This document shows positions 1-32,204 of a DNA stretch of 32,204 nucleotides, in pieces (the stretch's first letter is position 1; each line of letters begins with the position of its first letter). The position numbers were made by a program, and so were the translations under genes. The stretch spans positions 1 through 32,204 of the forward strand of contig CAYWRN010000011.1 in NCBI GenBank assembly GCA_964461095.1. The letters are read 5' to 3'. The notes beneath the pieces are model-generated. The model saw nothing but the letters and a program-made list of their open reading frames with translations. It ran no database searches and was not told the DNA's origin. The stretch is from an uncultured Gammaproteobacteria bacterium (GTDB taxonomy: Bacteria; Patescibacteriota; Microgenomatia; UBA12405).

Positions 1-54
1 GCTGCACGTGAGGCTCATAATCTCACAGGCTGGGTTCAACTCCCAGCCCCGCAA
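1..54 (+). tRNA. tRNA-Met (anticodon CAT), 3' portion only; 5' end lies outside the window
   Basis: Anticodon arm TGAGG/CTCATAA/TCTCA with CAT at 16-18. T-arm CTGGG-TTCAACT-CCCAG (30-46). 3' acceptor strand CCCCGCA plus discriminator A (47-54), the same 3' acceptor as E. coli initiator tRNA. CCA not encoded. Confidence 0.7.
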
Positions 55-134
55 CACTTCGTGCTTTGCACTCAGTGTAAACCAGTTTATACGTAAGGTA
101 TGATGTTTAACATTGGGTGTGAACATAACAATTT

Positions 135-383
135 ATGTATTGGTCAATGTGGTATTTGTATATTCTTTTATGTGATAAGAAAGTTTTTTATACAGGCATT
201 ACTAATAACCTTAAAAGGAGAGTTTGGGAGCATAAGAATAAAAAATCATTTTATACTAGAAGGTTTAATGAGATTAACCTGGTTTATTATGAGCAACATA
301 TTGATCAAGTAGAAGCGGCCAAAAGAGAAAGAGAAATTAAGGGATGGAGTAGGCAAAAGAAAACTAAGCTGATATATAGCTAA
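135..383 (+). CDS. GIY-YIG nuclease family protein (UPF0213/YhbQ-like, catalytic domain only)
   Basis: WYLYILLCDKKVFYTGITNNLKRRVWEH matches the GIY...YIG / RR..EH motif layout. Lies between tRNA genes. Start could be the internal ATG at 147. Confidence 0.8.
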   Translation: MYWSMWYLYILLCDKKVFYTGITNNLKRRVWEHKNKKSFYTRRFNEINLVYYEQHIDQVEAAKREREIKGWSRQKKTKLIYS

Positions 384-389
384 TTTTAG

Positions 390-463
390 TGGGTGCACCA
401 GGATTCGAACCTGGGACCACCGACTTATAAGATCGGTGCTCTAACCAGCTGAGCTATGCACCC
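390..463 (-). tRNA. tRNA-Ile with UAU anticodon
   Basis: Reverse complement folds as a 74-nt cloverleaf: GGGTGCA-TA-GCTC-AGCTGGTTA-GAGC-A-CCGAT-CTTATAA-GTCGG-TGGTC-CCAGG-TTCGAAT-CCTGG-TGCACCC-A. The anticodon loop CU-UAU-AA gives UAU. CCA not encoded. Confidence 0.85.
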
Positions 464-464
464 T

Positions 465-541
465 TGGTAGCAGGGGCGGGGGTCGAACCCGCGACCTTAG
501 CGTTATGAATGCTACGCTCTAACCAGCTGAGCTACCCTGCC
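465..541 (-). tRNA. tRNA with CAU anticodon (elongator Met, or Ile2 if lysidine-modified)
   Basis: Reverse complement: GGCAGGG-TA-GCTC-AGCTGGTTA-GAGC-G-TAGCA-TTCATAA-CGCTA-AGGTC-GCGGG-TTCGACC-CCCGC-CCCTGCT-A-CCA (77 nt). G1.U72 wobble; CCA encoded. Confidence 0.85.
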
Positions 542-565
542 AAGATAGTCAAATTATATCAAAAT

Positions 566-1273
566 TTATTTGACATATTCAGTGTCCGGTAGAGTACCAA
601 CAACTTTAAGAGTGCCATCTTGGGGCGTTAAAGTATCAAAGCTGATTGAGGGTTCTATTAATACCTTGTCCTGAATAAACTCAACCAACCTAACGGTATT
701 AGGAGCGACGATACTTTGGGGAATCGTAAGAGCCCCCAATTTGGCTTTATTAATAGTCAGGCTGACTTGGTTTTGGTTAATATTGCCGATCAGATCCAGA
801 TAAAAAGCCGGGTTGCCAGTTAGAGGGATATGAGATTTAATTTGACTGATTTCATCCTGAGTTAAACCGCCAATAGTTTCAAAGTAACCAATTAGTTTTT
901 TGATATCAACATTACCGGAAATTTCGGCTTGACCATTGGTACCAAGCTTAACCTGGAGATTGGTAAAGGGATAGTGTTTCCAGGTACGATCGTTGAGCCA
1001 AACAGTCAGTTCTTCTGAAGTTAGATTTTCTTTGATTTTATGAACTTCGTCGGAATAAAAATATTCTTTTCTGAGACTTGGGTCAATTTGGATTCGTTTT
1101 ATATAGATCTTGTCATCGGCATTAGTTAAATCCTGGGCAGTAGGATAGATGCCTAGATCTACAGGATCGTTGGCCCCCATGGCTTGGGATAAGGCCGGAA
1201 CTGATCCTAAAAGAGACAGAACAGTAACGGGAATGATTGATAAGAGAACAAAGAAAAATATTATTTTTTTCAT
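566..1273 (-). CDS. hypothetical secreted/membrane-anchored protein
   Basis: Long ORF with an N-terminal signal/anchor (MKKIIFFFVLLSIIPVTVLSLLG...ALSQA). No recognisable catalytic motif. Confidence 0.6.
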   Translation of the reverse strand: MKKIIFFFVLLSIIPVTVLSLLGSVPALSQAMGANDPVDLGIYPTAQDLTNADDKIYIKRIQIDPSLRKEYFYSDEVHKIKENLTSEELTVWLNDRTWKHYPFTNLQVKLGTNGQAEISGNVDIKKLIGYFETIGGLTQDEISQIKSHIPLTGNPAFYLDLIGNINQNQVSLTINKAKLGALTIPQSIVAPNTVRLVEFIQDKVLIEPSISFDTLTPQDGTLKVVGTLPDTEYVK

Positions 1274-1303
1274 AATTGATTAAATTACTATATATTTATT
1301 ATA

Positions 1304-1960
1304 GTGAATTTAAAAAAAATTGGGCGATGGTTGACGGTAGTATCAGTGAGTATAGCTATGGGAGTCTTGTGGTATCCATGGTTGGCCTTAAAACAAGACA
1401 AAGTAAATTTAGCTGTAAAAAGTGATTTTAATCAAAATCAAAATGAGGCAATTTTTAGAAATAAACAGGTAAGTGTACCTATTGAAAAAATCGGAGAAAA
1501 CTTGGGCAAAACTATTTTGGGAGATACACAAGTAAAAGCAAATAAAAGGATTGAAATTGATTTAGATAGACAAAGGTTGTACGGCTATGAAGATGGTGTC
1601 AAGGTAATAGACTTTCTAATATCTAGCGGGACATGGAACAGAACACCAACAGGGACATTTAAAATATGGGCAAAAATAAAATCACAAAAAATGAGTGGCG
1701 GATCAAAAGAACTGGGGACATATTATTATCTACCTAATGTACCGAATATTATGTTTTTTTATAATGAGGATGTGCCTAAACAAATGGGCTATAGTATTCA
1801 TGGGGCATATTGGCATAATAGCTTTGGTAGGCCAATGTCACATGGCTGTATCAATGTAGGGATTGAAGATTCAAAAAATGTGTTTGAGTGGGCCGAGATG
1901 GATACGCCAATTGAAATTTATGGCAAAATGCCAATAGTAGCTTTGCCGTGGGCAAACTAA
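1304..1960 (+). CDS. L,D-transpeptidase (YkuD domain)
   Basis: GTG start, N-terminal TM anchor. Catalytic motif HGAYWHNSFGRPMSHGCINV (His...Ser-His-Gly-Cys). Confidence 0.85.
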   Translation: MNLKKIGRWLTVVSVSIAMGVLWYPWLALKQDKVNLAVKSDFNQNQNEAIFRNKQVSVPIEKIGENLGKTILGDTQVKANKRIEIDLDRQRLYGYEDGVKVIDFLISSGTWNRTPTGTFKIWAKIKSQKMSGGSKELGTYYYLPNVPNIMFFYNEDVPKQMGYSIHGAYWHNSFGRPMSHGCINVGIEDSKNVFEWAEMDTPIEIYGKMPIVALPWAN

Positions 1961-1966
1961 TAACTA

Positions 1967-1994
1967 GATTTATGATTTAGGATGTAAGATATAG
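1967..1994 (+). repeat. tandem heptanucleotide array (GATTTAT GATTTAG GATGTAA GATATAG)
   Basis: Four consecutive 7-nt units beginning 7 nt after the TAA stop of the L,D-transpeptidase gene. Same family as the arrays at 13780, 24022, 20105 (inverted) and 11320. Confidence 0.7.
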
Positions 1995-2004
1995 GAAAAC
2001 TTGA

Positions 2005-2271
2005 TTAGTAAACTTGATTGTGCGAGCCAATGTCATAAAAAACAACTGTATTTATATTTAGTTGAAAATAAACTACTCGAATATCTCCAGTGATAGAAAA
2101 AGACAAATAATCGTGCAACGACCCTGTTAACTTGTGATTCTTTAAGATTATATTTTGGGGATTTTTGGTAAATAAAGATAGTCTCTGTTTAAATTTCTTT
2201 TCTAAACTCTTATTACCTTTGATCCGTTTTTGGTAAGATTTTTTGAAATGAGAATGAAACTTGACAATCAT
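2005..2271 (-). CDS. type II toxin, RelE/YafQ (ParE-RelE superfamily)
   Basis: 88 aa. KSYQKR..., HKLTGSLHDYLSFSITGDIRVVY...IGSHNQVY is the typical RelE/YafQ layout. 4-nt overlap (ATGA) with the upstream small gene. Confidence 0.75.
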   Translation of the reverse strand: MIVKFHSHFKKSYQKRIKGNKSLEKKFKQRLSLFTKNPQNIILKNHKLTGSLHDYLSFSITGDIRVVYFQLNINTVVFYDIGSHNQVY

Positions 2272-2555
2272 TTGTTTAGATAATCGATCATATCATCAAC
2301 TTTTGCAAATGACTTGGTGACGTTTTTCCCAGCTACAACATCTTTGGTTAATTTGTTGTATCTGCTTAATGCTTTATGTGATAGTTGGTAAGATGGGTTG
2401 ATTAGGGACGGGACAAGTGTTTGACTTTTAATTTGGTGGAGGGTGAACCTAACCAGATCTTGAAGAGACGAAAAGCCCATGTTTTTGGCAATAACACTGA
2501 TTTCGTCCCGAAAGGATTTGTCAATAGGAACTTGAAGTATGGTAGATGTATTCAT
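2268..2555 (-). CDS. putative antitoxin of the RelE-like toxin
   Basis: 95-aa gene immediately upstream of the toxin and translationally coupled to it. N-terminal beta-strand/helix pattern (TILQVPIDKSFRDEISVIAKNMGFSSLQDLVRF) resembles ribbon-helix-helix/RelB-like antitoxins. Confidence 0.6.
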   Translation of the reverse strand: MNTSTILQVPIDKSFRDEISVIAKNMGFSSLQDLVRFTLHQIKSQTLVPSLINPSYQLSHKALSRYNKLTKDVVAGKNVTKSFAKVDDMIDYLNK

Positions 2556-2591
2556 ATATTATAATTATAATGGTTTTATAATACATGTCAA
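2556..2591 (-). promoter_or_regulatory. sigma70-type promoter of the antitoxin-toxin operon
   Basis: Minus strand reads TTGACA-N16-TATAAT-TATAATAT-ATG. Tandem TATAAT boxes form the palindrome ATTATAATTATAAT, a possible antitoxin operator. Leader is at most about 2 nt. Confidence 0.55.
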
Positions 2592-2596
2592 GAGAT

Positions 2597-3604
2597 TTAG
2601 ATTAGTTGGTTGACAGCAAGTTTGGATTTGACTTGTTTTAGAGTGCTAGAAACGACTTGTTGAGCTTTTTTGGTACCTTCGACCAGAATTTCTTTGGCCA
2701 GTTTGGGTCTGTCCTCGTAATATTTACGCTTATCTCTAATAGGAGCTAAAAAGTTATTTAGAGCAATAAAAAGTTTGTCTTTGACTTCCCTATCGCCTAC
2801 TTGGCCATTTTTGTACCTAGTTTCCAGATCTTTAACCTCATCAATGTTGGGGTTGAAGGCCCGGTGATAGTCAAAAACGGGATTGCCGTCAACACGGCCG
2901 GGGTCAGTGGCATGAATACGGGATGGATCAGTGTAACAGGCGTTAATTTTTTGCTTTAAAGTGGCTTCGTCGTCTGATAACAAAATGGCATTGTGGCCGG
3001 ATTTGCTCATTTTGTTGACTCCATCGGTACCTATAAGACGGGGAACACGACCGACCATGGCCTTGGGGACAACAAAAGTATCGCCAAAAGCACGGTTGAA
3101 ATCACGGGCGATTTCTCTAGTTTGCTCAATAACGGGTAACTGGTCTTCTCCAACCGGGACAAGATTGGCATTGAAACCTAAAATATCGGCAGCCTGAAGG
3201 ATTGGATAACAAATAAAACCCATAGACGGGTCAAACTTTTTATACTTGATTTCATCTTTGACTGAGGGATTTCTGACTGCCCTGGCATGAGTAACCATAG
3301 TTAGAAAATAAGAATAGAGCTCTAAAGTTTCGGGAATGCCTGACTCAAGATAAATAGTAGAAACCTTGGGATCGATACCAACTGCCAGATTATCTAAAAA
3401 AACCTGGTAAACATTTTGATTGATAATATCGCCCGACTTGTAATCGTTGGCGTAAGCATGGACATTGGCTAGTAAAATATAAGTATCGTACTGGTGTTGA
3501 AGTTTGACACGGTTTTCCAGCGTCCCTACATAATGACCTAAATGAAGCCGGCCACTAGGGGTGTCACCGGTAAGAATACGGGGTTTAGTATTTTTAGTAG
3601 TCAT
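2597..3604 (-). CDS. trpS: tryptophan--tRNA ligase
   Basis: Class I motifs TGDTPSGRLHLGHYVG (HIGH) and KMSKS. 335 aa, typical TrpRS length. Confidence 0.95.
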   Translation of the reverse strand: MTTKNTKPRILTGDTPSGRLHLGHYVGTLENRVKLQHQYDTYILLANVHAYANDYKSGDIINQNVYQVFLDNLAVGIDPKVSTIYLESGIPETLELYSYFLTMVTHARAVRNPSVKDEIKYKKFDPSMGFICYPILQAADILGFNANLVPVGEDQLPVIEQTREIARDFNRAFGDTFVVPKAMVGRVPRLIGTDGVNKMSKSGHNAILLSDDEATLKQKINACYTDPSRIHATDPGRVDGNPVFDYHRAFNPNIDEVKDLETRYKNGQVGDREVKDKLFIALNNFLAPIRDKRKYYEDRPKLAKEILVEGTKKAQQVVSSTLKQVKSKLAVNQLI

Positions 3605-3796
3605 AAAATTAATTAAATTTTAACATTGTAATTTGGGATAAGGACAAAAAAATATCCCTAAGCGGGACATTGAAAATTAATGACGTGTGTTAATCTCCCG
3701 CTTGAGGCTTATGCAAATTGCCAAAAACAAGAGATTAAAATAGTCATTTGGAGAGAGTATAACATGGTTGATATAAAATATATGGTAGTATAGGTT

Positions 3797-4132
3797 ATGA
3801 ATATAAATTTCCCAGACGATATATTATCTAAAAACAATACTGAATTGAAGCATATGATTTTGAAGGTAGGTCCAAAAGTGTTTGCTAGCTGGCTTGTCGA
3901 ATATTTAACTAGTAATGAATTTAAAAGAGAAAAAAATGATCTGGATATAACTACTCTAGAAAAAATTGCTTCTGTTATTGAAATTACCATAGCTTTATCT
4001 GATCTAAAAAGAGAGTTCTCTCCTAATCCAAGTAAACCGAATCCTGTAATCAAGCAGGATGTTGTTGATAGTTTTTTGTCAACTTATGAAAAGAGATTAG
4101 AAGAAAATAAACTAGGTGGCAATAGTAACTAA
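3797..4132 (+). CDS. hypothetical small protein (possible antitoxin partner of the downstream PIN-like gene)
   Basis: Charged helical 111-aa ORF. TGGTAGTAT box ends 5 nt before the ATG. 17-nt overlap with the next gene. Confidence 0.5.
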   Translation: MNINFPDDILSKNNTELKHMILKVGPKVFASWLVEYLTSNEFKREKNDLDITTLEKIASVIEITIALSDLKREFSPNPSKPNPVIKQDVVDSFLSTYEKRLEENKLGGNSN

Positions 4133-4640
4133 TTTTATAAACTGGTCTAATATATTAGAAAATAAATGGTTGATATTAGATTCGTGTGTTATTATTAATA
4201 TTTTTAAGTATAGATCTGAAGAGTTAATAGAAAAATTTAATAAAAAGAATGTGACTTTGTGTACAATACATCCGGTAGTGCTACAAGCCCTTAACACAGA
4301 TAATAAAGTAGAAAGAATTAGAATAAGAAGTTTTATACATAGCTATGTGACAATTCTACCTATGAATAACTTGCTCAAGAATGCCGAAGAAATGCAAGAA
4401 AATTTTATTTCTAGTGGTTGCAGACCGGATGCTATCGATTTTTATTTAGCGTCTGCAATTAGTACATATTCTAATGGAAAAACATTTTTAGCGACATCTA
4501 ACTTAAGTCATTTTCAAAAAAATTTTTTTGACAGAGTCGGCTATATTTTACTAGAAAATGATTCGTCGATTAATACTATTGCCTTGTTGGCGTATCGCAA
4601 TAATGAAACAAACGGTAATGATGAGGATATGCCTTTTTAA
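4116..4640 (+). CDS. PIN-like domain protein (degenerate VapC-like); start uncertain
   Basis: LILDSCVIINIF (first acidic residue), central E, DAIDFYLASA, then LATSNLSHF where PIN proteins usually have T.D..F. GTG start at 4116; a TTG at 4170 is also possible. Confidence 0.45.
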   Translation: MAIVTNFINWSNILENKWLILDSCVIINIFKYRSEELIEKFNKKNVTLCTIHPVVLQALNTDNKVERIRIRSFIHSYVTILPMNNLLKNAEEMQENFISSGCRPDAIDFYLASAISTYSNGKTFLATSNLSHFQKNFFDRVGYILLENDSSINTIALLAYRNNETNGNDEDMPF

Positions 4641-4693
4641 AATATGTGGTAGAATAGCAAGTTAAAAATTTACAAGCGTAACTGCTTTTAAAT

Positions 4694-5359
4694 ATGAATA
4701 AAACAAAAAGACATTTAATTGAAGCCAGTGTTAGAGAAGTTTTTGGCAGAAAGGTTAAAAGATTAAGGGCAGAAGGAATACTACCAGCCAGTGTTTACGG
4801 AAAAGACTTTAAATCTATATCGGTTCAAATGGATGGCAAAATGGCAAATGTGGCTTTCAACGAATTGGGCGAGTCAGGTTTGTTTGATCTAAAGGTGGTA
4901 TTTTTCAAAAATCCCCAATATCACCCGGTAACGGGAGAAATATTGCATATTGATCTGTATAAAGTAAATCTAAAAGAAAAAACAACTGTGGATGTACCAG
5001 TAGAGCTTATTGGCGAATCGCAATCAGTGAAGATGGGTAATGTATTAATGCATATTGTAGATAGTGTTGAAGTAGAAGCCCTACCAACTGATTTACCAGA
5101 AAAATTTGAGCTAGATATCGGCAAATTAATGACACTAGAAGATATGATAACAGTAGCTGATATTGCCTACGATAAGACAAAAATGACAATTGTAACCGAT
5201 GCTGATCAGGTGATTGCCAAGACCGAAGAACCTAAAGAAGAAGAGATTGTAGTAGCTGAAGCACCTCCTGAAGTAGAGGGAGAGATTAAGGCAGAGGAAA
5301 CTGAAGAAGGTAAAACTGAAGAGAAACCCAGCGAAGAGAAAGAAGAAAAATCAGAATAA
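4694..5359 (+). CDS. rplY: 50S ribosomal protein bL25 (Ctc form) with acidic C-terminal tail
   Basis: RKVKRLRAEGILPASVYGK... and YHPVTGEILHIDLYKV are bL25/Ctc signatures. Glu/Lys-rich tail. Confidence 0.85.
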   Translation: MNKTKRHLIEASVREVFGRKVKRLRAEGILPASVYGKDFKSISVQMDGKMANVAFNELGESGLFDLKVVFFKNPQYHPVTGEILHIDLYKVNLKEKTTVDVPVELIGESQSVKMGNVLMHIVDSVEVEALPTDLPEKFELDIGKLMTLEDMITVADIAYDKTKMTIVTDADQVIAKTEEPKEEEIVVAEAPPEVEGEIKAEETEEGKTEEKPSEEKEEKSE

Positions 5360-5782
5360 CTGGTGAAAAAGACGGTCTATGTCGGATCTGACCGGGTCTT
5401 GTTTTTGGGCTTTTTCGAGATATAACTTGGAACTATCTTGGTCACCTATGGTGTGGTAAAGAAGACTAACTTCTATAAGATCATCTGTGGAAAGAGTGGT
5501 CCTTTTTAATAAATTCGATATAGCTTGGGTAATATATTTAGGATGGTATTTTTGGGCAAGATAGGCAATATCCTGAGGATCAATTTGTTTGGCTAGTTCA
5601 TCGGCCCTGGTGAAATTTTGATCGATGACCAAATGGTGCCACTTAGCTAATTTCTGCTGGTACTGGTCACCAATTGATAAAGGGTAGTAACTAGTAATTA
5701 GTAACGAGAGACAAGTAACGAGGAGAGAGAGGAAACTAGGTACTAGAAACTGTCGGCCAAGACGAGGCGGCAATAAGGTCAT
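5351..5782 (-). CDS. hypothetical membrane-anchored protein
   Basis: N-terminal TM helix (FLVPSFLSLLVTCLSLLITSY) then a helical repeat-like region. Overlaps the valS 3' end by 47 nt and the rplY 3' end by 9 nt. Confidence 0.5.
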   Translation of the reverse strand: MTLLPPRLGRQFLVPSFLSLLVTCLSLLITSYYPLSIGDQYQQKLAKWHHLVIDQNFTRADELAKQIDPQDIAYLAQKYHPKYITQAISNLLKRTTLSTDDLIEVSLLYHTIGDQDSSKLYLEKAQKQDPVRSDIDRLFHQLF

Positions 5783-7682
5783 CGGTTAATTTTAGCTTAT
5801 TTCTTAGCTCCTGGTAAATAGACTCAGTAGCGAATGGTATAAAGGGATGCATAAGCTTAAGACAGGTTAAGAGGATGTGGTAGAGAACGGGGACGACCTC
5901 AACTCCTCTATCTTTAGTGGATTCGATATAAACATCACAAAAATAGTGCCAAAAATAGGCATAAAGCTCTTCAGTGGCTTGACCAAAACGATAGGAATTG
6001 ATTTTCTTGGTGACGGAAACAATTAATTCATTTAGTTTTTTTAGAGCCTCTTGATCTGTCTTAATTAGCTTTGATTGATCAATTTTGGTCAGGTTTAAAT
6101 TGGGATTAGTCTCCAGGAAACGATCGGAAATGATAGTAACAAAACGGCTGGCGTTCCAAATTTTGTTGACAAAATTACGCATGGATTCGATTTTTTTGTC
6201 AGACAAGGCAATATCACTGGCCGGAGCAACACCATAAACCAGAGCAAAACGAAGAGGATCGGCACCATATTTTTCGACGATAGTAGAAGGATTGATAACA
6301 TTGCCTTTGCTCTTGGACATTTTTTGACCTTGTTCGTCGGTAACTTTGGCATGAAGATGAACAGTTTTAAAAGGCGTATCGCCAGCTAGATAGTATCCCA
6401 TGATCTGCATCCGGCCGACCCAAAAAAAGAGGATATCCGACAGAGTATCCATAACAGAAGTGGGGTAAAAATGGCTAAAATCTGGATGAGATTTAGCAGG
6501 ATCTTCGACGTTGAAACCGAGGGTGGTCAGGGGCCATTGGCTAGATAAAAACCAGGTATCAAAAGTATCGGTTTCCTGCAAGATATGAGACCCGCCACAC
6601 TTGGGACAGGCTTTGGGGGCGTCAACATAATAAGTGGCGTCGATAGGGGCATTTAGGGACTGAAGACCAGAAACAATTTGGCTAAAGTCGTATAAATTTT
6701 TTAGGGATTTATAAGAACCGGAAATAAATTTTTTATCTTTGTCCAGGAAATTTAGTTGAATGTCGGGGTGACAATCAAGACAGTACCAAGCCGGAATCCG
6801 GGGACCCCAGACATTTTGACGGCTGATGTTCCAATCTCTAATGTTTTCCATCCAATCAAGATAAACTTTTTTGAAGCGAGTGGGAAAAAGTTTGGTATGG
6901 CCGTCTTTAACGGATTTGATGACAGGTTTGGCAAGAGGGGTGGTTTTGACATACCACTGAGGCATCGGCAGTGGTTCGATTAGATTTTGACAACGGTAAC
7001 AAACAGAAACAGTGTGCTCAAGAGGCTCAATTTTGATAAGTTTACCAGCCTTTTTGAGAAGCTCAACAGTTTGGGTACGAGCCTGTTTGGGAAAAAGACC
7101 ATCAATTTTGGGAATAGTGTTGACCATATGGCCATCGGGCTGAATACAAGAAACTAAACTAAGACCATGTCGCTTACCGATTTCAAAATCAGTGGCATCG
7201 TGGGCCGGAGTAATTTTGAGGGCATCGGTACCAAAACCGATTTCTACCAAGTCGTCGGCAATAATAGGAATTTCCTTGTCAATTAAAGGAATTTTGGCCA
7301 TTTGACCAACTAAAGACTTATATTTTTTGTCTTTGGGGTTGACGGCAACAGCGACATCAACAAAGATGGTTTCGGGACGGGTGGTGGCGATTTGGATAGA
7401 ACCATAGTCCAGATAATAAAGAAAATCTGACCTGTTCTGGTGGTCAATTTCCAGATCAGAAAAAGCAGTACCACAGTGAGTACAATAATTAACGATCCGG
7501 TCATCACGGTACAAAAGACCGTCGTGGTGCATTTTTTTAAAGGTAGCCAAAACTTGCTTGACTATATCTGGCTCTAAACTATAGTGATAACGGCTCCAGT
7601 CGAGAGCAAAACCAAGCTGTTTTAATTGGAATTGATTGAGATGACGATTTTCTTCGACATAGTCCCAAATCATTTGGTACAA
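5736..7682 (-). CDS. valS: valine--tRNA ligase, C-terminal 649 codons (downstream of an in-frame TAA)
   Basis: CP1 editing, Zn-type CxxC...CxxC, KMSKS (KMSKSKGNVI) and anticodon-binding regions. The reading frame continues upstream to 7733 with ValRS-like sequence (KNLSKKGQSRFDFDRDTLYQMIWDY). The 'start' at 7682 is only a TTG in that frame. Confidence 0.9.
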   Translation of the reverse strand: MYQMIWDYVEENRHLNQFQLKQLGFALDWSRYHYSLEPDIVKQVLATFKKMHHDGLLYRDDRIVNYCTHCGTAFSDLEIDHQNRSDFLYYLDYGSIQIATTRPETIFVDVAVAVNPKDKKYKSLVGQMAKIPLIDKEIPIIADDLVEIGFGTDALKITPAHDATDFEIGKRHGLSLVSCIQPDGHMVNTIPKIDGLFPKQARTQTVELLKKAGKLIKIEPLEHTVSVCYRCQNLIEPLPMPQWYVKTTPLAKPVIKSVKDGHTKLFPTRFKKVYLDWMENIRDWNISRQNVWGPRIPAWYCLDCHPDIQLNFLDKDKKFISGSYKSLKNLYDFSQIVSGLQSLNAPIDATYYVDAPKACPKCGGSHILQETDTFDTWFLSSQWPLTTLGFNVEDPAKSHPDFSHFYPTSVMDTLSDILFFWVGRMQIMGYYLAGDTPFKTVHLHAKVTDEQGQKMSKSKGNVINPSTIVEKYGADPLRFALVYGVAPASDIALSDKKIESMRNFVNKIWNASRFVTIISDRFLETNPNLNLTKIDQSKLIKTDQEALKKLNELIVSVTKKINSYRFGQATEELYAYFWHYFCDVYIESTKDRGVEVVPVLYHILLTCLKLMHPFIPFATESIYQELRNKLKLTDDLIAASSWPTVSST

Positions 7683-7733
7683 AGTATCTCGATCAAAATC
7701 AAACCTAGATTGACCCTTTTTACTAAGGTTTTT

Positions 7734-8015
7734 TTAGAAAACAAACTGGGTTTCGATACCAGCATGATCGGCACCGGGAAGCCACATAACTTCTTCGCCC
7801 AACATTTTGTGAAATCTAATTAAAATATCCTGAATGACAAACATGGCGTGACCCATATGCATGGGATCATTGGCGTTGGGTAGGGGTAAAATAATGGAAA
7901 AAGGTTGGTCTTTAGACGATTTGGTGGACTTGGTGATAGCAGGACTGTAGATTTTACTATTTTCCCAAAGGGAGTAAATTTCGGCCTCAGATGCGGGATT
8001 ATAACGCTTGTCCAT
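7734..8015 (-). CDS. valS: valine--tRNA ligase, N-terminal 93 codons (ends at the in-frame TAA 7734-7736)
   Basis: PLPNANDPMHMGHA (HIGH-region equivalent) and WLPGADHAGIETQ. Same frame as 5736-7733. Confidence 0.9.
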   Translation of the reverse strand: MDKRYNPASEAEIYSLWENSKIYSPAITKSTKSSKDQPFSIILPLPNANDPMHMGHAMFVIQDILIRFHKMLGEEVMWLPGADHAGIETQFVF

Positions 8016-8030
8016 AGGGGTATTTTAGCA
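8016..8030 (-). promoter_or_regulatory. extended -10 promoter of valS (leaderless geometry)
   Basis: Minus strand reads TGC-TAAAAT-ACCCCT-ATG. A TTGTCA -35-like hexamer lies upstream. Confidence 0.5.
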
Positions 8031-8131
8031 TGAGATAGTTGACAATTTGTGACTGATAAAATCGATATGTACTAAAAGTGCTCTGGTTAATCATTGAATA
8101 TGTATGTATCTCTTTGTAAAATACGCTTATT

Positions 8132-8467
8132 GTGACAAAATTGGGATCATTAATACAACAAGCCCTAAACGCTAATAGAAGTAGTGGTGATTGGTATCCG
8201 GCTGTCGATTCTTGCAGTAAGCGTGCTGTGCCCTGCGGTAATCCTTCTTGCCTCGATAATGCTATGTGGTCAGTAGAAAACCCGATTGCAGCTAGTCAAG
8301 GAATGAAAGAGGCAAGAAAACTTGTTGTTGGTTGTGGAAAAAGTGGAGTTGGTTGTGCTCTAACCAGATACGAAGGGGTGAGTCCACTGGATGTTTTGGG
8401 TACGTTTAGGGCAAGGTACGTCGATGTATATACTATGGTTGTAGCAAGGTCAAAAAATGGTAAATAA
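8132..8467 (+). CDS. hypothetical small Cys-rich protein (orphan)
   Basis: 111-codon ORF with a GTG start. Arg/Gly/Cys/Val-rich, visibly unlike the Lys/Asn/Ile-rich neighbours. Confidence 0.45.
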   Translation: MTKLGSLIQQALNANRSSGDWYPAVDSCSKRAVPCGNPSCLDNAMWSVENPIAASQGMKEARKLVVGCGKSGVGCALTRYEGVSPLDVLGTFRARYVDVYTMVVARSKNGK

Positions 8468-8494
8468 TGAAATATTAGTTTAGGTTCATAGGTA

Positions 8495-8535
8495 TGAGAA
8501 AATAAGGCATGAATTACCTAAGATTAGGGAATTAA
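8495..8535 (+). repeat. copy a of the tsaC promoter + 5' stub (8-codon mini-ORF MNYLRLGN*)
   Basis: TGAGAAAAT-aaggc-ATGAATTACCTAAGATTAGG GAATTAA. Shares 19/19 nt (TGAATTACCTAAGATTAGG) with copy b and the first 12 nt of that core with the real tsaC start. Confidence 0.75.
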
Positions 8536-8546
8536 TTAATATATAG

Positions 8547-9755
8547 TTATTGCACTGAAAAAGTATCTGTTTCGTTGCTATTGATATCAAACAAACTGTA
8601 AGAGGTAAAGGTAGATGGATTATTACCATATTCTGATGCTCCTACTACAAGAATATTTCCATTTATCCACTGTTTGTGATAACCCGATAATTCGTGAACT
8701 ATCTGACTGGTTGAGGTGTCCCAAATTATTGTTTTGGCTTGCCATCTGCCTTGTTCAATTTGATCACCTTTTTTATAGTAGGCCAGATACTTACCTGTGT
8801 TATTTAAAAGAGGCATTTGAACTGAAGCCCAGGGACCAGAATCAACAATGTTACCATCTTGATCCGGAAATTCGGAGAAGGTGATTCTAACACCCGTATC
8901 AGTATTGCCATTATCAACAGTTCTGCTCCAATATTTACCATCAGCAGAAAAAGTGTTTTGGCGACCAAATGAAGTTATTTCATAGTTGACGGTAGCATAA
9001 TCAGCCTCAAAGGTGTCAACATTAAACAAAACCAACCTATTGGCTTGCGCCATACTTCCACTTTGGCTTAGTTCGACTAAGACTCGACTGGAGTCAACAA
9101 ATTTGTCAGCAGTTTTTAATGGATAAAGATAAGTATCGATACCCGAATCTAGGTTAAAAGTGTGGAAACCAGGAGAATTTGATACTGAGAATTGTTCTAT
9201 TGTTCCCCAGGGAGGTTGTATCATCATCTCTCCTCCTTGTTTGCGGATATATAAATCGTCCTGGGGTGAATGGAATAATAATTTTGTACTATCTGGTGAC
9301 CAATCTGTAATGTAATCAACCGGATAATCAGTAATTTTTTGAGTTTGTTGGCCTGTGGCGGAAATAATATATAGATTTTTATTATCATCCAAATTAATAA
9401 AGGCGATATATTTGCCATTTGGTGAAGCAAGGGGGTCACTGTCTCCAAAACCGTAGGCACCACCACCACTGGTAACTTTATACTGGGTTGGTTGAATCTG
9501 CTTGTCAGTTATTGAGTAAAGGTTCAAGGTATTGTCTTTTACAAAAGGAATGGCCATATTTGATGTTTCAGGCTTAGCCCATTGTATTTTGGAAACTTGA
9601 TTGCTATCGTTCTTGGTGGGTTCAACTTGAAGATCTGGTTTGGAGACTGAGACACAGTTTTTGAACTTGTTTCCAAAGTAAAATCCACCTGAAGGTAAAT
9701 GGATAAGTAGAATGATTATTAGGAGAATTCTGATACTTTTTTGGATTAGTGCCAT
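8547..9755 (-). CDS. TolB-like beta-propeller (PD40 repeat) protein, membrane-anchored
   Basis: N-terminal anchor. PD40-like repeats SPNGKYIAFI..., DWSPDSTKLLF, FSADGKYW, NNTGKYLAY. Confidence 0.7.
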   Translation of the reverse strand: MALIQKSIRILLIIILLIHLPSGGFYFGNKFKNCVSVSKPDLQVEPTKNDSNQVSKIQWAKPETSNMAIPFVKDNTLNLYSITDKQIQPTQYKVTSGGGAYGFGDSDPLASPNGKYIAFINLDDNKNLYIISATGQQTQKITDYPVDYITDWSPDSTKLLFHSPQDDLYIRKQGGEMMIQPPWGTIEQFSVSNSPGFHTFNLDSGIDTYLYPLKTADKFVDSSRVLVELSQSGSMAQANRLVLFNVDTFEADYATVNYEITSFGRQNTFSADGKYWSRTVDNGNTDTGVRITFSEFPDQDGNIVDSGPWASVQMPLLNNTGKYLAYYKKGDQIEQGRWQAKTIIWDTSTSQIVHELSGYHKQWINGNILVVGASEYGNNPSTFTSYSLFDINSNETDTFSVQ

Positions 9756-9835
9756 GATTTAGTATTACACGTACAGATAATTACTACAAACACCGATAAA
9801 CTTACCAGTAACTTAATAGCGAATGAGTTTTGAGA

Positions 9836-9888
9836 TGGTAAAATATGGTGTGAATTACCTAAGATTAGGCAAAGATAAATGGTGTTAA
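9836..9888 (+). repeat. copy b of the tsaC promoter + 5' stub (12-codon mini-ORF VNYLRLGKDKWC*)
   Basis: TGGTAAAAT-atggt-GTGAATTACCTAAGATTAGGCAAAGATAAATGG TGTTAA. Compare the real start ATGAATTACCTAAAGATGGGCAAAGATGATGG at 10492. Confidence 0.75.
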
Positions 9889-9892
9889 CTTA

Positions 9893-10264
9893 TCAGCTAA
9901 CTGAAAGTGTTATTGAAGATAATGACCTTCCCTTGGCTAAGTTGGATTTTACCTCCGCAACTGTGCTATCAGCTTCAAGAGCAAAATCTCTTTTTCGAGT
10001 GGCATCATCTACAGAGCTAGCCACACCAGCCCTTGTTGCTGCAATTTCTTGAACGTGATAACAGGCTAATTTAAACCCTAATTCATTACTAATCGGAACT
10101 GTTGCCGTATATCCCTCTGAGTCTGTAATTACCATCTCCGATCCTTTTTTATCAGCTGTAAGTTGATATGTTATGGTGGCAACATTAATTGGGCTGCGAT
10201 AGTCTACTGTACCATCAGAACTTTTAACATGAAAAGCAACCTCATCTAAACTAACATGTTCCAT
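9893..10264 (-). CDS. hypothetical protein (orphan; possibly the 3' part of a frameshifted gene)
   Basis: 123-codon ORF. Its frame stays open and protein-like for 22 more codons upstream of the ATG (IQYPDWYTDLPKPDNPAAYF). Confidence 0.5.
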   Translation of the reverse strand: MEHVSLDEVAFHVKSSDGTVDYRSPINVATITYQLTADKKGSEMVITDSEGYTATVPISNELGFKLACYHVQEIAATRAGVASSVDDATRKRDFALEADSTVAEVKSNLAKGRSLSSITLSVS

Positions 10265-10440
10265 AAAATAAGCTGCGGGGTTGTCGGGTTTTGGAAGATC
10301 TGTATACCAATCTGGGTATTGTATACAACATCAATCACTTTTTCACCTGGTGTAAATAATAAATTTTCATCTGGCCTGCGTTCTCGTGCCACAGACATTG
10401 CCATATGTGCTAACGATGATTTTTCTTGTCGTTCATTCAT
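10246..10440 (-). CDS. hypothetical protein (possibly the 5' part of the same frameshifted gene)
   Basis: 64-codon ORF overlapping the next ORF by 19 nt in another frame. Confidence 0.35.
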   Translation of the reverse strand: MNERQEKSSLAHMAMSVARERRPDENLLFTPGEKVIDVVYNTQIGIQIFQNPTTPQLILWNMLV

Positions 10441-10476
10441 AGTTCGGTTAACATATTAATGACTATCTTAATAAGA

Positions 10477-10491
10477 TGATATCATAAGGGT
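10477..10491 (+). promoter_or_regulatory. extended -10 promoter of tsaC-tsaE (leaderless geometry)
   Basis: TGA-TATCAT-aagggt-ATG. Confidence 0.5.
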
Positions 10492-11589
10492 ATGAATTAC
10501 CTAAAGATGGGCAAAGATGATGGACAAATTAAAAAAATTGCTAAAGTAGTAAAAAGTGGTGGATTAGTAGTGTTCCCGTTTGATACCTGCTATGTGTTTG
10601 TGGTTGACCCAACTAATCAAGAAGCAGTTGATAAACTGTATGAAATTAAAGGAAGATCGATAAATAAGGCGGTATCGGTGGCTGTAGGTGATCTAGACAT
10701 GGCTCAAAAATATACAAAAATGACTAAACAAAATTTACTAATATGCCAAAAACTTCTGCCAGGCCCGTTTACGATGGTGGTGGAAGGTAAACATAAACTA
10801 GCTAAAGGTATCGAGGCGACGGATGGCAGTTTGGGAATCAGAATACCGGATTTTAAACCAGTACAGGACCTAGCTAAAGCTCTAGGAGTACCGATAACAG
10901 CCACATCGGCTAATGTGTCCGGACAAAGCATTTGCCATAATTTAGCAAGCCTTAAAAATCAATTATCTAGCAAAAAAGAAGCGTTGGTGGACTTGTGGGT
11001 GGATGGAGGACAATTGGCAGTCAGACAAGCTTCAACAGTAATGGATATAAGGGGGAAAAAAATTAAAACACTAAGGCGGGGAGATATTGTATTGGACAAA
11101 AGCGGAAAGGGCCTGGTATCGGAATCAGTAAAGGAAACTAAGACCGTAGCCAAAATGATTTTTGAGAAGGCAATAAAAAATAATAGTCAAAAGCCACTAG
11201 TGTTCTTTTTGACAGGAGACTTGGGCTGTGGCAAAACAGTATTTGCTAGAAAAATAGGCAGGATACTGGGGATAAAAGGCAAAATAGTGTCACCGACTTT
11301 TAATATCATAAACAATTATGATGTAAGATTTAAGATACAAGATTTAAGAATAAAAGAATTTTTACATATCGATTTGTACAGGATAAGAGAAGAGGAGGAA
11401 CTGGAGGAATTGGGATTTTTAAAGTTATTTAATAAAAATACCATTACTTGTATCGAATGGCCGGAAGTGATGGGTAAAAATTATTTTGAAAAATTACGAG
11501 AGAAAGTTTACTGCGTTGACGTTAGTTTTGAGTACGGGGAAACCAAAAAACAAAGAAGAGTTTGGTTTAATTTATCTCAATGCAATTGA
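10492..11589 (+). CDS. tsaC: fused L-threonylcarbamoyladenylate synthase (TsaC/YrdC domain) and t6A ATPase TsaE
   Basis: N-terminal half: YrdC/Sua5 motifs (IKGRSINKAVSV, ITATSANVSGQ, RGD). C-terminal half: TsaE P-loop GDLGCGKT, SPTF, HIDLYRI...ELG. Confidence 0.85.
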   Translation: MNYLKMGKDDGQIKKIAKVVKSGGLVVFPFDTCYVFVVDPTNQEAVDKLYEIKGRSINKAVSVAVGDLDMAQKYTKMTKQNLLICQKLLPGPFTMVVEGKHKLAKGIEATDGSLGIRIPDFKPVQDLAKALGVPITATSANVSGQSICHNLASLKNQLSSKKEALVDLWVDGGQLAVRQASTVMDIRGKKIKTLRRGDIVLDKSGKGLVSESVKETKTVAKMIFEKAIKNNSQKPLVFFLTGDLGCGKTVFARKIGRILGIKGKIVSPTFNIINNYDVRFKIQDLRIKEFLHIDLYRIREEEELEELGFLKLFNKNTITCIEWPEVMGKNYFEKLREKVYCVDVSFEYGETKKQRRVWFNLSQCN

Positions 11590-11955
11590 TGGAATCGGAA
11601 TAATAGTTGGATTATTTTGAACAAGTTCTGTGTTGATTCTGGTAATGACTGTGTTTAACAAAGCTGAAAGTTGAGACCTTTGACCATCACAAGGTATTAC
11701 TAAATGATTATCTAGGGGTAAAACACCAAAGTTTTGGCCTAAAACTGGTGATCTGTTTTCGATAACCGCCTGTGTAATGGTATATGTACTTAGTAAAGAA
11801 GCATGAATTCGAATAACTTCGGGTGGAGTATCAATTGGATACCGTAAAGTTTTAGTATAATAATCAAACATTCCGATGCTTGGATAAATACCAAGTGCTC
11901 TTTGATACAAACTAGAATCCATGCTGATCCACTGAAGTGAAACTTGTTCCGTCAT
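11572..11955 (-). CDS. hypothetical protein (orphan)
   Basis: 127-codon ORF. TGA-TATAAT box ends 7 nt before the ATG. Converges on tsaC-tsaE and overlaps it by 18 nt. Confidence 0.5.
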   Translation of the reverse strand: MTEQVSLQWISMDSSLYQRALGIYPSIGMFDYYTKTLRYPIDTPPEVIRIHASLLSTYTITQAVIENRSPVLGQNFGVLPLDNHLVIPCDGQRSQLSALLNTVITRINTELVQNNPTIIPIPSIALR

Positions 11956-11988
11956 AATATGAATTATATCAAATACTATAGGGTAAGT

Positions 11989-12669
11989 CTAGTTGAGAAA
12001 AGCGAAGGATTGGATGAATTGATCGCATTCGGTAATCAAAGCTTCGAGGCCGTTGTGAACACATTGGATAGTAAAGAAAAGACCGGATGGTGATTTGAAA
12101 TCGACTAATTTTTGGGAAGTGGTCTCAAAAACAAATGTAGGCTGACCTAAAAGAGTAAATTTACTTGTCAGTTCCCTACCGGAATGAACCCAGGTCCAGT
12201 CTGCTTGGCCAAGATGAACGACAAAGTTACCATCTGGATGGGTAAATACAAATCTATTGGTGGTAGAAGTCTGGTCGGTAAAAAGAGTCCTGGTGGACCA
12301 ATAATCAACTTTGAATTTGAACTGATCATTTTGGTAGGTTTTTAAGTAAGGAGCTTCTGGGGTGGGAGTAGGCAAGACTTTGGGGGAAGTAGTGGCTTCC
12401 GGAGCAGTTGGTTCGGTCTCTACAGGTGTTTGGCTCGGGGTAACGGTAGGCTGAGGAGTAATGATTTCTACAGAAGTAGGGCTAAGGTTACTGGTATTGT
12501 AAATAACCAACTCTTTGGATAACCTGGCAATGGCATAATTGTAGGCCAAAAGACTAAGGGCAACGAAGATAACGCTTAGGACAAAGAAGAGAAAATAGGG
12601 TGGTTTTTTGGCTCCTAGTTTTCTTAGGTCCGAGCGATTAGTAGAGTGGGGCATCAGGTTAATTATCAA
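11989..12669 (-). CDS. hypothetical membrane-anchored protein with a Pro/Thr-rich linker
   Basis: TM helix (YFLFFVLSVIFVALSLLAY), PT-rich spacer, globular C-terminal domain. 12669 is a TTG; the ATG at 12654 (MPHSTNRS...) is the more likely start. Confidence 0.6.
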   Translation of the reverse strand: MIINLMPHSTNRSDLRKLGAKKPPYFLFFVLSVIFVALSLLAYNYAIARLSKELVIYNTSNLSPTSVEIITPQPTVTPSQTPVETEPTAPEATTSPKVLPTPTPEAPYLKTYQNDQFKFKVDYWSTRTLFTDQTSTTNRFVFTHPDGNFVVHLGQADWTWVHSGRELTSKFTLLGQPTFVFETTSQKLVDFKSPSGLFFTIQCVHNGLEALITECDQFIQSFAFLN

Positions 12670-12714
12670 TTTTCAATTTACAATTTTCAAGTAGTAGGGG
12701 GAATTTGATATAGT

Positions 12715-13776
12715 ATGGATATGAAGATTTTGGCCATAGATACCAGCTGTGACGATACTTGTGCTTCAGTGATTGAGGACGGAAAGATAGTTAGTAATGT
12801 AATTTCGTCACAAATCAGTCTACATGAAGAATGGGGAGGGGTGGTACCAAATCTAGCCAGGAGGGCACATTTAGAAAGAATAGATGCCGTAATTGCTAAA
12901 GCACTACACAAAAACCCTTTCCTAACCCTTCCCTTGACAGGGCAGGGAAACTATTTTGAAGGTATAGATGTGATCGGGGTAACTATCGGCCCGGGATTGT
13001 CACCGGCACTAGGGGTAGGAGTAGATAAAGCTAAAGAGTTGGCAAAAAAATATAATAAAAAACTGGTGGCTGTTAACCATGTGGAGGGGCACTTGCTATC
13101 CCCTTTTTTGACCAATAGTAAAGGGAAACCAGAAAGAGATATAAAGCTTCCTATACTGGCCCTAACAGTGTCAGGCGGACATACCAAAATAGTACTAATC
13201 AAAGAAATTGGAAAATATGAAGTAGTTGGAGAAAGTCTGGATGATGCCGGAGGGGAGGCTTTGGACAAGGCTAGTAAAATGTTAGGGTTGGGGTATCCAG
13301 GTGGGCCAATTATTGAAAAATTAGCTAAAAGTGGTAATCCCCTATTTTTGACTTTACCTATTCCGATGAAAGGGAGTAAAGATTTAAATATGTCGTTTTC
13401 GGGCTTAAAAACGGCCTTTTATTATGCTATCCGAAAATGGGATCAGGAGAAAATAATTGAAAATCTGGAAAATTTGGCAGCTTCGTTTCAAAAAGCGGTG
13501 TTTGATAGCCTGCTCTTTAAATTTAATAAGGCAATTGATGAATATAAGGTAAAAAGTTTATTTGGGGTGGGCGGAGTGATGAATAATATGAGCCTAAGAC
13601 GGGAGTTAAGGAAATTGGCAAAATCTAAAAACTTACCTATCTATTTTCCTTTTCAAAAAAACTTAAACGGAGACAATGCGGCCATGATAGGCTTGGTGGC
13701 TTGTCACAAGGCAAAAGGGGGTGAATTTACTAGACATATAGATAAACTAGACCGGGAACCAAGGCTGGAACTATAA
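12715..13776 (+). CDS. tsaD: tRNA N6-adenosine threonylcarbamoyltransferase TsaD
   Basis: MKILAIDTSCDDT, HEEWGGVVPNLARRAH, GPGL, NHVEGH, SGGHT, GYPGGP, GGV..N. The likely true start is the ATG at 12721, 6 nt after TGATATAGT. Confidence 0.95.
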   Translation: MDMKILAIDTSCDDTCASVIEDGKIVSNVISSQISLHEEWGGVVPNLARRAHLERIDAVIAKALHKNPFLTLPLTGQGNYFEGIDVIGVTIGPGLSPALGVGVDKAKELAKKYNKKLVAVNHVEGHLLSPFLTNSKGKPERDIKLPILALTVSGGHTKIVLIKEIGKYEVVGESLDDAGGEALDKASKMLGLGYPGGPIIEKLAKSGNPLFLTLPIPMKGSKDLNMSFSGLKTAFYYAIRKWDQEKIIENLENLAASFQKAVFDSLLFKFNKAIDEYKVKSLFGVGGVMNNMSLRRELRKLAKSKNLPIYFPFQKNLNGDNAAMIGLVACHKAKGGEFTRHIDKLDREPRLEL

Positions 13777-13779
13777 CTA

Positions 13780-13814
13780 GATTGAAGATGTAAGATTTAG
13801 GATTTAAGAAATAA
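13780..13814 (+). repeat. tandem heptanucleotide array (GATTGAA GATGTAA GATTTAG GATTTAA GAAATAA)
   Basis: Five 7-nt units starting 4 nt after the tsaD stop, degenerating on to about 13842. Positions 13794-13814 are identical to 24022-24042. Confidence 0.75.
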
Positions 13815-13841
13815 ATGACAATAGATAATATAGGATAGATT

Positions 13842-13855
13842 TGGTATAATATGAT
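13842..13855 (+). promoter_or_regulatory. extended -10 promoter (leaderless geometry) of the 13856 gene
   Basis: TGG-TATAAT-atgat-ATG. Confidence 0.5.
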
Positions 13856-14146
13856 ATGAATACAACACCCGAGGCGACACTGACACAAGATATAGAACTA
13901 TTTATAAAACCAGTGGTATTGAGATTGTGTACCCAATGTCAGGTAACATGTATGGGAGCAATGGCCGATGGTCGACTACCAGAATGTTACGAAATTCGCG
14001 CCAACAGCAAACGATTAAACGGTGGGTTGTTGGAGTCAATTCCAGATCCAAGTTCAGATGAGGCTGCAGAATTTGAGGTAAGAATGGAGGTTTTGAGTCA
14101 ATGGCTTGAAGCAGAAATAGCTAGACTGGAAGCACGAAGAGGATAG
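13856..14146 (+). CDS. hypothetical small protein (orphan, CxxC-containing)
   Basis: 96 codons. CTQCQVTC motif and a helical acidic C-terminus. Composition unlike its neighbours. Confidence 0.5.
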   Translation: MNTTPEATLTQDIELFIKPVVLRLCTQCQVTCMGAMADGRLPECYEIRANSKRLNGGLLESIPDPSSDEAAEFEVRMEVLSQWLEAEIARLEARRG

Positions 14147-14200
14147 TAAGGAGATTATTGCCAAGTTTGTTTCACAACTGTGGTGTGATATTATGGGGGA

Positions 14201-14461
14201 ATGGATTTGATATTTGCTTATTGTGAAAGAGGAGGTGTAATAGGTGTAGTGCCTAAAGATGGTAGTCTTCGAGCAGTATGTGAGTGGTGTACAAGAGGGT
14301 TGCGTCCTAAAAGAGCTAGCTCGGCATTGGATTTAGAAAGATTTGAGGAAACTTTATACACTAAACCTGGGTTAAGGGTGAATTTTAAGGTTGCTAGTTG
14401 CGACAATCCCCCACCGGTTGAAGAGGTTCCACAAGCAAGAGTAGAACTGATACAACCATGA
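14201..14461 (+). CDS. hypothetical small protein (orphan, Cys-containing), coupled to the patatin-like gene
   Basis: 86 codons. C...CEWC motif. TGA-TATTAT box ends 6 nt before the ATG. Stop overlaps the next start (ATGA). Confidence 0.5.
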   Translation: MDLIFAYCERGGVIGVVPKDGSLRAVCEWCTRGLRPKRASSALDLERFEETLYTKPGLRVNFKVASCDNPPPVEEVPQARVELIQP

Positions 14462-15255
14462 CTAAAAAACTTGGATTAGCCTTAGGATGTGGAGGGTGGA
14501 GAGGGTTGGTACATGCCGGAGTAATTAAATCACTTGAGAAAAACCATATTAAAATAGATTATCTAGCTGGTAGCAGTATTGGAGCGATAATTGGTGGACT
14601 ATATGCAGTAACCGGTAAGATTGAAACAGTCGAGGAAATCATTGGCAGTATAGGCTATAAAAACATATTTAGAGTAGTTTGGGACAAACCACTAAGGAAG
14701 AAAAACGGCTTAATAGACGGGCAAGAGATGGATAAATTTTTTAGAAAAATAGTGGGAGATATCAAAATTGAGGATTTAAAAATACCATTTAGGGCAGTGT
14801 GTGCCGATCTATATAGCGGCAAACTAGTGGCGATTGACAAGGTGTATCTGGTATTAGCCATGAGAGCCAGTGCGGCCATACCTGTCTTGCTTAAAGCGGT
14901 GGAATGGGAAGGGAAAACATTAATAGACGGAGGAGCTATATCCCCTGTTCCCTGCCAGGTATGTAAAGATATGGGAGCGGATGTGGTAGCAGGAGTCAGC
15001 TTATATGGGGGAATTTTCCCAATAAAAAAGAAAGGTAGATTAACGAAACTAGGGATGGCCAAAATGGCCAGATTTTTGCCATTAAAAACATTGGCAGATC
15101 ATGATCTTATGAAGGCCGATGTCATAATCGAACCTAAAATCGAAGGAGAAGACTATGGACTTTTGGCCAATTTGGTCAGAAACAAAGGAGTAATGGATTG
15201 CGGAGTAAAGGAAACTGATAAAAAAATTGAGGAAATAAAAGCACTTTTGGGGTAA
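14458..15255 (+). CDS. patatin-like phospholipase (RssA/YlbK-like)
   Basis: Oxyanion GCGGWRG, nucleophile elbow GSSIG, catalytic Asp in IDGG. Confidence 0.9.
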   Translation: MTKKLGLALGCGGWRGLVHAGVIKSLEKNHIKIDYLAGSSIGAIIGGLYAVTGKIETVEEIIGSIGYKNIFRVVWDKPLRKKNGLIDGQEMDKFFRKIVGDIKIEDLKIPFRAVCADLYSGKLVAIDKVYLVLAMRASAAIPVLLKAVEWEGKTLIDGGAISPVPCQVCKDMGADVVAGVSLYGGIFPIKKKGRLTKLGMAKMARFLPLKTLADHDLMKADVIIEPKIEGEDYGLLANLVRNKGVMDCGVKETDKKIEEIKALLG

Positions 15256-15263
15256 AATAGGCG

Positions 15264-15860
15264 ATGATAAAGTACTGTAGTAAGGAATATAAATTTCTGG
15301 ATAAAGTGTATGTGGCTATTTTGTGGTTTTTGGACAAAGACGACAATTTGTCGATGGCACTTAGTTCACAATTACATAAAAATATTGGCGAAGTAGAAAG
15401 CTATATAAAAGGCTTGATAACTATATTGAAGAAAAAGAGGATTGAAGAGGTTTATGAAGTAGATGTTTACGAACTAAAATTGAAGGTACTAATTGAAAAT
15501 AGAGCAGAATACTGGACGAAGATACCTGAAAAAGAAAAAATTGATGAAGGAACAATGACGGAAAAAATTAGCTGGCTGAAGCCTTTTATGAAAAGTCCCC
15601 TACTGTACGATGTACTGGTAGTACCCAGGAATGAAGTGGGGGGAGAAATGATATTTGATGTGGCTAAACCTTTTTTGAAAGGATCGGCTAGTATGAAAAA
15701 GATTGAGGATTTTATGTACTATTCGACTCAAATAGTAGAGCCGACAGCTAAACATAGTGCTGTGTATGAAGTAAGTGATCTGATAGTAATTGACTGGAAA
15801 ACAGGCAAAAGAAAAAAGGAAATGCTAACTAAAGTGGATGACGACGAGCTGATGGACTAG
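15264..15860 (+). CDS. hypothetical protein
   Basis: 198-codon ORF with host-like Lys/Glu-rich composition. TAAAAT ends 5 nt before the ATG. Confidence 0.6.
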   Translation: MIKYCSKEYKFLDKVYVAILWFLDKDDNLSMALSSQLHKNIGEVESYIKGLITILKKKRIEEVYEVDVYELKLKVLIENRAEYWTKIPEKEKIDEGTMTEKISWLKPFMKSPLLYDVLVVPRNEVGGEMIFDVAKPFLKGSASMKKIEDFMYYSTQIVEPTAKHSAVYEVSDLIVIDWKTGKRKKEMLTKVDDDELMD

Positions 15861-17578
15861 GGAGTGGGGCCTCGGCGGTAGACGGCGGCCCAGGCGGTGT
15901 AACTACTACTAAAGGTTTGCTGATGAAGGATTTGACCATCTCGGGTAACTGTCCAGTCGAAGGCAGTTTTTAGACCAGGAATACGTTGCTCGACCTGGAC
16001 GAGCTGACCAGGAGCCAAGGTGGGATCATCAATAAACTTATCCGGCGGGGGTTGGGCGTAATCCCACTGTCTATAATTGTCGATAGTAACCTGCCGACCA
16101 TCGCTGGTACCATAAATTTCGTAAGATAGAGCTTTGGTATCACCGTCGAAAATACTTTGGATAAGAATGTGATGAGCAGTGTCATTTTGGAATTTGAGGT
16201 CGGGACTAGGTAAGAAAACAGTAGCATCGAAACCAGGCTTGGAACCTTCTTCGTAATAAGAAACACGGTAGGCATGAGGACGGCGTTCTACAATAGGCAG
16301 GCCGGCGTTTAGAATAGCCCTAAAAAGAGTAGTACTAACCTGGCAAATACCACCACCAACATCGAGCTCAGTCCGGCCTTCTCTGATAACATAGGCCATC
16401 TTGTAACCGGTTTCGACAGATACTTCACCAAGATTTTGGTTAAAGGAAAAAGTATCACCAGGAGGAACCAGAATGTAGTTAACAACTTCGGCTCCCCTTT
16501 TGACATTGCTGTTTCTAATAGTGCTACTGTGCTTGAAAGATGAATCTCCTCGGCCCAATAGCTCTTTGATGCCTAAATCATTGGCATCTTCATTTTTGAT
16601 TTGAGGATCGGTATAAACAAAAGGGATATCAATAGGATCATTGGGAGAATTTGGATCTGCAGTTAATGACAGTAACCGATTTTGAAGGGTGTTGGTAAAC
16701 GATACAATATCAATTTGACGACCGGGAGAGCTAGATTTAAACTCGCTAACTTTGCCATTTTCGAATTTAAAAACAGCGTCAACCGGGCCACGCTTAAGAT
16801 TTTGATTTAATTCGTCAACAAAAGTAGAGATTTTGACAGTGTCAACAGACTGGTAAAAACCCAACCAGGAAATAAGGGTGGTATCAGAGATAGTATAATC
16901 TTGGGAATCAGGAATATTTAGGGTAATCTGTTTGCCTTTTAGGTTTTGGGCCTGAGTTAAAAGATTTTGGATTTGAGCATCGGTGGGTAGCTGGCCAATA
17001 GTAATAAAGGTCAGGCTAATAGGAGAACTATCTTGAGTGGATAACTGATAGAGAAGATCGGCAGTAAATTTTTGGTCATCAAGAGTACGACCCAAGCTAC
17101 CCTGGATGACAGATAAACTACCCTGGTAATCAACATCAATCTGAGGAGGGACAAAAGGCTGGTCAATTTTGAGCTTTAAATCTCTGATCAATTCATCCAA
17201 TTGGTCACTTTGGTAAGCAACATTTAAGAAATAATGCCTTGGGGAAAAGAAGAAAAGTTTGGCTAAAACGTCGGTATAAAATGTTTTTTGAACCATTTTG
17301 TCGACATCGATTTGAGCGGAAATTGAGGCAGTATTGAGAGTAGAAACAACAGTATCGTCTACTTTTAGATCGATGGTTTCCGGCAACAAAAAGCTAGAGT
17401 TAATTTTTTGGGTGAGTTCGGGCTTGGTTAGAAGGGAAAAATCCTGGTCAAGAATATAGGTGTTGGGAGTAGTGGTATAAGAAAAAAGGATAAGACAAAT
17501 GAGAGGAAAGGAAAGGATGGTGGTAATAAGGATAATAGAGAGTCTAATTTTGATTTTGGTTGCTTTAATTTTGGCCAT
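15857..17578 (-). CDS. VanW-family protein with a C-terminal G5-like domain, membrane-anchored
   Basis: VanW core GGGICQVSTTLFRAILNAGLPIVERRPH. N-terminal TM anchor. Confidence 0.85.
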   Translation of the reverse strand: MAKIKATKIKIRLSIILITTILSFPLICLILFSYTTTPNTYILDQDFSLLTKPELTQKINSSFLLPETIDLKVDDTVVSTLNTASISAQIDVDKMVQKTFYTDVLAKLFFFSPRHYFLNVAYQSDQLDELIRDLKLKIDQPFVPPQIDVDYQGSLSVIQGSLGRTLDDQKFTADLLYQLSTQDSSPISLTFITIGQLPTDAQIQNLLTQAQNLKGKQITLNIPDSQDYTISDTTLISWLGFYQSVDTVKISTFVDELNQNLKRGPVDAVFKFENGKVSEFKSSSPGRQIDIVSFTNTLQNRLLSLTADPNSPNDPIDIPFVYTDPQIKNEDANDLGIKELLGRGDSSFKHSSTIRNSNVKRGAEVVNYILVPPGDTFSFNQNLGEVSVETGYKMAYVIREGRTELDVGGGICQVSTTLFRAILNAGLPIVERRPHAYRVSYYEEGSKPGFDATVFLPSPDLKFQNDTAHHILIQSIFDGDTKALSYEIYGTSDGRQVTIDNYRQWDYAQPPPDKFIDDPTLAPGQLVQVEQRIPGLKTAFDWTVTRDGQILHQQTFSSSYTAWAAVYRRGPTP

Positions 17579-17984
17579 GGTCCATTGCTAAATTAGCTAA
17601 TTTGTCAGCCAGGGTGTTTTTGTCTCTTGTGACATGACTAAAGTTTACGGGAAAAGAAAAAGAAGATAAAAGGGATTGGACTTGGGAAAAAATCGGCCTT
17701 AGGTTGTCAGCTTTGACCTTGTAAAAACCTTGAACCTGACGGACGATCAATTGGGAATCCATATAAACAGTAACTTTGGTAATTTGGGTGCTTGAACTAA
17801 AAGTTTTAAGCCAGGTAAGGGCGGCCAGCAAACCCTGATATTCGGCTTCGTTATTAGTTTTGATACCTAGATATTGGCTACCTTTGTGAACGATATTGTT
17901 TTGGCTATCTAAAATTACAAAGCCGTAACCGGCATGACCAGGATTGCCGCGAGAACCGCCATCAGTGTGAATAGATAAATCCAT
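17565..17984 (-). CDS. rnhA: ribonuclease HI-like protein
   Basis: DGGSRGNPG (Asp), NNEAEY (Glu), DSQLIV (Asp), C-terminal ...ADKLAN. Start set at the ATG at 17984 (MDLSIHTDGG), 6 nt after TACAAT. The track's 56-codon N-terminal extension to 18152 is Cys/Phe-rich and overlaps the divergent gene. Confidence 0.85.
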   Translation of the reverse strand: MDLSIHTDGGSRGNPGHAGYGFVILDSQNNIVHKGSQYLGIKTNNEAEYQGLLAALTWLKTFSSSTQITKVTVYMDSQLIVRQVQGFYKVKADNLRPIFSQVQSLLSSFSFPVNFSHVTRDKNTLADKLANLAMDHGQN

Positions 17985-18033
17985 AGGAGTATTGTAAGTG
18001 AGAATATTTAAAGTTAAAAGTATCAGACAAAAT

Positions 18034-18047
18034 TGGTATGATAAGGT
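18034..18047 (+). promoter_or_regulatory. extended -10 promoter (leaderless geometry) of the solute-binding-protein/tpiA operon
   Basis: TGG-TATGAT-aaggt-ATG. Confidence 0.5.
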
Positions 18048-19463
18048 ATGGATATTAATTCGCCACTGCCTTCCCGCGAGGTAAAAATTGAGCCTGAAAT
18101 AGAAGAAAAGACAACACCAACACCTGAGCGAACGGATATGACATCGAGTCAACCTGTGGTTAAAAAACCAAAGGGTTTACCACTGGCTTCGGGGATGAAG
18201 TTTGGAGTGGCAGGAATCTTACTAGTGGCGGCAATTATCGGTGGGATAATGATTTTTAGGCCAAAAAGTAAAACAACAGGCGGAAAACAAACAACTGTAA
18301 ACTATTGGGGTCTGTGGGAAGAAGAGGCGGTGATGAACGGGTTGATTGCTAAGTTTGAAGAAAAGAACCCCGGGATAAAAATAAATTATCAAAAGCAAAA
18401 TAAGGAAAACTATCGAACCAGACTTGAGGCCAGATTGGAAAAAAGCGAAGATGCACCTGATATATTTAGATTTCACAGCAGCTGGCTACCAATGATTGGC
18501 AGCAGGCTTGAAAGTGTGCCAAAAACCGTGTCACAGAACCTGAAACTAGATGAAGATTTTTTTGATGTATACAAAAAAGACCTAAAGAGCGGAAATAACT
18601 ATATGGGAATACCGCTAATGTATGACGGACTGATGATGTTTTATAACAAAGATCTGCTGGATGCGGCCAACAAAACACCACCTAAGACCTGGTGGGGGCT
18701 GTCTCAAATGGCAGTGGATTTGACGGTTAGGGACGAAAATGGAGATATAAAAGTGGCAGGGGCGGCTATGGGAACAACCGGAAATGTGGATGCCTCCAAT
18801 TTAACCAAACTAAAAGGAGTACTCGATTTTTATAAGTATTTTGGCCAAAAACAGAGATGGAATGTCTGGAATGATAAACTGCCGACATCAACGGAAGCTT
18901 TTGCGGCAGGTAAGGTGGTGTTTTATTTTGGCCCATCATGGAGAATATTTGAAATAAATGAAAGAAACAGGAATTTGAACTGGGCAGTAGCCAAAGTCCC
19001 CCAATTGCCAACAGTGGAAGGGCTGGATCCGCAGGCAGTAGAAGATGGCTTAATTGACGCCAAACTAACCGATATAAACTGGGCGACTTATTGGGCTGAA
19101 GGAGTATCTAATAAAAGCCCAAACAAAGAGGCAGCCTGGAAATTTTTGGAATTTTTGGCTTCTGAGGAAGGGTTGACTGATTTCTATGCAGCTGCCAGCC
19201 AATTAAGAGACTTTGGAGAAATATTTCCCAGAAAGTCGATGGCCAGTAAGTTGGCCGATAACAAAAAATTAACGGCTTTTGTGGATAATGCTAATACGGC
19301 TATGTCCGGGTGGCCATCGTCTAGAACCTGGGATGATGGGATAAATCAGGAACTAAGTAAATACTTGGAAGCAGGTATTATGACAACTACATGGAACGAG
19401 GAGAGTGAAAAAGCACTCACTGATGGCATAGCCAGAGTAGTTAATATGTATAAACTAAAATGA
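18048..19463 (+). CDS. extracellular solute-binding protein (ABC-type, family 1-like), TM-anchored
   Basis: N-terminal TM anchor, then VNYWGLWEE...IAKFEEKNPGIKINY..., typical of sugar-type SBPs. No permease or ATPase gene adjacent. Confidence 0.75.
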   Translation: MDINSPLPSREVKIEPEIEEKTTPTPERTDMTSSQPVVKKPKGLPLASGMKFGVAGILLVAAIIGGIMIFRPKSKTTGGKQTTVNYWGLWEEEAVMNGLIAKFEEKNPGIKINYQKQNKENYRTRLEARLEKSEDAPDIFRFHSSWLPMIGSRLESVPKTVSQNLKLDEDFFDVYKKDLKSGNNYMGIPLMYDGLMMFYNKDLLDAANKTPPKTWWGLSQMAVDLTVRDENGDIKVAGAAMGTTGNVDASNLTKLKGVLDFYKYFGQKQRWNVWNDKLPTSTEAFAAGKVVFYFGPSWRIFEINERNRNLNWAVAKVPQLPTVEGLDPQAVEDGLIDAKLTDINWATYWAEGVSNKSPNKEAAWKFLEFLASEEGLTDFYAAASQLRDFGEIFPRKSMASKLADNKKLTAFVDNANTAMSGWPSSRTWDDGINQELSKYLEAGIMTTTWNEESEKALTDGIARVVNMYKLK

Positions 19464-20110
19464 TTATTATTAACTTTAAGATATACAAACAAAGTTTTGG
19501 AGAAAAAGGTGTAAAGTTGGCCAAAATATGTAAAAACGTAGCTGACGAAACCGGAGTCAGGATAGTAACGGCTGTACCGGCTCTGATGGCGGCTAAAATG
19601 CTGGAAACAGGAGTGGAAGTATTTTTACAGGATTATGATATGCATACGGAGGGTAAATATTCGGGAAGTGTGTCCCCTGCCCAGGCTCTGGAACTAGGAA
19701 TTAAAGGTTCGCTACTTAATCACAGCGAAAAACCCAAAAAGAAAGGAACAATATTTAAAACGATTAAGGCGGCGCCTGATGGGTTTGAAACAGTATTGTG
19801 TGTCAAATCAATTGGGCAGATTGAGAAATGGGGATATAAAACAGGAGCCAGCTTTGTTGCCTATGAACCAAAGTATTTAATTGCCAGTAAAACCAAGTCG
19901 GTGTCAACCGAACAACCGGAAGCAATTAAAAGAGCAGCTGTGGCTAGTGGTAAGATTCCCCTTCTGGCCGGGGCCGGGGTAAAAAACAAAAAGGATGTGG
20001 AAGTGGCTTTGCAAATGGGAGCTAAAGGAGTGTTGGTAGCTAGCGATGTAGTGTGTGCTACAGATCCGGAAAAGGAACTACGGGAAATGGCAATGGGATT
20101 TAAACCCTAA
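19460..20110 (+). CDS. tpiA: triosephosphate isomerase, short archaeal type
   Basis: 216 aa. IINFKIYK (Lys), LLNHSE (His), AYEPKYLIA (Glu), GAGV...GVLVAS. Collinear with archaeal TIMs as recalled from M. jannaschii. ATGA overlap with the upstream gene. Confidence 0.8.
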   Translation: MIIINFKIYKQSFGEKGVKLAKICKNVADETGVRIVTAVPALMAAKMLETGVEVFLQDYDMHTEGKYSGSVSPAQALELGIKGSLLNHSEKPKKKGTIFKTIKAAPDGFETVLCVKSIGQIEKWGYKTGASFVAYEPKYLIASKTKSVSTEQPEAIKRAAVASGKIPLLAGAGVKNKKDVEVALQMGAKGVLVASDVVCATDPEKELREMAMGFKP

Positions 20111-20132
20111 ACTCTAAATCCTAAACTCTAAA
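20105..20132 (-). repeat. tandem heptanucleotide array, inverted orientation (plus strand CCCTAAA CTCTAAA TCCTAAA CTCTAAA)
   Basis: Reverse complement gives TTTAGAG/TTTAGGA units, a circular permutation of GATTTAG. Spans the tpiA stop codon. Confidence 0.65.
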
Positions 20133-20167
20133 CAAATTCAAAATACAAATTACCAAATGATTTAAAC

Positions 20168-20638
20168 ATGGTTATAAGAAAGGCATGGAAAAAAGACTTA
20201 GAGAGAGTTAGGCAAATTTTGAGTCAGTGGGTAGATGAAGAAGAAACGGAAAAGTACGTAAAAAGAGTTAAAGATGGGATGAGTGGAAAAAGTGAATACG
20301 GAATGAGGTTTTGGGTGGTGGAGGATGAAGACCAAGTGGTGGGAGTGTGTGGGTTGGCCGATCCCCTACCGATTACACTAAAATATAGCAAAGGCAAAAA
20401 ACCAATTGAAATTAAGATACTGTATTTGGACGAAACAAAAAGAGGTAAAGGGTTAGGGAAATTTGCTATTGATCGGATGGAGACAGAAGCTAGAAGAGTT
20501 GGACACGATGAGATGTTGGTCAGAAGCGGAGAACAGTTTAAAGATACTGCCTATGGATTTTACCAGAAAATGGGCTATAAATTAGTCGGTAAACTAGAAA
20601 ACAACATGGCAGTGTTTAAAAAAAGGATATTGATTTAA
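20168..20638 (+). CDS. GNAT-family N-acetyltransferase
   Basis: Acetyl-CoA motif RGKGLGKFAI and a GNAT-like beta-alpha pattern. Confidence 0.8.
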   Translation: MVIRKAWKKDLERVRQILSQWVDEEETEKYVKRVKDGMSGKSEYGMRFWVVEDEDQVVGVCGLADPLPITLKYSKGKKPIEIKILYLDETKRGKGLGKFAIDRMETEARRVGHDEMLVRSGEQFKDTAYGFYQKMGYKLVGKLENNMAVFKKRILI

Positions 20639-20658
20639 AAAAATTGGTATAATAAAAG

Positions 20659-21330
20659 ATGGCATCGATTGATAACCTATTAGTATCTTTGTTCGTTGAC
20701 GAAGTAGTTGGCGGAGTGATTGTGACGGTACCTCCGGGTCATGTAGGCTGTATTTATTCTATTTTTCGTGGAGTTTTGAAAAATGTTTGGTACCCAGGCA
20801 TGCATCTAAAGATCCCTATTATTCACCGGGTCAAATTATTTAATGCTCAACTGATTGAATACACCGTTAGCAAAGATGTGATCTTAAAAGATAATAAAGA
20901 GATCATGGGTGACGAGATTATTAACGCGGTAACAGCCGACAATAAATTTGTGGCAGTGGAAGCAACGGTACTAATTAAACTTGATACAGAAAGATTGCCT
21001 GAAATATGGCAAAATATTGGTGAAAACTTTGTTAGTAAAGTGGTCAGACCGGTAACCAGAAGTAAGATTAGAGAAATATTGACTAGACATGATTTGGGTA
21101 AAGCGCTGTCAACGGAAAGAGTCCAAATAGAAGCTGATATTGGTGAATCTCTAAGAACTGCCCTATCCCCTCACGGGCTTCATGTGGATAATTTCTACTT
21201 AAGTTCGGTAACACCAGTAAGCGATAGCAATGGTAACGGAGGTTGGCGGGAAACAGAAGCCGAAGATACAGGACTAAAAAATGCTGAGGAAATAAGACAA
21301 AGCAGGACTTTGAGTGGTAATTTAAAGTAA
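20659..21330 (+). CDS. SPFH/Band 7 (prohibitin/HflC-like) domain protein
   Basis: VPPGHVGCIYSIFRGVLKNVWYPGMHLKIPIIHRV... matches the SPFH N-terminal core. TGG-TATAAT ends 5 nt before the ATG. Confidence 0.8.
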   Translation: MASIDNLLVSLFVDEVVGGVIVTVPPGHVGCIYSIFRGVLKNVWYPGMHLKIPIIHRVKLFNAQLIEYTVSKDVILKDNKEIMGDEIINAVTADNKFVAVEATVLIKLDTERLPEIWQNIGENFVSKVVRPVTRSKIREILTRHDLGKALSTERVQIEADIGESLRTALSPHGLHVDNFYLSSVTPVSDSNGNGGWRETEAEDTGLKNAEEIRQSRTLSGNLK

Positions 21331-21398
21331 AGAATAATTTGATATATTAGAGGTTTTTTGATATAGTTTGTTTATAATTTAATTATTTTATAAAGACT

Positions 21399-21725
21399 AT
21401 GAAAAAATGGGGGTTTGAAGTTGGAGATGGTATATGTTTATTAAACGTGAATATGTGTGGTGATGGAACTGAATGGAAACCCGGTCGACCTTATTTATCT
21501 TGTGGAAAGGTTACAAGCGTTGAGGCTACTAATACAAGTGTCAACGTAGGATTTGTGAATGACGGAGGCCAAGAGGATTCTTTGTATTTAAACACAGACA
21601 TGGTTGTTAATACAGATAATCCATTTTTCTTTGCACTAAAAGATACATGTCCTCGTCAAGTATACAAAGGATGGTCTCATCCTGTTTTAGCTGTAACTAG
21701 AACTCCCGGGGAGATTTTAAAGTAG
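21399..21725 (+). CDS. hypothetical small protein (orphan)
   Basis: 108 codons, Gly/Cys/Asp/Thr-rich. No NfeD-like TM region despite the SPFH neighbour. Confidence 0.5.
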   Translation: MKKWGFEVGDGICLLNVNMCGDGTEWKPGRPYLSCGKVTSVEATNTSVNVGFVNDGGQEDSLYLNTDMVVNTDNPFFFALKDTCPRQVYKGWSHPVLAVTRTPGEILK

Positions 21726-22346
21726 GGATAGGATCCAGATAGAAGTAGATATGGGGAACAGACGGGCGATGGAAAGAGTGGTGGCGCCGGTAGTATAAAT
21801 ATCGTCAAAAATGATAATGTTTTTTGGAGTTTTTATAGCTGGATTTAGAGAAAAAGCACCGGACAGGTTTTTTAGACGCTGAGATTTGTGGGTGGATTTA
21901 ACCTGAGCCGAGGTAGAGATATTTTTGGTTATTAAATTGGGAATATAGGGCAGATTTAGAAATTTAGCTAGATACTCCCCCACCAGAGATGATTGGTTGA
22001 AACCACGCCAATTTAGGCGGTTTTGATGAAGAGGCACAGGTATAAGACAAAAATTGTTTTGGTGCCAATAGGTATCTATTAAAGGAAAAGATTTTTTGAT
22101 AGTACTGGCAGTAAGACGGGCTAAATCCGGAGCCAAGTGGCTAACAAAATTATATTTTAGAGAAGTAATTGAACTTTTGATGGTTTGATCGTTAAAAACA
22201 GCCAAGTGAGCTTCAATATGGCTGTTTTTGAGTTGGTTGAGCTTACCTAGGTTGAAACGACAGATACACCTGGGACAAAAATAATAACCTAGCTGGCCGC
22301 AGCCATAACAGGTTTTGGGAAATAGTAGGTCAAGAATTAGGGACAT
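21717..22346 (-). CDS. comFC: ComF-family protein (phosphoribosyltransferase domain)
   Basis: N-terminal CYGC...CPRC zinc motif. C-terminal PRT loop IIIFDDIYTTGATT. Confidence 0.8.
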   Translation of the reverse strand: MSLILDLLFPKTCYGCGQLGYYFCPRCICRFNLGKLNQLKNSHIEAHLAVFNDQTIKSSITSLKYNFVSHLAPDLARLTASTIKKSFPLIDTYWHQNNFCLIPVPLHQNRLNWRGFNQSSLVGEYLAKFLNLPYIPNLITKNISTSAQVKSTHKSQRLKNLSGAFSLNPAIKTPKNIIIFDDIYTTGATTLSIARLFPISTSIWILSLL

Positions 22347-22947
22347 ACTTGGTAAAAATCATGACAAAGGTTGGAAAAGGTGCCAGGACCAATTTTGACA
22401 AGGTAGTAGAAAAAGAAAATTGATTGGCAATTTTGGTAAGCTTTTTGGGAAAAAACTTAAAAAGGTGAAGCTGTCTGGCGTGGTTAAGATCACCAAAAAC
22501 AGAAAGTGAATCTAAAAGAGCCGACTGGCCTCTAATAAGTTCAAAGGGAAAGGAAACGATAAGTTGACCGTATGGCTTTAGAACCCGGCTAGTTTCGGAA
22601 AAAAATTTATCCGTATCCTTGATATGCTCGATAACCTCAAATGCACAGACTTTGTCAAAATAACCCGATGGATATTTAATATCAGTGGCCGGCATGTATT
22701 TAAAGTTTGGATGGGCAATTTTTTTGATAGCGGATTTGTTTAGGTCGATACCATAAACGTACCTGGAAAACCTGGAAAGGTTTTGGGATAATTGGCCTTG
22801 ATTACAGCCAATTTCCAAAATTTTTTGATTTGGTTTAGGGTCAATGATTTTGGTAAATATAATTAGCCTCAAACGGGTCCGCAAACCACTATAACCCGTG
22901 TCTGATCCAACAAATGAAGTATATTTGCTGTTGTAAAGATTGGTCAT
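22330..22947 (-). CDS. class I SAM-dependent methyltransferase
   Basis: Motif I ILEIGCNQG, post-I YGIDLN, and a Methyltransf_11-like layout. Confidence 0.8.
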   Translation of the reverse strand: MTNLYNSKYTSFVGSDTGYSGLRTRLRLIIFTKIIDPKPNQKILEIGCNQGQLSQNLSRFSRYVYGIDLNKSAIKKIAHPNFKYMPATDIKYPSGYFDKVCAFEVIEHIKDTDKFFSETSRVLKPYGQLIVSFPFELIRGQSALLDSLSVFGDLNHARQLHLFKFFPKKLTKIANQFSFSTTLSKLVLAPFPTFVMIFTKYVPNS

Positions 22948-22973
22948 ACTAAAACCATTATATATAATTAGGA

Positions 22974-24011
22974 ATGAACAGAATTGAATTTAGAAAAGAA
23001 TCAAGCGAGTATGTGGGAGCAGTGCTGATGTGGACGGTAGTAACCATACTGGCAACCAGGCTGTACTTGAGCTTAACCGGCTGGCCGGAAATAGGTAGCG
23101 GGATATGGCATATTGCTCATATCCTATGGGGAGGACTGGGACTGTTGGTGGGGGGATTGGTTAGTTTGTTGTTTTATGGCAAAAGAGCCAAAAGAATAGG
23201 AGCGGTGGTGATGGGAATTGGATTGGGATTTTTTTTGGATGAAACGGGTAAATTTGTATCCAGAAGCAACGATTATCATTTTCAACCGGCGGTAATGATT
23301 GTGTATATATTTTTGGTTATATTGTTTTTGGTGTATAAAAAGGCAGAAAAGTTTAGGATGAGAAATGAATCTACCATGATTCATGCCGTACTGGAGGATT
23401 TTGAAGAGATATTACGGGATGATCTGGATAAATATGAAAGAGAAGATATGGTAAAAAAAATTAAGGTTTTGCTAAAAAGTGAGAATACGACTTATGTAAC
23501 CATGGCCAGTGGGTTAGAAAAAATTGTTAACAAGATTAAATTGGTAGAACCCAGAATTAACAATGGCTTTGGGGGAAAGATACAGGCAGGATGGGATGTT
23601 TTGATAAAACGAGTACTAAACAGGCGATATTTTAAGGTGGCCTTATTGGCCCTGGCAGGATCTTTTGTGGTTAGATGGGCTTATGATATTGGAGTAATAG
23701 TATTAACCAAAAAAAGATTATTTGATCTATTTTATGGTGATTATGAATTTTTCTTGTCTGTTGATGGATTGTTTTTGGGATTGAAAGTTTTTTTTGACGG
23801 AGTAACAGCGGTGTTATTTGGACTGGGAATCCAGGCGATACTGGCCAAAAAAAGGAAAAAGGCTCTATCTTTGTTTGAGTATGGGTTATTAGTAAATATA
23901 TTTTTGACTTCGATATTTAGGTTTTATTTTGAGCAATTTTCGGGATTGTTTGATCTGGGAGTGGATATACTGGTACTGGCCTATATAGGGGAAATGAAAA
24001 AATTAGGATAG
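22974..24011 (+). CDS. hypothetical polytopic membrane protein
   Basis: Several hydrophobic helices at both ends around a charged central region. TATAAT ends 5 nt before the ATG. Confidence 0.65.
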   Translation: MNRIEFRKESSEYVGAVLMWTVVTILATRLYLSLTGWPEIGSGIWHIAHILWGGLGLLVGGLVSLLFYGKRAKRIGAVVMGIGLGFFLDETGKFVSRSNDYHFQPAVMIVYIFLVILFLVYKKAEKFRMRNESTMIHAVLEDFEEILRDDLDKYEREDMVKKIKVLLKSENTTYVTMASGLEKIVNKIKLVEPRINNGFGGKIQAGWDVLIKRVLNRRYFKVALLALAGSFVVRWAYDIGVIVLTKKRLFDLFYGDYEFFLSVDGLFLGLKVFFDGVTAVLFGLGIQAILAKKRKKALSLFEYGLLVNIFLTSIFRFYFEQFSGLFDLGVDILVLAYIGEMKKLG

Positions 24012-24021
24012 TAAATAGCTA

Positions 24022-24056
24022 GATTTAGGATTTAAGAAATAAGATTTATGAATAAC
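24022..24056 (+). repeat. tandem heptanucleotide array (GATTTAG GATTTAA GAAATAA GATTTAT GAATAAC)
   Basis: Five 7-nt units starting 11 nt after the TAG stop at 24011. The first 21 nt are identical to 13794-13814. Confidence 0.75.
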
Positions 24057-24074
24057 TACAAAAAACAATGAGAT

Positions 24075-24100
24075 TGCTTCGCTGGCGCTCGCAATGACGA
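24075..24100 (+). repeat. copy 1 of a GC-rich direct repeat TGCTTCGCT...GC(T)CGCAATGACGA
   Basis: TGCTTCGCTGGCGCTCGCAATGACGA, about 28 nt beyond the ssrA 3' end. The second copy at 25160-25203 is interrupted by a CCACC-AGA-GGTGG hairpin. Confidence 0.6.
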
Positions 24101-24127
24101 GGCGGATGGTATGTACTGATGGGAACT

Positions 24128-24552
24128 TGGAGGAGATGCCCGGGAATGATCCGGGGTCCGGAAAATCGTTTTAAAAACATCTACAAGCTTAACTTGTTTG
24201 AGCTTATTCTTTGAATTTTAAACAAGCAAACAAATTCAAAGAGCCAACTGGTTGGGTCTTATCCCGCTTAATTTAGATCAAAGTTGAAGTTGAACTAAAT
24301 GCAACCTAGTAAAATGACACCCGTGCTCCTCACCTAGGTGTAAGGGACGGATGGTTAACTTAGCAAGCTGCGACAGGAGCAAATTTGGTATTACCAAATA
24401 AGCTCTGTTCGAGCTCACCAAAGAAATCTTTGGCTAAGTTAACGCCATAAGTTTTTGCTTTGGCATTATATTTTGACATCTGTTTAACGGCTATGAGTCG
24501 AAGCCGGCTTGCAGTCTTTAAAAGTGCTTTTACGTCAAATCTATACATCTCC
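24128..24552 (-). ncRNA. ssrA: tmRNA (ssrA), non-canonical acceptor stem
   Basis: 5' GGAGATG-TATA-GATTTGACG. 3' GGAC-CCCGG-ATCATTC-CCGGG-CATCTCC-T-CCA. Internal tag frame ends GCT CCT GTC GCA GCT TGC TAA (24362-24360 is the stop). Downstream of smpB on the same strand. Own promoter. Confidence 0.8.
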
Positions 24553-24564
24553 GTAAACAGGTGT

Positions 24565-24593
24565 ATTGTAGCAAAAAGTGGGTAAAAAGGCAA
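24565..24593 (-). promoter_or_regulatory. ssrA promoter
   Basis: Minus strand reads TTGCCT-N17-(TGC)TACAAT, ending 12 nt upstream of the mature 5' GGAGATG. Lies immediately downstream of the stop codon (24597-24599) of the upstream YD-repeat gene. Confidence 0.55.
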
Positions 24594-24596
24594 AAA

Positions 24597-25097
24597 CTAG
24601 TTTTGTGGATGTACTATTTGTGTTTTTTTGTAAAGATAATCAGGCTTATTGGGATCATATTCGTATGTTTTGGTGATTTGGAGTACAGGCTCTTTTGGTT
24701 CGACTAATTCAGGATTTCTACTATACCATCTCTCTTCAACCAGCCTACCATGATCATCATAAACATAGACATCACGATTAGAGCACCCTTTATCGGTTAA
24801 ATGCCGTCTTTTATCAACTAACCTTCCTTGATGATCATAGTGATAATGAGTCGTTAGGTTTGGATTGTATGGACCGGTTTGTTGAAGGACTAATTCAATC
24901 TCACCGCCTATGTCACGAGGAAATGTCGGATCTTCAGGATTAAGAACCGTAAACTCAGCTGGTTTTAAATCCATTATCTGATCCTTATCAAGGACTGGAT
25001 ATCTTACACCTGGAGCTGGTATTTGTGTTAATGTGGGTACATCTTTTTTGGGTTCTGATGGAACAACATGTAATGTACCAGTTACTTCATCTGCCAT
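24597..25097 (-). CDS. small YD-repeat (RHS-like) protein, orphan
   Basis: YHYDHQGRLVDK, YVYDDHGRLVEER and YEYDPNKPDY resemble YD repeats (Y.YD..GRL). 166 codons; Pro/Asp/His-rich composition unlike its neighbours. Confidence 0.55.
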   Translation of the reverse strand: MADEVTGTLHVVPSEPKKDVPTLTQIPAPGVRYPVLDKDQIMDLKPAEFTVLNPEDPTFPRDIGGEIELVLQQTGPYNPNLTTHYHYDHQGRLVDKRRHLTDKGCSNRDVYVYDDHGRLVEERWYSRNPELVEPKEPVLQITKTYEYDPNKPDYLYKKTQIVHPQN

Positions 25098-25159
25098 GAA
25101 TTATATAAATTTTAACTACCTATAAGTGTATCTATTCTTTTTTTTTGTCAAATTGGGAC

Positions 25160-25203
25160 TGCTTCGCTACGCTTCCACCAGAGGTGGACAAGCGCAATGA
25201 CGA
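25160..25203 (+). repeat. copy 2 of the GC-rich direct repeat, with an internal hairpin
   Basis: TGCTTCGCTACGCTT[CCACCAGAGGTGG]ACAAGCGCAATGACGA, between the smpB stop and the YD-repeat gene start. Confidence 0.6.
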
Positions 25204-25222
25204 ATACAGGTGTGATGGTGAT

Positions 25223-25633
25223 TTAAATCCCTTTTCTCTTTAGATCTCTGTCCTTAATTTGCTGGCGTTTTTCAAACTTACGAAGCTTTTTGCCGATACC
25301 AAACTCTAGCTTAAACCAGTGACCTTTTTTGAAAATTTTGATAGGTATGGCCATATACTTTTGGTGACGATATGAAATTAATTTGGCCAACTCTTTTTTA
25401 GAAAGAAGAAGGGGGCGGCTATCGGTAGTATCTTGAGTGGTTTGGGAATATTTATACTTGGGGATGGAAAGACCAACTATGTAGGGACGATTACCTATAA
25501 GATCAACTTTGGCTCCTTTAAAGCTACAAGTATTGACGCGTAAAGATTTGGCATCAGCCCCGGTAAGGACCAAACCAGCCGTGTAGGTGTCGACAAAATG
25601 ATAATCCCTGGAATCGGGATTGATATAAGACAT
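25223..25633 (-). CDS. smpB: SsrA-binding protein SmpB
   Basis: YHFVDTYTAGLVLTGADAKSLR, PYIVGLSIPKY, RPLLLSKKELAKL, and a basic C-terminal tail. TATAAT ends 5 nt before the ATG. Confidence 0.9.
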   Translation of the reverse strand: MSYINPDSRDYHFVDTYTAGLVLTGADAKSLRVNTCSFKGAKVDLIGNRPYIVGLSIPKYKYSQTTQDTTDSRPLLLSKKELAKLISYRHQKYMAIPIKIFKKGHWFKLEFGIGKKLRKFEKRQQIKDRDLKRKGI

Positions 25634-25647
25634 AAAGTATTATACCG

Positions 25648-27459
25648 TCAGATGCCAAGTGTATAGATTTTTTGATCGGAAGCAAGAAGGTAGAGAGTTT
25701 TTGATGATTCATCCAGAGCAATGCTTAAGACATCAAAATCAGCAAAACTATATTTAGCTAGAGGTTGACCATCTTTGGTGTAAACCAAAATAGTCTTTGG
25801 GTCGGAAATGAAAGCAATAAGATCCTCGTCTTGGCCAACGAGGAGATTTGAGGCTTGATTGGTTTGAGGAGGATCGGTTAACTTAAAATTGTCTTTTTTA
25901 CCCCGTAAATAGACGGAGATATTGGCTGATTTTGACAGAACCCAGACTTTACCATCAATGGCCAAGTCAACAGGATCGGTAGGTAAGGATTGATCGTCCT
26001 CGAGCCAGGTTTTGGGGTCGGATAAAACGTTATTAACTAAGGAGGATTTGGTAATAGTCTCACTTGACAATATGTAGACACCTGAACCCCAGGTATGAGT
26101 GGAAATGGGATTCTGGGAATCCAAATCAAAGCGCTTTTGCCAGTTTTCTTTGCTTATTAAATAGAAGCCGTCATTAGCGAGGGCATAGGGACTCGAATTA
26201 AAAATTACGATGGCTTTGGTGTTTTTGGCCATTTGATCTGCACTAATCTGACGACTGGACTTACCGGTAATAGAACTAATTAGACCTTTGCTAGTATCAA
26301 GAAGATAAAGGGTATCGGTATCAAAAATTAGTTTTTGATAAGAAGGATCGCTAGTAATGAGTGAAGTGTCGTAGTAGAAGTCTGAATTGGTGTGCTCGGC
26401 TGAGCCAGTTTGAGACAAAATTTGGTCTATCTGGGATTTGTATAAGCTAACCTTATCTGGATAAAGATTTAAGACAGCCATCTGCTCAATTAGAGAGGAC
26501 GTCTGAGAGGCCAAGGTTTTGGCGTCCTCAAGGTTTAGTTTTTTGACTGTGTCAATATTTTTGAGATTATTTAGGATTTCAGATTCGAGTTGACTAAAGG
26601 TTTGTTGCTGTTGTTTTTGATGATTTTTGGTGTAACCAATGGCTAGACTGGCAATTAACCCTAACAAGGCAACAATTCCAATAATCAGATTACGCTTTCG
26701 CTGGACTTGAACATATTTTTGGGGAGCCTGGTTTAGTTGAATTGGTTTTGGTTTAAATATTTTTTTGAAAAATTGGCCAATTTGGTTGACCTTGTTTGTT
26801 TTTGGCTTAAATTCAGGAAAGGAGGTGGATTGTTGGTTTGTTGAGGGCAAGATATTTTCTTGGTCTGGTAGGTCGTAATGTGCCTGGATTAGAGCCAATG
26901 AAAAGGGTAAAGAGGATTTTTTTTGATTAAGATATTCCTCTTGGGCATCAAGGGTAGTTAGTGAAAAAAGGGAAGAAAGATCGCCTAAACTATCGACGAC
27001 CGCCTGGTGAGTTAGAAATAGAATATCCTGATTTTGTAATGGTCCGGTAATTGGATTGTTGTCGGTGGGGTTTATTTGAGTAAATTGGTTGGAGCGTTTT
27101 ATAAAAAGTCGGGCGTTACCACTAAAAACTGCTGACATGGTTTCGTTTTTGACAGCTACCAAAACTAGGGAAATTTGATTGTCGGAAGGTTGGGAAGAAA
27201 TAATATCATTAAGACAATTATTGAGCTGGGTGGAGAAATCCAGATCATTTAGAGTATAGTAAGTTTGGTTGACCCTACTAATGATATTACCGACTTGTTC
27301 GGTTAAATTTATATCTTTTAGTGAGGTTTCGATAGCAACGAAACCAAACAGGTGACCACGTTTGGAGAAAACCAAGCGATCGTCCGGCTCGTTTTCCCAA
27401 TACTTACTAAAGGATGAGTTTAAGTGGTCGACAGGAATATAGCGGCAGGTATAGTGCAT
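25648..27459 (-). CDS. hypothetical membrane protein (N-terminal cytoplasmic domain, one central TM, C-terminal repeat/propeller-like domain)
   Basis: 603-codon ORF with central TM LIIGIVALLGLIASLAIGY. TATACT ends 6 nt before the ATG. Confidence 0.65.
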   Translation of the reverse strand: MHYTCRYIPVDHLNSSFSKYWENEPDDRLVFSKRGHLFGFVAIETSLKDINLTEQVGNIISRVNQTYYTLNDLDFSTQLNNCLNDIISSQPSDNQISLVLVAVKNETMSAVFSGNARLFIKRSNQFTQINPTDNNPITGPLQNQDILFLTHQAVVDSLGDLSSLFSLTTLDAQEEYLNQKKSSLPFSLALIQAHYDLPDQENILPSTNQQSTSFPEFKPKTNKVNQIGQFFKKIFKPKPIQLNQAPQKYVQVQRKRNLIIGIVALLGLIASLAIGYTKNHQKQQQQTFSQLESEILNNLKNIDTVKKLNLEDAKTLASQTSSLIEQMAVLNLYPDKVSLYKSQIDQILSQTGSAEHTNSDFYYDTSLITSDPSYQKLIFDTDTLYLLDTSKGLISSITGKSSRQISADQMAKNTKAIVIFNSSPYALANDGFYLISKENWQKRFDLDSQNPISTHTWGSGVYILSSETITKSSLVNNVLSDPKTWLEDDQSLPTDPVDLAIDGKVWVLSKSANISVYLRGKKDNFKLTDPPQTNQASNLLVGQDEDLIAFISDPKTILVYTKDGQPLAKYSFADFDVLSIALDESSKTLYLLASDQKIYTLGI

Positions 27460-27507
27460 TAACTAAGTATAAACTGAAATTGGCTGTCCGGCCAACCCAG
27501 TAAGAAG

Positions 27508-27726
27508 CTATATTGTCAAAACAAAGGTCAATAAAACTAAAACGACAGAAAAAGCCAAGTGAAGATATGAAAATGTAACTAAAATACCGTTGAACTTGTC
27601 GTAGACATTTTTGGCCATCATGGCTACCTGGCGGACAATAACAATAGCGAATACGAGATAAAGAATGGATCCTATCATAAAAAACACTCTAGTAAGGGTC
27701 AGAAAAATAGAGTTAAAATCCGGCAT
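27508..27726 (-). CDS. small two-helix membrane protein
   Basis: 72 codons with two hydrophobic helices. Start overlaps the upstream stop (TAATG). Confidence 0.5.
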   Translation of the reverse strand: MPDFNSIFLTLTRVFFMIGSILYLVFAIVIVRQVAMMAKNVYDKFNGILVTFSYLHLAFSVVLVLLTFVLTI

Positions 27727-28508
27727 TAGCTGACCCTCCCGTCAAGAGCTTCCTGTTCTTCTTCTAATCTCATTTGCTGCAAGATCTTGCTGACAGTTTC
27801 CGGGTTGGGGACATTTAAGATTTCAATCATGGGAACTTCGGAAGCGGTTTGGATAAAAAGATTGCCGTAATTTAGGACAGTAGGAATAAAACCGATGACG
27901 TTGTAGGTGACATCCTGAATCATACTGATTTTAGCCTCGGTAACCTCTTTGACTAAAAGATTGTAAAAATCGATATCAACCACCCTTTCGTCGGTAATAA
28001 TAAAGACATTAAAGTACCAGGTAAGAAATTTTTCGAAAGCGTAAACAAAGGTAACCAAAAACCAAAAAATGGCGGCGATGATTTTGTAATTACCTGGTAG
28101 AAAGCTTAGGACATTGAAATAACTGCAAAACAAGGGAAATAATAACATCAGAAGAGAAATGACTATCCACTTAAGATTAGTAAACCAATGACTTCGTAAG
28201 ACTAAAATAATTTCTTCTTTGCTGTCACGCTGATCAAAGGAAAAGACATTGGGACGGGCTAAAAAAGAAGTTAAGGGGTGGGAAGCCTTACCAACTAACT
28301 CATAAACTTTTTGGCGATAAGGTAGATCCTTGGAAGCGGATGTTTTTTTGGTTGGTACAGATTTGGCTTTTTTCTTGGTTTTGAGTTTGGGTTTGTCTTC
28401 TGAGGCAGAAGTATTGACGGGTTTAGGTTGATTTTTGACTACATCCAGATCATCCGGGGCGACACTGTCTAAGTCTTGAGTACGGCTAGCCATAGCTAAT
28501 TGTAGCAT
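27726..28508 (-). CDS. membrane protein with a bacterial PH-like (YdbS/YdbT, bPH_2) domain
   Basis: Lys-rich N-terminus, TM hairpin, then FIITDERVVDIDF...NYGNLFIQTAS, typical of bPH_2. The ATG at 28493 (MASRTQ...) sits 5 nt after TGC-TACAAT and is the more likely start. Confidence 0.7.
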   Translation of the reverse strand: MLQLAMASRTQDLDSVAPDDLDVVKNQPKPVNTSASEDKPKLKTKKKAKSVPTKKTSASKDLPYRQKVYELVGKASHPLTSFLARPNVFSFDQRDSKEEIILVLRSHWFTNLKWIVISLLMLLFPLFCSYFNVLSFLPGNYKIIAAIFWFLVTFVYAFEKFLTWYFNVFIITDERVVDIDFYNLLVKEVTEAKISMIQDVTYNVIGFIPTVLNYGNLFIQTASEVPMIEILNVPNPETVSKILQQMRLEEEQEALDGRVS

Positions 28509-28533
28509 TAAAGTGGAAAAATTTAATGCTAGG

Positions 28534-28547
28534 TGGTATTATAGGGT
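28534..28547 (+). promoter_or_regulatory. extended -10 promoter (leaderless geometry) of the 28548 orphan
   Basis: TGG-TATTAT-agggt-ATG. Confidence 0.5.
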
Positions 28548-28898
28548 ATGAATTGTACTCCTGATCGAGTTATTGCATTGCGCAATGGGAAAACGGTACT
28601 GATCGGGGACGATGAAAATCCTCCACGTGTCGAGGGACAATGGTCAAAACCATTTGATGCGGTATTCTGTAGGCATGGTCCATTTGCCGTTTTGGCAACT
28701 GCTGGAGGCAGAACAAGAAGTGGAGAAACGGGAATTAATTGGACTGCTGGAGATGTGATTGAGCAAAGCGGTAATACTGTTTTTACACCAAATCAACTTA
28801 GAGAAGTTAGAGTAAGAGCGAGTTGTGATTTGTTTCAAAATGGGAGAATGATACCGAGTCATCCCGCACTGCAAGAGCTTTTAGCAAGAAACGGGTAA
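28548..28898 (+). CDS. hypothetical small protein (orphan)
   Basis: 116 codons, Arg/Gly/Ala/Pro-rich, visibly unlike neighbouring genes. Confidence 0.5.
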   Translation: MNCTPDRVIALRNGKTVLIGDDENPPRVEGQWSKPFDAVFCRHGPFAVLATAGGRTRSGETGINWTAGDVIEQSGNTVFTPNQLREVRVRASCDLFQNGRMIPSHPALQELLARNG

Positions 28899-28903
28899 AA
28901 TAC

Positions 28904-28923
28904 TGATAAATTGTGATTTATCA
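28904..28923. terminator. weak AT-rich hairpin between convergent genes
   Basis: TGATAAAT-tgtg-ATTTATCA followed by AAAAAG. 8-bp A/T stem, so weak. Overlaps the stop codon of the minus-strand ORF. Confidence 0.25.
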
Positions 28924-29418
28924 AAAAGTTATTAAACTAATAATCCGAAGGGAAGTTGGTATCGATGAGAGTTTTTTGGGAAGGTGGAAGAAGATATGTT
29001 GAGTAAATAAATTGTGAGAATTTAAATATAATTGAGTTTGATAAGCTATCCAATTACAATTGTAATTACCCATGTTTTTGCTGATAACGATATCAGGAAG
29101 GTAAGATAAAGGGCCTGTATTTAGGGGAATTTGGTAAGGCGAATTGGTAGAGATAGGTTTGTAGCCATATTGGTTTTTGGCCATAGTTTCTAAATTTATT
29201 TTGGAAAAATTACCATACAAATCCCCTATTCCAACAATTTTTTGATAATTTTTTCCGTAAATATGGGACTGAAAAAAAGTTTTGGGGTGACCATAGATTT
29301 TTTGAAAAGAAACCCCTTCTGGCCTCCCCTTGACAAGGGAGGAATTGTTTAATTCATTTAATACCCGGGCGGAAATGTTGGTGGACCAACGGTTAGCAAA
29401 GGCATAAATTAAAATCAC
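28921..29418 (-). CDS. hypothetical protein, possibly a 5'-truncated gene remnant
   Basis: The ORF is open from 29619, but everything above 29449 is antisense to the HAD gene. There is no ATG before codon 146 of the track ORF. GTG at 29418 is the first plausible start. Contains the GC-rich hairpin 29323-29342. Confidence 0.3.
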   Translation of the reverse strand: MILIYAFANRWSTNISARVLNELNNSSLVKGRPEGVSFQKIYGHPKTFFQSHIYGKNYQKIVGIGDLYGNFSKINLETMAKNQYGYKPISTNSPYQIPLNTGPLSYLPDIVISKNMGNYNCNWIAYQTQLYLNSHNLFTQHIFFHLPKKLSSIPTSLRIISLITF

Positions 29419-29449
29419 TGGCTTAGTGTAACACCTGGTAAAATTACTA

Positions 29450-30151
29450 ATGAAAGAAAAATTGGCTGTATTTGATGTAGATGGTACTCTTTTTGATGGA
29501 AACCTAGGGATTGAGTTTCTAAAAGAGTTAATGAAGAGAAAGATTTTTCCAGAAAAACAAGGGATGGGAATAATGGAGTGGTACGGGAAATATAGAAATG
29601 GTGAAGTAGAAAAAGGCATGGCAGTAGATGAAATTTATAAGTTATATGCCTTGGGGATGGCTGGAATTGAGTGTGAAGTTGCGGAGAAAGTGGCGAGCGA
29701 GGTGTGTATATGTGTAAAAAGTAGAGTATTCGGATTTGTAAACGATATGTTGGATGAACTAAAGAGAGACGGATATGAAATAGCGTTGATTTCAGGGAGT
29801 CCTGTTGAAATGATCGGAGTATTGGCTGATGATTTAAATATACGACAAGAAAATGTGATAGCAGGAAATTTGGTTATAAAAGATGGTAAATATACAGGTG
29901 GTATTTTAAGTTATCCGGCTTGGGCTCAGCAAAAAGTTGAAGCTGTAAATAAATTAGTTAAAGATAATGAGTGGAATGTTGATTGGGAAAATTCAATTGC
30001 CATGGGTGATAACGAAAGAGATGTTGGTATTTTGGAAATGGTTGGTAAGGCAATTGCGTTTAGACCTAGTGAGAAATTGAGAAAAATAGCGGAAGAAAAA
30101 GGATGGAAGATAGTGGAAAAAGAAGAAGAAGTTATTTCTTTTCTACATTAA
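29450..30151 (+). CDS. HAD-superfamily hydrolase, subfamily IB (phosphoserine-phosphatase-like)
   Basis: Motif I FDVDGTL, motif II ISGS, motif III/IV K...GDNERD. TGG-TAAAAT ends 5 nt before the ATG. Confidence 0.85.
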   Translation: MKEKLAVFDVDGTLFDGNLGIEFLKELMKRKIFPEKQGMGIMEWYGKYRNGEVEKGMAVDEIYKLYALGMAGIECEVAEKVASEVCICVKSRVFGFVNDMLDELKRDGYEIALISGSPVEMIGVLADDLNIRQENVIAGNLVIKDGKYTGGILSYPAWAQQKVEAVNKLVKDNEWNVDWENSIAMGDNERDVGILEMVGKAIAFRPSEKLRKIAEEKGWKIVEKEEEVISFLH

Positions 30152-31868
30152 ACAGACTGGATTTGATTACAATGGCACCAGGGGCGCGGAGGTTGAAGAC
30201 GGTCTTAAAATCGTCACCGCTGAAGGTAAAACCACCCTTGTCTGTTTCCACTCTAACTTCCTGAGTATATCCACCTGTAGAATAATTGACATTGATAGAG
30301 TTGACAGAAGTAACAGGGCCACCATGGCTACTAACTTGACGAGCTAATTCATCTTTTAACCAGGCTGAGGGGTCAGTACCACCAAAACAACCACCTGAGT
30401 CTATTTGGGAAAGATGGGAGTAATCACTGGTTTTTGAGTAATAAAGAACAGCATTGATAATATCTGCAAATTCAGATTGAGTCAACCAAGGATGAGACCG
30501 GCCACAAGAAGTGTTGGACCTGGTTTTGTACCAACCTTTGTAATACCAAGAAGAGTCGGATTTCTTTTCCCAAGACTCACCAGGCCAACAAGACTGAGAA
30601 CCACAACTTGTATCCCAAATTTGAGGAGTAGAGTGGCCTAAGGAATTATAAGAGTAAATAGCACCACCAGCAGTAGAAGCGTACATGGTAGAGAAAATAT
30701 CATTAGTAGAGTTACTGATAACAACTTGACCACGGGTGGCATCGACGGCGGTTTTCCATAGACCTGGACTACTAAAACGGCTGGATTTGTAAACTTGGCA
30801 AGCCTCGGTAGTGCAAATTGACCCAGAGGCATTTCTACTAGACATTCTCCAGCCAACATAAGCAAGAGCATAGGTACGGGCGGCAATAGCTTGGGCTTTT
30901 AGGGCTTCCATGCCACCCTTTTCACCCCAAGTGGCTGGCATTTCGGCTATACCAACCAAATAGTTGTCTTCAAAGGGGAGGCTACCAACACTTGTACTAA
31001 TCGAACCCGGCATGTCAACAGTTTCGATACGAACATTACCATAATAGGCTTTTAAAATATCTTGGTAACTTTGTCCAGCCTGAGAACGGCCATAAGCACC
31101 AAATTGGCTCATACCTTTTCGGTGAGGTGCTCCAAAAGAAAAAAGTGCGAAAGCGGGTGAAAAGCCTGGATTATAATCTGCTCTGGAGGCGGGATCATCG
31201 CTGGTACTGACATCGCCAACACTGGTATTAAACATGGCTGTTTTGGCTATGATTAGATCTTGTTGTTTCTTACTTAGTTCGGCTTTGTATTCTTCGGCCT
31301 TTTTAATTTCTCCTTCCAGAAAGCCAAAGCGATCTTCGAGATTTTTCTTAAGAGCTGCAAGACTGGTTTTTTGGGAATCTAGGTTTTTTTTGTTGCTATT
31401 TAGCTCGATAATTTGTTGGCTGAGGTTAGCAATTAATTTGGTGTCTTGATTAACAACTGACTGAAACCAGGACAATTGTCTGATGGCATCTGAGTTTTGA
31501 GATGAATTAAGAAAGATTAGAAAAGGATTGGATTTTTTGTGATTTTTATAAAGGCGTCTAACTCTTTCTCCTAAAAGGGCTTTTTGGACTTCCAGATCTG
31601 CCTCGGTTTCTATAAGGGATTGACCTATTTTGGTGATTTTTGTTTCAATGGAGGATATATTAGCCTTAGCTGATTTAATTTTTTGAGTAATAGAAACAGT
31701 TTCTTTTTTAAGGGGATCAATAGCTTTCTCCAGATCAGAGATTTGTTTACTTATAGAGGCAATTTCCTCGTCAATACTTATAGATAAACAAGGAGTGATT
31801 GGAATCGACACGAAAAGAAAGATTAGGATAATAAGGCTAATTCTTTTGAAAAGGGAAGAATTTAACAT
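30132..31868 (-). CDS. SpoIID/LytB-domain protein with an N-terminal coiled coil
   Basis: Signal/anchor, about 200 aa of heptad-like coiled coil, then the SpoIID core (EALKAQAIAARTYAL, ...STAGG...). Confidence 0.85.
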   Translation of the reverse strand: MLNSSLFKRISLIILIFLFVSIPITPCLSISIDEEIASISKQISDLEKAIDPLKKETVSITQKIKSAKANISSIETKITKIGQSLIETEADLEVQKALLGERVRRLYKNHKKSNPFLIFLNSSQNSDAIRQLSWFQSVVNQDTKLIANLSQQIIELNSNKKNLDSQKTSLAALKKNLEDRFGFLEGEIKKAEEYKAELSKKQQDLIIAKTAMFNTSVGDVSTSDDPASRADYNPGFSPAFALFSFGAPHRKGMSQFGAYGRSQAGQSYQDILKAYYGNVRIETVDMPGSISTSVGSLPFEDNYLVGIAEMPATWGEKGGMEALKAQAIAARTYALAYVGWRMSSRNASGSICTTEACQVYKSSRFSSPGLWKTAVDATRGQVVISNSTNDIFSTMYASTAGGAIYSYNSLGHSTPQIWDTSCGSQSCWPGESWEKKSDSSWYYKGWYKTRSNTSCGRSHPWLTQSEFADIINAVLYYSKTSDYSHLSQIDSGGCFGGTDPSAWLKDELARQVSSHGGPVTSVNSINVNYSTGGYTQEVRVETDKGGFTFSGDDFKTVFNLRAPGAIVIKSSLFNVEKK

Positions 31869-31903
31869 AACAATTTAATTGTAACATTTGGTATACTAAG
31901 GGC

Positions 31904-32204
31904 GTGAAGAGTTGGAAAAGAACTATCCTTGAGGCGTGTTTAATTTTTATTTTTTTAGTAGTTACCTATACCGGGGAGGTGTTGGCTAACTGTATGTGTG
32001 AATCCAGAACTGATGCCAATGGGAACAGGTCATGTGTATTAGTTGGTAGTAGATGCAATGCTGGTGAAACTCCTACATGTCAATATAATAAAGATGGGGC
32101 GTGTAATCACAACAATTTTCAAGGTGGCACTTGTGTTTGCTTGGCACCTGGTGAACAACAAGCCAGGGGGATTAATGAAGGATTCGATGAATTTTGTGTC
32201 CAAG
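31904..32204 (+). CDS. secreted Cys-rich protein, 5' part (runs off the window)
   Basis: GTG start 6 nt after TGG-TATACT. Signal-like ACLIFIFLVVTY, then 10 Cys in about 70 residues (NCMCES...CVLVGSRCNAGETPTCQYNKDGACNH...CVCLAP...FC). No stop before the window end. Absent from the ORF track. Confidence 0.5.
   Translation, partial: MKSWKRTILEACLIFIFLVVTYTGEVLANCMCESRTDANGNRSCVLVGSRCNAGETPTCQYNKDGACNHNNFQGGTCVCLAPGEQQARGINEGFDEFCVQ

Follow-up and report, generated by a model that had tools for sequence, protein, structure and literature searches.

Tandem copies of the tsaC promoter and start in a Patescibacteria genome: a probable array of small non-autonomous cassettes

How do several copies of the promoter and first codons of an essential gene come to lie in a row upstream of that gene, with a gene of opposite orientation between each copy and the next? 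The question is raised by the interval between valS and a tsaC-tsaE fusion gene in a CPR (Patescibacteria) genome, contained in a stretch of DNA of 32,204 nucleotides, here called the window. CPR/Patescibacteria have tiny genomes, and their gain of accessory genes is poorly understood; to our knowledge, descriptions of recognisable mobile elements from these bacteria are few. The evidence reported below indicates that the interval is probably occupied by tandem non-autonomous cassettes, docked after base +20 of tsaC, each of which would supply the promoter and the first 20 nt of that gene. The features of the region are collected in Table 1.

Table 1. Features of the valS-tsaC region; positions are those of the window.
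Feature	Position	Strand	Remarks
valS	5736..8015	-	Left border of the interval; Pfam tRNA-synt_1 and Anticodon_1
Generic leaderless-type promoter, TGATAAAAT-N4-ATG, with 2-codon ORF	8054..8075	+	Score against the tsaC consensus below chance
111-aa orphan ORF	8132..8467	+	Left of the array; matched in same-strain contigs only
Stub a, tsaC promoter and start (-24 to +20)	8485..8528	+	Probably the oldest displaced copy
Probable cassette 1, 1341 bp	8529..9869		Cargo: 402-aa beta-propeller gene on the minus strand; right end, copy b
402-aa secreted beta-propeller protein gene	8547..9755	-	Hydrophobic N-terminus; weak Pfam matches
Stub b, tsaC promoter and start	9826..9869	+	Right end of cassette 1; probably once active
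Probable cassette 2, 642 bp (655 bp in L001)	9870..10511		Cargo: 186-aa orphan on the minus strand; right end, copy c
186-aa orphan gene	9893..10440	-	Frameshifted in the window
Copy c, active tsaC promoter and first 20 nt	10468..10511	+	Probably brought by cassette 2
tsaC-tsaE fusion gene, 365 aa	10492..11589	+	Pfam Sua5_yciO_yrdC and TsaE

The three copies of the tsaC start reported in a preliminary description of this DNA are direct repeats on the same strand, and were recovered by a repeat search as two same-strand families, D1 and D2, at 8506-8535, 9847-9876 and 10489-10518. The 19-nt core said to be common to copies a and b is identical in both: the window contains exactly two occurrences of the 19-mer TGAATTACCTAAGATTAGG, at 8510-8528 and 9851-9869, where chance would give 0.02. 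Copy a has a -10 box, TGAGAAAAT, at 8495-8503 and an ATG at 8509, and ends at +20; in copy b, a -10 box, TGGTAAAAT, at 9836-9844 is followed by a decayed start codon, GTG, at 9850; copy c combines the promoter TGATATCAT, at 10477-10485, with the ATG at 10492. As already described, stub frames a and b run for 8 and 12 codons, respectively, before a TAA. When the starts of all ORFs in the window were scanned by local alignment, such copies were found for tsaC alone, which scored 26, the background not exceeding 20.5; a search of the other genes of the window for a like phenomenon found none.

Nine copies, drawn from four lineages, align over a common unit extending from -24 to +20, with similarity ending directly after TTAGG in 4 of the 5 stubs. 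Identity from copy to copy is 65-87%; the copies are restricted to the valS-tsaC interval on contigs of 12-32 kb, and their orientation is the same throughout. GTTAGGC is present in some copies. The fourth copy tentatively placed at 8054-8075 did not withstand the comparison, scoring 11 against the 37-nt consensus, where chance matches score 12-15. It is a generic leaderless promoter, TGnTAnAAT-N4-7-ATG, common at genes here, and was rejected as a tsaC copy; the same geometry is found at 13842, 20645, 29436, 11971 (minus strand) and 8030 (minus strand), and is general in this genome. A scan for sigma-70 promoters and terminators gave the same counts as shuffled sequence, and an Rfam search of the valS-tsaC interval gave no matches.

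Of 78 Shapirobacteria loci, 45 have valS and tsaC in divergent orientation. Since the two starts are merely 47-50 nt apart in 11 of these, an interval without intervening genes is the ancestral state. In the window, each space between successive copies holds one locus on the minus strand, in agreement with the preliminary description, and the interval is best explained as stub a, a 1341-bp cassette ending in copy b, a 642-bp cassette ending in copy c, and the body of tsaC, the start-to-start spacings being 1341 (a to b) and 642 (b to c). The docking point in the fusion gene lies at 10511/10512, after base 2 of codon 7 (base +20); the left end of cassette 2, CAAAGATAAATGG, is similar to tsaC +21 to +33. 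The boundaries proposed for the cassettes in the window are drawn by analogy with a 605-bp element of related contigs, described below, and, for the right part of cassette 2 only, from the comparison with one of these contigs, L308.

The 402-aa protein gave weak Pfam matches to Tricorn_N, DPPIV_N and PD40, and has homologues, with 44-55% identity, in other CPR genomes, where they lie in unrelated contexts without stubs. The 186-aa orphan has no family match in Pfam, PHROGs or PADLOC; its gene is intact in the assembly L001, but in the window a 13-bp deletion after 10323 breaks it into two ORFs. The 111-aa orphan, again with no match in Pfam, PHROG or PADLOC, is present only in contigs from the same strain and is missing from the L004 lineage; it is either part of the backbone or an insertion of greater age. 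Exact look-ups of the window proteins returned matches from the same strain only.

The window valS, too, is interrupted, by an in-frame stop codon at 7734-7736; L001 valS is intact (759 aa), and a single SNP at 7736 is the sole difference between the two. Such defects, in metagenome-assembled sequences, might suggest that the copies themselves are an artefact of assembly. The probability of this is negligible, because the NCBI MAG and three Logan assemblies from different runs (L001-L003) have the same interval with all three copies; the copies also differ mutually, so that collapse or duplication by an assembler is not expected, and arrays with a putative toxin-antitoxin (TA) element are found in at least 9 independent contigs.

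Comparison of relatives for the presence or absence of cassettes, a check advised in the preliminary description, revealed variation in L308, L087, L004 and L097. The comparison covers five lineages; the key contigs, L308 and L097/L319/L320, are only 1.5-1.8 kb long, and L308, a sister lineage, is represented by one contig. On the left side of +20, L308 is window-like (96.6-97.2% identity), with the 186-aa gene and with copy c in the position of a stub. Exactly after that base it continues with a 605-bp TA element, probably of RelE/ParE type, and then with a promoter and start of L097 type, 97% identical to those of L097, fused to tsaC. The tsaC bodies of L308 and of the window are just 82% identical, a value different from that of the left part (Fisher p = 3e-15), and each of the three neighbouring segments has a different nearest relative. 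As judged by sequence comparison, L308 shows an insertion into a window-type arrangement.

The TA element is exactly 605 bp long in L308, L097/L319 and L004/L312. Between L308 and L319 it is 88.9% identical, against 73.6% for the tsaC bodies (p = 3e-12); element identity is higher than tsaC identity, the history of the element being unlike that of its host, and the element can be regarded as a mobile unit. Its 87-aa putative toxin matches the models YafQ, ParE, HigB and YoeB with E-values (6e-4 to 2e-2) that do not reach the curated cut-offs, and the PHROG RelE-like toxin family at 1.5e-4; the gene for the 82-aa partner overlaps the putative toxin gene by 4 nt. Empty and occupied sites can be compared between L087 and L004, whose tsaC bodies are 87% identical, L087 having neither TA element nor stub, and between the window, TA-free, and L308, TA-bearing. 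These comparisons show differences in cassette content among relatives, and the horizontal movement of two cassettes. The region upstream of tsaC in L087 is unlike the L004 stub, and L097 contains a 202-nt noncoding piece; because the L004 and L097 stubs are similar from -29 only, additional rearrangements, such as deletions, must shape the arrays too.

A scan of a further 80 Shapirobacteria tsaC loci (about 1 Mb), in which old degenerate stubs would escape detection, gave no tsaC stubs upstream of the gene above background; the repeats that it did return were of three kinds, REP-like hairpins, low-complexity repeats and tRNA duplicates. The exact 19-mer and 20-mer had zero matches in viral contigs, and a degenerate pattern had more than 200 in metagenome and viral contigs, nearly all of them due to chance and the sole relevant one being L097.

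The point of joining can be read most closely in L308, where the stub keeps the window type as far as +20 (AAAGATGGG), and the active copy the L097 type at least as far as +18. Target and cassette have only GG(G) in common at the junction, and no identical run between partner sites exceeds 5-7 nt. The joining is site-specific, and the alignments demonstrate the anatomy of the array and the precision of its junction. Direct repeats around inserts, with copies as similar as those described, are also the expected product of a process without a dedicated enzyme, namely a RecA-dependent single crossover (Campbell-type) or homology-facilitated illegitimate recombination through the about 45 nt of tsaC 5' homology. 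A chimeric copy would then be expected, but none is seen in L308, whose adjoining segments have three different nearest relatives, and the identical runs are short; we therefore hold this explanation to be very unlikely. Recombination through the repeat, which had been envisaged earlier, is rejected on the same grounds, the precise join at +20 and the short identical runs.

An integron-type crossover, G|TT, was considered and rejected, the L308 stub being host-type through AAAGATGGG and the active copy element-type through AAGGTTGGG; the join falls at +18 to +20, versus +15/+16 for G|TT. No attC sites (imperfect palindromes of 57-141 nt) were recognised in the unit, which is of about 45 nt and whose sole inverted repeat is CCTAA-NN-TTAGG. 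Folded as single strands, the cassette ends do not surpass shuffled sequences (z-scores from -1.6 to +1.1), and no significant or conserved subterminal hairpins were found at either end. Insertion 3' of ...TTAGG/ATGGG without duplication fits an IS200/IS605-type (PATE) element, a family with conserved subterminal hairpins at both ends; no such hairpins were seen here, and the left end of the TA element falls within coding sequence, the stop codon of the putative toxin beginning 2 nt from the junction. The array is indeed devoid of an integrase, as had been claimed: no integrase or transposase domains were found among the ORFs of 90 aa or more in the window (32 kb), or among the genes tabulated for L001 and L004. 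Similarly, no autonomous relative of the cassettes with a cognate integrase was found on the available contigs, and no excised circles or empty-site reads were observed.

To account for these data, we propose that a cassette consists of one or more cargo genes, opposite in strand to tsaC and with their own promoter, and of a tsaC-proximal end formed by the first 20 nt of tsaC and, ahead of them, an outward leaderless promoter whose extended -10 box, TGnTAnAAT, lies 5-6 nt upstream of the ATG. Insertion would be a precise break-and-join, in which the incoming promoter and 20 nt would be fused in frame to the body of tsaC, keeping the essential gene expressed, and the earlier ones would be displaced upstream as a stub. 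As each insertion would displace the old promoter upstream, the cassette adjoining tsaC would be the newest. The comparative evidence strongly favours the earlier suggestion that insertions followed one another at an essential gene's 5' end, each event leaving a working promoter and start; these would not be regenerated by the event, however, but carried by the incoming cassette. A site-specific recombinase acting in trans would move the cassettes in the form of excised circles; a serine-recombinase-like enzyme, or one of another small-core type, is suggested by the shortness of the core and by the conservation of sequence on one side only. The cassettes would be stabilised by the dependence of tsaC on the cassette promoter. 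A wider reading, to which we give slightly less than even chances, is that minimal CPR cassettes (0.2-1.3 kb), of a class not described before, home to tsaC codon 7 and hold its expression hostage through their own leaderless promoter and first 20 nt (a 'promoter hostage'), moved in trans by a small-core recombinase, on an integron-like gene-capture platform that has no integrase next to it and where imprecise loss would be lethal.

Alternatively, the cassettes could be decayed, CIME-like remnants of integrase-bearing elements or prophages targeting the tsaC 5' end, accreted there and immobile at their present size. An accretion model is established for ICE/IME arrays (PMC5704250), integration into the 5' end of genes with the product almost unaltered is known, and the 202-nt noncoding piece of L097 and the -29 junction resemble deletion remnants. 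This origin is unlikely, given that the TA element has the same length and ends in three lineages, that L308 gained it as a 605-bp unit at a window-type site, and that no recombinase fragment was kept in four different cassettes across five lineages.

The copies might also be local duplications of the tsaC 5' end, kept because they act as antisense promoters on the cassette genes or encode short leader peptides. Several stubs point toward the 3' ends of cassette genes and retain a good extended -10 box (that of b; TGATATAAT and TGATAAAAT in L097), but the copies segregate with the cassettes and not with the host, stub peptides vary in length and sequence, and there are signs of decay in the GTG of b, in TGAGAAAAT of a and in the L004 stub, where the final T of the -10 box is lost (TAAAAC). 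We regard such an origin as highly improbable; the function of the stubs is a separate question, and residual antisense transcription may start from them.

With mobile cassettes as the preferred reading, the locus provides a concrete, sequence-defined docking site and a cassette family with mapped ends, with a comparison of empty and occupied sites and evidence that cassettes passed from species to species. As the predicted circle and the empty-site junctions are known, the search for the recombinase is directly testable. Mobile DNA would here repeatedly turn over the promoter of an essential gene, which suggests that dependence of such a gene on the cassette promoter is a retention strategy, besides toxin-antitoxin addiction. 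The short, one-sided attachment site, with its 2-3-nt core, could serve as a tool.

Among known systems, integrons and CALIN stack small, mostly single-gene cassettes without recombinase, TA and noncoding ones included, with the newest by the platform, and the tsaC array is alike in its docking platform and in the kind and order of its cassettes. It differs from them in having neither intI nor attC hairpins, in junctions that reject the G|TT crossover, in cassettes whose promoters are their own and whose reading direction leads away from the platform, and in a platform that is the start of an essential gene. SCCmec and pseudo-SCC, large Firmicutes elements at the rlmH 3' end, moved by ccr serine recombinases that some of them need in trans, are similar in forming serial cassettes between repeats of the target-gene end, some without recombinase; the 3'-end target, the much larger size, the known ccr and the Firmicutes host set them apart. 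IMEX and pdif modules, small, often containing TA pairs and moved by a host enzyme, resemble the cassettes in moving without a recombinase of their own; they use 28-bp dif-like sites, pdif modules being bounded by inverted ones, and no dif-like site is evident here. A search of the literature for tsaC/yrdC/sua5 as an attachment site, or for CPR cassette hotspots, found nothing specific.

The tycheposons of Prochlorococcus, kilobases long, targeted to tRNA genes and moved by tyrosine recombinases, also integrate successively at a single site, older elements being pushed further in and partial copies of the target left behind (bioRxiv 10.1101/2020.12.28.424599). A close parallel is offered by the ICE/IME/CIME arrays, for which the accretion model assumes integration, decay that keeps attL and attR, and new integration at the att site adjoining the target (PMC5704250). 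Like the tsaC array, they are formed by tandem elements at one attachment site at a gene end, restored by element-borne sequence, with displaced gene ends as direct repeats, members without integration genes and the newest element next to the target gene (PMC5704250); tsaC is in frame in every lineage. Here, in contrast, an essential gene is targeted at its 5' end, promoter included, by elements of 0.2-1.3 kb, all lacking a recombinase; the crossover core has 2-3 nt, the repeat consists of a replacement promoter with 20 nt and is not the crossover region, and the host is a CPR bacterium. The tsaC array is a variant, with new features, of the known site-specific accretion arrays.

Insertion at the 5' end of tsaC is serial, orientation-specific and confined to a single nucleotide position, the incoming DNA bringing with it the promoter and the first 20 nt of tsaC; two of the inserted units, or cassettes, move between species. 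The source of the window is a Shapirobacteria-like CPR bacterium, according to the source names of TsaC-TsaE homologues. The preliminary description had claimed that the tsaC start region is present in three tandem copies, and a repeat search of the window returned all of them, on the same strand: the active copy c and two displaced ones, stubs a and b. The 19-mer TGAATTACCTAAGATTAGG occurs exactly twice, versus 0.02 occurrences expected by chance, and tsaC was the sole gene with extra start copies (score 26, background up to 20.5) when all ORF starts of the window were scanned by local alignment. The stubs open ORFs of 8 and 12 codons, and each inter-copy interval holds a single minus-strand locus, as already described. 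Rfam gave no match in the valS-tsaC interval.

Features of the valS-tsaC region in the window
Feature	Position	Strand	Description
valS	5736-8015	minus	divergent, upstream of tsaC
Stub a	8485-8528		
Cassette 1 (1341 bp)	8529-9869		cargo 402-aa beta-propeller, minus strand; right end is stub b
Cassette 2 (642 bp; 655 bp in L001)	9870-10511		cargo 186-aa orphan, minus strand; right end is active copy c
tsaC-tsaE fusion	10492-11589		Pfam Sua5_yciO_yrdC + TsaE
tsaC body	from 10512		

The array is not an assembly artefact, since all three copies, in the same interval, are carried by three Logan assemblies from different runs (L001-L003). Across the interval, these assemblies and the window differ by three SNPs and a 13-bp indel, which splits the 186-aa gene in the window: the deletion (TGTATCTGCTCAC, between TGTAT direct repeats) lies at 10323/10324 and causes a frameshift, while the gene is intact in L001-L003 and in the related contig L308. 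An in-frame stop is also found in valS at 7734-7736, due to a single SNP (7736, A versus C in L001, where the 759-aa valS is intact); either the consensus is wrong here or this essential gene carries a nonsense allele.

A fourth copy, previously suspected at 8054, was discarded, as it scores 11 against the copy consensus, under the 12-15 of chance matches. Its geometry, TGnTAnAAT-N4-7-ATG, is found before many genes in the window, which suggests that this genome is, as a rule, transcribed into leaderless mRNAs. The extended -10 box TGnTAnAAT is located 4-7 nt before the ATG at 13842, 20645 and 29436 on the plus strand, and at 11971, 8030 and 28507 on the minus strand.

Only four sequences, among 5.8 billion proteins, showed more than 52% identity to the TsaC-TsaE of the window. 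Five lineages were obtained from the contigs of these four proteins, from L097 (a metagenome contig found by DNA pattern) and from contigs reached via a cassette protein; the lineages available are few, the key contigs are short, and L308 is one contig. The window and L001-L003 carry stub a, the 402-aa gene, stub b, the 186-aa gene and active copy c. L308 carries the 186-aa gene with a c-type stub, a toxin-antitoxin (TA) pair and the active copy, L097, L319 and L320 a stub, a 202-nt noncoding piece, a second stub, the TA pair and the active copy, and L004, with related strains, one stub, a RelE/ParE-like TA pair (87 + 82 aa) and the active copy. In L087 the upstream gene lies directly beside tsaC, and both the stub and the TA element are missing, the tsaC body being 87% identical to that of L004.

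The most informative arrangement is that of L308, where four segments follow each other in the tsaC direction. The first, made of the 186-aa gene with the sequence upstream of it plus a c-type promoter and start, is 96.6-97.2% identical to the window, and the match runs through CCTAAAGATGGG (+20, counted from the tsaC start codon, i.e. the second base of codon 7), inclusive. The second is the TA element, the third a promoter and start that share 97% identity with the active L097 copy, and the fourth a tsaC body only 82% identical to that of the window, fairly evenly along its length. The active copy c of the window has therefore become a stub in L308, pushed away from the tsaC body by an insertion located exactly after +20, which supports and sharpens the idea of serial insertion at the 5' end of tsaC. 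From stub +21 to active copy +20, the TA element measures 605 bp in L308, L097/L319 and L004/L312. Between L308 and L319 it is 88.9% identical, versus 73.6% for the tsaC bodies (p = 3e-12); between L001 and L308 the 186-aa cassette part is 96.6% identical, versus 82% for the tsaC body (p = 3e-15). Each of three adjacent segments thus has a different nearest relative, as independently moving cassettes would give; for L308 to be a chimera, three different genomes would have to be fused with no k-mers in common.

The shared unit, obtained by alignment of nine copies, extends from about -24 to +20 (GATGATAAAAT-AGGAA-ATGAATTACCTAAGGTTAGG), and in four of the five stubs similarity ends directly after TTAGG. 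The stub of L308 is host-type through AAAGATGGG and its active copy element-type through AAGGTTGGG; the left end of the TA element (GTTAATAGAC) matches those in L004 and L097. From these sequences the join is placed within +18 to +20, a stretch in which GG(G) is all that the partners have in common. A crossover to the left of +13, as well as the integron crossover G|TT (+15/+16), would each require two coincidences, and both were rejected. Homologous recombination was rejected too, as no copy is mosaic and partner sites share identical runs of no more than 5-7 nt. Conserved sequence is confined to the promoter side of the join, while the other side varies by cassette (GAATTAAT, CAAAGATAAATGG, GTTAATA/ATCAATA and ATCAAAACC); in the TA element, the toxin stop codon falls within 2 nt of this end. 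Single-strand folds of the cassette ends were no better than those of shuffles.

A second junction type, at about -29 between L004 and L097, indicates that deletions also remodel the arrays. A 33-nt patch of the TA element, from -57 to -25 relative to the tsaC ATG (L004 9944-9976; L097 748-780), is wholly different in the L004 and L097 types, which have equal length and are 81-89% identical elsewhere. The cassette-like 202-nt piece between two stubs (L097 about 1510-1310, minus strand; L319 134-335, reverse complement) lacks an ORF, and CTCCTCAATCCTCCACTTG and CTCCTTCTCAATCCCCCCCTTGA are repeated inside it.

In 80 more distant Shapirobacteria loci (L007-L086) the valS-tsaC-tsaD synteny is conserved, and no upstream copy of the tsaC start was found above background. 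The gap between the valS and tsaC starts is bimodal, with 11 loci at 47-50 nt and the rest at 0.1-2.7 kb, several of these near 700-800 nt. All the window DNA between valS and tsaC is therefore added, and the interval is variable across the group; judged on gap length, it is a general insertion hotspot in Shapirobacteria. A second variable slot is the tsaCE-tsaD gap, in which no stub copies were detected: its two minus-strand orphan genes in the window (127 and 226 aa, 11572-12669) bear no relation to the three orphans that occupy this slot in L005.

Identity between the window and L001 over 1986-17996 is mosaic, 99.6% at 1986-11306, 96.0% at 11353-13799 (end of tsaE, two orphans, tsaD) and 99.0% at 14458-17996, which suggests recombination between strains. 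A repeat, ATAACTAGATTTAGGATTTAAGA..., is found at 1960-1998, 13773-13811, 24015-24053 and 11320-11347, in three cases immediately behind the stop codon of a plus-strand gene and once within the TsaE linker; two of the four occurrences overlap segments not aligning with L001 (11306-11353, 13799-14458). Also on the minus strand of the window are genes for a tmRNA, close to smpB, and for two tRNAs (24128-24552, 25223-25633, 390-541). Other Shapirobacteria contain intergenic REP-like hairpin repeats (AAACCCCTCTGTC...CTCCCCTTAAAAAAGGGAG; L024 6106-6189 and 8214-8294, L025, L027, L046, L053 and others) and duplicated tRNA segments, 100% identical and 220-330 nt apart (L007 458-490/786-818; L017 25-56/348-379; L031 1338-1484/1640-1704). 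These segments are possibly paralogous tRNA genes, or else tRNA stubs that remain from small insertions.

Homologues of the 402-aa protein (44-55% identity) occur in unrelated places of other CPR genomes, which fits cargo capture. To judge by the sequence, the gene of each cassette plausibly has a leaderless promoter of its own, which lies back to back with that of tsaC. The stubs may give rise to antisense transcripts, because stub b and those of L097 keep good -10 boxes; decayed stubs (GTG in b, TGAGAAAAT in a, TAAAAC in L004) argue against a conserved role.

No integrase or transposase domain was found in the window or on longer related contigs. Excision would produce a circle between two +20 sites, to be re-inserted at the active copy by a recombinase acting in trans. 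The predicted circle junctions are CCTAAAGATGGG|CAAAGATAAATGG for the 186-aa cassette, CCTAAGATTAGG|GAATTAATTAAT for the 402-aa cassette and CCTAAGGTTAGG|GTTAATATAC for the TA element; the empty site should read stub b or stub a, then CAAAGATGATGGACAA. Neither circle reads nor empty-site reads were seen. With a core of 2-3 nt and conservation on one side only, the enzyme may be serine-recombinase-like or of another small-core type. Imprecise loss of a cassette should be lethal, because tsaC would then depend on the cassette's promoter, and this would stabilise cassettes beside TA addiction. A larger, autonomous relative with this promoter-plus-20-nt module at its end would reveal which enzyme is involved and also shift the finding toward an ordinary integrative-element family.

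None of the three integron features tested (intI gene, attC sites, G|TT crossover) was found, and in a non-exhaustive literature search we found no paper on tsaC as an attachment site or on such cassettes in CPR. The closest known kind is the accretion of site-specific integrative elements, in which an element integrates and decays to a CIME keeping att sites, and the next one integrates at the att site adjoining the target gene (PMC5704250); integration into gene 5' ends, leaving the product almost unchanged, is on record (PMC5704250). Tycheposon islands follow the same "pushed inward" logic, with partial tRNAs. Unlike accretion arrays, the cassettes described here are very small and all miss a recombinase, the TA element evidently moving in its 605-bp form; the crossover core is very short, and what is repeated is an essential gene's replacement promoter.

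Follow-up and report, generated by a model that had tools for sequence, protein, structure and literature searches.

A reversible tmRNA-SmpB variant without the G3·U70 alanine identity pair across a subclade of Candidatus Woesebacteria

The ssrA and smpB genes of the locus

The window, by which we mean the whole stretch of 32,204 nucleotides of contig CAYWRN010000011.1 that was analysed, carries an ssrA gene on its minus strand with smpB located 670 nt upstream of it, and the two genes adjoin each other in nearly all of the relatives considered below. Table 1 compiles the features of both genes. An initial annotation of this DNA, made from its letters, had read a tmRNA downstream of smpB, and the RF00023 covariance model recovers it end to end with exactly the same boundaries (positions 1-374; 90.3 bits, E 4e-34, gathering score 47). 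The PK1-PK4 regions around the tag frame are aligned by the same model with a modest posterior probability (accuracy 0.68). The tag encoded in the window is AKAKTYGVNLAKDFFGELEQSLFGNTKFAPVAAC, followed by UAA, and its Cys codon lies at 24365-24363.

Table 1. [quoted passage not shown]
Feature	Position	Strand	Description or evidence
ssrA, mature tmRNA	24128..24552	minus	425 nt including encoded CCA; RF00023 and nhmmer
Acceptor stem, 5' strand	24546..24552	minus	GGAGAUG; A3 = 24550
Acceptor stem, 3' strand and 3' end	24128..24138	minus	CAUCUCC 24138-24132; U70 24134; U73 24131; CCA 24130-24128
T-arm	24139..24155	minus	Stem CCCGG/CCGGG with C51-G63; loop AUCAUUC at 24150-24144
Tag frame	24360..24464	minus	Resume codon GCC at 24464; 34 codons; stop TAA 24362-24360
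Promoter	24565..24593	minus	TTGCCT-17-TG-n-TACAAT (extended -10); end 13 nt ahead of G1
smpB	25223..25633	minus	136 aa; PF01668 E 2e-26; PDB SmpB chains down to E 1e-17
SmpB central-loop motif	25403..25432	minus	D68-T-T-D-S-R-P-L-L-L77; alignment to PDB SmpBs

The two acceptor strands form seven Watson-Crick pairs, and pair 3:70 is A-U. None of the alternative acceptor-stem registers that we checked in the window yields a G·U at 3:70, and the covariance model likewise places A-U there with the boundaries unchanged. The A3-U70 pair, the U73 discriminator and the encoded CCA to which the initial annotation had drawn attention are all present, as are the tag frame ending in ...VAAC and the gene's own promoter of the form TTGCCT-N17. 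ARAGORN does not call the ssrA gene of the window; in the relative L096, the tag frame that this program returns is identical to the one assigned here.

The acceptor end of the window tmRNA possesses G2-C71 and G4-C69 of the alanine identity set and lacks both G3·U70 and A73. Of the serine acceptor set, it presents C72, G2-C71 and R4-Y69, with U73 in the place of G73. In every structural respect that was tested, the locus conforms to the tmRNA family, the alanine identity elements being the exception.

Conservation of the variant in related genomes

Relatives were gathered through SmpB and not through the RNA (five loci from GTDB genomes, 80 metagenome loci, and more by exact-protein look-up), and with SmpB as the bait, the sequence of the tmRNA had no part in the choice of the sample. 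With a profile built from the first four tmRNAs, ssrA was located beside smpB in 69 loci, giving 63 complete tmRNAs, 54 of them distinct; on the ssrA of the window, an nhmmer profile built from the relatives scores 414 bits. One sampled member, which carries A3-U70 and U73, is a Candidatus Woesebacteria according to its NCBI label, on a contig of 845 kb. The SmpB proteins of the clade are only about 50-80% identical.

The 3' acceptor strand CAUCUCC is found in all 63 complete tmRNAs, while the 5' strand is GGAGAUG in 58 and GGGGAUG in five. The presence of A3-U70 in 58 of the 63 makes a base-calling error impossible, an explanation by a single such error having already seemed difficult to the initial annotation, and the same bases recur across many samples, in dozens of assemblies made independently. 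Among the distinct genes, acceptor positions 1, 2 and 4-7 are invariant (54/54), and position 3 has A in 49 genes and G in the other five.

The remainder of the gene is conserved as well. An in-frame tag of 24-42 codons, opening on GCY and closing on a UAA stop, is kept in each of the 54 distinct genes, the first encoded residue being Ala in every case. A TTTGnTAtAAT extended -10 element stands at a fixed distance from G1 in 50 of the 54 distinct relatives, and a hairpin followed by a T-run lies 3' of ssrA in many of them. All five positions of the T-stem are paired throughout (54/54), with two to four pair types at each, and the first pair of P2a switches in a compensatory way between G-C and A-U among the genes of the clade. 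The conserved tag, the promoter, the covarying helices and the fixed acceptor pairs indicate a functional RNA under strong selection. The ssrA gene described here thus looks expressed, is under structural constraint and has been conserved in a whole subclade of Candidatus Woesebacteria, and the suggestion of the initial annotation that it may be decaying beside an intact smpB is contradicted by the universal tag, the promoter, the compensatory pair exchanges of T-stem and P2a, and the invariant acceptor pairs. Of the traits whose conservation the same annotation had proposed to look for in relatives, A3-U70 is general; U73 (26 of 58) and the terminal Cys (19 of 54) are not fixed.

Joint changes at positions 3 and 73 and in the SmpB central loop

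The base at position 3 and the discriminator change together. In the 58 genes with A3-U70, the discriminator is G in 32 and U in 26 and is never A; all five genes with G3·U70 have A73. When the genes are compared over an alignment of 554 columns, the two classes are separated solely by columns 3, 73 and T-stem position 63. Within the A3 class, position 73 flips between G and U even in near-identical genes (G in L080, U in L084 and L095), and neither A nor C occurs. An acceptor stem of eight base pairs, formed by pairing of N-1 with N73, was considered and rejected, given that the -1 base is mostly U whichever base occupies position 73.

The six CPR outgroup lineages (L339/L341, L344, L347, L351, L354) all combine G3·U70 with A73, and the sampled tmRNAs from Proteobacteria, which are unrelated, are of the canonical kind too. 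The SmpB of L339/L341 is 99% identical to a Woesebacteria-labelled SmpB, and the sisters L344 and L351 have GGGGAUG/CAUCUCC-A, that is, the stem of the clade except for G3. A G3 in relatives, which the initial annotation had singled out as contrary evidence, does occur in five of the 63 genes, but these five, all with A73, are nested deep in the A3 clade in the tmRNA tree and in the outgroup-rooted SmpB tree alike. Both are simple neighbor-joining trees of short sequences, and the transitions on them number about three. In addition, the tag of the A3/G73 gene L034 is identical to those of the G3/A73 genes L090 and L096. With canonical outgroups on one side and nested G3/A73 genes on the other, A3-U70 had a single origin at the clade's base and G3·U70 with A73 was regained later; A3-U70 is the ancestral state of the subclade.

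The third element of the change is found in the protein. In the alignment to SmpBs of solved structure, the clade motif D68-T-T-D-S-R-P-L-L-L is the counterpart of the canonical H-D-P-x-R-x-R-K-L-L-L, and the segment D68-L77 so mapped appears to be the published "central loop", which has been described as touching the tRNA-like domain and has been implicated in alanylation and in the activation of EF-Tu (Hudson et al., PMC4131195). The loop reads D-[TK]-[TSN] in the 48 of 48 SmpBs that are paired with an A3 tmRNA and x-P-[DN] in the five of five SmpBs that accompany G3/A73 (TPDVER, NPDIFIER, PNIITER in two sequences, and DPNIPTER). Outgroup loops are mostly (D/T/E)-P; the proline is missing from some SmpBs of the Ala type, with D-A in L354 and E-A in Bacteroidota. 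In the clade, SmpB has kept its C-terminal tail.

When the loop is masked, the G3/A73 genomes L036 and L064 have their nearest relative (92-93% identity) in the A3/U73 genome L050, which implies at least two coupled transitions in that part of the clade besides the one at its origin. The SmpB loop of L036 is unlike that of the other four G3/A73 genomes. In each transition observed, positions 3 and 73 and the central loop of SmpB change jointly. We are therefore dealing with a clade-wide and reversible variant of the tmRNA-SmpB system whose parts co-evolve, contrary to a rule held to be universal.

T-loop, tag ending and T-stem

Not every deviation of the window tmRNA belongs to this switch. 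The T-loop does read AUCAUUC, as the initial annotation reported, although the exchange of positions 54 and 58 that it pointed out is a coincidence: only U55, C56 and R57 are conserved in the clade, and 54 and 58 are free to vary in either class. The T-loops of the Ala-type sisters are UUCACUG in L344 and UUCGCAG in L351, and thus the relaxation of the loop predates the identity change.

The terminal Cys of the tag is likewise real. Tags end in Cys in 19 and in Ala in 35 of the 54 distinct genes, and all 19 Cys among the 1,718 tag residues are C-terminal. Cys-ending tags occur with U73, with G73 and, in L036, with A73; a link of the ending to A3 or to U73 is ruled out by this distribution, and its presence on the G3·U70/A73 gene L036 sets it apart from the identity change. 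We conclude that the terminal Cys is a real, recurrent and specifically selected alternative ending, independent of A3-U70. Since neither the T-loop nor the Cys depends on A3-U70, the four deviations first noticed in this molecule do not form one syndrome. As to tag length, the 24-42 codons of the clade compare with 10-14 in all but one of the five outgroup lineages read, the exception being L354 with about 35.

The T-stem was also considered for its predicted affinity for EF-Tu, using published ΔΔG values (PMC3239215). The 51-63 pair is G51-C63 in 5/5 of the genes that regained G3·U70 and in 0/49 of the A3 genes, with predicted ΔG values of -10.3 kcal/mol in the former and -9.5 ± 0.3 kcal/mol in the latter. 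The value of -10.3 kcal/mol is the same as the class means of tRNA-Ala. Bodies of tRNA-Ser are calculated to be just as tight as those of tRNA-Ala (-10.1 to -10.3; PMC3239215), so that serine does not account for the weaker affinity of the A3 class, and C51-G63 is already present in the sisters L344 and L351, which are of the Ala type. A thermodynamic compensation for a new amino acid, which the difference might be taken to indicate, was downgraded on these two counts, and the pair in L344 and L351 leaves the T-stem argument weak in both directions.

Charging of the tmRNA

The initial annotation had offered, as its other option, that this lineage charges and uses its tmRNA differently. This is the best-supported explanation, since the SmpB loop switches in step with positions 3 and 73, while the enzyme that does the charging can be proposed on sequence grounds. 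It is probable that the tmRNA of the clade does not receive alanine by the usual route. We estimate at roughly 0.55 the probability of a natural, clade-wide and reversible reassignment in which the tmRNA has exchanged alanine for a different amino acid, serine being the most plausible, and which would operate by way of the switch of two nucleotides, at 3 and 73, and of the co-evolving SmpB loop. In this reassignment, the alanine identity set (G3·U70 with A73) would have been replaced and another synthetase would charge the tmRNA, SerRS being the likeliest. SerRS as the particular enzyme is a more tentative proposal than the replacement of the alanine set.

A tmRNA has no anticodon. Bacterial identity sets without anticodon determinants are those for Ala, Ser and Leu, the His set being mainly G-1:C73 (PMC9976931 Table 1). 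Ala requires G3·U70 and A73, both of which are lost here, Leu requires A73, which never occurs together with A3, and His requires C73, which is lacking in every A3 gene. Among the anticodon-independent bacterial synthetases (Ala, Ser, Leu and in part His), SerRS is the sole fit for a discriminator other than A or C. Its acceptor set is G73, C72, G2-C71 and R4-Y69 (PMC9976931 Table 1). In tRNA-Ser, G73 serves as an antideterminant that keeps off LeuRS and TyrRS, and for E. coli SerRS it matters in vivo and not on in vitro transcripts (PMC9976931). The stem of a canonical tmRNA differs from the Ser acceptor set at 3 and 73 alone, which are exactly the positions that switch.

The main determinant for SerRS is the long variable arm, and the loss of G3·U70 would shield a Ser-tmRNA from AlaRS editing that depends on the G·U pair. 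The body of the tmRNA exits the tRNA-like domain in the direction that a class II tRNA's long variable arm takes (PMC3929946). In the Woesebacteria locus L339, two of the three tRNA-Ser genes start with GGAG and end with CUCC-G. Among the matches listed from viral contigs, tRNAs with the GGAGAUG/CAUCUCC stem and G73 comprise seven distinct sequences, six of them tRNA-Ser and one a tRNA-Asp, and those with the same stem and A73 are tRNA-Tyr of the bacterial type; no tRNA that joins this stem to U73 is among them. It is on the dispensable anticodon and on tRNA-Ser with a matching acceptor end and G73 that the preference for SerRS is based.

Against serine stands U73, present in half of the A3 genes including that of the window, whereas G73 is found in every tRNA-Ser examined. 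To our knowledge, a discriminator that is G or U and never A or C fits no synthetase rule. U73 had been taken in the initial annotation as a hint of Cys or Gly, which is not sustained, G73 being present in 32 of the 58 A3 genes and alternating with U73 among near-identical ones. Cys identity was rejected because it demands a strict U73, together with the anticodon. Gly identity (U73, C2-G71, G3-C70) was rejected for the same frequency of G73 and because pairs 2:71 and 3:70 are here G-C and A-U; moreover, the T-stem predicts a weaker binding of EF-Tu, the opposite of tRNA-Gly bodies.

The genomic surroundings of the tmRNAs were also searched. ARAGORN returned only Tyr, Ile(UAU) and Met tRNAs, and no tRNA-Ala or tRNA-Ser, in 972 kb of the collected loci; the 16S genes near smpB are unlinked from 23S, and thus no spacer tRNAs are found there. 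A search of the loci for a tRNA with the acceptor stem of the tmRNA gave none, and tblastn with approximate E. coli AlaRS and SerRS queries gave no match to an alaS or serS of the A3 clade. A tRNA-Tyr with C1-G72 is present in the clade (L061 and L091).

If AlaRS no longer charges the tmRNA, the residue added to the stalled peptide ahead of the encoded tag would not be alanine. A tmRNA carrying another amino acid would be brought in by EF-Tu and would take part in peptidyl transfer, after which translation would switch to the resume codon GCC, proceed through the 34 codons of the tag and end by release at UAA. Alternatively, the charging might be done by another non-Ala synthetase, possibly recruited through the remodelled loop of SmpB.

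Alternative explanations

The reassignment has to be weighed against the possibility that the tmRNA is still alanylated, with the AlaRS of the clade, or the remodelled SmpB loop as its cofactor, reading the A3-U70 helix in another way. We hold this, the main rival, to be less likely, even though all tmRNAs studied to date are charged with Ala (PMC3968760), the Ala determinants G2-C71 and G4-C69 are kept, certain mitochondrial AlaRS systems function without G3·U70 (PMC9976931), and the encoded part of the tag begins with Ala throughout. It also agrees with this possibility that SmpB is known to stimulate alanylation (PMC4131195) and that its loop has changed exactly where the G·U was lost. Under continued alanylation, however, A73 should have stayed neutral or favourable, yet none of the 58 A3 genes has it despite the free flips between G and U, and it comes back with G3·U70 in all five cases; this joint return shows that AlaRS continues to read the canonical set in these genomes. 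If AlaRS were relaxed, it would furthermore risk mischarging tRNA-Ser, which in a related lineage has G1-C72, G2-C71, A3-U70 and G4-C69. The helix could instead regain an Ala-like geometry through post-transcriptional deamination of A3 to inosine, as A-to-I editing turns an A-U into a wobble pair, here I3·U70. An obligatory loss of A73 and a changed SmpB loop would be left unexplained by such editing, which we find hardly plausible; we know of no enzyme that edits position 3, and a 2-amino group required by E. coli AlaRS is reportedly missing from I3·U70 (Musier-Forsyth et al. 1991).

That both classical identity elements are gone could also mean that the tmRNA is never aminoacylated and acts independently of charging or solely as a regulatory RNA. 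[quoted passage not shown] A sequencing or assembly artefact, or a decaying pseudogene, might be suspected from the failure of ARAGORN to call the gene and from an Rfam score of 90 bits compared with 107-184 in the outgroups. The conservation across genomes of the bases, promoter, tag frame and helices refutes it and brings its probability close to nil; ARAGORN also misses the Ala-type sister L344, and the unusual T-loop, not decay, is probably the reason for these misses.

Comparison with known systems

Reviews describe G3·U70 as conserved in all ssrA. In the literature searched, namely that outside subscription-only papers and the tmRNA Website, we found no report of a natural tmRNA without the G·U or with an amino acid other than alanine, nor of any tmRNA from Woesebacteria or Microgenomates. 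A clade that has lost G3·U70 and nevertheless keeps the system is a natural exception to the universal rule. Because near relatives exist in either state, differing at two or three RNA positions and in one SmpB loop, the determinants of tmRNA charging become directly testable, and the same natural experiment opens the role of the SmpB central loop to direct testing. The genes of the clade missed by ARAGORN represent a blind spot of annotation. The strictly C-terminal Cys is a possible new degradation signal and offers an independent lead on how tagged proteins are recognized in CPR bacteria. Should the reassignment be true, the first residue of the degradation tag would be non-alanine and SmpB would help to select the synthetase; at the tag junction, X-AKAKTYGVNLAK or X-AENKLSR, X would be a residue other than Ala.

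With the canonical tmRNA-SmpB system, as represented by E. coli SsrA, the clade has in common a one-piece tmRNA with an acceptor stem of 7 bp, a T-arm and a P2 helix, a GCN resume codon, a UAA stop, an own promoter and an adjacent smpB, whose product shares the beta-barrel core and the basic C-terminal tail. It differs in having A3-U70 for G3·U70, G73 or U73 for A73, and D-T-T in the SmpB loop, as well as long tags, a third of which end in Cys, and a T-loop unconstrained at 54 and 58. The sisters L344 and L351 resemble the clade in synteny (DUF5657, a protein of about 600 aa, smpB, ssrA), in the relaxed T-loop, in C51-G63 and in the sequence context of the resume codon, but they have G3·U70 with A73, a D-P loop in SmpB and short tags (AEDTSYGSPAYAYA and AEDNSEASYALAYA). 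The likeness to bacterial tRNA-Ser concerns an acceptor end with G1-C72, G2-C71, A3-U70, G4-C69 and G73, which exists in real genes (L339 and viral contigs); in contrast to tRNA-Ser, the tmRNA has no true variable arm or D-stem, and hence no C11-G24.

Rewired identities have a precedent in Microgenomates, given that CPR bacteria have tRNA-Tyr and tRNA-Trp identities of archaeal type (Mukai et al. 2017, PMC5370408); there, it is ordinary tRNAs and synthetases gained by horizontal transfer that are involved, and not the tmRNA. An Ala-to-His switch of identity has been made in vitro for the E. coli tmRNA (Nameki 1999, cited in PMC3929946), and from what is related there of that work, trans-translation tolerates a tmRNA with an amino acid other than alanine. 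Compared with the engineered switch as it is described in that source, the variant of this clade is natural, ancient and clade-wide, and is accompanied by changes in SmpB.

Tag endings of the related tmRNAs

The analysis of the tags encoded at 54 related loci indicates that only two C-terminal residues are used, Ala at 35 loci and Cys at 19. All 19 of the cysteines found among the 1,718 tag residues occupy the C-terminal position. In the A3 clade, the Woesebacteria subclade whose tmRNAs mostly carry A3-U70 with G73 or U73, a tag finishes either with ALA/AFA or with A-x-C, for example AVC, AYC, AAC or ASC. This pattern of endings suggests an alternative C-terminal degradation signal that is separate from the A3-U70 change.

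The surroundings of ssrA

The 77-codon ORF of the window that overlaps the ssrA promoter, the 5' part of the gene and the tag frame almost certainly does not encode a protein. Public assemblies of relatives list protein genes of the same length next to ssrA, which may be related miscalls. The 166-aa ORF located between smpB and ssrA, which has a weak RHS-repeat match, is present only in the window among the relatives compared; in close relatives, the gap from smpB to the ssrA gene that follows it is no more than ~60-100 nt. Across most of the clade, the two genes are convergent. Small GIY-YIG ORFs adjoin ssrA in a further relative, L107, and in the CPR outgroup locus L341.

Just downstream of ssrA lies the motif tcgtcattgcgagcgccagcgaagcaatctc, a short imperfect palindrome followed by a T-run, which is also found 3' of ssrA in two relatives, L001 and L022. 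Judged from these features, the motif and the T-run may represent the ssrA terminator; the scan tool did not call a terminator at this site (window, ~24060-24105).

Coordinates of the features described in the window and in related loci (L-numbers)
Feature	Locus	Position	Strand	Remarks
Tag frame	window	24360-24464	-	
77-codon ORF	window	24360-24593	-	
ORFs of matching length	L105; L106	11297-11530; 7414-7647		beside ssrA
166-aa ORF	window	24597-25097	-	
Motif and T-run	window	about 24060-24105	-	
~590-650-aa protein	window	25648-27459	-	central membrane segment; immediately upstream of smpB
Same-position protein	L104; L344; L351	8176-9948; 3217-5163; 4064-5992		~590-650 aa
16S rRNA gene	L023	1001-2612		near smpB; also L040, L061, L081, L091, L100, L104, L105 (about 7-9 kb from smpB)
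LeuRS ORF	window	5736-7682	-	648 aa
LeuRS ORF	L101	2504-4783		759 aa
Class Ic synthetase gene	window	2597-3604		
Edge tRNA, 3' portion	window	1-54	+	Rfam tRNA, 23 bits, model positions 18-71
tRNA-Ile(UAU)	window	389-463	-	adjoins tRNA-Met(CAU)
tRNA-Ile(UAU)	L110	11268-11342		
Three tRNA-Ser (GGA, GCU, CGA), tRNA-Arg(GCG)	L339	6777-8856		clustered; 5' part of tRNA-Ser(CGA) masked by Ns in the stored record
tRNA-Tyr	L061; L091	35-107; 409-481		73 nt

Gene order upstream of smpB and assembly differences

The order in which the ~590-650-aa protein precedes smpB is common to the A3 clade and its sister lineages with canonical G3·U70/A73 tmRNA, and in several of these lineages a DUF5657 protein comes before it; the ~590-650-aa protein itself has no Pfam match. 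Many clade genomes also carry a 16S rRNA gene close to smpB, directly followed by protein genes (uppS-like), so this gene is linked neither to a 23S gene nor to spacer tRNAs.

L101 is a Logan assembly from the same species and is 99.5% identical to the window. Over 8.5 kb, the two assemblies differ by two indels, and they also differ by a ~770-nt insertion near window position 1951-1986. These differences, with that in LeuRS length, may reflect variation between strains, or the window may contain an assembly frameshift.

tRNA genes of the window and its relatives

The tRNA truncated by the window edge has a CAT anticodon and a 3' end reading ...CCCCGCA-A, and from these it looks like an initiator. 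Together with tRNA-Ile(UAU) and tRNA-Met it forms a small cluster, at which independent Logan assemblies break too. A tRNA-Ile(UAU) encoded in the genome, here adjoining tRNA-Met(CAU) in the window and likewise in L110, is unusual, since in most bacteria AUA is decoded by a CAU tRNA that carries lysidine.

In L339, a Woesebacteria lineage with canonical tmRNA, the tRNA-Ser/tRNA-Arg cluster is located at most 3 kb upstream of smpB. Two A3-clade genomes, L061 and L091, carry a tRNA-Tyr of archaeal/eukaryotic type, which has a C1-G72 pair and lacks a long variable arm. They match the CPR cases of such tRNA-Tyr that Mukai et al. 2017 described (PMC5370408).
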